Origin: Anaerolineales bacterium
GTDB taxonomy: Bacteria > Chloroflexota > Anaerolineae > Anaerolineales > E44-bin32
Reading direction: 5' to 3'
Length of the DNA stretch: 64,000 nt
Assembly: GCA_041573795.1 (NCBI GenBank)
Contig: JBFFQB010000002.1
Coordinates: 46,749 to 110,748 of the forward strand
Part shown: positions 1 to 64,000 of the stretch, in pieces
Layout: each line of letters starts with the position of its first letter
Position numbering within the stretch: the first letter of the stretch is position 1
Notes under the pieces: model-generated
What the model was told of the DNA's origin: nothing
What the model saw: only the letters and a program-made list of their open reading frames with translations
Databases searched by the model: none
Position numbers and translations under genes: made by a program

Positions 1-1
1 G

Positions 2-193
2 GAATACTCTGACAGTGGTTTAGCCTATATGCTGCAAGAATGGTACATCAAACGCAATCGTAAGTTACGTGCCTCACACCCACGCGATATCTGTGACCAG
101 ATTCTAGACATCTCTCGCTATATCAATGTTGAGCCACGCATGACCAAGGATCTGCTTAATCGCGCTGCTGAAGCATATTTTGTTGAATTATAG
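2..193 (+). CDS. 3' end of an upstream gene (last 63 aa only); function not assignable
   Basis: Open frame from the window edge ending at TAG 191-193: ...EYSDSGLAYMLQEWYIKRNRKLRASHPRDICDQILDISRYINVEPRMTKDLLNRAAEAYFVEL*. I cannot name a diagnostic motif. Confidence 0.4.
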   Translation, partial: EYSDSGLAYMLQEWYIKRNRKLRASHPRDICDQILDISRYINVEPRMTKDLLNRAAEAYFVEL

Positions 194-195
194 AT

Positions 196-963
196 ATGCA
201 ACCATATCCCACCTGGAATTCTGGTGCCCCGTTGGTGATAGCTCATCGCGGGGCATCATTGTTTGCCCCTGAGAACACCCTCTCCGCTTTTCGATTGGCG
301 ATTGAGCTGGGAGCTGATGCAATCGAATTCGATGTTAAATTAAGCAAAGATAAAATTCCCGTTGTGCTGCACGACGCAACATTAGAGCGAACAACAACGG
401 GTAGGGGGAGAGTAAAAAAACATACACTGGCAGATCTCAGGCGGCTCGATGCTGGAATCAAATTCAATTCTAGATTTACAGGGGAACCGCTACCAACCCT
501 GCGCGAAGTAGTCACAGTAAGTCAAGATAAGATCATGTTGAATATTGAACTTACGAATTACGATGATCCTTTTGATCATCTGCCAGGGAATTGTTTTTCC
601 GTTATTCAAAATTCAGATATAGTAGGAGCTACCCTTTTTTCATCATTTAACCCATTTGCGCTATTGGCGATAAAGCGAATAAGCAAGGAAGCACGGACGG
701 CTCTACTAATCAATGCAGGTACACCAAAGGTGCTCCAATGGGCCCTGCGTAGGATGACACCCTACGACGATATCCATCCCCATCACTCACTCGTGAATGA
801 AAGCCTCATCAAGGCTGAGCATGCAAAAGGTCACCGAGTGAATGTGTGGACAGTGAATGATTTTGACCAACTGCTAGGTTTGTTCGAATTGGGAGTAAAT
901 GGAGTGATTAGCGATGATGTTGAAAGTGCTTTGAGAGCAAGAGAGCGTGCATATCGCCGATGA
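196..963 (+). CDS. glycerophosphodiester phosphodiesterase (GDPD family)
   Basis: N-terminal GDPD signature IAHRGAS..APENTLSAF..A..LGADAIEFDVKLSKDKIPVVLHDATLERTT; 255 aa, typical size. Confidence 0.9.
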   Translation: MQPYPTWNSGAPLVIAHRGASLFAPENTLSAFRLAIELGADAIEFDVKLSKDKIPVVLHDATLERTTTGRGRVKKHTLADLRRLDAGIKFNSRFTGEPLPTLREVVTVSQDKIMLNIELTNYDDPFDHLPGNCFSVIQNSDIVGATLFSSFNPFALLAIKRISKEARTALLINAGTPKVLQWALRRMTPYDDIHPHHSLVNESLIKAEHAKGHRVNVWTVNDFDQLLGLFELGVNGVISDDVESALRARERAYRR

Positions 964-1778
964 GCACACAGTGGACTGTTGATGAACTGATGTGTGTCTG
1001 CATATCGAGGCAGGTTGAGGATGGCGATGTTCTGACACAGGGTTTAGCCACACCGCTGGTTGCGGCTGGCTATTTGCTGGCATGGTATACACATGCCCCC
1101 AACGCGACATTTGCTTCGGCCATAGGCCAAACCCTGTGCCAAGAGGGTGCGCCTCTGGGCTTGATGAATGTTGAATCACTGTGGCTTGATAAGGCGATTG
1201 CCTCCTTTGGCTTTGTCTCTGGAGCTGCAGATATGCTCCCAACCGTAAAGCCCAAGGAATTTTTCCGGCCAGGGCAGGTTGATGTACACGGCAATTTCAA
1301 CAATATAGCAATAGGCCGAGATTATCTAAAACCTCGTCTGCGGCTACCAGGTGCGGGAGGGATTCCTGATGTAAGCACCTATTTTCATGGAACCTACCTA
1401 TATGTTACGAAGCACTCAAAAGTTACCTTTGTTGACGAGGTTGATTTTCGTTCAGGACTAGGACATGCACCTGAGCGGCAGCGCGGCGCAGGTCCTGCAT
1501 ATCTGGTGAGCGACCTTGGCGAGTTTGATTTTACCGGCGGGATGATGCGATTAATATCGCTGCATCCAAATGTAGAACTGGAACGGGTAAAAAAGAGAAC
1601 AGGATTTCGTTTCGATGTGGCAGCAAGTATGCAGCCAACGATACTTCCTTCCCATGACGAGCTAGACTTGCTCAGGAACGTAATTGATCCACTGGGTGTG
1701 AGGAAGTTAGAATTTCTATCTGGCCACAAACGAAATGAAGCCATCAGGAAAATCCTTGCACAAGAATCGAGATCTTAG
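960..1778 (+). CDS. CoA-transferase subunit B family protein (glutaconate/3-oxoacid CoA-transferase beta-like)
   Basis: Family-like motifs GQVDVHGNFNN and LPGAGGIPD; ATGA start/stop overlap with the GDPD gene; no subunit A in the window. Confidence 0.7.
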   Translation: MSTQWTVDELMCVCISRQVEDGDVLTQGLATPLVAAGYLLAWYTHAPNATFASAIGQTLCQEGAPLGLMNVESLWLDKAIASFGFVSGAADMLPTVKPKEFFRPGQVDVHGNFNNIAIGRDYLKPRLRLPGAGGIPDVSTYFHGTYLYVTKHSKVTFVDEVDFRSGLGHAPERQRGAGPAYLVSDLGEFDFTGGMMRLISLHPNVELERVKKRTGFRFDVAASMQPTILPSHDELDLLRNVIDPLGVRKLEFLSGHKRNEAIRKILAQESRS

Positions 1779-1837
1779 CTAGTCAATCAACCTTGTTCTT
1801 GTTTGCCTATTGGCAGGCAGGTATACTCCAACTAAGC

Positions 1838-4627
1838 ATGAATTATCGATTTCAACGAATTTGCTTCCTATTCTTGTCCTTCTGGATGAGTTTTAATGTT
1901 CAGTTTAGCGCGACCGCTCAAAGCGATCCAGCAGTTGAAATTCTCGAATCAATGAGCACTGCGGAAAAAATCGGTCAGCTGTTCCTTGTTACTTTTAATG
2001 GAAATGCTATTCGTGCAGAAGATCCAATTTACAGCCTTGTTTCAGAGCATTACATCTCAGGAGTTTTAATTTCCCCTGAGCAGGATAACTTAGTTTCATC
2101 CCCACAAACCATCGATAGTCTTCAAAATCTGATACTTGATTTACAGAAGTTAAATCTTGATCCTGGTAGCGTGGAAGAAGAGCTTCCTGAGGGAACCAGG
2201 GATCGACGCGAAGGATATCTACCGCTATTTATTGGGTTTACCTATTCTGGCGGTCAGCATGGAACAACTTCAATCCTTGAAGGGCTCTCGCCCATGGCCT
2301 CAAACATGGCCATTGGAGCAACCTGGGATGAGGAAATAGCCCAGGCAGCTGGTGAGATTCTCGGGCGGGAATTGGCAACGATCGGGATCAATCTCCTCCT
2401 TGGCCCAGCGCTTGACGTTCTAGAAAATCCACAAATGACAGATAGTACTGATCTGGGCATACAGACCTTCGGTGGCGATCCTTACTGGGTATCCGTTATG
2501 GGAAAAGCGATAATCTCAGGTATTCGCGCCGGATCTGAAGGTCAGATTGCTGTGATGGCTTCTCACTTTCCTGGATTAGGCGGAAGTGATCGACCGATAG
2601 AAGAGGAAGTTGCGACCGTTCGGAAATCGCTTGAAGAGCTAAGGCAGTTTGATCTGGCTCCCTTCTTTGCAGTAACCCAAGAAGATGAACCTGGATCTGG
2701 GGGATTGGTTCAAGGCCTTTTGACTTCACACATTCGTTACCAGGGGTTCCAGGGAAACATTCGTGCGACGACAAGGCCAATCAGTTTCGATCCTCAGGCG
2801 TTTAACTTGGTGATGTCATTAGAGCCCCTGAGCACTTGGCGAATGAATGGCGGGGTGACCTTGAGCGATTCGCTCGGATCTCGAGCAATTCGTTTATTTC
2901 GCGATCCAACAGGTCAGACCTTTAGCGCACAACTTGTCGCTCGGGATACCTTCTTGGCGGGAAACGACTTGCTTCTACTTGAGAATTTTCGAGATTCAAG
3001 CGATCCTGACGAATTAACAACAATAGTAGGGACCTTGAATTTCTTCAAGAATAAGTACACTGAAGATTCGATATTTGCCCAACGCGTTGACCAGGCCGTT
3101 CTCAGGATCATAAGATTGAAGTTATCCATCTTGGGGGATACGTTTACTACCCGAGGCGATTTTCAATCAGCCATTGATAGTACGAATGTTGGGGGAGAAC
3201 AAGAGCTCGCAAATCGGGTGGCTCAAACTGGGGCCACACTTATCAGCCCTGAGCAAGATGAGATCGAGAGCAGAACCGGGGGGATCCCACGTATTGGGGA
3301 GCGGATTGTTTTCTTAACAGATGTGCGCTATGTACGACAATGCAGCACGTGTCCACATGAAACAATCATGGATGTGAACGCATTGGAGACCGCCGTGCTG
3401 CGATTATTTGGCCCTGGCGCAGCAGGTCAGGTCGGTGGTTGGAATTTAAATTCCTATTCTTTTGCCGATATAGCAAATTATTTAGGGGAGCGAACATCTG
3501 AGGCAATGTTAGTGCCACTTGCGGCTGAAGAAGAAGTCGACCAGGCTATTCGTAATGCCGATTGGTTAGTCTTCAGCATGATGGATTCAAGAGCTGCCAT
3601 TTACGGAGCCGAAGCCTTGCAAAGTTTCCTGGATAAACGACCTGATTTGGCCCGGGATAAAAGAGTTGTGGTATTCAGCTTTGATGTTCCCTACGGTCTT
3701 GACGCGACAGAGATCAGCAAGATTGACCTGTTTTATGCACTTTATGACAGCAGCCAAGCGTTCGTAGATATGGCTGCGAAGTTGCTCTTTCAAGAACAAG
3801 CGGCCTTGGGCGCGTCCCCCGTGGGTATTCCTGGACTTGGATATGAACTTATTGAGGTGACAGCGCCCGATCCGAATCAGATCATCCAGCTAAGATTGGT
3901 TAGCTTTACGGAAGAAGGGGAGGCAACACTTGAGCCAGAAGGTTTCATGATCGGTGACGACGTTACTATTCAGACGGGGGTCATCGTGGACGCCAATGGA
4001 AATCGCGTGCCCGATCGAACACCGGTTGAGTTTCGAGTTGCCTCATCCGTCGAAGGAGAGACACCTCTTCTTTTTGAGACATCAACGGATCGTGGCGTTG
4101 CCACGACTACTGTTCCTATTGAGAAGCCTGGATTACTCACAGTAACAGTGCAATCAGGAAATGCTCGAATTTCCGAGGCGATCCAGCTTGACGCTCAAGA
4201 AGACATTGCGGCGCAGGCAGTTGTTATTTCTCCCACGCTAATTCCCACGAGCACAAGTGCGCCAACCGAAACACCACTTGTCTCAACAGCAACCCCAGCA
4301 GTGATTGACGAGCAAATCGGCGCCATCGAAGGTAGCTTTTCTTCGAGGTTGGGAGCATTGGTATTAGGGCTAATTGCCATTGCATTTGTATCGTTTCTTG
4401 GCTATATCTCAGCACAGCGAATCCAAATTGGCGAGTCAGCCCTTCGCTTTACACTGATTCCCGCCATAACTGGATTGTTGACCTATAACTACCTCGCGCT
4501 TGGCTTGCCCGGGAGCTTGGGAATCACAACGGTCCTTGGGGGGTTAGGAGTCTTTGCGGTTGTTGCTGTGGGAAGTAGCCTAGGTCTCTTGTTAGCGCAT
4601 CTATGGAATCGCACCGCTAACTCATAA
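1838..4627 (+). CDS. glycoside hydrolase family 3 (NagZ/beta-glucosidase-like) N-terminal domain protein with signal peptide and C-terminal membrane anchor
   Basis: The ORF opens at 1793 (TTG), but ATG 1838 gives a signal-like N-terminus MNYRFQRICFLFLSFWMSFNVQFSATA. GH3-like KIGQLFLV and GPALDV...GGDP motifs; the last ~110 aa form 3 hydrophobic helices. Confidence 0.75.
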   Translation: MNYRFQRICFLFLSFWMSFNVQFSATAQSDPAVEILESMSTAEKIGQLFLVTFNGNAIRAEDPIYSLVSEHYISGVLISPEQDNLVSSPQTIDSLQNLILDLQKLNLDPGSVEEELPEGTRDRREGYLPLFIGFTYSGGQHGTTSILEGLSPMASNMAIGATWDEEIAQAAGEILGRELATIGINLLLGPALDVLENPQMTDSTDLGIQTFGGDPYWVSVMGKAIISGIRAGSEGQIAVMASHFPGLGGSDRPIEEEVATVRKSLEELRQFDLAPFFAVTQEDEPGSGGLVQGLLTSHIRYQGFQGNIRATTRPISFDPQAFNLVMSLEPLSTWRMNGGVTLSDSLGSRAIRLFRDPTGQTFSAQLVARDTFLAGNDLLLLENFRDSSDPDELTTIVGTLNFFKNKYTEDSIFAQRVDQAVLRIIRLKLSILGDTFTTRGDFQSAIDSTNVGGEQELANRVAQTGATLISPEQDEIESRTGGIPRIGERIVFLTDVRYVRQCSTCPHETIMDVNALETAVLRLFGPGAAGQVGGWNLNSYSFADIANYLGERTSEAMLVPLAAEEEVDQAIRNADWLVFSMMDSRAAIYGAEALQSFLDKRPDLARDKRVVVFSFDVPYGLDATEISKIDLFYALYDSSQAFVDMAAKLLFQEQAALGASPVGIPGLGYELIEVTAPDPNQIIQLRLVSFTEEGEATLEPEGFMIGDDVTIQTGVIVDANGNRVPDRTPVEFRVASSVEGETPLLFETSTDRGVATTTVPIEKPGLLTVTVQSGNARISEAIQLDAQEDIAAQAVVISPTLIPTSTSAPTETPLVSTATPAVIDEQIGAIEGSFSSRLGALVLGLIAIAFVSFLGYISAQRIQIGESALRFTLIPAITGLLTYNYLALGLPGSLGITTVLGGLGVFAVVAVGSSLGLLLAHLWNRTANS

Positions 4628-5600
4628 ACGTTGTAAGGAACGCCAGGATGAGCAAAAGTGAGGTGGAACCCACCAGAATTCGATCTATTAGCGATAGCGA
4701 CGCTATGATAGGTTGTATTGCAGTGGCCATCTCTGAAGGAGAAGAAATTCTTGCACCACGCAGTGATTGGCTAAATGCATCCACGGAAGATGGTCGGCTA
4801 TCGGGATGAAGTGACATCGCCCAAAGGACTGCTTCTTCAATATCCAAAGGTATGAGTTGATTGATCTCGCGTGGCGGGATTAAGGTGTCCGGCCTTAGAA
4901 ATCTTTGCTTCGCTTCAGCCGGTGCCGTATTCGTCATAAGATGATATAAAGTTGCGCCGAACGAGTAGATATCTGAGCGAACATCCGTGTGCCCAGTGTC
5001 TCCGCCATATTGCTCAAGTGGTGTGTATAAGGCTGTTCCGCGCCCCTGGATAACCGTGATTGTCATTTCATCCGGCAGCATTTGTTTAACTAGACCGAAA
5101 TCGACTAACTTGAGGCGATTTTGAGGGGTAAGTTTTAGATTGCTGGGTTTTATATCGCGATGGATGACGGGAGGATCCTGCGAGTGCAAGTACGATAGCG
5201 CATCGCCGAGTTGGTTTGCCCAGGATAAGATATCCTTCAAAGGTAGAAAGTTACCTTTCCTGCGTTGACGGTCCATCAATTGCTTGAGATCATCCCCTGG
5301 GATGAAATCCATTACAAGGTAATCGGAATCGCCTTCAGAAAAAAAATCAGAGACTTTGGGTAGGGTGGGGTGGTCAAGACGGGCAAGCACGGAAGCTTCC
5401 CTATAGAATTGGTCTCTCCCTTGCTGGCGCAATTGCGCTGTGAGGTTCGGATCCTGACGGACTTGCTTGATGGCGCACTGCCGACCTTCAAGGCGATTGT
5501 CATCGGCGAGGTATATCGAACCCATTCCTCCTCGGCCAATCGTCTTTTTAAGGATATAACGTCCTTTGAGGACCTCAGGTTTTCTTTTAGAGGATGGCAA
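4617..5600 (-). CDS. Ser/Thr protein kinase (Hanks type) with C-terminal transmembrane helix
   Basis: GRGGMGSIY glycine loop, AIK lysine, HRDIKPSNL catalytic loop, DFGL, and a C-terminal hydrophobic segment LVGSTSLLLILAFLTTF. Confidence 0.9.
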   Translation of the reverse strand: MPSSKRKPEVLKGRYILKKTIGRGGMGSIYLADDNRLEGRQCAIKQVRQDPNLTAQLRQQGRDQFYREASVLARLDHPTLPKVSDFFSEGDSDYLVMDFIPGDDLKQLMDRQRRKGNFLPLKDILSWANQLGDALSYLHSQDPPVIHRDIKPSNLKLTPQNRLKLVDFGLVKQMLPDEMTITVIQGRGTALYTPLEQYGGDTGHTDVRSDIYSFGATLYHLMTNTAPAEAKQRFLRPDTLIPPREINQLIPLDIEEAVLWAMSLHPDSRPSSVDAFSQSLRGARISSPSEMATAIQPIIASLSLIDRILVGSTSLLLILAFLTTFMS

Positions 5601-5727
5601 TAGAACCTCAGAAGTGGGGCAGAGTTACCATAATCATATCTCTCGGCGTGAGTAATACCCCAATTACTCAGAGCGATCATGGACTTCTTGCATTATACTC
5701 TGAATAGGATTCGTACTGATTAGGAAG

Positions 5728-6390
5728 ATGGTTTACAAGTCAGAAGAGATCCCAATCCTGGTTGCCCCTGACGGTGAACTGAAAGGTTCGCGCTGGGCCT
5801 TAGACAATGACGACTTTGTCATTGGCAGAGATCCTACATGTAACCTTTGTGTTCAGGATCGGCAGATATCCAGGTACCATGCACGCCTCCGCAGGACGAC
5901 TGCAGGCTATACCATTGAGGATCTAGGAAGCAAGAATGGGACCTATTTAAATGGGACTAAGCTTGAGCGGAGTGAACTCCTGCAGGATGGAGATGAGATT
6001 CAGGTAGCACTGGCAGCAAGACTCATCTTCGTTGGCTCAGAAGCTACCGTACCTCTCACAGTTGAAAACATGAATGAGCATGGCCTTGGAAGATTGCGCA
6101 TGGAAATTGAAGCTCATCGGGTATGGATTCGTGAAAAGGAAGTAGATCCACCCCTATCCCCACCTCAATTTCGGTTGCTTGAGCTCCTGTATGCTAATCC
6201 CGCGCGTGTGGTGGGACGCGATAAAATTGCTTCACATGTTTGGCCTGGTACGGAAGGGATTGGAGTGAGCGATCAAGCCATCGATGCTCTTGTCCGAAGG
6301 TTACGTGATCGCCTGGCAGATGCAGACCCCGACTTTGAATACATACTAACAGTCCGCGGTCACGGATTCCGGCTCCATAATCAAGCATAG
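5728..6390 (+). CDS. FHA domain fused to OmpR/PhoB-type winged-helix DNA-binding domain
   Basis: FHA signature FVIGRD...ISRYHARL...GSKNGTYLNG; C-terminal trans_reg_C-like LSPPQFRLLELL...DALVRRLRDRL...ILTVRGHGFRL. Confidence 0.85.
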   Translation: MVYKSEEIPILVAPDGELKGSRWALDNDDFVIGRDPTCNLCVQDRQISRYHARLRRTTAGYTIEDLGSKNGTYLNGTKLERSELLQDGDEIQVALAARLIFVGSEATVPLTVENMNEHGLGRLRMEIEAHRVWIREKEVDPPLSPPQFRLLELLYANPARVVGRDKIASHVWPGTEGIGVSDQAIDALVRRLRDRLADADPDFEYILTVRGHGFRLHNQA

Positions 6391-6413
6391 TCATCCGGAG
6401 TAGATCTACATAC

Positions 6414-6448
6414 AAACCGGAAGGCGTAGGTGCCTTCCGGTTTGTTTT
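6414..6448. terminator. bidirectional intrinsic terminator between the FHA-wHTH gene and ssrA
   Basis: 11-bp perfect stem AAACCGGAAGG / CCTTCCGGTTT (6414-6424 and 6433-6443), 8-nt loop, followed by GTTTT on + and TTTG on -. Confidence 0.7.
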
Positions 6449-6450
6449 AG

Positions 6451-6842
6451 GTGGAGATGGCGGGATTCGAACCCGCGTCCGAAAGTTTCACTTAACAGAT
6501 ATCTACAAGCGTAGTCAATTTACTGGATTTCACCCGTTGGTCACCAATTGACAGGTGTTCCATTGGGTTAGCCACTCAGATCCGAAAATCTGCTTGATTG
6601 AAGTACGTGGCGGACTTCAGTGCAATCCTCCCATCCTGTCGTCAGTCGGTTTGCGGGGAGGATCACGCAATCCGGTGACGGATCTCCTGAGAGATCGAGC
6701 TCTACCCTAACTGCTAGGCAGCGACGGGCAGGGCCGCAAAGTCAGTGCGATTGGCACTTTTAAGTTGCGCTGATTTGACGAGTTCGGCGCCTCTCGGCTC
6801 GCAATCTGTTACATTCCACCTCCGTCGAAGCCATTCATCCCC
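6451..6842 (-). ncRNA. ssrA: tmRNA (SsrA), ~392 nt; tag reading frame encodes ANRTDFAALPVAA*
   Basis: Minus-strand 5' end GGGGATGAATGGCTTCGACGGAGG; 3' end GGATTCGAACCCGCCATCTCCACC (tRNA-Ala-like acceptor/T-arm). Internal tag ORF GCC AAT CGC ACT GAC TTT GCG GCC CTG CCC GTC GCT GCC TAG at 6714-6755. smpB lies just upstream. Confidence 0.9.
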
Positions 6843-6966
6843 TGATATGCCCAAGTATATCACGCCTCTCAACCAAATTTGCATGCGCATAGCCACAATA
6901 ATATCTATTCCACCATATTCTATTTTTCATTAAGGTAATAAAAGGCTATGCGCATTTATTATCTGC

Positions 6967-7752
6967 TCACCATTTTGCGTTCGGGAAGGTATTTACGCTC
7001 ACTTGCGATCCGATGGCTTTGTACATGACAACATCTGTAAAAGGCTCGCCCAAAATGCAATCATGGATTGCCCAGCTGCGGCCCCGTATCGAAGTTGAAA
7101 ATTCCGGTGAGCGGAATGGGGAGGAGCCATCTAAGCGAGAAATAAGCTCACCCTGATCGGTGAAACCCGAATGAATTTCTTCCATCTTGCGACGACCTTG
7201 TTGATACGCAAAACCGTAGCGCTCGAATACGATAGCGTTATGATAAAAAAGGGGATCAATAAAATACACTTCATGTCCAAGGAAATCCACAAATTCTTCA
7301 AATATACCGACAGAATATTTAAGCATCTTGAGTCCTTGGCGCACCTGGCCAGGAGCTAAACCAGCCTTCATGGCTGCACGCTCAGCCTCCAAGTTCCTAC
7401 GAAATATGCCAAACTCTGTAGGTTTTCCATCTGGCATCATATCGGTATCATATCGTGGAGCATATGGATCATTCATGACGTAGAGCAACACGTGAATTTG
7501 CCCAGTCACCGTATCGGTTAAGTGGGCATAGAGCAGAGGGTCTTGGAATCCAACATCATGCCTTAATTCCAATACCACATCAGTGCTACCTGCTTTGCAC
7601 TTGATCTGCAGTAGCTTTAGCTCAAGTAAATCTTTGATTTCATGGGGAAGTTCAAATCGTTCAAATATCTCTGGAGGAATAAAGCGGGCGTAAATCAAAG
7701 ATTTTTCTTTATCAGGAAGCTGGTTTAATGCAGCAATAGAGCGTGCACCCAT
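6967..7752 (-). CDS. hypothetical protein (261 aa), translationally coupled to smpB and immediately upstream of ssrA
   Basis: Long ORF with no competing frame; its ATG shares one base with the smpB stop (TGATG at 7750-7754); I recognise no motif. Confidence 0.7.
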   Translation of the reverse strand: MGARSIAALNQLPDKEKSLIYARFIPPEIFERFELPHEIKDLLELKLLQIKCKAGSTDVVLELRHDVGFQDPLLYAHLTDTVTGQIHVLLYVMNDPYAPRYDTDMMPDGKPTEFGIFRRNLEAERAAMKAGLAPGQVRQGLKMLKYSVGIFEEFVDFLGHEVYFIDPLFYHNAIVFERYGFAYQQGRRKMEEIHSGFTDQGELISRLDGSSPFRSPEFSTSIRGRSWAIHDCILGEPFTDVVMYKAIGSQVSVNTFPNAKW

Positions 7753-8216
7753 CAGCGACCCCTTCTCGCAATTTCACGCTCAACATCCCGCGCGGCATCT
7801 CGTTTCGAGATCTCCTTCCGCTTGTCATACTTTCGCTTACCTTTAGCTAAAGCAATTTCCAGTTTGGCCTTTCCTTCTTTGAGGTAAAGTCGTAGAGGAA
7901 CGATGGTGTAGCCCTTTTGACGAACTCGGGCAAACAAACGCTGAATTTCTCTTTTGTGCAAGAGTAAGCGCCTGCGACGACGGGGTTCATGGTTGAACTG
8001 CCCGGCTGATTCGTAAGGCGCAATGTGAGCATTAACCAGCCAAGCTTCTGACCCATCTACCTCAATATGAGCTTCCTTCAAGCTAACCTGCCCGGAGCGA
8101 ATGGACTTGATCTCTGTGCCACGCAGGCTCAAACCTGCCTCATATTTATCTTCGAGGAAATATTCATGGCTTGCTTTTCGATTGGTTGCAATCACTTTTA
8201 AGTTATCAGCATTCAT
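7752..8216 (-). CDS. smpB: SsrA-binding protein SmpB
   Basis: KVIATNRKASHEYFLEDKYEAGLSLRGTEIKSIR and basic C-terminal tail; 154 aa. Confidence 0.95.
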   Translation of the reverse strand: MNADNLKVIATNRKASHEYFLEDKYEAGLSLRGTEIKSIRSGQVSLKEAHIEVDGSEAWLVNAHIAPYESAGQFNHEPRRRRRLLLHKREIQRLFARVRQKGYTIVPLRLYLKEGKAKLEIALAKGKRKYDKRKEISKRDAARDVEREIARRGR

Positions 8217-8434
8217 ATACGTAAAATTTTATCTCCACCTAACTCATTCTACTTCACAAATGCTATCGATTTACAGGGTGATTTTGAAATCAATTCACGA
8301 TTGCATACAAGCGACTTCATAAAAACCCACCGGTACATTTAGCCTGCTTGTCAGAGTGCTAATTGACGGGGATAATGAGATACGGGCCCCTGTCTTGAAC
8401 AGAGGGATACGATATTTCTGTGGAGTTTTGAACC

Positions 8435-9481
8435 TTGTCAGCTTCAAGCGATGTGAGAGCGACAATCCTGGTCGTGGAAGATGACCCTGCGATGTTGATC
8501 GCCTTCCAGGAAGTGTTGGAAGGCGCCGGCTATGAAGTCGTGGTTGCCGCAAACGGCCGAGATGCATTGTCCTGGCTACATACTCACACCCCAAATCTCA
8601 TCCTATCCGATATCTCCATGCCGGTAATGGATGGTTATAAATTATTTGAAGCAGTCCGTGAGATCCCCGGTGGGGCCTTGATCCCCTTTATCTTCCTTAC
8701 GGCTCGGGGGACCAGGGAAGATATTTTCGCGGGCAAGTCGCGTGGTGCCGATGACTACATAACAAAACCCGTTACAACACAGGAGCTTCTTTCGGCTGTC
8801 AACGCGAGATTACAGCGGTCAGATGAGCTCATGTTTGCTCAGCTTAAAACAGCCTATAAGGAAAGCCTCTTTGTGCTAGCAAATGCCATCGAAATGCGCG
8901 ATGCCTATACTCATGCTCATATGAAGCGCCTCAGCGACTACGCAAGGGCCTTGGCACATAAACTTGAATGGGATCAGACGCAAATGGAGGCTTTAGAATT
9001 TGGGGCTATCCTTCATGATATCGGCAAAATATATATCCCTGAAGCTGTTCTTTGTAAGGAAGGCAAATTATCTGATGACGAGTGGGACGAGATGCGGAAA
9101 CACCCAGAAGTAGGCGCCAGGATGATCCGCGACATCCCATATCTTTCCTCCGCTGTCCCCATGGTCCTTTACCACCATGAACGTTGGGATGGAACAGGCT
9201 ACCCCGAAGGCTTGCGCGGTGACATGATACCCGCCTCCGCTCGACTCCTATCCGTTGCTGACGCTTTCGATGCAATGACCTCCGACCGGCCTTACCGCGA
9301 GGCATTAAGTGCAGAGGTAGCCTATCAAGAGATCATCGACGGGTCAGGAAAGCAGTTCGATCCAGGTATGGTCAAAGCATTGAAGCAGTGTTGGGAGGTT
9401 GGAGATTTTCAACGTATCCTCAAGGGTAAGAATGGGCGCAGGACCAACGGAAAATCTAAACCACCCACAAACAGACGTTAG
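8435..9481 (+). CDS. response regulator receiver domain fused to HD-GYP phosphodiesterase domain (RpfG-like)
   Basis: REC motif ILVVEDDP...LILSDISMPVMDG; HD-GYP motifs ILHDIGK and HHERWDGTGYPEGL; TTG start in the ORF track. Confidence 0.9.
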   Translation: MSASSDVRATILVVEDDPAMLIAFQEVLEGAGYEVVVAANGRDALSWLHTHTPNLILSDISMPVMDGYKLFEAVREIPGGALIPFIFLTARGTREDIFAGKSRGADDYITKPVTTQELLSAVNARLQRSDELMFAQLKTAYKESLFVLANAIEMRDAYTHAHMKRLSDYARALAHKLEWDQTQMEALEFGAILHDIGKIYIPEAVLCKEGKLSDDEWDEMRKHPEVGARMIRDIPYLSSAVPMVLYHHERWDGTGYPEGLRGDMIPASARLLSVADAFDAMTSDRPYREALSAEVAYQEIIDGSGKQFDPGMVKALKQCWEVGDFQRILKGKNGRRTNGKSKPPTNRR

Positions 9482-9538
9482 CGTTCGCCACTCCCCGAAC
9501 TATTTGCCAAGACAAGATTATCCAATAAGATTCTAAGA

Positions 9539-10501
9539 ATGATGTCGCCCCTGAAAAAAGTTTCGGGCATTGTGCGAGTTCAATTATCGCGAATGCTCGA
9601 AAAACTCATGATCTACTACCGGCGAATTAACCACTCGACAGGAGGTACTTTATCGATCCTGTCGCTATCGGTTAGACGCTTTAGTGAGTCAAGGGCTGCA
9701 GAAAATGCAGCCACGCTGGCGTACTACACGCTATTTGCCATTTTTCCTTTCTTGATCTCTCTTGTTGTTGCCGGAAGTTTCTTCCTTGAGCGCGAGGAGG
9801 TCTTTCAGCGTGTTCAGGATTTCGTTACACAAGCATTCCCTGCATCCCAAAGCCTAATTCAAGATAACCTGAATACGATTCTCACATTACGAGGAACAGT
9901 TGGGATTGTCGGGCTTATTGGTTTAGTTTGGTCGGGCACCGGTCTATTCTCAAACTTGATCTACGCGATCAACCGTGCTTGGCCAAACACCAGGCCAAGA
10001 AATTTTATACGCAAACGATTGGCGGGATTTGGGGTTGCGCTCTCATTGGCGCTTCTGCTTGGACTTTCGATCATCACGACAACTACGGTAAATTTGTTGT
10101 TGAGCCTCGACTTTGCGAAATATGGCTTGAGAGCGCTAGAAATACTTCCACTGAGGTCTATGCTGACTCGCTTTTTATCCTGGCTCATGAAAGGCTTCAT
10201 CTTCTTTGGTGTATATATGTGGGCGCCTAATACGCGCGTGCCCATCAAAGCTGCTGCCTGGGGTGCGGCCGTTGCAGCAACGGGATGGGAGCTGGCAACG
10301 GCTGCGTTCACTTGGTATCTCACAAGTGGGTTCACCAGATTTGAACTGGTCTACGGATCGCTAGGAACTGTGGTCGTCTTGATGCTCTGGATTTACATCG
10401 GCGCACTGGTGGTCCTGTTCGGTGCCCATTTAGGTGCAGCAATCGTCGCCTATAACCAAGATCAGCGAGGCGGAACGCTTCAATCCCGTTTCATCCGCTA
10501 A
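9539..10501 (+). CDS. YihY/BrkB (virulence factor BrkB / RNase BN-like) family membrane protein
   Basis: Six hydrophobic segments with family-like AATLAYYTLFAIFPFL and YGSLGTVVVLMLWIY motifs. Confidence 0.8.
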   Translation: MMSPLKKVSGIVRVQLSRMLEKLMIYYRRINHSTGGTLSILSLSVRRFSESRAAENAATLAYYTLFAIFPFLISLVVAGSFFLEREEVFQRVQDFVTQAFPASQSLIQDNLNTILTLRGTVGIVGLIGLVWSGTGLFSNLIYAINRAWPNTRPRNFIRKRLAGFGVALSLALLLGLSIITTTTVNLLLSLDFAKYGLRALEILPLRSMLTRFLSWLMKGFIFFGVYMWAPNTRVPIKAAAWGAAVAATGWELATAAFTWYLTSGFTRFELVYGSLGTVVVLMLWIYIGALVVLFGAHLGAAIVAYNQDQRGGTLQSRFIR

Positions 10502-10831
10502 ACTCCAATTTCTTACACTCGCCGTCTCTAGAACATCTGTACGAATCTCTCATTTATAACCATCACAACGAGCTCGTCTCGTTCTCTATCGATATCCAGC
10601 ACCCTGGAGCAGGGGAGGCAGCGTTGTGCTTCGGCAGTCCACGAATTCAGAATCCCCTCTGACCGCGAGAGATTTCTCCATACAAATTCGTACCCTTGGC
10701 TGGATAGCGTCTGGTGGTGTGGGGGGCTTGACAGGCCGACAAGAAGAGATAAAATTGGCTTATGGTTATGATAAGTACTATTATAGCAAGCATAAATTGG
10801 CTTTGGTAGAAGTGCCGGGAAGGAGTAGTTC

Positions 10832-11824
10832 GTGCCTGATTTATCCCTGATCGAAAGCATTGGCGCGTATCTGGACAGCGTTTCTCTTGCGCGCAGCCCA
10901 AACACTGCCCGAACGTACACAAATGCCCTAAATGCCTTCCTGATCGTATTAGAGGATCAACTCCAAGTCGATCCTGAGAAGACCCCGACGAAAGCAATCG
11001 AGGTCGACTGGGTCACAGCTTTTTCTGATGCCCTCAAAGTTTATGCCCCTGCCACCGAGCGACTATACCTCACAGCCCTGGCTGGCTGGTATGAATTTAT
11101 CGCTGCCGAGCAGCACGCGGATCTAAATCTTCCCCGTTTACGCCTGCTTATTCGCCGCCGCGGCCGAAAACCGGGCCAACGATTGCCCCAATTCCCCCGC
11201 AAGCAAATCGAAGAAGTTGTTAAGTATGCAATTAATCTTGCAAGCCAGAATCGCACGGACGAGGCAGAGCGGCTTCGAAGTCTTCGTGATCGGGCCTTCC
11301 TGCTTACCTTAGCAGACACAGGTGTGCGCGTCCATGAGGCTTGTAACCTGCGGCGAGGAGATGTGGACTGGAATGAAGGACGAGCACTGCTCGTCGGAAA
11401 AGGTGATCAGCAAGCGATTGTCAGATTCTCATCGCGGGCTTTGTCGGCGTTAAAACAATATCTGAACCTTCGGTCGACGCTCGACGGAGGGTCTGGCCGA
11501 CCGCTGGCTTCCCTCCCCCTTTTCTCCCGTCATGATCGTGGTGCTGGAAAGAAGGTTCTGCCCATCTCAACCACAACCGGGCGTGCCATCGTACACCAAC
11601 GTGTGCGTGAATGTTTGGGTGAGGAAATTAGTGCTGAAATCACGCCACACTCCTTCCGTCATTACTTTGTGACAACAGTATTGCGCGGTTCTGGTGGAAA
11701 TTTAAAACTGGCCCAAGAACTTGCCAGGCATCGAAATATCGCCGTTACGCAGCGCTATGCTCATCTTTCGGACGACGAGCTTGATCGCGGGTACCACGAC
11801 ATCTTCGAGCGCGGCGAGAGCTAG
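10832..11824 (+). CDS. tyrosine site-specific recombinase (XerC/XerD-like)
   Basis: N-terminal SAM-like core-binding region (ARSPNTARTYTNALNAF); catalytic region ADTGVRVHEA...HSFRHYF...LARHRNIAVTQRYAHL. Confidence 0.85.
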   Translation: MPDLSLIESIGAYLDSVSLARSPNTARTYTNALNAFLIVLEDQLQVDPEKTPTKAIEVDWVTAFSDALKVYAPATERLYLTALAGWYEFIAAEQHADLNLPRLRLLIRRRGRKPGQRLPQFPRKQIEEVVKYAINLASQNRTDEAERLRSLRDRAFLLTLADTGVRVHEACNLRRGDVDWNEGRALLVGKGDQQAIVRFSSRALSALKQYLNLRSTLDGGSGRPLASLPLFSRHDRGAGKKVLPISTTTGRAIVHQRVRECLGEEISAEITPHSFRHYFVTTVLRGSGGNLKLAQELARHRNIAVTQRYAHLSDDELDRGYHDIFERGES

Positions 11825-12735
11825 GCAGTTTCGTGCAAGCGTTGGGTTCGAAAGATAGTGACGATCAACCCTAACCAGATTAAATCCGCCAGAAGCAGGT
11901 GAAGAATCTGTAGCCAAACTGGGGCCAGGAGGAGCACATTGATCAGGCCAGCGAGTAACTGGGTCAGGATCAATAGGGTTAGTACCATCTGTAATTGCGG
12001 CGCCCGCATTTCTCCCGGAGGAGGCAAGCGAATCCCAATGAGGATGGATAGTGAAGCCAGGAGCGCGATCACCGGATGCCAGATCCGGAGTCGCAATAAG
12101 AAATGTGCGTTGGCATTGAAGTCCTGACGAATCCCTTCGATTAATGTCGAGCTGGGGAACAGGGTATCTCCCAGCGCCGCAATTGCCCCGCTCATCCCGA
12201 CCAGAATAATGCCCACCATACCCAGCATGAGCAGCAAGCCCCGCGTGGAGTAAAGTTCGAATACGGTGGGTGACTTTACCTCCAAATTCTCTATCACCGC
12301 CATAATGGAACCTAAAAGCACAAAAGTATTAAGGAGATGTAAGGCTCCAATTACGGCACGGGTCGCGGAGCTATTGAATGCCACCAGCTCGAAAAGAACA
12401 AGTCCTGCCCCGATCAGCGCCTCTATGATCATCGATCCCATGGCCAGTCCTGCGAAAATTCGGGCAAGATGTCCAGCGTGGAACGTCCAAAACACCCAGA
12501 TCAGTAATCCCAATACCAGCAAGAAAGCAACGCCACTAGAAATACGATGGGTGAACTCAACGATCGTTTCAACGGCCGGTGCACGGGGGATAACCTCGCC
12601 ATTACAGAGCGGCCAATGCTTGCCGCAGCCAGCCCCCGCTCCCGTGGCACGCACATATGCTCCCCATAGGATCACGAGGATACTTACGATGAGCGTAAAG
12701 AAGCTGTAGCGGCGCAGTGACCGTATGTTCTTCAT
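11821..12735 (-). CDS. ctaA: heme A synthase / COX15-CtaA family membrane protein
   Basis: GAGAGCGKHWPLCNGEVIP motif, 8 predicted TM helices, conserved His residues (FTHR, LHLL). Confidence 0.75.
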   Translation of the reverse strand: MKNIRSLRRYSFFTLIVSILVILWGAYVRATGAGAGCGKHWPLCNGEVIPRAPAVETIVEFTHRISSGVAFLLVLGLLIWVFWTFHAGHLARIFAGLAMGSMIIEALIGAGLVLFELVAFNSSATRAVIGALHLLNTFVLLGSIMAVIENLEVKSPTVFELYSTRGLLLMLGMVGIILVGMSGAIAALGDTLFPSSTLIEGIRQDFNANAHFLLRLRIWHPVIALLASLSILIGIRLPPPGEMRAPQLQMVLTLLILTQLLAGLINVLLLAPVWLQILHLLLADLIWLGLIVTIFRTQRLHETA

Positions 12736-15692
12736 GCTTGGTCTTCCGCTTCAGCCCGTAAGAGTGCAGCCAGATATTGCGCCGGATGCAAGGCTTCTAC
12801 TCCAGATCCATCGCGAATCTGCGTTCGGCAAGAAAATCCTGGGGCGACAACAAGCTGATCAAGTTGTTGTGCCTCCCGAACCGAAGGAAGCAAGACTTGC
12901 TCCGCGATCTGAAGGGAGAGATCGTAATGTTCTTCTTCATACCCAAATGCGCCTGCCATTCCACAGCATCCCGATGGTATCTCCGCAATGTTAAGCCCGA
13001 TCAAATCGAACAGTTGTTTAAATGGGTTCGAGCCAACAAGCGCCTTCGTATAGCAGTGATTGTGAAGGCGCGCTGGGGCAACATCTACCTCCCCGCCCCA
13101 ATTATCTAGCGGTTGGGCTCCGGACGAATCTTCCGCAACAAGAAACTCTTCCAAAAGATGTGACCGTTCTGCAAGGGCGTGTGCGCGCGTATCCTTCGGA
13201 AAGAACTCAAGGTATTCATCTCGAAGGGTTAATAGACAGGAAGGTTCCAGTCCGATGATCGGAACCCCTTCAAGGTCATTTGTGCACAAGGCTTCCAGAT
13301 TCTGCCCTGCAAATTTGCGAGCTTCTTTCAGAAATCCTTTGGATATCATTGGGCGTCCGCAGCAACCTTGATCAGGGACGATTTCGACCGAATAGCCCAG
13401 GTGCTCAAGGATAAAGATTGCGTCTCTTCCTATCTCAGGCTGCATAAATTGTGTGTAGGTGTCGACAAACAAAATAACCCGTTTGTTATCCGGTCTTTTC
13501 GTTTTGAACGTCGAATGCCATGATCGAAAAGTTTCTTTTGCAAAACTCGGTATGGAGCGTTCCTTGGATATTCCGAGGATAGCCTGTTGCAGATTGCGCA
13601 GATTCTGATTCCCTCGCGCCCACGAAATAATGTTCGAAAAGGGTTGGGCGATAGTGGCGGCTTTATGAAGATTGGCAAAAAGCCGGCTACGAAGGGGTAC
13701 GCCATGTTCTTGATTGTATAAATGCAAGAATTCTGCTTTGATCCGAGCCATATCAACCGCAGTTGGACATTCTGCCTTACAACCCTTACATTCGAGGCAT
13801 AAGTCCAGCACTTGTACCATTTGCGTACTGGTGAGGGAATCCGGCGGAAGCAGCCCCGACATGGCCGCGCGCAACGCATTTGCCCGCCCGCGTGTTGTGT
13901 GTATCTCATCACGTGTGGCCTGGTAGGAGGGACACATCAGACCTTCTTCCTGTCGACAAACCCCTACACCCGTGCATGCTTCCACGGCGGGTACCCATCC
14001 ACCCTCGCGACGGTGTGCAAAGATCGAGTCAAGTTCTATGACGCTATATTCAGGACCAAAGCGTAAGTTGCTGGTCAAAGAGCCAGCACCGCCATAACCA
14101 CTGCGTGACGGAATGACCTTGCCTGGATTGAAACGCTCATATGGATCGAATGCTTCTTTTATCTCACGAAAGGCTTGCATCAATTCGGGGCCGAACAATC
14201 TTTCGTTATATTCGGTATGTGACAATCCATCGCCATGTTCACCTGAGATCGAACCACGCAAAGATAAAGCGATGTCAATCACCGCTTCGGCAATCTCACG
14301 CATTTGCGTGACACCCGCATCAGTCTTCAAATTGATCATAGGCCGAAGGTGCAAACACCCAGCAGATGCATGGGCGTACCACTCCCCGAAGGTCTGATGC
14401 TCAGCCAAGACCTTCTCGACACGTCGGACGAAATCACTCAGGTGTTCAACAGGAACCGCGACATCCTCGATGAAGGTAATGGGTTTGGTATCACCGGGAA
14501 CCGACATGAGAAGGCCGAGACCGACCTTGCGCACGGCCCAGAGATCATCCATCGCTTGCGGATCATCAAGTAGGATCGCTCCCGATAACGCACTCGCTTT
14601 TTTCGTCGCTTCCGCTTGATCCTTCCCTGTAAATTCGACGACTAAAACTGCTGCTGGATCACCTTCAAGGAAACCCATCCTTCGTGCATAGGCTGGAATT
14701 GCCCTGGCCCGTTCAAAAATTGAGCGCGGGATCAACTCAACTGCATCTGGAGCATAAGAAAGCAGGTCTGGGGTTGCATCGGCTGCTTCGGCAACGCTTT
14801 TAAAAGGAAGGACGGCTAATGCCCTTGCCTGAGGTTGTTCAACCAGATTCAGTTTGATCTTTCGGAGAATCGCCAGCGTGCCTTCTGAGGAGACCATCAG
14901 GGGGGCTAAGTTTGGGCCTGCCGTGGGGGGATAGGCTTGATCCTCCCGATACCAGACTTGAGGTTGGCTGGGTGTGTAGCCGAGCAGGTAATTCAGGCTG
15001 TATCCCGAAGCCCGTCGCCAGGTTCCAGGCCAGTGTTTCGTAACTGCTTCTGCATATACTTCTCGAACATGGGCTATTCGAGCGTAGATTGATCCTTCCA
15101 ATCCCTCCAGGTTTCCCCGCTGTGCAAAGGCCTTTTCAGACAGCGGTTCAAAGCGGGCAATGCTCCCATCGCTCAGTACCACCTCTGTCGCCAGCACATG
15201 GTCGATCGTAAGGCCATAACGAATAGAATGCGCACCCGTGGCATTGTTCCCAACCATCCCACCGAAAGTAGCCCGCTCGGCCGATGCTGGATCCGGGCCA
15301 AACATGAGACCGTACGGCGCAAGCCTTTTGAGTAGCCCATCCAGGATGACTCCCGGCCCCACAATCGCACTTCGTGATTCAAGATCAACTTCATGGATTG
15401 CATTTAGATATTTCGAACAATCTAAAACCAAGCCTTCTCCCAGCGTTTGGCCGGCCATACTGGATCCAGAACCACGCGGGATGATAGGTACGTCGTATTC
15501 GTTCGCAATTTCAACGACGGCACAAATTTCATCTTCATCGCGTGGAAGCACGATGCCGAGGGGTTCGATTTGAAAGTTCGAGGCATCTGTACTGTAAAGT
15601 ACGCGGGAAATGCGATCGAATAATATTTCCCCCGTGATTCTTTTCTCTAGAGACTGTTTGATGTCAAGGGATTTCTCTTTGGTGCTTTCCAT
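12732..15692 (-). CDS. FAD-binding oxidase fused to 4Fe-4S and CCG (cysteine-rich) domains (GlcD-GlcF-like / D-lactate dehydrogenase-like)
   Basis: N-terminal FAD_binding_4-like PRGSGSSMAGQ; central CxxCxxCxxxCP cluster (CLECKGCKAECP); two C-terminal CCG motifs (QGCCGRP, SGCCGMAG). Confidence 0.9.
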   Translation of the reverse strand: MESTKEKSLDIKQSLEKRITGEILFDRISRVLYSTDASNFQIEPLGIVLPRDEDEICAVVEIANEYDVPIIPRGSGSSMAGQTLGEGLVLDCSKYLNAIHEVDLESRSAIVGPGVILDGLLKRLAPYGLMFGPDPASAERATFGGMVGNNATGAHSIRYGLTIDHVLATEVVLSDGSIARFEPLSEKAFAQRGNLEGLEGSIYARIAHVREVYAEAVTKHWPGTWRRASGYSLNYLLGYTPSQPQVWYREDQAYPPTAGPNLAPLMVSSEGTLAILRKIKLNLVEQPQARALAVLPFKSVAEAADATPDLLSYAPDAVELIPRSIFERARAIPAYARRMGFLEGDPAAVLVVEFTGKDQAEATKKASALSGAILLDDPQAMDDLWAVRKVGLGLLMSVPGDTKPITFIEDVAVPVEHLSDFVRRVEKVLAEHQTFGEWYAHASAGCLHLRPMINLKTDAGVTQMREIAEAVIDIALSLRGSISGEHGDGLSHTEYNERLFGPELMQAFREIKEAFDPYERFNPGKVIPSRSGYGGAGSLTSNLRFGPEYSVIELDSIFAHRREGGWVPAVEACTGVGVCRQEEGLMCPSYQATRDEIHTTRGRANALRAAMSGLLPPDSLTSTQMVQVLDLCLECKGCKAECPTAVDMARIKAEFLHLYNQEHGVPLRSRLFANLHKAATIAQPFSNIISWARGNQNLRNLQQAILGISKERSIPSFAKETFRSWHSTFKTKRPDNKRVILFVDTYTQFMQPEIGRDAIFILEHLGYSVEIVPDQGCCGRPMISKGFLKEARKFAGQNLEALCTNDLEGVPIIGLEPSCLLTLRDEYLEFFPKDTRAHALAERSHLLEEFLVAEDSSGAQPLDNWGGEVDVAPARLHNHCYTKALVGSNPFKQLFDLIGLNIAEIPSGCCGMAGAFGYEEEHYDLSLQIAEQVLLPSVREAQQLDQLVVAPGFSCRTQIRDGSGVEALHPAQYLAALLRAEAEDQA

Positions 15693-15780
15693 TTTTTTTT
15701 TGGTTCCTCAAGACTGCAACAGCGCCAAATATTTACACAGGTGTGGAAAGAAGGCGTAAGTTCGGCCAAACAGTAGCGCC

Positions 15781-17094
15781 TCAGCGCATGTAAGGCTCAA
15801 ATTCGTGCAGTAAATGTCTGGGGATTTGGCCTTTGAGGATAACGCTATCTTCCTCATAATCTGTCTGCTCGATCTGGCCTTGATCATGGAAGATACTGAT
15901 AAGTCGACCAAGTTTATAGGGTAAAGACACAGTGATAGGCTCGAGCTCGCTGTAAACCTCATTCTCAAGAACCGACAGAAGCAAATCTGTACCTGTACCT
16001 TTCAGTGCAGAGATCGGTACAGCCCGATCGTATTGATCCACGATATCTTGCAGATCAACGCCGTCGGGTAATCGATCTATCTTATTCAGGGCCGTCACAA
16101 TAGGGATGTGGTCAGCCTCTATCTCTTCCAGGGTCCGAATGACTGATTCTGCCTGGGCTTGAAAATTTGAATGGGTAATGTCTACAACATGCAGAAGCAC
16201 ATCTGCATCACGAATCTCTTCCAATGTTGCGCGGAATGCTGCCACCAGTGTTGTCGGTAATTTCTGAATGAATCCGACCGTGTCCGTGAGGAGAATCGTT
16301 CTTCCGCCCGGCGATTTCACTCGTCGGGTAGTCGGGTCCAGCGTCGCAAATAACTCGTCGGCCACATAAACGTCAGCCCTGGACAAGGTATTTAAGAGGG
16401 TTGATTTCCCGGCATTAGTGTATCCAACCAAGGCAATTGTCGGAATGGCAGCTTCTTTGCGCCGCGCCCGATAGCGGCCGCGGTGATCTCTCACTTTTTC
16501 AAGTTCTTCTCGTAAGTGGGAGATCCGACGGCGGATATCTCGCCGATCAACCTCAAGTTGTGTTTCTCCGGGCCCTCGAAGGCCCACCCCTCCCACAGAA
16601 CCCGCTCGCCCACCTCCCCCACCGGCCTGACGGGCGAGATGGGTCCAAGCCCGCGTTAGACGCGGTAATCGATACTCATATTGAGCCAACTCAACCTGTA
16701 AGGCTCCTTCGCGTGTGGCTGCATGTTGGGCGAAGATATCCAGGATTAGCGCTGTCCGGTCAACGACCCGTACGGCATCGCCATATACTCGCTCGAGTTC
16801 GCGCTGGTGGCGCGGGTTTAGTTCATCGTCAAATAGTAAGACATCTGCCACAAGTTCTGAGATCAGCTCACGGACTTCCTCAACTTTTCCAGATCCAAGG
16901 TAGGTTTTAGGATTGGGTCGATCGAGGTTCTGGCGGGCTTCACCGACGACGTCCAATCCAGCTGTCTCCGCCAAAAGGGCCAGCTCGTTCAAAGAATCAT
17001 CAAGGGTTAGAAAACCTGGATCCTGTTTAAATGCAACCCCAACCAATAAAGCGCGCTCATTTGGTAATTCTGTCGGAGATGTATTCTTGCTCAT
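15781..17094 (-). CDS. hflX: GTPase HflX
   Basis: HflX N-domain (LDIFAQHA...GALQVELAQ), G1 GYTNAGKST, G3 DTVGF, G4 NKID. Confidence 0.95.
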   Translation of the reverse strand: MSKNTSPTELPNERALLVGVAFKQDPGFLTLDDSLNELALLAETAGLDVVGEARQNLDRPNPKTYLGSGKVEEVRELISELVADVLLFDDELNPRHQRELERVYGDAVRVVDRTALILDIFAQHAATREGALQVELAQYEYRLPRLTRAWTHLARQAGGGGGRAGSVGGVGLRGPGETQLEVDRRDIRRRISHLREELEKVRDHRGRYRARRKEAAIPTIALVGYTNAGKSTLLNTLSRADVYVADELFATLDPTTRRVKSPGGRTILLTDTVGFIQKLPTTLVAAFRATLEEIRDADVLLHVVDITHSNFQAQAESVIRTLEEIEADHIPIVTALNKIDRLPDGVDLQDIVDQYDRAVPISALKGTGTDLLLSVLENEVYSELEPITVSLPYKLGRLISIFHDQGQIEQTDYEEDSVILKGQIPRHLLHEFEPYMR

Positions 17095-17097
17095 GCG

Positions 17098-18321
17098 TTA
17101 GTCTCGTGCCCTAGCAAGAAGACGTTTAGAAAGATCGTCAGGGGGCTGCTCGCGAAAGGGGATCATCAAATGGAAAACGCTGCCTGGACAAGCCTCGGGA
17201 TCATAACCAGGCGAATCAACCCAAACAGCTCCGCCATGAGCCTCAATAATCCCTTTGCACAGGTGTAAGCCTAAACCTGATCCTGCTGTTGCGCTCTCCT
17301 CGTCCTGAGAACCCATCGGATCAACTACTCTTCCAAACTGTTCGAAGATCCGAACCTGGTCTTCAGCTGCGATGCCCACCCCGGTATCTTTCACGGAGAT
17401 CTCGATAAATCCAGGTAATGACCTCCCCTGTACCTGAATCTTACCTTTCTCGGGAGTGAAGGTAATGGCATTGTCAATCACCTCTACCAACGCTTGCTCC
17501 AAGCGCTCACCATCGGCATAAACGGTTTGATCAAACCCATCAAAAGCTTCAACCTGCACATCCAGTTCTTTTACTTCAAATTGCGAATTGAATTCTTGGA
17601 CTACATGGTTAATCAGGTCGATCAAACGTAGCGGTTGATAATAGAGAGAAAGCATTTTGTTATCGATCATGGCGACATCAACAAGATCATCAATTAACTC
17701 CCGCATTCTCTCAGTCCCACTCTCAATTCCTGCGAGCAGAGGCTTGGCTTCCTCATCGGCACCCACTTGTTCCGATAACATTTGCGAGTACCCTTCGACA
17801 AGTGTGAGAGGAGTTTTTAATCCATGGGCAGCAATGGAAACAAAGTTAGCCCTGGACTCATCTAATCTCTCAAGCGCTTCCTGGACCTCCTTCAGTCTTC
17901 GCTGTGCTCGGAGAAGGCTCCCTGTCGCTTCAACATAGGCGATGTATTCAACTGCCCTGCTGAAGAATTTTTCCATGGCACTCTGAGCCTTTGCCAAATC
18001 CTGATCAGTACAATTTTCTTGAATGCTGATGAGGATGATCGCCCTGATAGTATGCAGCTCATGGATGAGGCTATTCTCCTGATATGTTTCAAACGATACG
18101 GGATCAACAGATTCATCCTCTGTGGATTGAAGCCATCCATCCAGAAGATGCATCATACTCTTCGTATCCCCTGTTAAATGACTCTCAAGCATGACTTCGA
18201 GCAGACGTGAAACGTCACTTGTGGAAAGCCGGGCAGCCATCTCGCTTTCAGCCAGATGTTCCGCATAGGCTCGCTCCCAATCTGGCTTCATTCGCAGAAG
18301 GAGTTCAACAAGTTTTGGCAT
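17098..18321 (-). CDS. cytoplasmic sensor histidine kinase (HisKA + HATPase_c)
   Basis: H-box FVSIAAHGLKTPLT, N-box VIDNAITFT, G-boxes KDTGVGI and GSGLGLHLC; no TM segment. Confidence 0.85.
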   Translation of the reverse strand: MPKLVELLLRMKPDWERAYAEHLAESEMAARLSTSDVSRLLEVMLESHLTGDTKSMMHLLDGWLQSTEDESVDPVSFETYQENSLIHELHTIRAIILISIQENCTDQDLAKAQSAMEKFFSRAVEYIAYVEATGSLLRAQRRLKEVQEALERLDESRANFVSIAAHGLKTPLTLVEGYSQMLSEQVGADEEAKPLLAGIESGTERMRELIDDLVDVAMIDNKMLSLYYQPLRLIDLINHVVQEFNSQFEVKELDVQVEAFDGFDQTVYADGERLEQALVEVIDNAITFTPEKGKIQVQGRSLPGFIEISVKDTGVGIAAEDQVRIFEQFGRVVDPMGSQDEESATAGSGLGLHLCKGIIEAHGGAVWVDSPGYDPEACPGSVFHLMIPFREQPPDDLSKRLLARARD

Positions 18322-18379
18322 AGAAAAGAGGATCCCTTATCAACATTGTGCGGCTCTCAAGTTTACACGTGTTCCTACT

Positions 18380-19306
18380 TTACTGCGAAGTACTTCCTTC
18401 CCCTGATTCGTAGCTCAACATCCAGGTCTCCAGCGTTGTGCCAATGGCATTCAAACTCTCTGCTGAGACCTTGTCGATATTATCTTCCAGCGTATGCCAG
18501 TATGGATAGGTGAAGTCGATGATAAGAACTGCTGGGATTTCTGCCTGTATGAATGGAATATGATCATCTACTATGCTGGGCCCAGGTTCGTTTACGAACG
18601 CTTCAAAACCCAATTCTTGCCCCGTAGCCCAAATCGAGGAAACCAGCGCTGGATCAGAATTCCTTTCAACGGGTAGTCGTAAATCCCTATCACCGATCAT
18701 ATCCACAATGATGACAGCTTGTAGATCTTGATCAAGCTGATCAACAAAATAGCGGGAACCGACATCCCAATCCCACCCATCAATCCGCCCTTGATCCTCG
18801 GCATCAAAAAATGCAAAGACCAGATTGATTTGCTTCGAATCGATGAACACTCGGGCCAGCTCCAAAAGCACAGCCACACCGGAGGCACCGTCATTTGCGC
18901 CCGGAACGGCCAACGTGGGATTATTCAAATCGCGATCCGCGAACTTGCGTGTGTCGTAGTGTGCGCCAAGCAAGATCGGGTTCTCCCGGTCAGAGGCTGG
19001 ATGGTAGGCAATGATATTGGTCAGAAATGAACCCTTATACTCAAACGACTGTTGCTCCACGGCCCACCCCATCTCTTCAAGTTCTTCGACCAACCAGTCC
19101 TGTATTTGAATATGGCCAGTCGATCCGGGGAAGCGGGGACCGAAAGCCATTTGGTCGTTTACATATTGCAATGCTCGATCCCCTGAAAAGGTTCGTGCAA
19201 GCTCGGGTGTACTCACAGATTGGCAGGCTGAAAGCAAGGGTAGAAGGAACAAGCCTGTGCGTATAGCCTTGTTGAGATTATTGGAATATAAAAAGCGAGG
19301 GATCAT
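18380..19306 (-). CDS. M28 family metallopeptidase (aminopeptidase / glutaminyl-cyclase-like), secreted
   Basis: Signal-like N-terminus; GAHYDT, GANDGASGVAVLLELAR and FFDAEDQG metal-ligand motifs. Confidence 0.8.
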   Translation of the reverse strand: MIPRFLYSNNLNKAIRTGLFLLPLLSACQSVSTPELARTFSGDRALQYVNDQMAFGPRFPGSTGHIQIQDWLVEELEEMGWAVEQQSFEYKGSFLTNIIAYHPASDRENPILLGAHYDTRKFADRDLNNPTLAVPGANDGASGVAVLLELARVFIDSKQINLVFAFFDAEDQGRIDGWDWDVGSRYFVDQLDQDLQAVIIVDMIGDRDLRLPVERNSDPALVSSIWATGQELGFEAFVNEPGPSIVDDHIPFIQAEIPAVLIIDFTYPYWHTLEDNIDKVSAESLNAIGTTLETWMLSYESGEGSTSQ

Positions 19307-20676
19307 ATCTTATTGTGGCTATGCGCAACAAGGTCATTCTCTAAATACTGATTAAGATCTTCAAGTGCGCGTTTGGCATGAGCCGCAGCACGCTGCCGGC
19401 GATTTCGTCGAACCCCATCGTCCAACACAGGCAATAAACCCAGGTTTGCTTTCATCGGCTGGAAGGTCTCGGGCTCTGCATGGGAGACATAGTGACAGAG
19501 CGCTCCAAGCATCGTCGTTAAAGGCAACACCATTAAGGGCTCGTTATTAAGCATGCGCACAAGATTTTTCCCGGCGAGCAGCCCAGTGGCAATATTGCCG
19601 AGGTAGCCCTCCACCCCGGTTATTTGACCCGCGAAGTAAAGATCACTGCGATTTCGAAATTGCATTGTGGGATGGAGTAGATCGGGTGCCTTAAGGAAAG
19701 TATTACGATGCATTTGACCATAGCGGAAAAACCGGGCATCTTCTAAACCTGGGATCATCCGCAGTACGCGACGCTGTTCCGCATAGGTCAGATTGGTCTG
19801 GAAACCAACCAGGTTGTAAAGCGAGCCGGCAAGATCATCTTGCCGCAGTTGGACAACTGCGTAGGGGCGCTTCCCGGTCCGGGGATCCTTCAATCCTACA
19901 GGCCTCATCGGTCCATAGGCAAGCGAATCTTCACCGCGCTCTGCAATGATTTCTATCGGAAGACATCCTTCGAAGAACGTGTGGGAACCGGCTTTAACAC
20001 CTGCGTGTATAGCCGCTTCAAACTCGCGCAACGGGATTCTCTCTGCCGACTGAACCTCTCTTACAAAGCGGTAATATTCTTCTTTATTCAGCGGGCAATT
20101 GATGTAATCTCCCTTTTCCATTTCACCGCGGCCATAACGCGAGCTTCGAAACGCTATCGTCATATTGATCGTCTCATACTCAACAATTGGAGCAAGCGCA
20201 TCGAAGAAGAAAAGTTGATCTTCACCGCTCATGAGCTTAAGTGCTTCCGCAAGTGCAGGCGAGGTGAGCGGGCCTGAGGCGACGATACAAGGTCCTTCAG
20301 GTACTTCCAGGACCTCTCCGCGCACAATATTAATGCCTGGGTGGGCATCAAGAAAGCTGGTTACCCTTTGTCCGAATTGCTCCCGATCTACTGCCAGTGC
20401 GCCACCAGCCGGTACTGCAGTCTCTTCAGCGATGCGCAGCAACAATGACCCCATCACCCGAAGCTCGCTCATCAAAATACCCGATGCACGATCGGGTAAT
20501 TTTGACCCAAGAGAGTTAGAACAGACCAATTCAGCGAGTTTATCAGTTTGATGCGCGCCAGTGGCTACGGCTGGTCGCATTTCATAAAGGACGACCTCGT
20601 GCCCAGCTTCAGCCACTTGCCATGCCGCTTCGCTCCCGGCCAACCCGCCCCCGATAATTTTGACCTTGCTGCTCAT
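19303..20676 (-). CDS. trmFO: methylenetetrahydrofolate--tRNA-(uracil-5-)-methyltransferase TrmFO
   Basis: The ORF extends to 20733, but ATG 20676 gives the canonical MSSKVKIIGGGLAGSEAAWQ dinucleotide-binding start. The longer start would run over an intergenic promoter motif. Confidence 0.95.
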   Translation of the reverse strand: MSSKVKIIGGGLAGSEAAWQVAEAGHEVVLYEMRPAVATGAHQTDKLAELVCSNSLGSKLPDRASGILMSELRVMGSLLLRIAEETAVPAGGALAVDREQFGQRVTSFLDAHPGINIVRGEVLEVPEGPCIVASGPLTSPALAEALKLMSGEDQLFFFDALAPIVEYETINMTIAFRSSRYGRGEMEKGDYINCPLNKEEYYRFVREVQSAERIPLREFEAAIHAGVKAGSHTFFEGCLPIEIIAERGEDSLAYGPMRPVGLKDPRTGKRPYAVVQLRQDDLAGSLYNLVGFQTNLTYAEQRRVLRMIPGLEDARFFRYGQMHRNTFLKAPDLLHPTMQFRNRSDLYFAGQITGVEGYLGNIATGLLAGKNLVRMLNNEPLMVLPLTTMLGALCHYVSHAEPETFQPMKANLGLLPVLDDGVRRNRRQRAAAHAKRALEDLNQYLENDLVAHSHNKI

Positions 20677-20701
20677 GTGCGAGATTTTATCATGCTGAAT
20701 T

Positions 20702-20717
20702 TGGCACACATCTTGCA
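20702..20717 (+). promoter_or_regulatory. sigma-54 (-24/-12) promoter P0 upstream of rpoN
   Basis: TGGCACacatcTTGCA, exact match to TGGCAC-N5-TTGCW with GG-N10-GC spacing. It lies in the trmFO/rpoN divergent gap, 52 nt before the rpoN ATG. Confidence 0.7.
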
Positions 20718-20769
20718 ACACCTTTGCTTGCATTTTCGGATCATTGTATACTCACCTGCGAGGCGGAAC

Positions 20770-22182
20770 ATGTATCAATATCAAGATCAATCACTCAGAC
20801 CCCTGACAACGGCACACTTAGCCCAGACCATGAGTCTGCTTGTTCTCTCGAATATTGAGCTTCGAGACCGGGTCATCTCGGAATTATCCTCCAATCCTGC
20901 CTTAGAGCTGCTCGATGAACGAGTTTGCCCAAGCTGCCACAAACCCTTGGGAACAGGCGCGATTTGTCCTGCCTGCAGCCGTCACCAAGATGCTGAAGGC
21001 GATCCAATCGTCTTCCTATCCCCGCGCGATTCAATTCGCCCCTCGCGCAAGCGCCAGTTAGACGATCAGCCGCTTGATCGCGAACCAGCAGCTCCAGAAG
21101 ACCTTACCACCTATGTCATACGCCAATTGGCCGCAGAACTCCTTCCAGAAGATCGGCGCCTGGCACTCTATATCTTGGCGAGCCTTGATGATGACGGTTT
21201 TCTCAATGATCCGCCTGCGCTGATTGCTCAGGCAACTCGCTCGAGCCTAACGCAGGTACAACGCGTGATTGCACTCATCAATTCCGCTGACCCAATCGGG
21301 CTGGCTACCTCTGGACCAAAACAAGCCTTGCTGATTCAGCTCGAACAGCTTGCCGCAGATCACCCGATTGCCGAGTTGGCACGCGACATGCTGACGGAGA
21401 CTTTCGCGGCATTAGGTCGTAGAGAGTATGACAAAATCGGCCATGAGCTTGAGGTCAAACCCGCCAAGGTGCGCCAAGCGGCAGAATTCATCCACGACAA
21501 TCTAAACCCCTACCCTGCGCGTGCCAACTGGGGATCAGGCCACCACCCCATGTCAGGCGATTCGAACGTTTACCATACACCCGATATCATGGTTACTCAC
21601 AATCCCAATACCGAGCAGGGTCCCTTGGTGGTCGAAATCTTTTCCCCGCTTTCGGGTTGGCTACGAGTAAACCCGCTATTCAAACAAGCCATGGACAGCG
21701 CTTCAGCTGACCAAGCTGAGGATTGGTCCGAGCAGCTCGAAAAGGCTAACCTCTTTGTGAAATGCATCCAGCAGCGCAACAATACGATGCGCCGACTCAT
21801 GCAGCTGCTTGTGTCTCAGCAGGAAACGTTCATCCTAGAAGGTGCCCGCCACTTGAAACCCATGACCAGGGCACAGATTGCTGATCAGGTCGGTGTGCAC
21901 GAATCGACGATTTCACGCGCGGTTGCGAATAAATCCGTTGCGCTTCCAGATGGGCGCATCATCCCATTGGCCAAGTTCTTCGACCGAAGCTTGTCTGTCC
22001 GTGACCGGATAAAGGAAATTGTTCGTAACGAAACTAACCCTCTTACCGACGATCAAATCGTTGCGCTCCTGAAAAAGGATGGGGTTAAAATTGCTCGCAG
22101 AACCGTGGCGAAATATCGGTCGATTGAGGGAATCTTACCGGCGCGGTTGCGGGGTGAGCATAAGCTATCCCAAGCAGCATAA
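20770..22182 (+). CDS. rpoN: RNA polymerase sigma-54 factor RpoN
   Basis: Region I LTTAHLAQTMSLLVLSNIELRDRV, C-terminal HTH and RpoN box ARRTVAKYR. The ORF-track start 20548 overlaps trmFO on the other strand; ATG 20770 is preferred. Confidence 0.9.
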   Translation: MYQYQDQSLRPLTTAHLAQTMSLLVLSNIELRDRVISELSSNPALELLDERVCPSCHKPLGTGAICPACSRHQDAEGDPIVFLSPRDSIRPSRKRQLDDQPLDREPAAPEDLTTYVIRQLAAELLPEDRRLALYILASLDDDGFLNDPPALIAQATRSSLTQVQRVIALINSADPIGLATSGPKQALLIQLEQLAADHPIAELARDMLTETFAALGRREYDKIGHELEVKPAKVRQAAEFIHDNLNPYPARANWGSGHHPMSGDSNVYHTPDIMVTHNPNTEQGPLVVEIFSPLSGWLRVNPLFKQAMDSASADQAEDWSEQLEKANLFVKCIQQRNNTMRRLMQLLVSQQETFILEGARHLKPMTRAQIADQVGVHESTISRAVANKSVALPDGRIIPLAKFFDRSLSVRDRIKEIVRNETNPLTDDQIVALLKKDGVKIARRTVAKYRSIEGILPARLRGEHKLSQAA

Positions 22183-22196
22183 GTAAAGGTAGATCA

Positions 22197-24158
22197 TTGG
22201 CGAGAGATACAACACCCACAAATCCGATCGCACGCTTTTTTAAATCAGAGCCGCATCGTGAACTGTTCGACACACTTGCGGATACGCTCGACAGCGCCGT
22301 CCTGGTTCTCTCCGGGACGGAGCCGCGTTTAATAACCTGCAATCACCAGTTTCTGCTGATGACTGGTTTCGCCCGCAAGGACGTTGAATCACTCTCTCCT
22401 TCTGATCTCTTTACAGAAGTTGAAGGACAGGCTGCCCTCGATAAAATCCTGCAACCCTGGGATACGCCCGATTGTCAGCTGAATGAAGTTCCCATCCGAA
22501 CCCAATCAGGCGAGTTGCTTTGGATCGACCTTCAGGCTTTCTCGGTCACGCCCTCTCATGAGGTTGTCCTCGTACTTTCAAGACCATCGCAAGAACGGGT
22601 GAGTAGTGAAGCACATCAACGCGCAGAAGCTGAGCGCATGTCTTTACTTATGGAAATATCGGATCTTGCCATCGAGAGCGGCGCCGCCACGTTAACTCTG
22701 CTCCTTGAGCAAATCAAGAAACTCCTTTCAGCAAGCTTTGCAGGCATGTATCAGGTTGATCCGAGTTCGCCAGCCTATACATTGGTCGGTACTCTACCCC
22801 CCGCTTTCCCGGAGCAAGTCGACGACAGCGTAATCGGAACCTTACCCAGGCATTCGCGCTGGTCGATTGGACATCGCCCGGAGCATGAGCTCGCCCGTGC
22901 CGCACGCGCAGCTGAGGTCCGTCATCTTCGCACAACCCGAATTGGTGACGAAAGCTCGTGGGTAGGCCTTCTGGTCGTCTGTTGGGATGAGGAGCTCACC
23001 GAAGGGGAAGATATCGAAACCATCATGCAAGTCGCAACAAATTTATGCCACGCCGCGCTGCATGTCGGCCTTCTGCGTTCCAGCACAACTGAGAGCGAAC
23101 TTGTGCTCAATCAGCTTGAGGATCAGATTGAGCATCTTTACGAAGGAATTTCAGACACACTGCTAATCGTAGATTCAGAATTATCCATCATGCGAGCGAA
23201 CGCAGCTCTCGAACGCCTGCTCGGTTTCTCTGCTGAAGAAGTCATCAATCGTCCAGTCCAGGATATCTTGGTAGGACCTGAAGATGTTACGGTGACACTT
23301 TTAGATGCGCTCGGCCATCAACGCGAATCGGAACGATCGAAGCTTGTGCTGCACCATCGCGAGGGAAATCCTTTGCCAATACACCTGCGCGCAGTGCCCT
23401 TAGAGATGGCAGGTGAGACCCAACTGCTCCTCGTCCTCAAGGATCAATCGGAGCAACAAGCGATCGAAGATCAGACAGAAAGTCTGGCGCAGCGGGCCCT
23501 CCTGGGTGAGGTCACTGCTATATTCGCGCATGAAGTTCGCAATCCTATCAATAATATCTCGACTGGCGTTCAACTCATCGCTTCCCGCCTGGGACAGGAT
23601 CATCCGCAATATGAAGCCCTCGATCGCATTCGTACGGAATGCACTCGCTTAGATCAGCTGATGAGCGATGTCCTCTTCTTCGCCCGTCCGTTAGAATTGA
23701 AAATGGAAGAGATCGACCTATCCGAGATGATGGATCGTATCCTGGCTCGTTGGACACCACGTTTTCAACAATCGAAAGTTCGCTGCCAAACCATCTTCCA
23801 AAAGGAGCTTCCGCCTGCATCTGTTGATCCCCGAACGTTCGAGCGCGTACTCGTCAACTTGATCAGTAATGCCCTTGAAGCTATGGCTGATGGGGGTACA
23901 ATCTCCATTTCAATTGGGTTTGCTGAAGAGGGTCCTAAAGATCAGCTGGAGTTAAAGGTCGCCGATACGGGTCCGGGGATCCCGGCAGATAAGATTCAAC
24001 GGATCTTCGACCCCTTCTTCACAACCAAGAAGGATGGCACAGGACTTGGTCTTGCTATTAGCCGTCGGATCATGACTGCTCATCGTGGCACCATTCAGGT
24101 CGAATCATTTCCTGATGCCGGCACGGTTTTCACGATCCATATTCCTGTAGCAGCGTAA
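22197..24158 (+). CDS. soluble multi-PAS sensor histidine kinase (NtrB-like)
   Basis: No TM segments; PAS-like blocks; H-box FAHEVRNPINNI; N/G boxes NLISNALEAM, DTGPGIP, GTGLGLAISR; 14 nt after rpoN. Confidence 0.85.
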   Translation: MARDTTPTNPIARFFKSEPHRELFDTLADTLDSAVLVLSGTEPRLITCNHQFLLMTGFARKDVESLSPSDLFTEVEGQAALDKILQPWDTPDCQLNEVPIRTQSGELLWIDLQAFSVTPSHEVVLVLSRPSQERVSSEAHQRAEAERMSLLMEISDLAIESGAATLTLLLEQIKKLLSASFAGMYQVDPSSPAYTLVGTLPPAFPEQVDDSVIGTLPRHSRWSIGHRPEHELARAARAAEVRHLRTTRIGDESSWVGLLVVCWDEELTEGEDIETIMQVATNLCHAALHVGLLRSSTTESELVLNQLEDQIEHLYEGISDTLLIVDSELSIMRANAALERLLGFSAEEVINRPVQDILVGPEDVTVTLLDALGHQRESERSKLVLHHREGNPLPIHLRAVPLEMAGETQLLLVLKDQSEQQAIEDQTESLAQRALLGEVTAIFAHEVRNPINNISTGVQLIASRLGQDHPQYEALDRIRTECTRLDQLMSDVLFFARPLELKMEEIDLSEMMDRILARWTPRFQQSKVRCQTIFQKELPPASVDPRTFERVLVNLISNALEAMADGGTISISIGFAEEGPKDQLELKVADTGPGIPADKIQRIFDPFFTTKKDGTGLGLAISRRIMTAHRGTIQVESFPDAGTVFTIHIPVAA

Positions 24159-24172
24159 TTCAGGAGAATTTA

Positions 24173-25441
24173 ATGAGTGCGACAGTATTAATCGTCGATG
24201 ACGAAGCACCGGCCAGAAATTTTATTAGCGAGGCTTTAAGTGACGCTGGCTATGAAGCCATTGAGGCGGGGTCCTTAAAAGAGGCCAATAAAGTTATTGA
24301 CACCGGAGCAGCCGATATCATCCTGCTGGATGTCATGTTACCGGATGGCTCTGGGTTGACCCTGCTTGACCGCATATCCATGGAATCCCCTCGCCCGCCA
24401 GTGATCCTGATCACCGCATTCGGTGAGGTTGATACAGCAGTAGAGGCGATGAAGAAGGGTGCTCAGGATTTTCTCCAGAAGCCACTCGATCTCGAGCGAC
24501 TGCAACAAGCAGTCGAGCGATCGTCAGAGGTCGTCTCCCTGCGAAGGGAACTTGATTTACTGCGCCGCTCTTCCACCGGTGATATCGAAATGGTTGTAGG
24601 CGAAACTTCGACGATGAAACAAATTATGCTTGAGGCAGAGAGAGCCGCCTCGGCTGCTGTCTCCGTTCTCATCACCGGTGAAACAGGGACAGGAAAAGAG
24701 GTATTAGCTCGTACGATCCACAGTATAAGCCCGCGCGCCGATAAACCCTTTATCCCCATTAACTGCGCCGCCCTACCGGACACGATGATTGAATCTGAGC
24801 TCTTTGGTCATGAGGCCGGAGCGTTTACAGGAGCACAAAAGCGCAAGCCGGGATTAATCGAAATCGCCGACGGCGGCATTCTTTTCCTGGACGAGATCTC
24901 TTCTACGAGACCTGAAATGCAAGCAAAGCTCCTGCGTGTTCTCGATGAACATAAGTTCCGTCGGGTGGGTGGTGTCAATGAAATTGATGTCGATGTCCAG
25001 ATCCTGGCGGCCTCCAACCGCGATCTTCCCGCCATGATCGGGGAGGGTACTTTCAGGGAGGATCTCTACTACCGCCTTAAGGTCGTTGACCTGCATCTTG
25101 TACCTTTACGCCAGCGCATTAATGACATACCCGCGCTGGTGGGTAACTTTATCCGTCAAATCAACCTCCGTATAGGCGGGATGGTAGAAGGGATCACACC
25201 CCGGGCGATCGATGCACTTAAAGCCCATTCTTGGCCTGGAAACATCCGCGAACTCCGGCATGTCATTGAACGGGCTATATTATTCTGTGATGAGGATATG
25301 ATTGACTTGCCTCATCTACCCCCAGATATCCAGGCGCTTGGAGAGAAACTTTCTTCGCCCACGCAAACCTCCAAGAAGCAAAGCACCGTAAAAAAGACCA
25401 GTGCAACAAAGAAGAAGACAAAGTCCAAGAAGAAATCCTAA
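24173..25441 (+). CDS. sigma-54-dependent response regulator (REC + AAA+ sigma-54 interaction domain) without recognisable C-terminal HTH
   Basis: REC (VLIVDDE...IILLDVMLPDGSG); Walker A GETGTGKE; GAFTGA loop; Walker B ILFLDEI; ESELFGHE. The C-terminus is a Lys/Ser/Thr-rich tail (KKQSTVKKTSATKKKTKSKKKS) instead of a Fis-type HTH. Confidence 0.9.
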   Translation: MSATVLIVDDEAPARNFISEALSDAGYEAIEAGSLKEANKVIDTGAADIILLDVMLPDGSGLTLLDRISMESPRPPVILITAFGEVDTAVEAMKKGAQDFLQKPLDLERLQQAVERSSEVVSLRRELDLLRRSSTGDIEMVVGETSTMKQIMLEAERAASAAVSVLITGETGTGKEVLARTIHSISPRADKPFIPINCAALPDTMIESELFGHEAGAFTGAQKRKPGLIEIADGGILFLDEISSTRPEMQAKLLRVLDEHKFRRVGGVNEIDVDVQILAASNRDLPAMIGEGTFREDLYYRLKVVDLHLVPLRQRINDIPALVGNFIRQINLRIGGMVEGITPRAIDALKAHSWPGNIRELRHVIERAILFCDEDMIDLPHLPPDIQALGEKLSSPTQTSKKQSTVKKTSATKKKTKSKKKS

Positions 25442-25449
25442 GCGCATAA

Positions 25450-25465
25450 TGGCATAGTCCTTGCA
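25450..25465 (+). promoter_or_regulatory. sigma-54 (-24/-12) promoter P1
   Basis: TGGCATagtccTTGCA with GG-N10-GC spacing; 9 nt after the EBP stop and 38 nt before ATG 25504 (GGAGG RBS in between). Confidence 0.65.
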
Positions 25466-25503
25466 ACATTCGCCTTCAGAAGTAATTCACTCTGGAGGCG
25501 AAC

Positions 25504-25836
25504 ATGATTCCCCTATCCTTTAACGATATTCAACTCATAATTGCGGCCTCAATATTCGTGCTGGGTTTCCTGCTGATCTTGATTGGCGCCCTCGTGATGG
25601 TCAGCAGAAGTTACTCTCGCGAAGTTCGGACATTGGCCGCACATACTGCCCGTCTTGGCCAGAAAGGCATTGCACAAGATATCACCGGCCTGGTAAATAG
25701 TGCGACGGAACTGGTTGCCTCCATCAATGCCTTGGTACGGACTGCCAGTGGGATCGGGCTGTTTTTGATCCTGCTGGGCATCACCATGCTTGCAGCCGCT
25801 TATTGGATCATTCAACAAATTCCTTGGACCATCTAA
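25504..25836 (+). CDS. small membrane protein (110 aa, two TM helices flanking a ~50-aa loop)
   Basis: GGAGG RBS; hydrophobic segments IIAASIFVLGFLLILIGALVMV and GIGLFLILLGITMLAAAYWII; first gene after P1. Confidence 0.6.
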   Translation: MIPLSFNDIQLIIAASIFVLGFLLILIGALVMVSRSYSREVRTLAAHTARLGQKGIAQDITGLVNSATELVASINALVRTASGIGLFLILLGITMLAAAYWIIQQIPWTI

Positions 25837-25855
25837 ACCCAGTAAGGGGTAAGTT

Positions 25856-28800
25856 ATGCTCAATGACGCCGCCATCCTCGCACAATTGAAAGAAGCATTC
25901 CAGCCTTCGGAGCTAAGCGCTACTATCACCCGCCTTCAGCGTGTTCCGGAAGTTTGGCAAGCGCTACATGACGGGGATTTTCTCCGCTTCGTGCTCGAAC
26001 ATCCAGAAGAGATCGAATGGACACCCAGCGCAATCGCCGATAGCTGTCTTCTCTATAAACGAGCCAATCAATCTGGAAGCGAGGATTCTTCGTCAAGCCA
26101 TTCGACACAGGCTGTATCAAATCTATTTGATCTGGCGACCGAGGCTCACAGCTTAGCGAAACAACTTAATCATTCGATCGCAGATACGCTGGAGACTCTA
26201 CAACCATCTAGATCGTGTTTCAGCCAGCTTTGCTGTGCCTGGGCGCATATTGATGAAACCTCCAAGGTGATAGAGCAGATCTTAGCCGCACAAGATCGTC
26301 AGATGACCGCCTTTTTGCTGGAAGTCCTTCGCGCCCAGTATGCAGATGCGCAGATACTTGAGATCGTCGAAACCCATGGCCCTGCGTTTGCTCACTATAT
26401 CCCTGAACTGCTGAAAGATGGAGAGAAGGAGATTGCACTCCTGTTGGCTGATCAAGTAAAGGATGATTTATCCGGGTCCTCAACCGGAGATGAGGCATTG
26501 CTGTATGCCTATGCGCAGGCAGTGGGCGGTGACTATGAGGGAGCTCATATCTCCCTTTCCTCTGCCTGGGATAACGCGACAGAAGCTACGGCATTGGTGG
26601 CCGATCAGTTAGCACAGGTCGCACGTCTTGAAGGCAATCCTTCTGTGGAGCTAGAAGCCCGGCGCCAGGCTGTCGAGAGAAGCTTTTCCCCGATCCGGCG
26701 AGCAGCGCTTGCTCGCTCGCTGGTTGAATCTGACCAGGCATATAACGCCTACCAACTGACTTCTCAGGCAGAGAGCATCGAAGAGCGGATAGCTTTCGGT
26801 ATGGCAGCCTTGAAGCAAGGCTTTCACAGCGAAGCATTGAGTGCCTTATCGCAGGTAAAGAATGAAGCGCTGCAGCTCGAGTACAAAGATACTTCCTGGC
26901 TACGTTGGATGGCTGAAGGCTTGAGCAGAAGCGGGGCGCTTGCAGATACGATAGAAACCACAACGTATATCGCCAGACTTTTGCCCCAGGATGAAAACAT
27001 CGCCCTGGAGCTAGCGGAGCTTCTCGAGCGAGCTGGAGATTTATCGGCGGCCGTAACTCAGGCTGAGTTCGCCCTTGCACTGAACCCACAATCAACAAAT
27101 GCTCGCAGAGTTTTAGCGCATACGCTGCGCCTCGATGGTCAAGCGGCAAAAGCTCTCGGATATTTCGAGCAAGTCGTGCAAGATGATCCATCCGTACACT
27201 TCGAGTACTGTGAATGTGCCCTAGAAGCGCAGGAGGATGATCTCGCCGTGGAAATCGCTACAACCCTGATGGGTGAGCATCCAGATTCTGCCATGGCGCA
27301 TTCCTTTTTCGCCCGAGCCAAACATCACCAAGGGGAACACGAAGTGGCGCGAGCCGCCATCGAGAAGGCCATCACCCTCGATAAGAGCAGTGTAGATCCC
27401 TGGCTGGTTCTCGCCGAAATCCTTGTAGCTACCGGCGAAAACGATGCTGCCGGTGAAACGCTGCTTCAGGCCATCCAGATTGCGCCAGAGAATGCCAAGG
27501 CACATCAAGCGCGCGCAGACTGGCTCGCTGCCCAAGATCGTTTCCATGAAGCGCGCGAGCATAGTGCCAGAGCGGTCGAGTTAGATCCAGGTTGCGCATC
27601 ATGGCTCGTCGCTGATGCCAGACTGCTGGCCAAGACCGGTGATCCTCAAGGTGCCCGTGCACGTTTGCAGCAAGCTTACGCGTTACAGCCAAAGAATTGG
27701 GACCTCATTCTTGAACTGGCCCGCAGTTATGAGTCATCTGGCGAGCTCGAGCAAGCTGTTCAGCTCATCGGAGACGCTCCTGGTGAGTTCGATGATGCCT
27801 TCCGCATTGATACTGGTCGCATTTTGATTAAGGCGGGGGTTGATGGAAACACCGAAGCTTTGCAAAAAGGCTTAGACCATTTCAAGCGGGCTCATCCCGA
27901 TGGGGAAACCCTACCGGATCATCTTTTCTGGTCAGCCCGCGCGAATGAGGTTCTGAAAGAATACAACAAATCACTTGGGCAGTACGAAGAATACCTGGCA
28001 CAGTTCGAAGGGCTTAAGCAGCACCGTACGCTCGAGGCGGTTCTGGGTTACTCCCGTGTTTCTTTAGCCCAGGGTAAGCCGGACCAGGTCATCGCTTTCC
28101 TCCAAGCCAATCGAGACAAGTTCCCGGCATCGATCGATGTGGTCAGCCTGCTCGCAGAAGCACAGCTCGCCAATGGCGAGGGGAAACAAGCCTATGAGAC
28201 TGCTAGAGAAGCGATCGCATTGAATCCTGTTTCAGTGGATGCCCATAGGCTCGTGAGCAAGACAGCTGAAGCGATAGGAGACATCCGTACTGCCATCGAT
28301 GCGGAGCAGGAGATTCTCTCTCAACAGCCGGAAACTGGCGCGAATTGGCGCCGCATGGCCCGATTGCACTTCAGCATTAGGGATACCGCCTCAGCCCGTG
28401 CGCACTTGGCTAAAGCAATCCATCTCGATCGCAGCGATGCGAAGTCTCTGGTCGAGCTTGCAGATTTAAGTGCCGAGTTTGATCTCAGCGGCACGGAGCT
28501 ACGCTTGATGAAACGTGCTGGAAAATTAGCACCCAGGGATCCAGGGCTACAGCTTCAGCTCGCTGAAGTGGCTGAGAGCTCGGGCGATTTTGATACTGCT
28601 TACGCAGCATTGATGTGCTGCCTTCAAGAGAAGAATGATGACGTGCAGTTGGTGAAACGAGCTGCAGAAGTGAGCTCTAAGGCCGGGCAGTCAGGACGAT
28701 CAATCGAGCTTTATGAACGCGTCCTGGAGAAAGATCCCGAAGATGCCGTAAGCCTTGTGGCACTAGCTGATACCTTCGAACAAATGGGAGATCCTCGGGC

Positions 28801-30928
28801 AAGTTTGAAGTATTACCAGCAATTGCTTGATCTCGCTACAGAGGAACCTGCGATCCTGGCCAAGATCGCCAGGGCATATCTTGATTTTGAGGATGCAGGT
28901 AAGGCACGCTCGATTATTGAAAGAGCTGTACATCTTCACCCCGATCATGTTGGTATTCAACTTGTTCAGGTCGAAGCATCCCTTCAGGCTGGCGATGACG
29001 AAAAAGCGCTGGAGATTGTAGAAAAAGTCATCGCGCAGTCCGCTCCTGACGCTCACACCCTGGCCCTGGCGGCCTTATGTGCCGTCATGACCGGTGACAT
29101 TGAGCAGGCCAGGGCTGGACTCGATGAAGCACTCCACGAAACCCACTTATCCTCCCAGGCATCGGCGGTCCTTTTGCGAGTTTGCGCCGCTTTGGGTGAA
29201 TGGCGGCTTTACTCCTCGCTGCTGAATGGCATTAGCGGGCTAGCTAAATCATCAGTAAAAGACGCAAGGTTGGCATTGAGGGCACTCCTGCGTGCACGTG
29301 ATTTAGCTTGGCTCCATACAAATTTATTGAACATTCGGGTGAATACGCCCGATGCAAAGGCAACGCAAGCTCGGATAGACAGCCTGTTTCAAGGTATTCC
29401 CACCGACGCGCGATTCATGAATTCGGCCTTCGAGATATTCGACCGATGGCAAATTCAACTCGAAAGCCCTATGTCTGAATTTGATGCCACCTTCGATCAA
29501 CTTTCCCACACCGAGCAGCAGGAGCTCATCCAGGCTGCGGCGATGGGGTTGATCAAAGCCAATCGCCCTTCCAAAGCACTCAGCTTATTGGATTCTCATC
29601 CACCGCTTGGCACCCAGCGGGGCTATCATGCGCTGTTGACAAGCATAGCGGCTCAGCAAGCAGATCAGCCCGCACGGGCAAAAGACTCTGCTGAACGAGC
29701 AACACGCTTTGCCGAGACGCGCCCAAGTGGTTCCTATCTCCTGGGTTCCCAGGCTCACGCAGAATCCGATATGGAGAGCGCAATTACTGCCATTAACGCC
29801 GCCTTGGCAATATGGTCAAATGAGCCCGCATGGCATGCTGATCTCGCTCGCATCTACATGCTTGGTGAGCGCAAGGAAGCCGCCCTTCCACACTTACAGC
29901 AAGCTGTTGAGCTGGATCCGCATGATTCCGAGTATCTGCTCGCACTTGCCCGAGCATACCGCAATGCCGGTGAATGGTCTCAAGCCGAAACAACGTATGC
30001 GCGCTGTTTGCAGGATTCACCATCAGCAGCACAGGTTTGGAAAGAAGCGGCCCAAGTTGCTTTAGTTAATGGGAATGCTTCCCAGGCCGAAAGCTGGTTT
30101 GAAAGAGCCTGCAGTTTGGCGCCCTCCGATGCTGTCTGCCTGATGGGATCGGCACAAGCTGCCCTACTTATGGATCAACCAAAACTGGCTGCCGATCGCG
30201 CCCAAAGCGCATACAAGCTTGCTCCAAATGAACCACAAGTTCTGGCTGGCTTCGCCGAGGTATTGGCAGTGCAAGGAAAAATGGAGAAGGCTATCCAGGC
30301 CTATGATCGAGCGTTGAAGATCTCCGGGGGAGATCCCCAAGTTCAGCTAGCGCGGAGCAGATTATTGCTGAAGAGTGGCCAGTATACCGATGCCATCAAT
30401 GACATTAATGCTGTCATTGCTACAGATGATTCTGATACCGACGCCTGGGCTCTACTAGCGGAAGCATATGAGCAGGCTTCACAAATGGACGAGGCACTCA
30501 ACGCAATCAATCACGCCATCGCAGATTCACCTCGTTCTGGCCCATACCGCCTGATCCAAGGACGAATGTATCGTAAGGCTGGTCAGCTGGATCAGGCCTT
30601 AAAAGTCTTGCGCGAGCTTGAGAATGACGAGCCCGACAACGGCTCACTACCTGCAGAACTTGGGAACGTCTATGAAGCCCGCAGAGAGACGGATGCGGCG
30701 CTTGAAGCCTACCTACGGGCAGTTGCACTCAATCCTGACGATATTCAATCCCACATGAGCGCTGGGATCATTTTAAAGGGCTTGAAATCCTACGAGCATG
30801 CCGCGCAGATGTTTGAACGCGTGGTCACAGCTCGACCTAACGACCCTAAAGCCTTACACCAACTCGCTGCGGTACGTGCATTGCAACTTGTACATGGTGG
30901 CATCGAGACCCAGGTGGTGACGACATGA
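25856..30928 (+). CDS. giant tetratricopeptide-repeat (TPR) protein, 1690 aa
   Basis: Uninterrupted ORF. From ~aa 300 onward there are dozens of 34-aa TPR-like units (recurring A..Y..AL.L.P....A...LA). The N-terminal ~230 aa are non-repetitive. Confidence 0.85.
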   Translation: MLNDAAILAQLKEAFQPSELSATITRLQRVPEVWQALHDGDFLRFVLEHPEEIEWTPSAIADSCLLYKRANQSGSEDSSSSHSTQAVSNLFDLATEAHSLAKQLNHSIADTLETLQPSRSCFSQLCCAWAHIDETSKVIEQILAAQDRQMTAFLLEVLRAQYADAQILEIVETHGPAFAHYIPELLKDGEKEIALLLADQVKDDLSGSSTGDEALLYAYAQAVGGDYEGAHISLSSAWDNATEATALVADQLAQVARLEGNPSVELEARRQAVERSFSPIRRAALARSLVESDQAYNAYQLTSQAESIEERIAFGMAALKQGFHSEALSALSQVKNEALQLEYKDTSWLRWMAEGLSRSGALADTIETTTYIARLLPQDENIALELAELLERAGDLSAAVTQAEFALALNPQSTNARRVLAHTLRLDGQAAKALGYFEQVVQDDPSVHFEYCECALEAQEDDLAVEIATTLMGEHPDSAMAHSFFARAKHHQGEHEVARAAIEKAITLDKSSVDPWLVLAEILVATGENDAAGETLLQAIQIAPENAKAHQARADWLAAQDRFHEAREHSARAVELDPGCASWLVADARLLAKTGDPQGARARLQQAYALQPKNWDLILELARSYESSGELEQAVQLIGDAPGEFDDAFRIDTGRILIKAGVDGNTEALQKGLDHFKRAHPDGETLPDHLFWSARANEVLKEYNKSLGQYEEYLAQFEGLKQHRTLEAVLGYSRVSLAQGKPDQVIAFLQANRDKFPASIDVVSLLAEAQLANGEGKQAYETAREAIALNPVSVDAHRLVSKTAEAIGDIRTAIDAEQEILSQQPETGANWRRMARLHFSIRDTASARAHLAKAIHLDRSDAKSLVELADLSAEFDLSGTELRLMKRAGKLAPRDPGLQLQLAEVAESSGDFDTAYAALMCCLQEKNDDVQLVKRAAEVSSKAGQSGRSIELYERVLEKDPEDAVSLVALADTFEQMGDPRASLKYYQQLLDLATEEPAILAKIARAYLDFEDAGKARSIIERAVHLHPDHVGIQLVQVEASLQAGDDEKALEIVEKVIAQSAPDAHTLALAALCAVMTGDIEQARAGLDEALHETHLSSQASAVLLRVCAALGEWRLYSSLLNGISGLAKSSVKDARLALRALLRARDLAWLHTNLLNIRVNTPDAKATQARIDSLFQGIPTDARFMNSAFEIFDRWQIQLESPMSEFDATFDQLSHTEQQELIQAAAMGLIKANRPSKALSLLDSHPPLGTQRGYHALLTSIAAQQADQPARAKDSAERATRFAETRPSGSYLLGSQAHAESDMESAITAINAALAIWSNEPAWHADLARIYMLGERKEAALPHLQQAVELDPHDSEYLLALARAYRNAGEWSQAETTYARCLQDSPSAAQVWKEAAQVALVNGNASQAESWFERACSLAPSDAVCLMGSAQAALLMDQPKLAADRAQSAYKLAPNEPQVLAGFAEVLAVQGKMEKAIQAYDRALKISGGDPQVQLARSRLLLKSGQYTDAINDINAVIATDDSDTDAWALLAEAYEQASQMDEALNAINHAIADSPRSGPYRLIQGRMYRKAGQLDQALKVLRELENDEPDNGSLPAELGNVYEARRETDAALEAYLRAVALNPDDIQSHMSAGIILKGLKSYEHAAQMFERVVTARPNDPKALHQLAAVRALQLVHGGIETQVVTT

Positions 30929-33588
30929 TTGACCGCAGTACTTTCATCAAAATCCTTCACACATCCCTGAGCGCAGGTAGATCAGATTTCGCACGGTTCA
31001 CCGCAATGGACTGGCTTGAAGCCTGGCCTGGGGATGCGAGCATACAGACCTACCTGGCCCGGGCCGAGATGGAATTGGGCTTGATTGACAATGCGATTGC
31101 GCGAGTTGATCAAGTCATCATGGTCGATCCAGAACAAATCGATGCCTATGAGATCAAGGCGAGCGCCTTACGATCGAAGGGCGCGATCGAGCAATCCAGG
31201 ATCTATCATGCTTGTGCACAGATCTTAAAAATGAATCCGCTCGAACCAGGTCAAGCACCTACATGGGCGGTCCATTTGCAGGAAGCCATGGGGCATGTTC
31301 GAGCAGCTGACTATGACGCGGCGGTAGCAAAAGCCTCGATCTCCCTTACCGCCGATCCTCAGTTAATCCTGCCGACCTATTCCTTGATGTCAATTCAGCG
31401 CACAGCTGGGAAAGATGCTGATGCCCTTGCGGTGGCGCAAAATGGCTATGACCGTTGGCCTGAATGTGTCGCTTTCTTGCTGATTCTTGGTCAATCGTTA
31501 GTCGACCAGGGTGAGTCGCAAGCGGGGATCGAACTCCTGCATCATGCAGCAAAGAACGATCCCAGTGGTCAAATTACGAAGCGCTTCTGGGGGGAACATC
31601 ATGCCTATGCTGATTTATGGCCATTGAACTTGCAAGCTGAGTTGAGTAGGCCCATCCCTGCCGATGTTGCTACAAGGCTCGGTGATAATCAGCTGGCTGG
31701 ATCGATTCGGGAGAAAAGCCCCCAGCCCGAGCCCAAACCCACAGCGTGTGACTGTGACACTCATACGATCGTAAAGAAAGATGATCAAGTAGCACCCGAG
31801 CGTAAGCAGCAGGCCAAAATAAACCTGGAAGCTCTACCTTCACCGAAACCCTGGGAAGCTTTTAAAGGACCGAATGCAAGTGAAGCTGGCATTAATCTCA
31901 ACCCAACCCAGGTGCCTGAGACTTTGGTAGAGATCGAGAATGAGTTCAGGCAACTTGCTCAAAGATTAAACGCAAGGAAAAGGGGCAGGGATGAAGATGG
32001 TCGCTCCCCAGCTTATATCGTTCTGTCGAGCCGCTCACATATGCTACAGCGCTTCGAAGAAGCTGGCTTCCAATCCATTGATGAACGTATATTGAGCCTG
32101 GTTGAAAGTGTTCGTCGGCGCTATGGTTGGACAGCATACCGGATCTATATTGATGATCCCAGGACACTCGAACCCTTCGGGCTGTCTCCTGTCGATCCAG
32201 GCAACGCCTGGCAAATCAAGCTGCGTCTGGCCGACCTCGATCGGGCCCTAAGCGCACGGGGCGAGATGATCGGAGCACTATTGATCGTCGGTGGAAACGG
32301 CATCATCCCATTTCACCTGTTACCCAACCCAACCGATGATGACGATGAAGTCATCCCCTCGGATAATCCTTATGCCACTACGGATGAAAATTACTTCATC
32401 CCGGAATGGCCTGTGGGGCGTCTCCCCGGTGAGGAAGAATCGGAGTTTATTCTCCAGCAGTTGGACTATGCTCTCAAAAGCCACAATATCCAGGCTGCAC
32501 CCAGACCAACGATTGGACGCTTGTTCCGACTCCTGGGGTTTGGATTTCTCCGCATGCTCGCACCAAGCGTGAAGACGCTTGGCTATTCCGCCAGTATTTG
32601 GCGCAAATCTTCCTTCGCCGTATTCAAGACGATTGGGGATCCCAAGAACCTGATCACCTCTCCACCGATTGAAGCAACAAAGCTGCCTTCCGAGGCGATG
32701 CGACCGGTGCGACTATCCTATTTCAATTTGCATGGACTGGAGGACGCGCCTGAATGGTATGGGCAACGTGATCCTGCAAAAGACCACGAAGCCATAACGG
32801 AATTTCCCATCGCGCTCCGCCCAATCGATGTTGTTAACAGCGGTCGAGCGCCCAAGGTCGTGTTTACGGAGGCCTGTTACGGAGCGAATAGTATCGGTAA
32901 AACGAGTGAAACCGCATTAAGCTTAAAATTTCTAACCTCCGGGAGCCGGGCTGTTATTGGTTCAACCAAGATCTCCTATGGATCAATCCGACCTCCCCTT
33001 ATCGCGGCTGATCTTCTGGGTCAGCTCTTCTGGCAATTTCTCAATCAGCGCCTGCCTGTGGGTGAGGCACTTCGCCGAGCCAAGATCAAACTGGCAACCG
33101 AAATGCACCAACGACAGGGGTATCTCGACGGGGAAGATCAGAAGACTTTGATTTCGTTTGTTCTATATGGAGATCCTCTCTTCCAACCCAACCCATCAAA
33201 CCCGCATCCAGGGGAAAAGTCGGTCATTCGTCGGGTCAAGCGACCCTCCAATATGAAAACGGCTTGCGCCCTTGGTGGTAAGTCCATCTCTGAAGATGAG
33301 ATTTCCCCGGTGACAATGAAACGGATTGAACACCTCGTTGCCCAATACCTGCCGGGAATGCAGGAAGCTGTGTGCAGCATTCACAATCAGCACATAGAAT
33401 GCCGCGGCGGCGATCATGTTTGCCTTTCCCAGCAGTTCGATCAGAAGTCGATTCAACAGTCACCGGTTGGTTCCATGGTTATTACCCTTTCGAAGCATAT
33501 TGCTGATGGCCAACGACGGCATCCGCATTTTGCCCGTCTTACCCTGGATTCCCAGGGTAAGGTCATGAAGCTGGCTGTTTCGCGCTAA
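30925..33588 (+). CDS. TPR domain + peptidase C25-like (gingipain-like, clan CD) cysteine protease domain + C-terminal PepSY-like module
   Basis: ATGA overlap with the upstream TPR gene. C25-like block LLIVGGNGIIPF...SDNPYATTDENYFIPEWPVGRLPGEE. Candidate catalytic His in FNLHGLEDAPEWYG (CAT 32731-32733) and Cys in VVFTEACYGAN (TGT 32875-32877). Confidence 0.65.
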   Translation: MIDRSTFIKILHTSLSAGRSDFARFTAMDWLEAWPGDASIQTYLARAEMELGLIDNAIARVDQVIMVDPEQIDAYEIKASALRSKGAIEQSRIYHACAQILKMNPLEPGQAPTWAVHLQEAMGHVRAADYDAAVAKASISLTADPQLILPTYSLMSIQRTAGKDADALAVAQNGYDRWPECVAFLLILGQSLVDQGESQAGIELLHHAAKNDPSGQITKRFWGEHHAYADLWPLNLQAELSRPIPADVATRLGDNQLAGSIREKSPQPEPKPTACDCDTHTIVKKDDQVAPERKQQAKINLEALPSPKPWEAFKGPNASEAGINLNPTQVPETLVEIENEFRQLAQRLNARKRGRDEDGRSPAYIVLSSRSHMLQRFEEAGFQSIDERILSLVESVRRRYGWTAYRIYIDDPRTLEPFGLSPVDPGNAWQIKLRLADLDRALSARGEMIGALLIVGGNGIIPFHLLPNPTDDDDEVIPSDNPYATTDENYFIPEWPVGRLPGEEESEFILQQLDYALKSHNIQAAPRPTIGRLFRLLGFGFLRMLAPSVKTLGYSASIWRKSSFAVFKTIGDPKNLITSPPIEATKLPSEAMRPVRLSYFNLHGLEDAPEWYGQRDPAKDHEAITEFPIALRPIDVVNSGRAPKVVFTEACYGANSIGKTSETALSLKFLTSGSRAVIGSTKISYGSIRPPLIAADLLGQLFWQFLNQRLPVGEALRRAKIKLATEMHQRQGYLDGEDQKTLISFVLYGDPLFQPNPSNPHPGEKSVIRRVKRPSNMKTACALGGKSISEDEISPVTMKRIEHLVAQYLPGMQEAVCSIHNQHIECRGGDHVCLSQQFDQKSIQQSPVGSMVITLSKHIADGQRRHPHFARLTLDSQGKVMKLAVSR

Positions 33589-33603
33589 GCCACGAGAGGG
33601 GCA

Positions 33604-33619
33604 TGGCACGCAACTTGCA
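33604..33619 (+). promoter_or_regulatory. sigma-54 (-24/-12) promoter P2 upstream of orf426-ftsZ
   Basis: TGGCACgcaacTTGCA, exact consensus with GG-N10-GC spacing. It lies in the 57-nt gap after the protease gene, 26 nt before ATG 33646 (GAAGGA RBS). Confidence 0.75.
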
Positions 33620-33645
33620 CCATAGTTGCGAGAAGGAAAATTGCC

Positions 33646-34926
33646 ATGTCCCTCAGCCAGCAACAACTCGGTTTTCACTATTATCCCGATACAGATCACT
33701 ATAGTGATTCAGATTTAAACACCTGGCTCCCGATACTCGAGAGTGCCGGCGCTAGCTGGTTGACGCTGCAGGCAAAGGGGAGCAAGAACATCCCTGAGCA
33801 CTTCCTTGCTGCGCTCAAGGCAAGTGGCATTCAGCCGATCATTCATATTTGCGAACCGATTGGATCATTGCGTATGGCGCAGGTCTACACAGCCTTAAAG
33901 ACCTACGCCGATGCCGGTGTCAATTACGTGCTCTTTTACGATCGACCGAATATGCGGGCATCATGGCCCGCATCCACCTGGAGCCATGAATCTTTGATAA
34001 GTCGCTACGTGGATGGCCTGCTTCCGATACTGGAGGCACAGCTCGAGATGGGCATGCTGCCAACCTTACCCCCGCTCGAGCCTGGAGGCGATTACTGGGA
34101 TACTGCCTTTCTGGAGTCCCTCCTCGCTCTGATGCAAAAAAGTGTCGATGCAGCGATTATGGACAAGCTCACGCTCTCGATCTACATGTGGACGTATGGC
34201 AGACCAGTCGATTGGGGACAAGGTGGACAGGTAGCCTGGCCTGATGCCCGGCCGTATCGTTCCCCTATGGGCTCCCAGGATCAGCGTGGCTTCCAGATTA
34301 ATGAGTGGTACCAAGAAATCGCACGGAAAATTCTCGGACGCACCTTACCGGTACTGGTTGTGGGGGGAGGCGCGGGTCCATCGGAAGCTTACGCCACCAC
34401 AGAAGCGCGACAGCTTGGCAACAACGAGGTCGCCCGTCATCTGGCGCAAGAAGGGCTTCCAGAGGAGATCCTCAATTTCAACTTTTACCCCCTTGCCACA
34501 GCCGAAAATCACCAGGATTATCCTGCTGCTTGGTATATCGCCCCCGTCGAAAAAGTCGTGCCCGACCCGTCCGATGAGCACGCGGTAGTCGCTCCCTTAG
34601 AAGCGCAGGCTCAAAAGAAGGGCATTGAGCACTATGTGCTTTTAGGATTTAGCAACCGGATGAACGGCCTTGATGTTTGGAATGCCATTGCCCCTCCGAT
34701 TATGAGTACTCGGGCGACTGTCGGTTTTTCGCTTGAAGAAGCCAAGCAAGCTGTTCGTGTGAGCATCGTTGGCGATTACGATACATTCCCGGCAATGATC
34801 GAAGATCAACTGAGAGCAAACGGCACAGAAACTGAACGCTTTGAAAAGTGGGACACGGATGAATTCCTACTTGCTGCCTCTACCTGGGCAACAAAGTCCA
34901 CGGCAACAGGAGTCGAAGATGAGTGA
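33646..34926 (+). CDS. hypothetical protein (426 aa), possibly a TIM-barrel glycosidase-like fold; translationally coupled to ftsZ
   Basis: Clean ORF behind P2. Alternating beta/alpha-like pattern (GFHYYP, WLTLQA, QPIIHI, NYVLFYDRPN, LPVLVVGGG). Its stop overlaps the ftsZ start by 8 nt (ATGAGTGA). Confidence 0.65.
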   Translation: MSLSQQQLGFHYYPDTDHYSDSDLNTWLPILESAGASWLTLQAKGSKNIPEHFLAALKASGIQPIIHICEPIGSLRMAQVYTALKTYADAGVNYVLFYDRPNMRASWPASTWSHESLISRYVDGLLPILEAQLEMGMLPTLPPLEPGGDYWDTAFLESLLALMQKSVDAAIMDKLTLSIYMWTYGRPVDWGQGGQVAWPDARPYRSPMGSQDQRGFQINEWYQEIARKILGRTLPVLVVGGGAGPSEAYATTEARQLGNNEVARHLAQEGLPEEILNFNFYPLATAENHQDYPAAWYIAPVEKVVPDPSDEHAVVAPLEAQAQKKGIEHYVLLGFSNRMNGLDVWNAIAPPIMSTRATVGFSLEEAKQAVRVSIVGDYDTFPAMIEDQLRANGTETERFEKWDTDEFLLAASTWATKSTATGVEDE

Positions 34927-36052
34927 AATGGGTACCTACGAACCTCTAGATTTTGCCTACCCTCCCAAGGAGCCCGCACGCGCCCTGGGCGAGGCCAAGA
35001 TTAAAGTTCTCGGACTCGGCGGTGGAGGCTCAAATGCGATCAATCGCATGATCGAGCTTGGTGTCGCTGGTGTCGATTTCATCGCCGCCAACACCGATCG
35101 ACAGGCGCTCGCATCCAGTCTGGCACCGGTCCGCCTCCAACTCGGGCCGCGCATCACCAGAGGATTGGGCGCTGGCGGTAATCCAAAGACCGGGGCTGCC
35201 GCAGCAATGGAGAGCAGCCGTGAAATCGCCAGCGCGCTTGCCGGTGCTGACATGGTATTCATCACGGCCGGCATGGGCGGCGGAACCGGTACAGGATCAG
35301 CGGCTATCGCTGCGGAGATCGCCCGTGAAATCGGGGCGGTTGTCGTAGCTGTGGTCACGATGCCATTCAGTTTTGAGATGAGCAAACGAGCTAAAAACGC
35401 TTTTGAGGGGGTCAAGCAGCTTCAACCCCATACGCATACGTTAATTACCGTGCCGAATGATAAGCTACTCCAGATTGTTCCACGCGACTTAAGCCTCGAA
35501 ATCGCCTTCCGACTGGCGGATGACGTCCTTCGCCAGGGGGTACAGGGTATCGCTGAATTGATCACCCGCCCCGGCATGATTAACGTCGACTTTGCCCATG
35601 TGCGTGAGCTCATGCTGCGAGGCGGCGGCGCCTATATGGCCATTGGTCTCGGGAAAGGTGAGGACAAAGCCAATGCTGCCGTTCATCAAGCCCTACACCA
35701 CCCCCTCCTCGAAATGGACAGCATCGACACCGCCAGCGGCGTCCTGGTGCATTTCACAGGCGGTGAGGATCTTACCCTTTATGAAGTCGGTGATGCCGTG
35801 ACGAATTTACGGCAATCGCTTTCCCCGGATGCGGACGTGATCCTGGGCGCTACCACGCAAAAATCGATGAATGGGCGGGCTCAAGCAATCTTGATCTTCA
35901 CCGGTGTTGGTGGCCGTCCGATGACATCAGCGGTGGCGGCTGAGGCTCAAGTCGAGCTCGAGGCGGTGGCAGCCCCCGTGATGCAAGCGTCGCAAGATCT
36001 GGATCTACCGACTTTCCTAAGACGTAGGGTCTCGACCGGGTCAGGGGGTTAA
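34919..36052 (+). CDS. ftsZ: cell division GTPase FtsZ
   Basis: IKVLGLGGGGSNAINRM, tubulin signature GGGTGTGSAAIAAEIA, T7 loop NVDFAHV, C-terminal peptide DLDLPTFLRRR. The ORF opens at 34841, but ATG 34919 has an AGGAG RBS and the canonical N-terminus. Confidence 0.95.
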   Translation: MSEMGTYEPLDFAYPPKEPARALGEAKIKVLGLGGGGSNAINRMIELGVAGVDFIAANTDRQALASSLAPVRLQLGPRITRGLGAGGNPKTGAAAAMESSREIASALAGADMVFITAGMGGGTGTGSAAIAAEIAREIGAVVVAVVTMPFSFEMSKRAKNAFEGVKQLQPHTHTLITVPNDKLLQIVPRDLSLEIAFRLADDVLRQGVQGIAELITRPGMINVDFAHVRELMLRGGGAYMAIGLGKGEDKANAAVHQALHHPLLEMDSIDTASGVLVHFTGGEDLTLYEVGDAVTNLRQSLSPDADVILGATTQKSMNGRAQAILIFTGVGGRPMTSAVAAEAQVELEAVAAPVMQASQDLDLPTFLRRRVSTGSGG

Positions 36053-36056
36053 GCAC

Positions 36057-36290
36057 GTGAAAACTGCTGCGCTTACGAAAGTTAAGCAAGAAGTCTCGAA
36101 GAAATTCCCTGAAATGGATGGCGTCAGGCCGACCATTCGGAGTCAGGGAGCGAAGGAACGTGGAGAGGAGCAATTTCTGCTCACGTTCAAAGGGAAGGCC
36201 GATCTGCCCGGGGGCCGAAAGATCAGCCGAGTTGTACGTGTCGTCGCAGACGAGCGGGGACGCATACTTAAGTTAAGCACATCAAAATGA
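36057..36290 (+). CDS. small basic protein (77 aa) with PepSY-like pattern
   Basis: GTG start 4 nt after the ftsZ stop, with a GGGGG RBS. The sequence KVKQEVSKKFPEMDGVRPTI...FLLTFKG...RVVRVVADERGRILKLS fits the PepSY pattern and resembles the C-terminus of the protease gene. Confidence 0.5.
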   Translation: MKTAALTKVKQEVSKKFPEMDGVRPTIRSQGAKERGEEQFLLTFKGKADLPGGRKISRVVRVVADERGRILKLSTSK

Positions 36291-36496
36291 TCATGGATAA
36301 ACAAATCGATAATCTCAATATGATGCTACGTATCTTTTTCTGGCGACTGGCAGCCAATCTGACCGGCGCCGCTGTCCAAAATCAGCACATGCTGCGCCGT
36401 GCGGTCTGGATCGCGCCGATTGTGCTGGCTGGCTTAACCGCCTATTTCCTGGGCCGCATGTTTGGTACCTTGCTGCTCTGGACGCTAGCACTGTAA
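36287..36496 (+). CDS. small membrane protein (69 aa)
   Basis: ATGA overlap with the preceding ORF; hydrophobic segments IFFWRLAANLTGAAV and VWIAPIVLAGLTAYFLGRMFGTLLLWTLAL. Confidence 0.45.
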   Translation: MIMDKQIDNLNMMLRIFFWRLAANLTGAAVQNQHMLRRAVWIAPIVLAGLTAYFLGRMFGTLLLWTLAL

Positions 36497-36517
36497 GCCA
36501 ACCTCCTTTCCCTCGGT

Positions 36518-37375
36518 ATGGCTTCGTTGCCGCCGGCAGACGCCCGGAGTAAAATCCGGGCGTCTGCACGTATTATTAACATGCGAAACAATATGCGATC
36601 AAAGACACCGGCTACATACATCCTCTTCCTCATTTTTGTCTGCTTCAGCGCTGGTGTCCTCAGCGTGGTCCTTCGGCCGGGTCAATTGCTTACCAGCCTC
36701 AAGCCTCCGGATTCCCCTACCCCTTCCCCCACACCGGGCGATAACACCGCTGAACTTCCATTATTTGTGGATGATGGCACGATCACGATCCTGATCCTAG
36801 GCGTTGATCGCATTGCCGATCCGGAGGGTAAGCTTCTGGCGGTTTGGCTCCTGACCTTCCATCCGCCAAATAAGGAATTGACGGTCTTGGGTTTACCCCT
36901 GGACTTGCCTATCGCTACAGACCAACCATCGATTGCAGAATCTTTCGACCTCTGGAATCCGCCCGACTATGGCGCTGGCTTTATCAATCAACTCAACGCC
37001 TTTGCACCCTCCCCCCTCTATGGGTTTGTCGCGCTGGACGAGCATGGCTTCGCTGCATTGCTAGATTACTTTGGCGGCGTGGACCTTGATGATCAACTCC
37101 TGGAGGGATCTTCAGTCATCGGGAGTTTGAGACTGACCTACGAGAATCCACAGGCTTCTTTACGGCTTCAATCCCGCATCTTAGAAAGCTTGAGGACTCG
37201 GGTAAATCAGATTGGATCGACACCTGAATTGACCCAGCTTACGTCCTTATCTCCAATCCATGCCTATACCTCACCCTCCCCACCCGAATTGGCCACGCTC
37301 GCAATCCCGCTTCTGCCACTTCACCCGGAGAACATTACAATCACGACTTACCCATCTGACTCGAATGAACCATGA
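36518..37375 (+). CDS. LCP (LytR-CpsA-Psr)-like protein with N-terminal TM anchor; catalytic arginines apparently not conserved
   Basis: TM YILFLIFVCFSAGVLSVVL. LCP-like blocks ILILGVD, LAVWLLTFHPPNKELTVLGLPLDL, YGFVALDEHGFAALLDYFGGVDLD. The true start may be ATG 36581. Confidence 0.5.
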   Translation: MASLPPADARSKIRASARIINMRNNMRSKTPATYILFLIFVCFSAGVLSVVLRPGQLLTSLKPPDSPTPSPTPGDNTAELPLFVDDGTITILILGVDRIADPEGKLLAVWLLTFHPPNKELTVLGLPLDLPIATDQPSIAESFDLWNPPDYGAGFINQLNAFAPSPLYGFVALDEHGFAALLDYFGGVDLDDQLLEGSSVIGSLRLTYENPQASLRLQSRILESLRTRVNQIGSTPELTQLTSLSPIHAYTSPSPPELATLAIPLLPLHPENITITTYPSDSNEP

Positions 37376-37388
37376 TTTGCAGGGCTAA

Positions 37389-37417
37389 TTGACTAATTCA
37401 AAGGGAAATTTCATAAT
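37389..37417 (+). promoter_or_regulatory. sigma-70-type promoter for the amino-acid ABC transporter operon
   Basis: TTGACT - 17 nt - CATAAT; leaves a ~200-nt leader before ATG 37628. Confidence 0.5.
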
Positions 37418-37627
37418 TTGGTGATTAGCTCGATGCCTACTCTTGCAATCAACACGAAGTACCGTTATGCTAGGAGATCGGAATGAGTTACGGCGGACAT
37501 CGGTTAACATAATAACTTCAAGACTTCACGAGGTGGAGTATCAAGGAGGTGGAAAGAATAACGTAGGATCTTTTCTAATCTGGTCGATTCAATCTTTTGA
37601 TTTTCTTTCCTAAGGAGGAAGAAGACA

Positions 37628-38413
37628 ATGAAGAAAGTTATCCTTTTAACACTCGTCATCATTGCCGTGCTTGCTCTTGGAGCATGTGCCCCAGCAGCTG
37701 AAGAATTCGTCGTCAGGATTGCGGTAGAGAATGCTTACCTTCCCTTCAACTACCTCGATCCAGAGACCGGCGAGCCAACAGGTTGGGACTACGAGGTCTG
37801 GGATGAGATCTGTCGACGACTTGGCTGTACGCCAGAGTACATAGAGACATCCTGGGATGGCATGATCCAGGCCGTTGCAGACGGTCAATTTGACGCCGCT
37901 GCGGATGGCATCACGATCACTGAGGAACGCGACGAGATCGTCGATTTCTCTGTCGGATATATCGCTCTAGAACAGAAGCTCCTCGTTCGAGTGGATGAAG
38001 ATCGCATCTCCAGCATCGAAGACATCGTCAATGACGAGAGTCTCAAGCTTGGTACGCAGACTGGAACGACCAACTACGAGGTCGCTACAAAGTTCCTCCC
38101 TGAAGAGCGTATTCAGGGTTTCGAGACCTTCCCGTTCGCCATTCAGGCAGTCGAATCTGGTGATCTGGATGCTGTCATCATCGATGATGTTGCTGGACAG
38201 GGTTATGTTGGCGAGAATGCCGAAAGTTTCAAACTTGTTGGTGATTCACTTTCCAGTGACTTCCTGGGCTTCATCTATCCAAACGGATCCGAGCTCAAGG
38301 CACAGGTCGACACGGTTCTGCTCGAAATGATCGAGGAAGGCTGGTTTGAAGATGTCAATCAGAAGTACTTCGGACCGGAATTCACGATTACCTACGAGGA
38401 CCTCGGCTTTTAA
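37628..38413 (+). CDS. amino-acid ABC transporter substrate-binding lipoprotein (family 3 SBP)
   Basis: Lipobox LALGAC; SBP_bac_3-like IAVENAYLPFNY, WDGMIQAVADGQFDAAADGITIT; AGGAGG RBS. Confidence 0.9.
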   Translation: MKKVILLTLVIIAVLALGACAPAAEEFVVRIAVENAYLPFNYLDPETGEPTGWDYEVWDEICRRLGCTPEYIETSWDGMIQAVADGQFDAAADGITITEERDEIVDFSVGYIALEQKLLVRVDEDRISSIEDIVNDESLKLGTQTGTTNYEVATKFLPEERIQGFETFPFAIQAVESGDLDAVIIDDVAGQGYVGENAESFKLVGDSLSSDFLGFIYPNGSELKAQVDTVLLEMIEEGWFEDVNQKYFGPEFTITYEDLGF

Positions 38414-38452
38414 TTCAAGCTTGAGACTCTTGAAAGTTACGTAGGATAGAAG

Positions 38453-39421
38453 ATGAGATTAACCGGTGTGCAGGGAGTTCCCTGCACACCGGACTCACTT
38501 CACGCAGAGGAGATATACGTGCCCGAAAGACAAACAGAGCCTCTGATTGATACTCAAGACATAGCATTTCAACCGCCGGCTGTAATTCAATTCGGATCAG
38601 AAGGCGAAACACGGAGCTGGCGCGACTTTCCCTGGTGGTTTGTTGCACTTATCCTCATCGCAGCTGTGGCAGCATACACGATCCTTTCACGCGAGAACTA
38701 CATTGACGCCTTTAACTTTATTAAGGCTGGACTGAGTATTACAGGGATCACGGCTGTTCTTTCCTACCTGATTGCCTTGATCTTAGGGCTCCTGACGGGA
38801 TTGAGTCGGATTTCCAGAAATATCTTCCTGAATAATCTTGGGCGTCTCTATGTTGAACTGATTCGCGGGATTCCCATGCTCGTTCTCATTTTTTTCATTG
38901 CTCTTGTGGGCGTACCCACTGTCGTAGACGGACTTAATAGCCTGGGCGTCTGGTTTGGAGAACAGGGTATCAGGGCTCCCTACCTGGTTTTAACATCATT
39001 TAGCAATCAATCCATTCCCATGCATGCGCGTGCCATCGTCGCCTTGTCAGTGACGTACGGCGCCTTTCTTGCGGAAATTTTCCGTGCAGGCATCCAATCG
39101 ATCGGGCGTGGCCAGATGGAGGCTGCTCGCTCGGTTGGAATGAGCTCTGGACAGGCTATGCGCTACGTCATCCTTCCCCAGGCCATCCGCAATGTCTTGC
39201 CCGCCTTGGGAAATGATTTCGTGGCGATGGTGAAAGATTCTTCCCTGGTTTCTGTCCTGGCCGTTCGCGACATTACGCAAGTCGCGCGGTTATATGCCGG
39301 GAGCACTTTTCGCTTCCGCGAATCATACATGACACTTGCGGTGATGTATCTAACGCTAACCGTCGCACTCTCACTCCTCGTGCAAGCAGTTGAAAGGCGG
39401 TTGCGGGCACATGAAAGCTAA
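38453..39421 (+). CDS. amino-acid ABC transporter permease (His/Glu/Gln/Arg/opine family)
   Basis: EAA-loop-like [35 protein letters not shown]; multiple TM segments; the N-terminal ~60 aa are uncertain. Confidence 0.85.
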
Positions 39422-40157
39422 TCAACCCATGATCCGGGTCAAGGATCTTCATAAGCACTTCGGCGCAGTTCAAGCTCTGAATGGGGTCAGCTTGACAGTG
39501 GAGCGCGGTCGAGTCGTGGTCATCATCGGCCCCAGCGGATCAGGGAAATCAACCTTGTTGCGCTGTGTCAACCATCTTGAGACACCCACGAGTGGGGAAG
39601 TTTGGATCGATGGGGAGCAACTCACAACAAATCAGGCACACCTGAATGAGGTGAGAGCTGAGATCGGTATGGTTTTCCAATTGTTTAACCTGTTCCCCCA
39701 CCTCTCCGCTCTTGAAAATGTGACACTGGCACAAGAGGTCGTCCGAAAACGATCTAAGGAAAAAGCGATCGAAAACGCCATGAAACAACTGGAACGGGTG
39801 GGTATCCCTGAAAAAGCCGATTCCTACCCCGGCCAATTGTCCGGTGGACAGCAGCAACGCGTGGCCATAGCCCGGGCCCTGGCGATGGACCCGAAGATCA
39901 TGCTCTTTGATGAACCCACCAGTGCGCTCGATCCCGAGATGATTAAAGAGGTTCTGGATGTGATGCTGGATCTCGCCAAAGAGGGGATGACCATGCTCGT
40001 TGTTTCGCATGAGATGGGCTTCACGCGCGCGGCAGCAGATGAGATCATCTTCATGGATGAGGGCTTGATCGTTGAGGATACGACACCCCACGATCTGTTT
40101 AACAATCCCAGGGAAGAACGAACAAAACTCTTTCTTTCCCAGATCCTGCAACATTAG
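39411..40157 (+). CDS. amino-acid ABC transporter ATP-binding protein (GlnQ-like)
   Basis: Walker [10 protein letters not shown], signature [15 protein letters not shown], Walker [13 protein letters not shown]. The start is chosen at the ATG overlapping the permease stop; ATG 39429 is an alternative. Confidence 0.9.
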
Positions 40158-40197
40158 CGGTCACGGCGTGCCGCCTGTTGGAATCGAACAATCTCGG

Positions 40198-40231
40198 TTA
40201 AAAAGATTGGGTCGCATGTAATGTGCGACCC
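40198..40231 (-). terminator. intrinsic terminator downstream of tRNA-Leu (may also stop the convergent ABC operon)
   Basis: Stem GGGTCGCA / TGCGACCC (40209-40216 and 40224-40231) with a 7-nt loop, followed on the minus strand by AATCTTTTT. Confidence 0.6.
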
Positions 40232-40238
40232 ACTTCTG

Positions 40239-40321
40239 TGCGCTGGGCGGGAGTTGAACCCGCACGCCCATAGGGCACATGGCCCTCAACCATGCCTGTC
40301 TGCCAGTTCCAGCACCAGCGC
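40239..40321 (-). tRNA. tRNA-Leu (anticodon GAG), class II with long variable arm; CCA not encoded
   Basis: Minus-strand sequence GCGCTGG-TG-CTG..CAG-G-CATGG-TTGAGGG-CCATG-TGCCCTATGGGCGT-GCGGG-TTCAACT-CCCGC-CCAGCGC-A folds as a cloverleaf; the anticodon loop is TT-GAG-GG. Confidence 0.9.
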
Positions 40322-40340
40322 AGAACTGTAAAGCCGCGGT

Positions 40341-40368
40341 ATTATAGCCCAGACATAACAGTTGTCAA
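40341..40368 (-). promoter_or_regulatory. consensus sigma-70 promoter for tRNA-Leu
   Basis: Minus strand reads TTGACA - 16 nt - TATAAT, ending ~19 nt upstream of the mature tRNA 5' end. Confidence 0.6.
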
Positions 40369-40476
40369 CCAAATGTGGCGTAGACCAAAGGTTTTCTGAT
40401 TTCATGATGGATTTGACAGCATTCACAAGAATGAGTTTGAGACGCTAAATAGATCAGCGGTTAACGAGGGATTCAT

Positions 40477-41478
40477 ATGCGCATTGTCTTAGATGCCATG
40501 GGGAGTGATGATCATCCGCTGCCTGAAGTTCAGGCTGCCATTCAAGCATTCCAGCAATGGGGCGAGCCAGTCATTCTGACTGGGCCTGAAGAAGAATTGT
40601 CCCAAAAGGTGCAAGAGTATGGGGGGGCACTGAATCAAGTTGAGATTGCCCACGCGCCAGAAGTGCTTGAAATGACGGACAAACCCGCCGAAGCCGCCCG
40701 GGGAAAAGCAGAGAACTCGATGGCTGTCGGGATGGATTTGATCAAAGAAGGCAAAGCAGATGCCTTCGTGACCGCCGGTAATACGGGCGGGGCAATGGCT
40801 ACGGCCCTCTTTCGCCTGGGTCGAATTCGTGGGGTGAAACGACCAGCGTTGGCTATTGGCGTGCCTGTAGAAAACGGACACGCAATTATCCTTGATATTG
40901 GCGCCAATACTGAATGTCGCTCCGAGTTTCTGGTTCAATTCGCCATCCTCGGTTCAACGTACGCAGAACTTGTCTTCGATATACACAACCCGCGCGTAGG
41001 ATTGCTTTCAAATGGAGAAGAGCCGGGGAAAGGGAATGCCCTCGTCAAAGAAACCTACCCCAAACTCATGGAGAGCGGACTGAATTTCATCGGGAATGTT
41101 GAACCCAAGGAAGTGTTTTCTGGGGGTACCGATGTTGTCGTGACGGATGGTTTTAGTGGGAATATTTTCATCAAGACAAGTGAGGCAATTCCCAGATTCC
41201 TATTTGACATTATCCGTTCTGAGATACGTTCCACACCAATCACATCTATGGGAGCCTTGTTGGCTAAACCTGCCTTCCAAAGGGTGCGTGAACTGCTCGA
41301 TCCTTCCGAGTACGGCGCCGGGCCATTGCTCGGTGTCAATGGGCTGGTCTTTATTGGGCATGGTCGTTCCAATGCCAAGGCATTGGTTAGCGCGATCCGC
41401 GTCGCACGCCAAGCCGTTAAGGGGAATGTGTTGAGCGCCACTCGAACTGCGCTAAAAGAAAAATTGAATCCGGAGTAA
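40477..41478 (+). CDS. plsX: phosphate acyltransferase PlsX
   Basis: MRIVLDAMGSD...AFVTAGNTGGAMA...GHGRSNAKA motifs; 333 aa. Confidence 0.95.
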   Translation: MRIVLDAMGSDDHPLPEVQAAIQAFQQWGEPVILTGPEEELSQKVQEYGGALNQVEIAHAPEVLEMTDKPAEAARGKAENSMAVGMDLIKEGKADAFVTAGNTGGAMATALFRLGRIRGVKRPALAIGVPVENGHAIILDIGANTECRSEFLVQFAILGSTYAELVFDIHNPRVGLLSNGEEPGKGNALVKETYPKLMESGLNFIGNVEPKEVFSGGTDVVVTDGFSGNIFIKTSEAIPRFLFDIIRSEIRSTPITSMGALLAKPAFQRVRELLDPSEYGAGPLLGVNGLVFIGHGRSNAKALVSAIRVARQAVKGNVLSATRTALKEKLNPE

Positions 41479-41483
41479 AGATT

Positions 41484-42743
41484 TTGGATAAAAGCACTAA
41501 CCAGCGCAAGCGTGTCGTCATCACCGGTTTGGGTGTCATAACCTGTCTGGGGCAGACTATCGATAGTTTTTGGCAGGATCTCCTTGCCGGAAAATCGGGT
41601 ATCAGGAGGATCACGTCATTCGATCCGGATGGTTTCCCCTGCAAGATTGCTGGTGAGATTCCTGAATTTGATCCAACAACCTATATGCCTGCAAAAGAAG
41701 CGAGGCGAATGGCACGTAATTCACAAATGGCGTTAGCGACCGCATTGCAGGCTGTAGAGGATGCGGATGTTGCGCCCTCCTTAAACGATCCTGAGCGAGT
41801 TGGCGTTTATTTCGGCACAGCAATTGGCGGCATGGAACGAGGCGTGGAGGGCATCAAAGTGCTCAACTCTAAGGGTCTCGGCAAGGTAAATCCATTTACC
41901 CTCCCCTCGACCCTGCCCAATATGGCCGCCTTCCATATCACGCACCATTTCAAAGCCCTGGGCCCCAACTGCACAATTACCACAGCCTGTGCAACCGGAA
42001 CCCAAACAATTGGTGAGGCTGCTCAGGCAATTCGTAATGGATGGGCCGATGTGATCATTTCCGGTGGCACAGAAGCCATTATTCAAGATTTCGTCATGGC
42101 GGGATTCTCTGCGATGCGCGCACTTCCCGTCAACTACAATGACGCGCCTGAGCAAGCTTCACGTCCCTTCGATGCTCTGCGGGAGGGATTTGTATTCTCG
42201 GAAGGCGCAGCTTGTTTGATCCTGGAAAGTCTTGAACATGCGCAAGCAAGGGGGGCGCGCGTGTATGCTGAAGTTGCAGGGTTTGGTTCTTCGGGGGATG
42301 CGTTCCACATGGCTGCTCCAGACCCGGAAGGGAATGGCGCTAGACGCACGATGCAGCGAGCCCTGAACGATTCGGGCATCGAACCTGCGCAGGTCAGTTA
42401 CATTAATGCGCACGGAACCTCCACCCCGGCGAACGATGCGACAGAAACAAAGGCAATTAAAGATTTGTTTGGTGGCTATGCGAAAAGCATTCCGATCTCC
42501 TCGACGAAATCGATGTTGGGACATGCCATGGGTGCCTCAGGGGCCATCGAAGCGATCGCATGTGCGTTGAGCCTCACGCACCAGAAGATCCACCCCACGA
42601 TCAATTATCAGAATCCAGACCCTGAACTGGACTTAGACTACGTCCCCAATCATGCTCGTGAAAGCGAGATTAATGTAGCTCTATCAAACTCCTTTGGATT
42701 GGGAGGACAGAACGCCTGCTTGGTCCTGAGGCGTTTGGAGTAA
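41484..42743 (+). CDS. fabF: 3-oxoacyl-ACP synthase II (FabF)
   Basis: RVVITGLGVIT, active-site TTACATG, INAHGTSTPANDATE, SSTKSMLGHAMGASG, NSFGLGGQNACLV. Confidence 0.95.
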   Translation: MDKSTNQRKRVVITGLGVITCLGQTIDSFWQDLLAGKSGIRRITSFDPDGFPCKIAGEIPEFDPTTYMPAKEARRMARNSQMALATALQAVEDADVAPSLNDPERVGVYFGTAIGGMERGVEGIKVLNSKGLGKVNPFTLPSTLPNMAAFHITHHFKALGPNCTITTACATGTQTIGEAAQAIRNGWADVIISGGTEAIIQDFVMAGFSAMRALPVNYNDAPEQASRPFDALREGFVFSEGAACLILESLEHAQARGARVYAEVAGFGSSGDAFHMAAPDPEGNGARRTMQRALNDSGIEPAQVSYINAHGTSTPANDATETKAIKDLFGGYAKSIPISSTKSMLGHAMGASGAIEAIACALSLTHQKIHPTINYQNPDPELDLDYVPNHARESEINVALSNSFGLGGQNACLVLRRLE

Positions 42744-42745
42744 TA

Positions 42746-43438
42746 ATGCAGCAATACACAAACAACCCATTGGTCCGCCGAAACCGACTTTTCAGCCGCT
42801 GGATGATGTTTGGTGGCTTGGGATTATCGATCGCTGCGGTGATCATCACGTTTACGCAACCAGCACTGATTATCATCGCCTTCGCCCTGATCCTGATTGG
42901 AGGCGTCGTATCCCAACTCGGTACCGCGATCCATAACCGCTTCGGCCGCTCCCCACGCGTCGATGAAGTAATCGATTTCTCGCTGAAGGGCTTGGATGAT
43001 CAACACGCGATTTTTCATTACTTATTAGGCACTAACCATGCCCTTTTTACACCGCAAGGAGCTTATGCTATCGTCCCAAGGATGGAGAAAGGGACGATCT
43101 CGTATGAAGATCAGAATTGGCAACACCAACCGGCCCGGGGTCGACTCTCATTGGGCGAGCCTCGCAAGCGGAACCTTCGCAATCTGGAGAAGGAAACCCA
43201 ACGCGAGGCCGGGAAGATGCAGCGCTACCTGCGCAAGAACATCTCTCAACTCGCAGAGATCGAAGTTCGTCCTTTAGCCCTTTTTCTGGCTAATGATACT
43301 TTTGTGCGCGCTGAGAAATCTACCCTGCTCGCAGTTCACCGAAAAAAGCTTAAAGACGAACTCCGAAAAGCATCAGGATCGAAACCGCTTACCGTTGAAG
43401 ATATCAAGCAGTTGGCGGAATATTTGAATCTGATTTAA
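42746..43438 (+). CDS. membrane protein with two N-terminal TM helices and a possible NERD-like domain
   Basis: TM MMFGGLGLSIAAVIITF / ALIIIAFALILIGGVV. The segment DQHAIFHYLLGTNHALFTPQGAYAIVPRMEKGTISYE loosely resembles the NERD core. Weak call. Confidence 0.45.
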   Translation: MQQYTNNPLVRRNRLFSRWMMFGGLGLSIAAVIITFTQPALIIIAFALILIGGVVSQLGTAIHNRFGRSPRVDEVIDFSLKGLDDQHAIFHYLLGTNHALFTPQGAYAIVPRMEKGTISYEDQNWQHQPARGRLSLGEPRKRNLRNLEKETQREAGKMQRYLRKNISQLAEIEVRPLALFLANDTFVRAEKSTLLAVHRKKLKDELRKASGSKPLTVEDIKQLAEYLNLI

Positions 43439-43454
43439 GCAGGATCTGGAATCG

Positions 43455-43490
43455 AAAAGGGCCTGATCTTCCGATGAGGCCCTTTTCATT
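43455..43490. terminator. bidirectional intrinsic terminator between convergent genes
   Basis: 10-bp perfect stem AAAAGGGCCT / AGGCCCTTTT (43455-43464 and 43477-43486), 12-nt loop, T-runs on both strands. Confidence 0.7.
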
Positions 43491-43510
43491 TATCGTGATC
43501 CGTCGTTGCA

Positions 43511-44542
43511 TTAGCCGCTTAGGAATTCATCCAATGCTTCTCTGGAAATCCTATACGCTTTTCCAATCTTTTTTGCCTTGATCTGCCCACCTTCGATCGC
43601 CGCAACGACATCTTCTTCGGCAACCTTCAGGTAGGATGCCGCTTCCGAGGGCGTCATGACATCAGGGACATCTACGGCATCGCCGCCTCCTGCAGATGCG
43701 CCGCGCTTTCTGATGGAGTCCGCGATGGCATCACCGATGCCCATTCCCGCTCCGATACCAGCGGTGAGCCCAGCCCCACCTGATGGGTTCTGGGCGGCAT
43801 CACGCATGGCATCTGCTGCCTGCAACTGGGTGTATGTATCCATATCGAGCATACCCATCGCACGCAGTTCTTCTGCTGATTTATCGGAAGGTTTAAGGCT
43901 TTCAATATAGAACGTCTTTAAGGTCATACCGATTGCTTTGAAGTCATCCAAAGCCTTTGCTCGCACCCCGGCGCCCAGTTCTTCAACCAACCCGATCAGT
44001 TCAGGAACACTTGTAACGCTGGTTGTTTCACCAAGTAAATCCTGAAGTTTGGAAAGCAGCATGGACCGTAAGCGTGCTTCGATATCTTTGGTGGTATAAG
44101 CACCCGTCACACCGACGATCTGCGTTACGAACTGCTGCGGATCCGAGATTTGGAAACTATAGGTTCCAAAGCCCTGCAACAACGCTACACCCAGTCCCAT
44201 ACCTGGGTTGCGTACCAGGATTGGTTGAGGGGTTCCCCATTTTTGGTCAACGAACTCACGCATTGAGACGAAAAAAACCTCTGCGGTAAATGGCGAACGA
44301 TCGCTGAACGCCTTTCCGATTAAATCAATCAGCAAGGGGATATTTGCCGTTGTGATCGTATGTCGCCCAGCGCTAAAATTATCAAGCGCCTTCCCGTCTC
44401 TGAAGAAGACGGCATTTTGTGCTTCGCGAACAATAACTTGGCTGCCGATGCGGAAATCGCCCGCCCCTTCCTCTGGGAATCGATGGACGATTTCATCCTT
44501 CATCTCATCTGGATATTCAATAACATCAAAAACTCTTGCCAT
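43511..44542 (-). CDS. SPFH (band-7, YdjI/COG4260-like) domain protein with C-terminal excisionase-type helix-turn-helix
   Basis: N-terminus VIEYPDEMKDEIVHRFPEEG...IGSQVIVREAQNAVFFRDGKALD is typical of the YdjI-type SPFH family. Gly/Ala-rich linker. C-terminus MTPSEAASYLKVAEEDVVAAIEGGQIKAKKIGKAYRISREALDEFL is HTH_17-like. Confidence 0.75.
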   Translation of the reverse strand: MARVFDVIEYPDEMKDEIVHRFPEEGAGDFRIGSQVIVREAQNAVFFRDGKALDNFSAGRHTITTANIPLLIDLIGKAFSDRSPFTAEVFFVSMREFVDQKWGTPQPILVRNPGMGLGVALLQGFGTYSFQISDPQQFVTQIVGVTGAYTTKDIEARLRSMLLSKLQDLLGETTSVTSVPELIGLVEELGAGVRAKALDDFKAIGMTLKTFYIESLKPSDKSAEELRAMGMLDMDTYTQLQAADAMRDAAQNPSGGAGLTAGIGAGMGIGDAIADSIRKRGASAGGGDAVDVPDVMTPSEAASYLKVAEEDVVAAIEGGQIKAKKIGKAYRISREALDEFLSG

Positions 44543-44565
44543 GGCCTCTGCTCCTCTACTTCATC

Positions 44566-45090
44566 CTACGAGTTTATCTCGAGGATAACTTCCTCCCTAC
44601 GGTTGTAGCTATCTACCACCTCTTGACTTACAGAAATCAGATGGCGAATGGCTGCGGGAAGTCCTTCGGTTTCAATAGATGCCTCAACATTATCTATGGC
44701 ACGCGCCACATTTTCAACCCCTTCAAGCAAGGCTGAATCAAATACATATAGGCGTTCCAGTTCTTCGCTATGGATTCTCACCGCATCGAAGAACGGGGCA
44801 TATCCATAAGCGGCACCTTTCACCCTGTCGATGAACGCCCGCAGCTTGAGGGCAGCACTTTCGAGCTCATCTACATTTTCGAGCTTGCCAGCCTGGATAA
44901 ATTGTTTCTGGGTCTCTGAGATGCGCGCCCACTGCTCATCATAGCGTTTCACGATCGTCTCGCGCAACAACTTATCGCCTTCGCGACGATTCTCGCGATC
45001 AAAGTACCCTACATATTCCGCCAGGAAGTTTCGAATCTTTCCCAGGATGTCTTTCCCTTCGGTGATCTTCCCTAGTGGATCATCGCTCAT
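44566..45090 (-). CDS. hypothetical all-helical protein (174 aa), first gene of a two-gene operon with the SPFH-HTH gene
   Basis: Clean ORF 23 nt upstream of the SPFH gene on the same strand; charged, coiled-coil-like composition; no motif recognised. Confidence 0.6.
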   Translation of the reverse strand: MSDDPLGKITEGKDILGKIRNFLAEYVGYFDRENRREGDKLLRETIVKRYDEQWARISETQKQFIQAGKLENVDELESAALKLRAFIDRVKGAAYGYAPFFDAVRIHSEELERLYVFDSALLEGVENVARAIDNVEASIETEGLPAAIRHLISVSQEVVDSYNRREEVILEINS

Positions 45091-45265
45091 GTTCGTCTCC
45101 CTATCGATTGGCTATCCGAGATTTGTTTGCTTCATTATATGAACCTAGAGTGCCCAAGGCAACCGTTCTTCTGACCCCATGCTGACAAATGTCCCTAGGA
45201 CCAGATTATGAAACTAGTATAATCGTGGAGATCGTCAAGGTTAATACTGAAGGGAGCCTTACTTA

Positions 45266-46690
45266 ATGGCTATTATCGATGAACTCCTTGCCATTGCGAA
45301 ACCGCTTGAGGATGCTGTCCGACTTAAGGAAGGGCCTACGGTCACTGTTCGTGACCCTGAAACTGTGCGAGCCAATATCGAGCCGATAGTACGCACGGCA
45401 GTATTCGGGGAACAACGCGAAAAATCAGTTGCGCAGTGGTTTATTAGAGCCTTAGCAATCGAGCTCGGCGCAATTCCAAGCTCGATACACGAATTCTACC
45501 TGGCACGCGGGGGAGGAAAGACACCTGACGACTTCACTGTACCAGCGATGAACCTCCGGGCACTACCCTTTCATGCTGCCAGAGCGGTATTCCGGGTTGC
45601 GGTGAAAGAAGATGTATGCGCCTTGATCTTCGAGATCGCCCGATCCGAGATGGGCTACACCGACCAGCGTCCGGCTGAGTACGCCAGCGCTATCCTTGGC
45701 GCCGCGATCGCAGAGAATTACAAAGGCCCCGTATTCATCCAGGGAGATCATTTTCAAGTTAGCGCCAGCCGCTATTCAAAGGATCCAGAGAGTGAAATTA
45801 ATACGATCAAAGAGCTTATCGAAGAATCCGTTGCGGCGGGTTTTTTCAACATCGACATTGATACCTCCACACTCGTTGATCTGAGCCAGGAAACACTCCC
45901 AGATCAACAAAAAACCAACTATACATTATCTGCGGAACTTTCTGCCTTCATCCGAGCCATGGAGCCCGAGGGGATAACAATCTCCCTGGGTGGAGAGATT
46001 GGTGAAGTGGGAGGTCAAAACAGCACCGAGCCTGAACTACGTGCCTATATGGAAGGTTTTCAGACGATACTCTCTTCGATCAACCCACAATCTGCCGGAC
46101 TTTCAAAAATTAGCATTCAAACCGGAACGTCTCATGGTGGTGTGGTTCTGCCAGACGGATCAATCGCGGAAGCCAAAGTTGATTTTGATACACTCGCAAG
46201 ACTTTCAAAAGTCGCCAAAGAGTTTGGCATGGGCGGTGCTGTACAGCATGGCGCCTCTACCCTACCGGAAGCAGCGTTCCCAAAATTTGCAGAGTCGAAT
46301 GCACTCGAAGTCCATTTGGCTACTGGCTTCCAAAATATTCTCTTTGATCATCTGCCAGATGATCTAAAAGGTGAGATCTATGCCTATCTTGATCAAAACC
46401 ATAGCGATGAAAGGAAGGAAGGCCAGACCGAAGAGCAGTTCTATTACAAGACACGCAAACGGGCCCTGGGTCCCTTCAAGCCTGCTCTATGGGGGTTATC
46501 CGAGCCAGTGATTCGCTCGATAGAACAGGCCTGGGAAAATCAGTTTGGCGACTTGTTCGAGCGCTTGAACATCTTAAACACATGCAACCTCGTAAAAGCC
46601 ACCATGGAGCCAGTGGGACTTCTTCCCGATATCCATCGATACCTGTCAGAATCGGCTGTTGAAGAAGACGTTAGCGATCTTGCCGACTGA
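45266..46690 (+). CDS. class II (metal-dependent) ketose-bisphosphate aldolase family protein, long form
   Basis: Class II FBA-like motifs PVFIQGDHFQ, LGGEIGEVGG, QTGTSHGG, VQHGASTLP; 474 aa is longer than classical FbaA. Confidence 0.6.
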   Translation: MAIIDELLAIAKPLEDAVRLKEGPTVTVRDPETVRANIEPIVRTAVFGEQREKSVAQWFIRALAIELGAIPSSIHEFYLARGGGKTPDDFTVPAMNLRALPFHAARAVFRVAVKEDVCALIFEIARSEMGYTDQRPAEYASAILGAAIAENYKGPVFIQGDHFQVSASRYSKDPESEINTIKELIEESVAAGFFNIDIDTSTLVDLSQETLPDQQKTNYTLSAELSAFIRAMEPEGITISLGGEIGEVGGQNSTEPELRAYMEGFQTILSSINPQSAGLSKISIQTGTSHGGVVLPDGSIAEAKVDFDTLARLSKVAKEFGMGGAVQHGASTLPEAAFPKFAESNALEVHLATGFQNILFDHLPDDLKGEIYAYLDQNHSDERKEGQTEEQFYYKTRKRALGPFKPALWGLSEPVIRSIEQAWENQFGDLFERLNILNTCNLVKATMEPVGLLPDIHRYLSESAVEEDVSDLAD

Positions 46691-46707
46691 GCACAACCGA
46701 TAAGCCT

Positions 46708-47211
46708 ATGACACTTCCTGGGCAGCGGGTTCAAACGCACCGCTATCAGGTCATTCCACGTACACTCAGCTTTCTGCTAGATGGCGATGAGCTCCTGCTC
46801 ATTCGTATCGGCGCCGATCGCGGTGCCTGGGCCGGGTTACTTAATGGTGTCGGAGGCCATATTGAGGCTGGGGAGAATCCCCATGCAGCCGCAATCCGGG
46901 AGATCCAGGAAGAAACGGGAATATCACCCCGCGATCTGCGTTTTTGTGGAATCATCATCGTTGATACCGGATCTTCGCCGGGAATCGGGATGCACGTTTT
47001 CGTTGGCACAGCAGATGCCCGCGGGGTTACTATTAGCGATGAGGGCGAACTGCAATGGATCCCCCTTGAAAATATCGCTGAATTCCCACTTGTTACAGAT
47101 TTACCCATCCTAATCCCACGGGCGCTTGAGGCCTACCATGATGGAAAGCTTTTCTGTGGTTTGACCACCTTTGATGCAGAAGGACATCCCTCACTGCATT
47201 TCTTGCCATGA
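46708..47211 (+). CDS. NUDIX hydrolase
   Basis: Nudix box GGHIEAGENPHAAAIREIQEETGI. Confidence 0.9.
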   Translation: MTLPGQRVQTHRYQVIPRTLSFLLDGDELLLIRIGADRGAWAGLLNGVGGHIEAGENPHAAAIREIQEETGISPRDLRFCGIIIVDTGSSPGIGMHVFVGTADARGVTISDEGELQWIPLENIAEFPLVTDLPILIPRALEAYHDGKLFCGLTTFDAEGHPSLHFLP

Positions 47212-48104
47212 AACACATGATCGCTCAAAAGAATCCCACAAGCATCCCGGGTTATACCTGGATGGGCCTGCTCCTCATGCTCGCCGCGCAGCTTGGGCTT
47301 GTCTTTGAGGTGGACTGGATAGCCATATGGTTAACGCCGATTATGTGGAGTGGATACATCCTTTTTGTGGATGGCTTGCTCTATAAAAAATGGGGGATGT
47401 CCTGGCTTACCAATCGCAAGCTTGAATTTCCTCTGCTTATTTTGCTATCGATTGGGATCTGGCTGGTTTTCGAGGTCTACAATTTTCATTTGCAAAACTG
47501 GCTCTACCGTGGCGTCCCAGAGAATCCCTGGGTTCGGAATCTAGCCTATGCCTGGTCGTTTGCCACCATCCTCCCCGGTGTCTTTGTGACATCCGAATTT
47601 ATCCTGAGCTTTTTGCCAACGGTGATATCGCCGACTCTTTTCAAGCGTTTTGCCCACCTGCCTGACTGGACCTGGATCATCGTAGGTGTCGCGCTGGTGC
47701 TCATTCCTCTGAGCCTACCAGTCCCAATTGCCCGCTTTCTGTTTGGAGCAGTTTGGATTGGTTTTATCTTCCTCGTCGACCCTGTCAATCGGAAACTGGG
47801 TGTTGTTTCGCTTAAAGACCATTGGAGACGCGGGAAATTTGATCTAACCTTGGCGCTGCTGTGCGGTGGATTTGTCTGTGGATTGTTATGGGAAGCGTGG
47901 AATTACCAGGCGTATCGCCTCGCAGGGGGCCATTGGATCTATACTGTTCCGGGACCACTCCGGATCTTCGACCTGCACTATGGACAAATGCCGATCTTGG
48001 GGATGATAGGCTTCCTCCCCTTCGCGCTTGAGCTATACGTCATGTACAGATTTTTCCGCTCGGTCCTAGAAATAGAACGTTTTCTTGGCCCCTCGCAGTG
48101 GTAA
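47208..48104 (+). CDS. polytopic membrane protein of unknown function with internal two-fold repeat
   Basis: ATGA overlap with the NUDIX gene; ~8 hydrophobic segments; the two halves share W.G.I.LVD...L(W/V)FE(A/V)(W/Y)N...W.Y..P. Confidence 0.65.
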   Translation: MKHMIAQKNPTSIPGYTWMGLLLMLAAQLGLVFEVDWIAIWLTPIMWSGYILFVDGLLYKKWGMSWLTNRKLEFPLLILLSIGIWLVFEVYNFHLQNWLYRGVPENPWVRNLAYAWSFATILPGVFVTSEFILSFLPTVISPTLFKRFAHLPDWTWIIVGVALVLIPLSLPVPIARFLFGAVWIGFIFLVDPVNRKLGVVSLKDHWRRGKFDLTLALLCGGFVCGLLWEAWNYQAYRLAGGHWIYTVPGPLRIFDLHYGQMPILGMIGFLPFALELYVMYRFFRSVLEIERFLGPSQW

Positions 48105-48180
48105 TTAGTGTGTTCGCATAAGCGATAAAAAAAGGGGGAGAAATATCGCAGCCGCCTGCCTGATTGACCGGCAACTGCAT

Positions 48181-48744
48181 TCACTCACCTGGTTTCTCGT
48201 AAAAAAGTAATTTGGTGTTGCCGTATTTTCGTTCGTCGTATAGCGAGAGGTTATCCATCTCTACGATCAGGTACTCACTTGGGTCTAGTTGCACAATCAC
48301 GATACCATCAGGATTTAACCAATCACTATGTTTGTCAAGCTGTTGTATTGCCTCTTTCCAAAGACCCTTGTACTGCGGTGGGGCAATAAACACAATATCA
48401 AAAGGTTTTTGGACTGGGCTTTCCAGATACACCAATGCATCCCGTTGGAGCACATTGGCTGATTCTGAAAACCCACAAGTCAATACATTCTCTCGGATGA
48501 TCTGACAGGATTTATGATCGATATCGATAAAGACACTGTACTCAGCTCCACGGCTGAGCGCTTCGATACCTACGCTTCCTGTACCGGCAAACATGTCGAG
48601 AAATCTTGCACCCGCGAGATCCGGTCCAAGAATATTGAACAACGCTTCCTTTACGCGGTCACCGATCGGACGCGTGTTTGCCCCCGGCACCATTTTCAAT
48701 TTTCGCCCCTTCGCCGTACCCGCGATGACTCGAATCCCTGCCAT
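48181..48744 (-). CDS. rsmD: 16S rRNA (guanine966-N2)-methyltransferase RsmD family
   Basis: IAGTAKGRKL, SAM motif DMFAGTGSVGIEALSRGA, and FIAPPQY in place of DPPY. Confidence 0.85.
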   Translation of the reverse strand: MAGIRVIAGTAKGRKLKMVPGANTRPIGDRVKEALFNILGPDLAGARFLDMFAGTGSVGIEALSRGAEYSVFIDIDHKSCQIIRENVLTCGFSESANVLQRDALVYLESPVQKPFDIVFIAPPQYKGLWKEAIQQLDKHSDWLNPDGIVIVQLDPSEYLIVEMDNLSLYDERKYGNTKLLFYEKPGE

Positions 48745-48793
48745 TTCTATCCTATCCCGGTAATATGCAGGCTCTAATTCAACATATCTATGT

Positions 48794-49774
48794 CTATGCG
48801 AAATCTACGGCATCACGTACAACCCGCAGATTCCCCTCTGGCGCAATGATGTGTACAACACATCCCGTGCTCAAGATCATCCCCCGGGCTCCAGTGGAAG
48901 TCAGCGCCTCTTCACACTCCTCACGTATCGTCGCTGGCATGCCATAGGTTATGGTCTGGCGGCGTACACCCCCACAAACCGTACCCCCGAACTGCTTAGC
49001 CCCTTCCGTTAGATTGGGGGCGGTCTCCAAGTCGTGCCAATTTACGACGCCGACCGGATAACGCTGCGTGATCTCAAACATGATTGCACTCCCATGCAGG
49101 TGCAGCACATTGAGCCACCACTGTTGCGCGGCAGCCAGCAAGGGCAAATCAAAGGACTCTCCAAAGCGCAGATAACCTGCTGGATCGAAGTATTGATACG
49201 AAGCATGCTGAACTGCGAAAAAGATGCCATCGATCTCGATGGATTGAAGCGCGCCCAGAAAGGCGAGCGTAGATTCAAGAATTGTTTTCAATCCAAGCTC
49301 AACTTGCTTGGGATGGCTGTGGAGGTGCTCGAACAGGCGCTGTTCTCCAGCAAGGTTCTTGGCCTGGGATAAGGGATTGAAGATGGTTTGGATCATGGGG
49401 ACATCAGGACCAAGACGTTCACGCAGATAGCGAAGGCACTGCAGTTGGCCCGCCAGGTATCCCGCTTGAGGGTCTAACACCGGGAGCTGCTCCCAGCCAT
49501 CAGGGTCTTCGATCACTCGCCGCGTATACCCTCGGGTGCCCTCGCTTGAGCCCTGCCATTCATCCGCAACGCCCCAATCTTTGATGCAATAGGAGGAGGC
49601 TGGCGTAACCTTGACAAAATCGAAGTCAAATCGCTCCTGGTAGCTGGCGATTGCATCTGCCAGGCTTGCTGGATCTTGATCATCAACGGGGAAATGCCGC
49701 CACAGAGCAACTGGCGCACGATCGATCAGATCACCCTGAATAGCTGCTGCAAGCCGATCTCGTTTAGTGGTCAA
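48794..49774 (-). CDS. uroporphyrinogen decarboxylase (URO-D) family protein (MtaA/CmuA-like methyltransferase or decarboxylase)
   Basis: Size and N-terminal pattern DRAPVALWRHFPVDD, TIM-barrel-like periodicity. Family-level call only. Confidence 0.55.
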   Translation of the reverse strand: MTTKRDRLAAAIQGDLIDRAPVALWRHFPVDDQDPASLADAIASYQERFDFDFVKVTPASSYCIKDWGVADEWQGSSEGTRGYTRRVIEDPDGWEQLPVLDPQAGYLAGQLQCLRYLRERLGPDVPMIQTIFNPLSQAKNLAGEQRLFEHLHSHPKQVELGLKTILESTLAFLGALQSIEIDGIFFAVQHASYQYFDPAGYLRFGESFDLPLLAAAQQWWLNVLHLHGSAIMFEITQRYPVGVVNWHDLETAPNLTEGAKQFGGTVCGGVRRQTITYGMPATIREECEEALTSTGARGMILSTGCVVHIIAPEGNLRVVRDAVDFA

Positions 49775-49913
49775 TCTTTTTCACTCTTGTGTTGACTTCA
49801 CTGCTGCGGATGCCGATGTGCGAACGAGCTTAACTTTATCGTCGGCGAAAAAGCGTTTATCCCTGTGCAAGTTTCGTCGACACCATAAAAATAGAGGCCG
49901 AACGATTATGCAC

Positions 49914-50777
49914 TTATGCCAAGATCTCTGGGAGCAATTCAGGCCGGTCAGCCGTGGCGACCCCCGCCTTCTCCAATGCTTTGATCTTCTCTTCCGCAGT
50001 TCCTTCTCCGCCCTCCACGATCGCACCGGCATGACCCATACGCTTCCCCGGGGGCGCCGTTCGTCCCGCGATGAAAGCGGCAACGCGTTTCGTCATGTGC
50101 TCGCTAATGTAAGCCGCCGCGTGTTCTTCATCTGAGCCACCGATCTCTCCTATGAGAATGATCTTTTCGGTATACGGGTCGTCTTCAAAGAGAGCGAGGC
50201 TATCGACGAAGGAGGTACCATTGATCGGATCTCCACCGATTCCAATACAGGTTGATACCCCCATATCATTCATTTTTAAGGCGTTCAGGACCTCATAGGT
50301 TAGTGTCCCAGAGCGAGAGACAACACCGACACTACCGGGAATGGCAATATGCCCAGGAATAATTCCAACCTTGGATTGACCTGGACTGAGGAGCCCGGGG
50401 CAATTTGGTCCAACCAATCGAGCGTCATGTTGATCAAGGAAACGTCGAACTTGCATCATATCTTGGACAGGGATCCCCTCCGTGATGCATACAATCAAGC
50501 CGATACCAGCGTCGGCAGCTTCGAGGATCGCATCCGCTGCAAATCGGGCCGGGACAAAGCTAACACTGGTGTTCGCACCAGTGGCCTCGACCGCTATTTG
50601 AACCGTATCAAATACTGGAACTTTTCCACCTAAGACCCATTCACCCCCCTTTTCGGGCGTAACCCCAGCGACGACTTGCGTTCCGAACTCTATCATGCGA
50701 GCAGTGTGAAATAGTCCTTCACGGCCTGTTATTCCTTGAACTAGAAGACGGGTGTCTTTATCGATCAAGATACTCAT
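49914..50777 (-). CDS. sucD: succinyl-CoA synthetase alpha subunit
   Basis: [18 protein letters not shown], phosphohistidine loop MGHAGAI. Confidence 0.95.
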
Positions 50778-51920
50778 CTACGATTGCCTCCCCTTTGCTG
50801 CTTGAATCGCTTTTTGGGCTGCGTCGGCAAGCGAGACTGCGGTTTCCATGTCCGCATCAGCCAATAAGCTCCGACCCTCTTCCGCGTTGGTTCCAACAAG
50901 CCGGACGACCATCGGGATATCTGTTGATGCCTGCTCTAAAGCGCTTAATATCCCTCGCGCAACTTCATCTCCTCGGGTGATGCCGCCGAAAATATTAAAT
51001 AGGATGGCTTCAACATTGGGGTCTTTGAGGATAATCTGGATTGCAGCCGCAACTTTCTCTGAACTTGCACCTCCGCCAATATCAAGAAAATTAGCAGGTT
51101 GACCACCATACAGTTGGATGACATCCATGGTGGCCATCGCCAGGCCCGCACCGTTGACCATACATCCAATATTGCCGTCCAATTTCACATAGGAGAGCCC
51201 ATACTTACGCGCTTCACGCTCCTCAACAGCTTCTTCGTCTAAATCGCGCATCTCGGCTAATTCAGGATGTCGAAAGAGCCCATTATCATCCAAGACCATC
51301 TTCCCATCGAGGGCGATCATTTGATTCTCGGCTGTGATCACAAGGGGGTTGATTTCTGCAAGTGTAGCGTCCGTAGCGGCGTATGCCTGGTAGAGACCTT
51401 TGGCGATCTTCATAAAAGTACGCCAATGTTCCCTGGGGATTTCTGCCGCCGCTGCAAGATAGCGTCCCTGGTAATCCTTTAATCCCAAGAGAGGATCAAC
51501 CCAAATCCGCTGTATCTTCTCAGGGTGCGTTTTCGCAACTTCTTCGATCTCTACGCCACCCTCGCCCGATGCGATCATGACCGGGCATTTTTCAGTTCTA
51601 TCATTGGTGACTCCGAGGTAGATTTCGGTGGCGATATCAACCGCTTCGTCCACCAGAACCCGGCGAACAGGTAAGCCTTTGATCTCCATCCCCAACAATT
51701 GCGCTGCGACCTCCTCGGCCTCCTCGGGTGTATAGACCAATCGAATCCCACCGGCTTTTCCCCGTCCACCAACAAGCACCTGGGATTTAATCACCACGCG
51801 GCCACCTAATTCTTCTGCGATCGTCCTTGCCTCCGTGGCTGTCATCGCAACCCGGCCACGCAAGATCGGAATGCCGTAGTTTGCGAAAACTTGTTTTGAT
51901 TGGTACTCATGTAACTTCAT
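50778..51920 (-). CDS. sucC: succinyl-CoA synthetase beta subunit
   Basis: [21 protein letters not shown]-grasp motifs, [18 protein letters not shown]. Confidence 0.95.
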
Positions 51921-51968
51921 GTACGCTCCTTGTTCTTTCCAGAACCGTTGAAGTCCGCTCTTAGTAAA

Positions 51969-54900
51969 TTAATTTTCTAGAGTCAAACCAGGATTAAACC
52001 GCATGACACGATGATTCCCACTGTCCACAATCCAAACCTCGCCTGTGTCAGCAATGTCTATCCCACTCAAGATGTTGAACTGATTATTTTCGATGCCAAA
52101 AGCCCCACCCCATCCGATGAGAAATTCGCCGGTAGGACCGAAGCATAAGATGCGGAATCCTTCGGGGTCGGTAGTGCATATCACGCCCTCTTCATTCAAG
52201 CCAAGATAGGGTTTATTTTCGAGTGATTGGCCATACCAGGCATTCATACTCCACGCAAGTACCGGTTCGAACTGATCCGGGATGAGATCATCAAATACTT
52301 GGATTCGCTGGTTCCACGTATCAGCGACAAAAACCCTGTCGAAGTTATCAACCGCCAGACCTACAGGTTCATCCAGAAAACCTGGTAGATAGCCAGCACT
52401 TCCGAATTGGCTCAGGAAATTCCCCCCTTGATCAAAGACTTTGACCCGTTTGTTTCCAGTGTCAGAAACATAAAACCTTCCGCTGCTATCCACAACGACA
52501 TCCCGTGGCCCCCAGAATGATTCAGGCTCTTCGCCCAAGCCCTCCCTCCCGAGCATTCCCAGGTACTCCCCCTCAGGTGAAAACCATTGGATGCGGTGGT
52601 TCCATGTATCAGCAACGTAGACCGTGCCATCATTCGAGACGGCTATCCCCCAGGGTTCGTTGAATGTTCCACCAGGAGCATTTCCCTCCGCTACGGATGC
52701 GTAGGAACCCCATACATCCAGAACTTCACCAGAAGCGGATAGATGCTGTACGCGGTGGTTTGCAGTATCAACTACATAGATCGAACCGTCGGGCGCGATC
52801 GCTAGATCACGCGGACGGAAAAATTCTCCAGGAGAGAGCCCTTCACCCCCAATGACCAGATCTGCAGAGAGGTCTTCGATCAGACCCTCGTAGGGATCCT
52901 CAATTACAGGAGGATTGATCGAGGCTGAAGTAACACCATAATCCCAGACCATCGCAGCAATATCTTTACGTATGTACAAGCGCATGCGGTCCGAGGGTGA
53001 CCAACGCGGCAAACTCATATCCCTCCCGCTCCACTCCGCATAACGCGTGAAATCCCGGTCGATCCAGATATCCCAAATGGCTACACGCAGCATCTTGTCG
53101 GTGAAGAATGGCTTGATATGCCCCCAGGCTCGGGAAATATATTCACCGAAGCCCATCGGATCTGGTTCTATCCCTGTCGGGGGCGCTTCAAAATTCCGTT
53201 CTGCTTCGATCGCCGAGCGTTTCAAATTCCAGTAATCTTGATTCGGCCACCACATACGAATGTATTCATAGCTGTTGAAGTTGTCGGCCAGCAGGGGCTC
53301 AACGGCTGTCCAGTTGTTATCTCCAACCAGGATCACAGGATAATCGAGTAGATCACGTGTCGGGTTTGCACCAAAGAAGTATTGCTGTGTGTAATCCCGC
53401 AAATACCAATTCAAAGGCCAGGACACGTCATCATCATAGGCTACGCGCAGGGCTTTTCCGTCTGTCGTGCGAATGGATAAATCTTCAATCTGTTTCATTG
53501 CCGTCTTGACACCCGGGCCGGCATGTGCATAAACCAGGTATTCTGTCGCCAGATCGTAATGAACCAGTGCCGCCCTCACACCAGCTCTAAAGGTTAGGAT
53601 CAGGGCGAGGCTAAGCATGATGGCACCGCTCAATCGTAAGAAGCGCCCCCAACGCCAGCTTTCCTGAAGACGGAAGAGACCATATCCACTGGCGGCGATA
53701 AAAACAAGCAAGGTAAAGAAAAGCGTGGTCGCTCGTAATTGCGGAAGCTCATTGCCTTGAAAAGGTGGAGCAGCGCCAAGAATCATGCCCAGGGCGCGCA
53801 CCACCGAGAGTAGAAAAGTGAGCGTTAGCGCTACCTTGACCCATCCCTTTGCGTCTCGATACTGTCCCCATTCAACCCTTTTGAAATATTCGCCGATTCC
53901 CCAACCCCCCAAAAGAATGAGCGGCAAGGCAATGTGAACCGTGAGCCAGGGCATTTTCTCCCCTGCGAATGAATATGCAGCGAAGGAAGTGAAAGACCAG
54001 TAGGCCAGGAATCCAATGACCGGGAAGCGTTGTCCGGGATCAGCTTCTGAACCAGGTAGCGCAGATTCAACTGTCGAACCTCGAAACCAATAGATGACTG
54101 CCATGATCGATCCGATTGCAGGTAAGTACTCGTAAATCGGAACTTGGACAAACAGGTAATAATAGAGCGGCTGCCCTCCACGTTGAACCCCGTGCTGCTC
54201 GATCCAATAACCAAGCGATCCAACCAGCCCAGAAACGAGACCATTTTCATTCGTAAAAAGTGTCGTGAAGAAAATGAAAAAGATCGAAAAGAATACAGCA
54301 GCCGAAATGAGCCATTTTCGCCAGTTCCATACGATCCCCACAGCCGCACTGATCATGAGCAGTGCCACGACTATCAGGGTCGTCCGACTTAGCGGAAATA
54401 ACGTCCGGTATTCCAGGGTCGGCCACCCAAACGTATCAGATAGCAGTGACGCAAGCTGTGGAAGCGTAAAGGTAGCCGTAACGACGAGTAGATCGAGATC
54501 AGGAAATTCCTCGCGCAGTCTAGGACCGTATGCTGCGAGTAGGCCAAAGCCCATCAGCAAGAAGCCACCGATGGCCAATATAGCGCCAAAGGAAACCAAT
54601 GGGGAGACACTCAACCCTGCGGCCAAGGCTTCCGTCGATTCAATTGCAGATTGACTGGTTTCCAATGCTCCCGATGCTGCCCAGCCTTGAAATAACGCGC
54701 CTAATGCGAGAAAAACCCCCAGGGCAGAAGCCGCGAATCCGAAAAGGAAGGCGTACTTGTGTTGATTGCTTTGCCAGGGTTGCCTGAGCAATCTCAAACC
54801 AAAGAAAGCCCCAAGAAAGATCAATAATTGCGCGGTATAGATAAAGGATGTCTCTTTAGCTGTCGCATGTAAGGCCAGCGACGCCACCAGAGCATAGAGC

Positions 54901-55406
54901 CATTGTGGCTTTCGAGTTTCGTAATACTGAAATACCGCATAGAACATGAGCAAAGCAAGGGGCACCACGAGAGCTTCATTGCGCACATAGCGACCGTAGT
55001 ACAGCATATAGGGAGATATCGTCATCAGCGCTGTTGCCGCTAAGCCACCCCACTTGCCAAGCCACTTTCGAAAGAGGTAGACCATCGCAACGGCTAACAC
55101 ACTCGCAAATGCCACTGGATAGCGAGCAGAAGCATCTGAATCGCCAAACAGAAAATAAGAAAACGCCACCAGGTGCATCTGGAGGGGCCCGTGCATTAAG
55201 GGGTCATGGGAAAACCCTCGGCCCTCGGATAAATACCAGGAAAATTGAGTGTGCAGGCTCTCGTCATGGCTCATGACACGCGATTCCAAATCTACAAAGC
55301 GTGTAAGGAGGGCGATAACGAGCAAGCCAATATAGACGACAACTTCGGGGTTGATGGCTATATTTCTATTCAGCCAAGTTTGCTTTGCCTGGTCCTGTAA
55401 TTCCAT
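51969..55406 (-). CDS. GT-C fold glycosyltransferase (PMT/ArnT, family 39-like) membrane domain fused to C-terminal NHL-repeat beta-propeller
   Basis: The N-terminal ~600 aa have >12 TM helices and a first-loop acidic motif VMSHDESLH. The C-terminal ~310 aa carry six repeats of the type P.G(I/L)AV...G.(I/V)YV(A/S)DT.N.R(I/V)Q.F. Confidence 0.75.
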   Translation of the reverse strand: MELQDQAKQTWLNRNIAINPEVVVYIGLLVIALLTRFVDLESRVMSHDESLHTQFSWYLSEGRGFSHDPLMHGPLQMHLVAFSYFLFGDSDASARYPVAFASVLAVAMVYLFRKWLGKWGGLAATALMTISPYMLYYGRYVRNEALVVPLALLMFYAVFQYYETRKPQWLYALVASLALHATAKETSFIYTAQLLIFLGAFFGLRLLRQPWQSNQHKYAFLFGFAASALGVFLALGALFQGWAASGALETSQSAIESTEALAAGLSVSPLVSFGAILAIGGFLLMGFGLLAAYGPRLREEFPDLDLLVVTATFTLPQLASLLSDTFGWPTLEYRTLFPLSRTTLIVVALLMISAAVGIVWNWRKWLISAAVFFSIFFIFFTTLFTNENGLVSGLVGSLGYWIEQHGVQRGGQPLYYYLFVQVPIYEYLPAIGSIMAVIYWFRGSTVESALPGSEADPGQRFPVIGFLAYWSFTSFAAYSFAGEKMPWLTVHIALPLILLGGWGIGEYFKRVEWGQYRDAKGWVKVALTLTFLLSVVRALGMILGAAPPFQGNELPQLRATTLFFTLLVFIAASGYGLFRLQESWRWGRFLRLSGAIMLSLALILTFRAGVRAALVHYDLATEYLVYAHAGPGVKTAMKQIEDLSIRTTDGKALRVAYDDDVSWPLNWYLRDYTQQYFFGANPTRDLLDYPVILVGDNNWTAVEPLLADNFNSYEYIRMWWPNQDYWNLKRSAIEAERNFEAPPTGIEPDPMGFGEYISRAWGHIKPFFTDKMLRVAIWDIWIDRDFTRYAEWSGRDMSLPRWSPSDRMRLYIRKDIAAMVWDYGVTSASINPPVIEDPYEGLIEDLSADLVIGGEGLSPGEFFRPRDLAIAPDGSIYVVDTANHRVQHLSASGEVLDVWGSYASVAEGNAPGGTFNEPWGIAVSNDGTVYVADTWNHRIQWFSPEGEYLGMLGREGLGEEPESFWGPRDVVVDSSGRFYVSDTGNKRVKVFDQGGNFLSQFGSAGYLPGFLDEPVGLAVDNFDRVFVADTWNQRIQVFDDLIPDQFEPVLAWSMNAWYGQSLENKPYLGLNEEGVICTTDPEGFRILCFGPTGEFLIGWGGAFGIENNQFNILSGIDIADTGEVWIVDSGNHRVMRFNPGLTLEN

Positions 55407-55500
55407 TATCGATCCTTCTTTTCATATTTTAATCCTGCATTGTGACACTGATGCATGATTGCTACCAGAACAGAACGTCGTGGATAAATATATTCGCTGC

Positions 55501-56223
55501 TTAATTCACCTCAAGGAGAGCCAGTAACGCATCGCGTTCAGCGATGGAACAATCCTGCCAGTTCCCGGGGGCCAAAGACCCCAATGCAAGCGTAGCGATG
55601 CGAATACGGATCAACCGCAGCACTGTTAATCCTAGCACAGACGCCATGGTCCTAATTTGACGCTTACGCCCTTCGCGAAGAATGACATTACACCAGGTTT
55701 GACCCTGCTCCTGCGATTGCACTGAAATGTGAGATCGTTTTGTCAAATAACCGTCTGGGAGCAGGACCCCACCCTGCCAGTGAGACAATTGTGTGTGCGA
55801 TGGTGATTCTTCGAAAAGCACCCGATACTCTTTTTCATGTTGATAGCTTGGATGTGTGAGGCGCTGAGTAAGCTCGCCATTATTTGTGAGTAAGATCAGT
55901 CCCTCAGATTCAAGATCGAGGCGACCTACTGGGTGAATCCGCTCTGGGATTGGCACCAGATTGAAGATCGTTGGATGACCGCCTTGCGATTGCGTGGAAC
56001 AAAGGTACCCCGGAGGCTTGTTTAATTTGATATAGCGATGTGGCTCAGGGGGATAGAGAAGCTCGCCATCAATTCTAATATCGACGGCATGGGGATCGAC
56101 CTTATCACCGAGCATGGCTACCATGCCATTCACGGTGACCCGACCTGCGTGAATAAGATCCTCGCAATGCCTTCGAGACCCCAATCCCCTCCTGGCAAGC
56201 ACTTTCTGTAAGCGTTCAGTCAT
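55501..56223 (-). CDS. pseudouridine synthase, RsuA/RluB family (S4 domain + catalytic domain)
   Basis: S4 region LQKVLARRGLGSRRHCEDLI..GRVTVNG; catalytic HPVGRLDLESEGLILLTN. Confidence 0.9.
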   Translation of the reverse strand: MTERLQKVLARRGLGSRRHCEDLIHAGRVTVNGMVAMLGDKVDPHAVDIRIDGELLYPPEPHRYIKLNKPPGYLCSTQSQGGHPTIFNLVPIPERIHPVGRLDLESEGLILLTNNGELTQRLTHPSYQHEKEYRVLFEESPSHTQLSHWQGGVLLPDGYLTKRSHISVQSQEQGQTWCNVILREGRKRQIRTMASVLGLTVLRLIRIRIATLALGSLAPGNWQDCSIAERDALLALLEVN

Positions 56224-56779
56224 TCACAGAGGGAGGATCCACATGATCTTCCGATGGTGTTTCTGACGAGGTGTGTTCTTCTGCCTCGACTTGCAGCGGC
56301 GGGAGCTCCTGTAGTGACGCGAGTCCAAAATAGCTCAAGAAATCAGTCGTTGTTGAGTAAAGAAACGGACGCCCGGGTCCTTCACTACGTCCTACTTCTT
56401 CAGTCAAGCCATGCCGAATTAGTGTGCGCAAAACGCTATCCGAATTTACACCCCGCACCGCGTCAATCTGCGGCCTGGTAATGGGCTGTTGGTAAGCGAT
56501 GATTGCCAAAACCTCAAGTGCGGCCCTGCTTAAACGAGCGATCTCCTCCAGCCCTAAAAACTTTTCAATATCTGCGGCGAATTGGGGAGAAGATACCAGT
56601 TGATAACCTTCTTTTGACTTTTGTAGGCGGAAACCTCTTCCTTCATAAAGATCTGCAAGTTCATGCAATGCAAGGTCTGCTTCCCGGGTGGTAATATCCA
56701 AGCTGGTGGCGATTTGACCAGTCGATACCGGCCTGGCAGAAATAAACAACAGTGCTTCAATCCGGGCAATTAGATCCAT
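56216..56779 (-). CDS. scpB: segregation and condensation protein B
   Basis: IEALLFISARPVS..., ALEVLAIIAYQQPITRPQIDAVRGVNSDSVLRTLIRHGL winged-helix repeats; 8-nt overlap with the downstream pseudouridine synthase gene. Confidence 0.9.
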   Translation of the reverse strand: MDLIARIEALLFISARPVSTGQIATSLDITTREADLALHELADLYEGRGFRLQKSKEGYQLVSSPQFAADIEKFLGLEEIARLSRAALEVLAIIAYQQPITRPQIDAVRGVNSDSVLRTLIRHGLTEEVGRSEGPGRPFLYSTTTDFLSYFGLASLQELPPLQVEAEEHTSSETPSEDHVDPPSVND

Positions 56780-56837
56780 ATCTTAATCCCAATCCAAGAC
56801 GACTCGCCGTGCTATAATGCCCGGCGATCTTTGATGA

Positions 56838-57437
56838 GTGAGGTCATCGCGTTTGAATTCATTAGCAGGAAGATCAGGGATTCTTGGATTATTAATCTCG
56901 ATCATTAGCTTGATGTTCGCATCACTTGCCTGTCAGATCGATCTCGGAGGTCCTGCGAGACCGGGAATTTTGATCAAAGCTGATGAGAAAGAAGCTACCG
57001 AAGTTGCACAAATCTGGTCCGATGCCATCTCTCATGCAGTCTCAAGCGGGCAGGTCATTGTATTGTTTAATGAGGTACAAATCACAGGTTTCGTTGAACA
57101 ACGTATTCGCTCTGATTCAACTCCAATTTTAAATGACCCCCAAATATACTTGCGGCAGGGGCAAATACAAGTTTATGGAACTCTTGCGCGCGGCTTTCTT
57201 CTATCTACCGCTCTGATCCGCATTGAACCCAGCGTTGACGCTGACGGCCAGCTGGAGTTTAGGCTCGTTGAAGCAAGTGTTGGCCCTATTCCTGCACCGG
57301 ATCTCTTAATGGAAAGTATCTCGACGATATTAACAGAAGCGCTAACGGGTTCGATCGGCTCACTCGCCACCGGCATTCGGATATCTTCCATCGCGATCGC
57401 CGACGGTGAGATGTCAATCGTTGGTGAGATCCGTTAA
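56838..57437 (+). CDS. hypothetical membrane-anchored/secreted protein (199 aa)
   Basis: N-terminal hydrophobic anchor ILGLLISIISLMFASLAC; non-ATG start per the ORF track; no recognised domain. Confidence 0.5.
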   Translation: MRSSRLNSLAGRSGILGLLISIISLMFASLACQIDLGGPARPGILIKADEKEATEVAQIWSDAISHAVSSGQVIVLFNEVQITGFVEQRIRSDSTPILNDPQIYLRQGQIQVYGTLARGFLLSTALIRIEPSVDADGQLEFRLVEASVGPIPAPDLLMESISTILTEALTGSIGSLATGIRISSIAIADGEMSIVGEIR

Positions 57438-57477
57438 AGAACCGGGCGGATTATACCAATCTGAAATTAGAGCAGCA

Positions 57478-59070
57478 ATGCAGAAAAAAGTTTCAAAACT
57501 CAACATTGTACTTGTCATACTCTTTATTCTTTCACTGGCTGGATGCTCGAACCCCCAGGCGACGGCTGGGCTGATTCAAATTAAGATTGCCGTTGATGGG
57601 CTTGAACAGGCAGTCGATGTCCCTTCGGGATCAACTGTGCAACAATCCATGGAGATCGCTGGTATCGAATTGGGCGCGCTAGATCGCATAAACCCGCCTG
57701 CCTACACTGTCATAGATGATGGTTCTCGCATTGAAATCACCCGCGTCGATGAGATTTTCGAAATTGAGCAAATCATCATCCCTTTTGAACGGCAAATGGT
57801 ACGGAACGAGGCTTTAACAGAAGGGGAGAATCGCCTGCTTCAACCGGGTAAAAACGGTATTCAGGAGATAACCTACCGAATCCTAATTGAAGCTGGAGAA
57901 GAAACATCAAGAGCACCGGTCAAGAATATCATTCTCGAGGAACCTACACCCGAAATCGTGATGATCGGCACTCAATCGGCTCATACCCCCATTACAATTG
58001 ATGGAATTCTTGCCTATGTAAGCGGTGGCAACGCATGGGTCGTTGAAGGAAATAGCGGTAACCGCCAACCGATCGTGCTCACCGGCGATCTCGACGGACG
58101 TATCCTTGAAATCAGTCCAGATGAGCAATGGCTGCTGTATTCTCGATCGATTGAAGACGAAGAGGGCAGCATCAACTCACTTTGGGTTAGTGCAATCGAT
58201 GACCCCGATTTCGGCCCCGTTGATCTCGGGATCAGCAATGTGGTTCATTTCGCTGATTGGATCCCAGAATCGCCTTCATTTACGATCGTATTTTCCACGG
58301 TAGAACCTAGTCCAGCCGCCCCTGGATGGCAGGCAAATAATGACTTGCAAAGGGTAACTTTTACTGCAGGTGGACGACCACTCCGACCCAGTGAGGTCAT
58401 TGAATCAAACGCTGGAGGGCAGTACGGTTGGTGGGGAACTGATTTTGCATGGGGATCAGATGCGGATACCCTGGCTTACATGCGGGCAGACAGTATCGGG
58501 ATTGTTGATTTAGAAAATGAGAGCCTTGAAGAACTCACGGAGATTACACCGTATCAAACCCTCTCGGATTGGGCTTGGGTACCGGGCCTCGCCTGGGGTC
58601 AAGATGATCAAACACTATATTACGTTGGCCATGGTGACCCGGTTGCCATTGAAAGCCCACAAGCTTCCCCTGTGTTTAACCTTGTAGCTCAATCCTATCG
58701 GGGTGGACCTACGCTTGAGCTCGTTGAGCGTGCCGGGATCTTTGCCTATCCATCTGTCTCACCTATCCGGGAAGTCAACACGATTGAGATCAGCTACAAT
58801 GTGGCCTTTCTCCAAGCGATCACCCCGCTGGAGAGCACGGAGAGTAATTATCGGCTTGCGCTTATGGATCGCGATGGAAGCAACCTCAGGCAACTCTTCC
58901 CACCCACCGGTGAGCCAGGTCTTGAACCGCTTAAACCCGCATGGTCTCCCGCAGGAAATCGCATTGCGGTCATGTATCGAGGTGATATCTGGATTGTCGA
59001 TGTTGCCAGTGGACTGGGGCAACCCCTCACGGCGGATGGGCAATCTGTTAATTTTGATTGGTCAGGCTGA
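57478..59070 (+). CDS. lipoprotein with DUF348-like + G5 domains followed by a beta-propeller (PD40/TolB-like) region
   Basis: ATG 57478 gives the lipobox LSLAGCS. G5-like block [48 protein letters not shown]...IVMIGT. C-terminal WSP.G..IA and D...L.Y repeats. Confidence 0.65.
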
Positions 59071-59111
59071 ACGCAACGCGCGACAATCTAGTCTTAGGCG
59101 AGGAGGAAATC

Positions 59112-60062
59112 TTGCGTATTTTATTGACGGGTGGGGCAGGTTTTATCGGCTCTCATCTTAGTGACCGACTGCTGAAGGAAGGGCACGAAGTTGTCGTCGT
59201 AGACAACCTGGTGACGGGCAACATCGAGAATATCAGCCACCTTGCAGGACGTGATGATTTTGAATTCATCAAGTACGATGTCTCCAATTTCATCTTCATA
59301 CCAGGCAAGGTGGATGCCGTGTTGCACTTCGCTTCCCCAGCCAGCCCAAACCCCTCCTCTCCCTACGGGTACCCTCAACTTCCAATTCAAACGCTTAAAG
59401 TAGGCGCACTCGGTACTCACAACGCACTCGGCGTGGCAAGAGTTCACCAAGCCCGCTTCTTATTAGCCTCTACTTCCGAAGTTTATGGTGACCCCCAGGA
59501 ACATCCCCAGAATGAAGATTACCTGGGTCATGTCGATCCGGTTGGGCCTCGTTCCGTCTACGACGAGGCAAAGCGTTTCGCCGAATCTATCACCATGGCC
59601 TACCACCGCTATCATGATCTCGATACCCATATTGCCAGGATTTTTAACACCTATGGACCGCGCATGCGGCTCGATGACGGTCGTGTGGTACCAAACTTTA
59701 TTGTCCAGGCGTTGCAGGGTGAGCCCTTGACTGTATATGGGGAGGGTAAGCAAACCCGATCCTTCTGCTACATTGACGATCTGATCGAAGGTTTGTACCG
59801 TCTATTGCTTTCCGACGAGAATTACCCGGTTAATCTTGGAAACCCGATCGAAATCCCGATCTCGACATTGGCGGAAGAGGTCAATCGCCTCACCGGCAAC
59901 AAAGCCGGAATCAGGAAGATACCGGATGGAAGAGCTCCCGCGGATCCCCAGCGGCGCCAACCGGATATATCGAGAGCCAAACAGATCCTGGATTGGGAGC
60001 CTCGTGTCGAGCTTGAGACTGGCTTAGCGAAGACGATTGAGGACTTTAAAGCGCGCTTATGA
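59112..60062 (+). CDS. UDP-glucuronate decarboxylase (UDP-xylose synthase), extended SDR
   Basis: TTG 59112 behind an AGGAGGA RBS gives (M)[31 protein letters not shown] catalytic motif, [10 protein letters not shown]. Confidence 0.9.
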
Positions 60063-60538
60063 AATTAAGCCTTTCTAGTAAAAGCAAGCGCGAGCTCACA
60101 CGATTCCTTAAATTTTCAGTTGTCGGAACGATCGGCGCCGTTATAGATTTTGGTCTTCTTTACCTGCTGCATTCAGTTCTTGGATTCAATATTGTTTTTT
60201 CTAATACCTGCTCCTTCACTGCCGCTGTATTGAGCAACTTCATATGGAATCGCTATTGGACCTACCCTGATTCAAGATCAAAAGCTATACGAACTCAACT
60301 ACGTCAATTCTTTATCGTAAATATAGCGGGTTGGGGTATAAATACAGGAATTCTATTGCTATTGCGATTCCCTTTTGCCACATTGATTAGCAACCTCAGC
60401 GTTTATCTACCCTCACTTGGGAATGCAGATGTAAGTTACAAGTTTGGCTACAATTTAGCCAAAATATTCGCGACAATCCTTGTAATGTTCTGGAACTTCG
60501 GTATCAACCGAATATGGACTTACTCTGATGCAGAGTGA
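60059..60538 (+). CDS. GtrA family membrane protein
   Basis: [23 protein letters not shown] and C-terminal [11 protein letters not shown] motifs; ATGA overlap with the decarboxylase gene. Confidence 0.85.
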
Positions 60539-60623
60539 TAACTCCTTGTAAGTATGGAACTCCCTGCTCCAATGCAGGTGTTATGTATAATTTAGGAGCA
60601 TACCCACTCTAGGGGAGAAACAC

Positions 60624-61007
60624 ATGGCCGCAGGAAACAAGCAAAAACCGATCCCGATTTATACGACCCGAGGTGATTGGGCCGCTCTGCTGGTTTTCCC
60701 CTATTTGTTCAGTACCGTCGGAGAGTGGATCGGCTTTGTTACCAAGGTGCGTGAGGTGTATGACACAGACGGTGTTTATGTTGGTTGGATCACGAATGAG
60801 CCACGCATTTTACGTAAGCGTATTCTTGAGGATGAACTTAAACGTACGGAACTGCCCCCCTTCCCTTCGAAGATACGTCCACCGGCCACTGTCCCTCTTC
60901 CCCCAATGATGGCCGAGCTTCCATTTGAGATCATCGATGTCTTCGAAGAAGAGCCTGATCGATTACATACGACGGATACCGGTGAATTTAAGGAAGACAT
61001 GGATTAA
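60624..61007 (+). CDS. hypothetical protein (127 aa)
   Basis: GGGGAG RBS, clean ORF; N-terminal beta-hairpin-like repeats (G.W..LL, GEWIGFV, DGVYVGWI); acidic C-terminus; no named domain. Confidence 0.5.
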   Translation: MAAGNKQKPIPIYTTRGDWAALLVFPYLFSTVGEWIGFVTKVREVYDTDGVYVGWITNEPRILRKRILEDELKRTELPPFPSKIRPPATVPLPPMMAELPFEIIDVFEEEPDRLHTTDTGEFKEDMD

Positions 61008-61021
61008 GCGGGGTTAGATCC

Positions 61022-61510
61022 ATGCACGAAGCCAAATCAGTCAAGAGCTCTCGAATTACGCTAAGTCAATTAATGCATCCTGAGCATGCCAACCTGCGTG
61101 GAGACGTACACGGCGGATGGATCATGAAGCTCGTTGACGAAGCGGGCGCATTGGCGGCGATGCGGCACGCACAGTGTCGAGTTGTCACAGTGGCGATCGA
61201 CCAGATGACCTTCCATGAGCCAATCCGTATTGGCGACCTGGTGATCTTGAACGCTGAACTGACATATGTTGGTCGGACTTCAATGGAGGCGCGGGTCGAG
61301 GTCATTGCTGAAGACCCGGTGAGCGGCACCCAAGCACGCACAAACACTGCCTACGCCGTTTATGTCGCACTGGACGATGAACGTAAGCCCCGCCCAGTTC
61401 CTCCCTTGCTGGCAGAAACCAAAACAGAGATCCACCGCATGGAAGCGGGTAAGAAACGCCAAGCCTACCGATTAGCGAATCGGCGCGCGGATCAGGCGAC
61501 AGTGGACTGA
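61022..61510 (+). CDS. acyl-CoA thioesterase (hotdog fold, YciA/Acot-like)
   Basis: LMHPEHANLRGDVHGGWIMKLVDEAGA...VTVAIDQMTFHEPIRIGD. Confidence 0.85.
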   Translation: MHEAKSVKSSRITLSQLMHPEHANLRGDVHGGWIMKLVDEAGALAAMRHAQCRVVTVAIDQMTFHEPIRIGDLVILNAELTYVGRTSMEARVEVIAEDPVSGTQARTNTAYAVYVALDDERKPRPVPPLLAETKTEIHRMEAGKKRQAYRLANRRADQATVD

Positions 61511-62664
61511 TGCCTGAAAAAGTGCAATCCCTTACTGAATTACTCGCACGCGCTGGCGCTCAACGCTTCCTCGAAGCCCCGGCACCTGAAGATATGGGAT
61601 TGGCAGAACACCTGCCCTTTCCCTTTCTTGGCATTGTGGGCCAGCTCGAGATGAAATTAGCCCTGATCCTATCCCTGATCAATCCAAATATTGGAGGGGT
61701 CCTGCTCATCGGTCCGCGTGGAACCGGGAAAACAACTGCAGTAAGGAGCCTAAGCGGTCTTCTCCCTGGCGTTGAGCGCAGTCGATGCCCCTATGGATGC
61801 CTTCCCGAAGATATCGAATCTGGCGGGATGGAGGCTGTGTGTCCCGATTGTGCCAAGCGATTTGCCCAGGGTGATCCATTGACCTATACAGATCATGTAA
61901 AACTGATTGAGCTTCCATTGAATGCAAAACTTGAAGATGTTGTCGGGGGGCTTGATGAGAGGGCAAGCATGCACCAGCGTATGCGCATTGAACGCGGGAT
62001 CCTGGCACGCGCAGATCAGAACATCCTCCACATCGATGAGGTCAATCTCTTAGAGGATGAGATCGTCGATGCCATCCTCGATGCCGCTACCCAGGGCATC
62101 TATACAGTCCATCGGGGACCTCTCGCAGCAACCTATCGTGCTCGCTTCATTCTCATTGGCTCGATGAATCCCGAAGAAGGCCGTTTGCGGCCACAAATCT
62201 TGGACCGTTTTGGTTTAAGAGTGGCTGTACAGGGACTGGACAAGAAACAGGACCGATTTGATGCCTACAAACGGTCCATGGCTCACCGCTATAATCCCCG
62301 TCAGATGATCGCTGAGGTCGCTGATGCGACCGAACAAATCCGCTTGGAGCTTGAAAGCGCGCGAGCCAACATTGAAGCGGTCGAGATCAGCTCCAGAGCA
62401 CAGCAATTTGCGCTTGGCATGATCAAGGAACTAGGGATCCATTCCCTGAGAGCTGAACTGACCCTCTTCGAAGCTGCGAGGTCACACGCTATTGCTGATG
62501 GACGGATGAAAGCGATGGTTGATGATATTCAACGTGTGGCGCCAATGACTCTGAGATTGCGGCGCTCGAGCTACATCGAAGAATATCTTTCAATACAGGA
62601 AACCGAAGACAAGGAAATCCAAGCGATTTCACGCAGATTACGATCGACCAAGAAGAAGAAATAA
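61510..62664 (+). CDS. ChlI/BchI-like AAA+ ATPase (Mg-chelatase subunit I family) with a Cys-rich insertion
   Basis: FPFLGIVGQLEMKLAL, Walker A GPRGTGKTT, Walker B ILHIDEVNLL, sensor GSMNPEEGRLRPQILDRF; insert CPYGC...CPDC. Confidence 0.8.
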   Translation: MPEKVQSLTELLARAGAQRFLEAPAPEDMGLAEHLPFPFLGIVGQLEMKLALILSLINPNIGGVLLIGPRGTGKTTAVRSLSGLLPGVERSRCPYGCLPEDIESGGMEAVCPDCAKRFAQGDPLTYTDHVKLIELPLNAKLEDVVGGLDERASMHQRMRIERGILARADQNILHIDEVNLLEDEIVDAILDAATQGIYTVHRGPLAATYRARFILIGSMNPEEGRLRPQILDRFGLRVAVQGLDKKQDRFDAYKRSMAHRYNPRQMIAEVADATEQIRLELESARANIEAVEISSRAQQFALGMIKELGIHSLRAELTLFEAARSHAIADGRMKAMVDDIQRVAPMTLRLRRSSYIEEYLSIQETEDKEIQAISRRLRSTKKKK

Positions 62665-62761
62665 TTGCCCTCTTACTTTCCTATCGCGCTTTTCCCTTAA
62701 GACGCTTTAAAGCAAACGGACCGGTGTCAACCGGCCCATCGCGTTAAGTCATATGTTGTAA

Positions 62762-62998
62762 TTATTTTAGATGTTCATCGATGTAGGCAATTGCTTCACC
62801 TACGGTCGTGATTTTCTGCGCATCCTCATCCGAGATCTCGCCACCAAATTTTTCCTCAAATGCCATGATCAATTCGACCAGGTCAAGCGAGTCCGCTTCC
62901 AAATCCTCGCGGAACTTGGCTTCACTCGTTACCTTCTCAGCATCTACACCAAGAAGTTCGACTATGATGCCTTTCACGTCCTCAAAGGTTTCTGCCAT
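62762..62998 (-). CDS. acpP: acyl carrier protein
   Basis: 78 aa from ATG 62998: ...[22 protein letters not shown] (phosphopantetheine Ser in DSLD). The longer ORF to 63079 is an upstream extension. Confidence 0.95.
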
Positions 62999-63120
62999 GA
63001 GTCGCCTCCTATATTTTGCTTCGGCGCTCAGGATTGTAACCGAAGCGCACTCCGATAAGCAAGTTGACACACCGTGCAAGCGCCAGTAAGATGGCGCTCT
63101 CTCACTAGGAACACCTCCCT

Positions 63121-64000
63121 ATGGGCAAAGTTACGCAGGCATCAAGAAGAAAATCCGAACACTTGGAGATCAATCTAGAGCGCGATGTAGGCTCCGGATT
63201 GACAACCGGATTCGAACGCTACCGTTTTATCCACGAGGCGCTTCCAGATCTCAATCTTGCCGACGTCCAAACCCAGGTTCAGTTATTCGATCACCAACTG
63301 GACGCACCCTTGCTGATATCCTCCATGACAGGAGGGACATCTGAGGCGGGTCGAATCAATGCTGTGCTGGCTGAAGCGGCGCAAGCGACGAACATCGCCA
63401 TGGGCGTTGGCTCACAGCGCGTGGCAATTGAAAACCCGGAACGGAGTCAATCCTTCCAAGTGCGTAAGTATGCCCCGGATATCTTGCTCTTTGCGAACCT
63501 GGGTGCCATCCAGTTGAATTATGACTATGACCTCAGCACTTGTCAGCAAGCTGTTGAGATGATCGAAGCGGATGCCCTCATCCTCCATCTAAATGCCTTA
63601 CAGGAAGCACTCCAGCCCGAAGGGGAAACACAATTTAAAGGTCTTTTATCAAAGATTGAGAAAGTATGCGCAGGGCTCGCGGTCCCTGTGATTGCGAAGG
63701 AAGTGGGCTGGGGCTTCTCCGTCAAAACGGCAACGCGGCTGATAGAGGCGGGGGTCGCAGCAATCGATCTCGCCGGTGCCGGGGGCACGTCCTGGTCTCA
63801 GGTCGAAATGTATCGTGCGGCAACAGAGGCGCAAGCGGCACTTGCGGCTGCATTTATTGATTGGGGCATCCCTACTGCCGACGCCCTCACCCAACTCCAT
63901 GCCGCCTTCCCAGCAGTACCACTCCTTGCTTCGGGTGGTTTACGCTCAGGTATGGATATCGCCAAATCTCTGGCCCTTGGCGCAACGCTTGGTGGGATGG
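63121..64000 (+). CDS. fni: isopentenyl-diphosphate delta-isomerase type 2 (FMN-dependent), 3'-truncated by the window edge
   Basis: My own translation from ATG 63121: [23 protein letters not shown]...[17 protein letters not shown]...AMGVGSQR...; open to the window end. Confidence 0.9.

Follow-up and report, generated by a model that had tools for sequence, protein, structure and literature searches.

The 64-kb window (the whole stretch of DNA that was analysed, 64,000 nucleotides from an Anaerolineales bacterium) contains a 16-kb cluster with three same-strand sigma-54 elements, called here P0, P1, and P2 (table 1). All genes from 20770 to 36496 lie on the + strand. Outside this cluster, the window has an ordinary chromosomal content, with smpB/tmRNA, hflX, plsX, fabF, sucCD, and scpB. 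P0 is located in the intergenic region between the divergent genes trmFO and rpoN. P1 is found 9 nt past the stop codon of the gene for a sigma-54 activator and 38 nt before an ORF encoding a small membrane protein. P2 occupies a gap of 57 nt between the stop of the 887-aa ORF (33588) and the ATG at 33646, a size given in an earlier note on this DNA and confirmed by the ORF coordinates. No terminator is predicted between the P1 operon (25504..33588) and P2, so that read-through from P1 into orf426 and ftsZ is possible.

Table 1. Features of the sigma-54 cluster, with their positions in the window.
Feature	Position	Strand	Remarks
P0, exact sigma-54 element TGGCACacatcTTGCA	20702..20717	+	52 nt before the rpoN ATG
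rpoN, sigma-54, 470 aa	20770..22182	+	Activator-interacting, core-binding, and DNA-binding Pfam domains
Soluble PAS histidine kinase	22197..24158	+	No transmembrane/hydrophobic segment
REC-AAA+ sigma-54 activator	24173..25441	+	GAFTGA motif, no HTH
P1, sigma-54 element TGGCATagtccTTGCA	25450..25465	+	One mismatch to TGGCAC-N5-TTGCA
110-aa membrane protein	25504-25836	+	Two or three hydrophobic segments; P1 operon
1690-aa TPR protein	25856-30928	+	P1 operon
887-aa TPR + Peptidase_C25-like protein	30925-33588	+	P1 operon, directly upstream of P2
P2, sigma-54 -24/-12 element TGGCACgcaacTTGCA	33604..33619	+	Predicted start ~33630, RBS AGAAGGA 33631-33637
orf426	33646..34926	+	First gene of the P2 operon; no Pfam/NCBIfam match
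ftsZ, 377 aa	34919..36052	+	Own GGAG RBS; Tubulin and FtsZ_C domains
orf77, small conserved gene	36057..36290	+	Starts 4 nt past the ftsZ stop
orf69, small gene, hydrophobic-tailed product	36287..36496	+	Overlaps the orf77 stop
Perfect 13-bp G+C-rich hairpin after orf69	36536..36567	+	Candidate operon terminator

The genes encoding sigma-54, the kinase, and the activator sit 8-13 kb upstream of P2. Pfam recognizes the Sigma54_AID, CBD, and DBD domains in the sigma factor, which also carries an RpoN box (ARRTVAKYR). The activator matches REC, Sigma54_activat (E 3e-68), and AAA_lid_14, and its sequence includes HEAGAFTGA. Neither an HTH nor another DNA-binding domain is detected by Pfam in the window activator, and the precomputed Pfam annotation of the L166 locus likewise shows none. 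Among 91 homologues of this activator, the median length is 391 aa and the protein ends right after the AAA+ lid; 83 of the 91 carry the GAFTGA motif. The missing DNA-binding domain is therefore a feature of the lineage. The window copy has an added lysine-rich tail, which could confer a non-specific affinity for DNA. No second sigma-54 activator is present in the 64-kb window. The earlier note had read both P1 and P2 as sigma-54 promoters, and this reading is supported here; it had overlooked that rpoN itself lies behind the same motif and that the activator is devoid of a DNA-binding domain.

Downstream of P2, orf426 belongs to a family of more than 1000 homologues, in which all the members with a named source come from Anaerolineae/Chloroflexota. 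Its AF2 model (mean pLDDT 78.6) predicts a TIM barrel (residues 1-290) followed by a C-terminal alpha/beta domain. Foldseek returned generic and weak PDB matches only (GH128, GH26, GH5, DERA, and TIM; target-normalised TM-score 0.5-0.6). As family searches were empty and the structural neighbours generic, no specific function can be claimed for this protein. The small gene orf77 gives tblastn matches directly after ftsZ in 71 loci, in agreement with independent gene calls. Its product is modelled as a helix and a four-stranded sheet (AF2 pLDDT 89.5), with no structural counterpart in the PDB better than E 0.1. The next gene, orf69, is conserved in 38 loci, again in agreement with independent gene calls, and is probably the last of the P2 operon. 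The earlier note, which paired orf426 with ftsZ, stopped short of the two conserved small genes into which the operon continues. The structural models assign no function to orf426 or orf77, and both are candidate FtsZ partners by genomic linkage only.

The FtsZ protein scores 375.9 bits on TIGR00065, for an equivalog cutoff of 295.2, and matches solved FtsZ structures with E values of 1e-70 to 1e-89. Its C-terminal tail, DLDLPTFLRRR, corresponds to the known D-I-P-x-F-L-R peptide that binds membrane anchors. Judged from its sequence and tail, the window FtsZ is a canonical division FtsZ. The gene lies outside a dcw cluster: no ftsA, mur, or other dcw gene is found in the 64-kb window, nor does L166 show ftsA or mur genes within 10 kb. 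This location, together with partners that are lineage-specific proteins with no assigned function, would fit a specialised extra copy involved for example in filament fragmentation or differentiation, the housekeeping ftsZ being encoded elsewhere. We consider such a specialisation unlikely, for a protein that exceeds the equivalog cutoff, matches solved division FtsZs down to 1e-89, and keeps the C-terminal anchor-binding peptide that divergent paralogues usually lack. A second ftsZ was not found in approximately 2.2 Mb of Anaerolineae locus DNA, which is a weak check of copy number. Among Chloroflexota, additional CetZ-like copies are described for Dehalococcoidia only in a survey of FtsZ proteins (PMC9871819).

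Conservation of the P2 element across Anaerolineae

As read in the window, the P2 16-mer is TGGCACGCAACTTGCA (33604-33619, + strand). It matches TGGCAC-N5-TTGCW at 11 of the 11 specified positions, with the GG and GC dinucleotides 10 nt apart. The canonical sigma-54 consensus, attributed to Barrios et al. 1999, reportedly reads TGGCACG-N4-TTGCW, and P2 conforms to it in the GG/GC spacing and in its exact TGGCAC and TTGCA blocks. The element lies 26 nt from the ATG at 33646. When the C of the GC dinucleotide (33618) is counted as -12, transcription is predicted to start at 33630 and to yield a 16-nt leader, in which the AGAAGGA sequence is positioned 8 nt 5' of the ATG. These recomputed values agree with the start at 33629-33630 and the RBS-bearing leader of about 16 nt initially proposed. 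The earlier note also saw no convincing sigma-70 pair in this gap, where our consensus scan reported none.

Two exact copies of TGGCAC-N5-TTGCA are present in the 64 kb (20702 and 33604, both on the + strand), compared with 0.02 +/- 0.14 expected from 100 dinucleotide-preserving shuffles, none of which reached two. The perfect match first noted at 33604-33619 is therefore borne out. Allowing one mismatch adds two further window matches, one corresponding to P1 at 25450 (+) and the other at 3502-3517 (-). At this level, four matches are observed for 1.34 expected; such matches are not rare, and this would be in line with P2 being a functionless chance occurrence. That explanation is effectively refuted by the number of exact matches and by the conservation of the element among related genomes.

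To characterize this conservation, an orf426 alignment of 25 members was used to collect 80 loci from 80 species-representative genomes, and the best -24/-12 candidate was retained within 250 nt upstream of each orf426 homologue. All of these species-level Anaerolineae genomes (80/80) carry a GGCA[CT]-N5-TTGC[AT] element just 5' of their orf426 homologue. At every locus, the GG and GC cores are correctly spaced and 9 or more of the 11 specified bases are matched. A search for the 16-mer upstream of ftsZ-linked genes in related genomes had been suggested as a check of the initial reading, and in all 80 genomes the element is kept. These loci are divergent, with identities ranging from 64% down to 36% for orf426 and from 89% down to 52% for FtsZ. 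The distance from P2 to the start codon is mostly 25-33 nt. In eight to ten loci, the assigned start codon follows P2 by as little as 10-15 nt, suggesting either a near-leaderless transcript or a mis-set start.

In 1.22 Mb of DNA from these loci, matches to at least 10 of the 11 bases number 143 on the gene strand and none on the opposite strand, and 127 of these 143 strong matches sit at P0, P1, P2, or P3. The bias is weaker for 9/11 matches (79 on the gene strand vs 51 on the opposite strand). Based on this opposite-strand rate of 51 per 1.22 Mb, about 0.9 match would be expected by chance across the 80 upstream regions, whereas 80 are observed. This rules out chance and makes a generic conserved sequence unlikely.

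The motif-anchored sites are also nearly invariant at positions that were not selected by the search: C4 in 81/81, A5 in 80/81, T12 in 81/81, T13 in 81/81, and A16 in 78/81. Spacer position C11, an N in the search pattern, is a C in 72/81 sites (89%). By this preference for a C before TTGC, and for [T/C]C after TTGCA, the lineage differs from the reported canonical consensus. The information content of P2 is approximately 2 bits per position, and every flanking position is below 0.45 bits. The conserved parts are the two sigma-54 blocks at a fixed 10-nt spacing, with a free spacer between them.

A 16-mer conserved between two operons might also represent the binding site of another regulator or an RNA structure. 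In the window, a 6-bp inverted repeat (GCAACT/AGTTGC) indeed surrounds the -12 element of P2. However, this hairpin is in register in only 2/81 loci and Rfam gave no match across the cluster, so that the RNA-structure reading was rejected. The distribution of the conserved bases into two blocks with a free spacer is that of sigma-54 sites, the element consistently lies on the coding strand shortly 5' of a start codon, and it is also found before rpoN and the TPR operon, beside a sigma-54 gene. A role other than that of a promoter is accordingly very unlikely. No conservation was observed in the 60 nt 5' of P2 across the loci, and the DNA beyond, where an upstream activator sequence would be located (80-150 nt upstream), is coding. 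An activator devoid of a DNA-binding domain would not be expected to use such an enhancer.

In its sequence features, P2 corresponds to a sigma-54 promoter. The promoter call of the earlier note is supported by the retention of the element at the same position and strand in 80/80 loci and by the genes for sigma-54, a kinase, and a GAFTGA activator nearby.

Probable coupling of ftsZ to P2

In the main clade (approximately 55 loci), the gene order is activator, small ORF, TPR, TPR/C25, orf426, ftsZ, orf77, orf69, and orf285, and the window is identical to it. The stop codon of orf426 overlaps the start of ftsZ in 48 of these approximately 55 genomes, by 8 nt in 35 loci, including the window, and by 4 nt in 13. 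Overlaps of this kind are typical of genes that are co-transcribed and translationally coupled. In the window, the orf426 stop overlaps the ftsZ ATG within ATGAGTGA. The end of orf426, previously given as 34918, had to be corrected: its stop ends at 34926, past the ftsZ ATG at 34919.

It may be that P2 is a genuine sigma-54 promoter but only a conditional booster, the housekeeping ftsZ mRNA being transcribed from an unrecognised sigma-70-type promoter in orf426 or further upstream, in which case division would not depend on sigma-54. We regard this as a possibility to be taken seriously, although we would place it below even. Essential division genes usually have several promoters, as established for E. 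coli and B. subtilis ftsAZ, and the presence of rpoN behind its own sigma-54 promoter implies some basal transcription in the cluster. The earlier note had suggested a check for promoters inside orf426. An information profile of the 160 nt before the ftsZ ATG in 48 genomes shows that the GGAG RBS alone is conserved in register; no conserved promoter is thus found in the last 160 nt, and a single sigma-70-like 9/12 match, at chance level, lies within orf426 at 34493-34521. More generally, 12 sigma-70-like sites were found over 20-38 kb for 13.7 expected, a chance-level count that is a weak negative, as housekeeping promoter rules are poorly known in Chloroflexota. A sigma-70-type promoter inside orf426 could nevertheless sit out of register between genomes.

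The arrangement of a divergent clade also argues against a housekeeping promoter of another type. This clade (L047, L053, L057, L060, L061, L066, L068-L070, L072-L076, L078, L079, and L166) encodes FtsZ proteins 52-62% identical. The genes are ordered as rpoN, kinase, activator, an opposite-strand gene, orf426, and ftsZ, followed by orf77, orf69, an orf285-like gene, a small ORF, TPR, and TPR/C25. The opposite-strand gene between the activator gene and orf426 makes read-through from P0 impossible. In this clade, a second sigma-54 site is present directly before ftsZ, at the orf426/ftsZ junction, in 16/16 loci and in L166. In the loci where ftsZ and orf426 are apart, the conserved element before ftsZ is thus again, by its sequence, a sigma-54 site rather than one of another kind. 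Furthermore, the gene set remains linked despite the change of order between the two clades, which argues for a functional unit.

The assignment of the orf426-ftsZ pair as the target of P2 is therefore strengthened on three counts: the gene overlap, the lack of a conserved internal element, and the second site where the genes are apart. Taken together with the conservation of the element, these observations make it very probable that P2 functions as a sigma-54 promoter for ftsZ, to which sigma-54 would bind and from which transcription would start at the predicted position.

Proposed sigma-54 circuit and comparison with known systems

The two other elements are conserved as well. P0 is kept upstream of rpoN in 6/6 genome loci and in 78/78 metagenome loci, the latter coming from an rpoN-centred contig scan (loci L081-L160) in which 78 loci had enough upstream DNA. 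In the metagenome loci, P0 is usually 35-56 nt from the rpoN start, trmFO is divergent upstream, and the kinase, the activator, the small ORF, and the TPR genes are found downstream of rpoN. In the main clade, P1 is kept 35-41 nt before the start of the small membrane ORF in 43/43 loci. No cultured carrier of the cluster was found, the homologue searches having returned MAG/metagenome proteins only. The FtsZ of the window organism was recovered from the datasets ERR14940463, SRR34093462, SRR14116337, SRR29257557, and JGI 3300041074.

We propose the following mechanism, in which the binding of sigma-54, the position of the start, activation without an enhancer, and a physiological cue are inferred. 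The sigma-54 holoenzyme would form closed complexes at P0, P1, and P2. The soluble PAS kinase would sense an intracellular cue and phosphorylate the REC domain of the activator. As the latter has no DNA-binding domain, it would engage the holoenzyme from solution and spend ATP to open the three promoters. P0 would drive an operon made of rpoN, the PAS kinase gene, and the activator gene, creating a positive feedback, and P1 an operon encoding the small membrane protein, the giant TPR protein, and the TPR/C25-like protein. From P2, transcription would start near 33630 and cover the four-gene operon orf426, ftsZ, orf77, and orf69, whose products would be made from P2 with a possible contribution of P1 read-through. 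The corresponding starts would be at about 20728 for P0 and 25476 for P1. FtsZ would then be made mainly or only while the two-component signal is on. One point speaks against this proposal: with a sole rpoN behind a sigma-54 promoter, sigma-54 would have to come at a basal level from elsewhere, and no candidate for such a source was found.

Sigma-54 promoters show practically no basal transcription unless their ATPase is present. As they are silent without an ATP-driven activator, the location of ftsZ behind one of them means that division can be signal-gated rather than constitutive. In filamentous Anaerolineae, division is probably switched on by the signal-dependent activator. More tentatively, and with less than even confidence, we suggest that in a large part of the Anaerolineae the sole ftsZ is transcribed exclusively by sigma-54, septation being licensed by the PAS kinase through an enhancer-independent activator. 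If this is true, these bacteria would possess an all-or-none and self-amplifying switch committing them to divide, wired to the core division gene, and sigma-54 would be essential in them. Such a switch could underlie their long multicellular filaments and their very slow, episodic division.

Enhancer-independent sigma-54 modules are known in other bacteria: FlgS-FlgR in Helicobacter/Campylobacter, CtcB-CtcC in Chlamydia, and Rrp2 in Borrelia. FlgR and CtcC activate transcription from solution without binding DNA. As deduced from its sequence, the Anaerolineae module resembles these systems in combining a kinase with a REC-AAA+ GAFTGA activator lacking an HTH and in controlling few -24/-12 promoters, where an upstream enhancer would have no place and would not be required. 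It differs from them by its targets, which are ftsZ and the TPR, C25-like, and TIM-barrel genes instead of flagellar, late-developmental, or rpoS genes. Also unlike these systems, the module includes the gene for sigma-54 itself, behind its own type of promoter, and is contiguous with its regulon. Sigma-54-dependent copies of rpoN exist in rhizobia, for example rpoN2 of Rhizobium etli under the control of NifA. As in R. etli, a -24/-12 promoter before rpoN would give a positive feedback. In rhizobia, however, a second, constitutive rpoN primes the loop, whereas a single rpoN is seen here and P0 is universal in the lineage.

Regulated ftsZ promoters have been described in several bacteria, such as the sigma-H promoter of ftsAZ in B. 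subtilis, ftsZ2p in Streptomyces, and the control by CtrA/DnaA in Caulobacter. Similarly to these cases, division in Anaerolineae would follow a cellular programme, through the control of ftsZ transcription by an alternative sigma factor or by a response regulator. The promoters of B. subtilis, Streptomyces, and Caulobacter are in contrast of the sigma-70 family and are added to constitutive ones.

Sigma-54 is known for its role in nitrogen use, flagella, and the cell envelope. Our literature search found no published link of sigma-54/RpoN to ftsZ or to targets in Anaerolineae/Chloroflexota. In a comparative study of sigma-54, cell-division genes (COG D) show no enrichment around sigma-54 genes, activators, or promoters, and sigma-54 is recorded only in "some Chloroflexi" (PMC3162934, 2011). 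A recent regulon survey does not mention Chloroflexota, and cell division is represented in it by ParA/MinD COGs only (PMC12316311, 2025). The class of promoter is thus known, but its ftsZ target and the conserved, self-contained circuit are not previously described. A class-wide control of ftsZ by sigma-54 would be surprising to specialists of division or of sigma-54.

The cluster is compact and conserved, with one sigma factor, one kinase, one activator, and three or four promoters, which makes the proposal testable. It offers a concrete hypothesis for the control of septation in the filamentous Anaerolineae, which are abundant and poorly understood. It also links to FtsZ a set of candidate division factors, the products of orf426, orf77, and orf69, the giant TPR protein, and the TPR/C25-like protein.

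The sigma-54 regulatory module

P0, the sigma-54 (−24/−12) element of the trmFO/rpoN intergenic region, is retained in all 78 metagenome loci (78/78) and in the six genome loci (6/6). An exact and conserved promoter ahead of the sigma-54 gene implies, as judged from sequence, that the rpoN-kinase-activator operon would be under positive autoregulation. The priming of this loop then becomes a question. A further sigma-54-like match, TGGCACTAACATTGCC, agrees at 10 of 11 positions and lies antisense within a gene of the GH3 family (1793–4627, + strand). With 1.3 matches of this kind (one mismatch) to be expected in a window, it is probably due to chance.

The sigma-54 proteins of this lineage carry a CxxC...CxxC motif (C53, C56, C66, and C69, residues 53–69 of the window rpoN product), which follows the activator-interacting region and precedes the core-binding domain. 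The four cysteines are invariant across five sigma-54 sequences with only 47–49% overall identity, and the motif looks like a zinc-ribbon insertion. The 91 homologues of the activator end directly behind the AAA lid, with a median length of 391 aa. Compared with them, the window activator alone has an extra lysine-rich tail of 30 aa, KKQSTVKKTSATKKKTKSKKKS, which might confer a non-specific affinity for DNA.

Positions of the features discussed (window coordinates, except for P3, which is given in those of each locus)
Feature	Position	Strand	Description
Sigma-54-like match	3502–3517	−	
P0	20702–20717	+	exact sigma-54 promoter match
rpoN	20770–22182	+	sigma-54 gene
Activator	24173–25441	+	REC and AAA+ domains, GAFTGA; no HTH
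TPR/C25-like gene	30925–33588	+	immediately 5' of P2, the sigma-54 element before orf426-ftsZ
orf426	33646–34926	+	no Pfam model
orf77	36057–36290	+	starts after a 4-nt gap behind ftsZ
orf69	36287–36496	+	4-nt overlap with orf77
Hairpin	36536–36567	+	3' of orf69
P3	L047 11344; L053 11284; L060 1499; L061 11317; L069 11338; L072 11212; L073 1455; L074 11311; L166 11371		also in eight further loci

Genes surrounding ftsZ

The family of orf426 comprises more than 1000 proteins and has been seen only in Anaerolineae/Chloroflexota. In orf426, numerous Trp, Gly, and Pro positions are invariant, and the motif EPGGDYWD is present. Its predicted fold is a TIM barrel combined with an alpha/beta domain. 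As orf426 has no signal peptide, this model would imply a cytoplasmic protein with a glycoside-hydrolase-like fold whose translation is coupled to that of FtsZ. In the protein encoded immediately 5' of P2, TPRs at the N-terminus are joined to a region that matches the C-terminal part of the catalytic domain of Peptidase_C25 (gingipain, caspase-like). This protein similarly lacks a signal peptide and may be a cytoplasmic caspase-fold protein co-regulated with ftsZ.

Downstream of ftsZ, orf77 is conserved in 71 loci and orf69 in 38, and their products are candidate FtsZ-associated proteins. The AF2 model of orf77 is confident (pLDDT 89.5) and consists of a helix and a four-stranded sheet, for which no match was found in the PDB. 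A perfect, G+C-rich hairpin of 13 bp (GCAGACGCCCGGA...TCCGGGCGTCTGC) follows, and probably corresponds to the operon terminator. The hairpin lies inside the following ORF when this is read at its greatest length; gene callers differ on the ORF (285 or 260 aa), and a terminator at this position would imply that this gene starts at 36593.

Gene order and P3 in a divergent clade

In a divergent Anaerolineae clade, another sigma-54 site, P3, is located at the orf426/ftsZ junction, immediately 5' of ftsZ. In the clade of the window, orf426 and ftsZ overlap and P3 is absent. Comparison of two whole loci of the divergent clade (L074 and L166) with the window (20770–37375) revealed one gene set (rpoN, kinase, activator, orf426, ftsZ, orf77, orf69, an orf285-like gene, a small membrane ORF, a giant TPR gene, and the TPR/C25-like gene) in two different orders. 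In the divergent clade, the TPR genes come after ftsZ, and between the activator and orf426 there is a gene encoded on the opposite strand.

The complete Anaerolineae cluster was also present in a MAG contig labelled "Methanosarcinales archaeon" (L013, JAIWHF010000034.1). Its FtsZ is 75% identical to that of the window, and the contig is most likely mis-binned.
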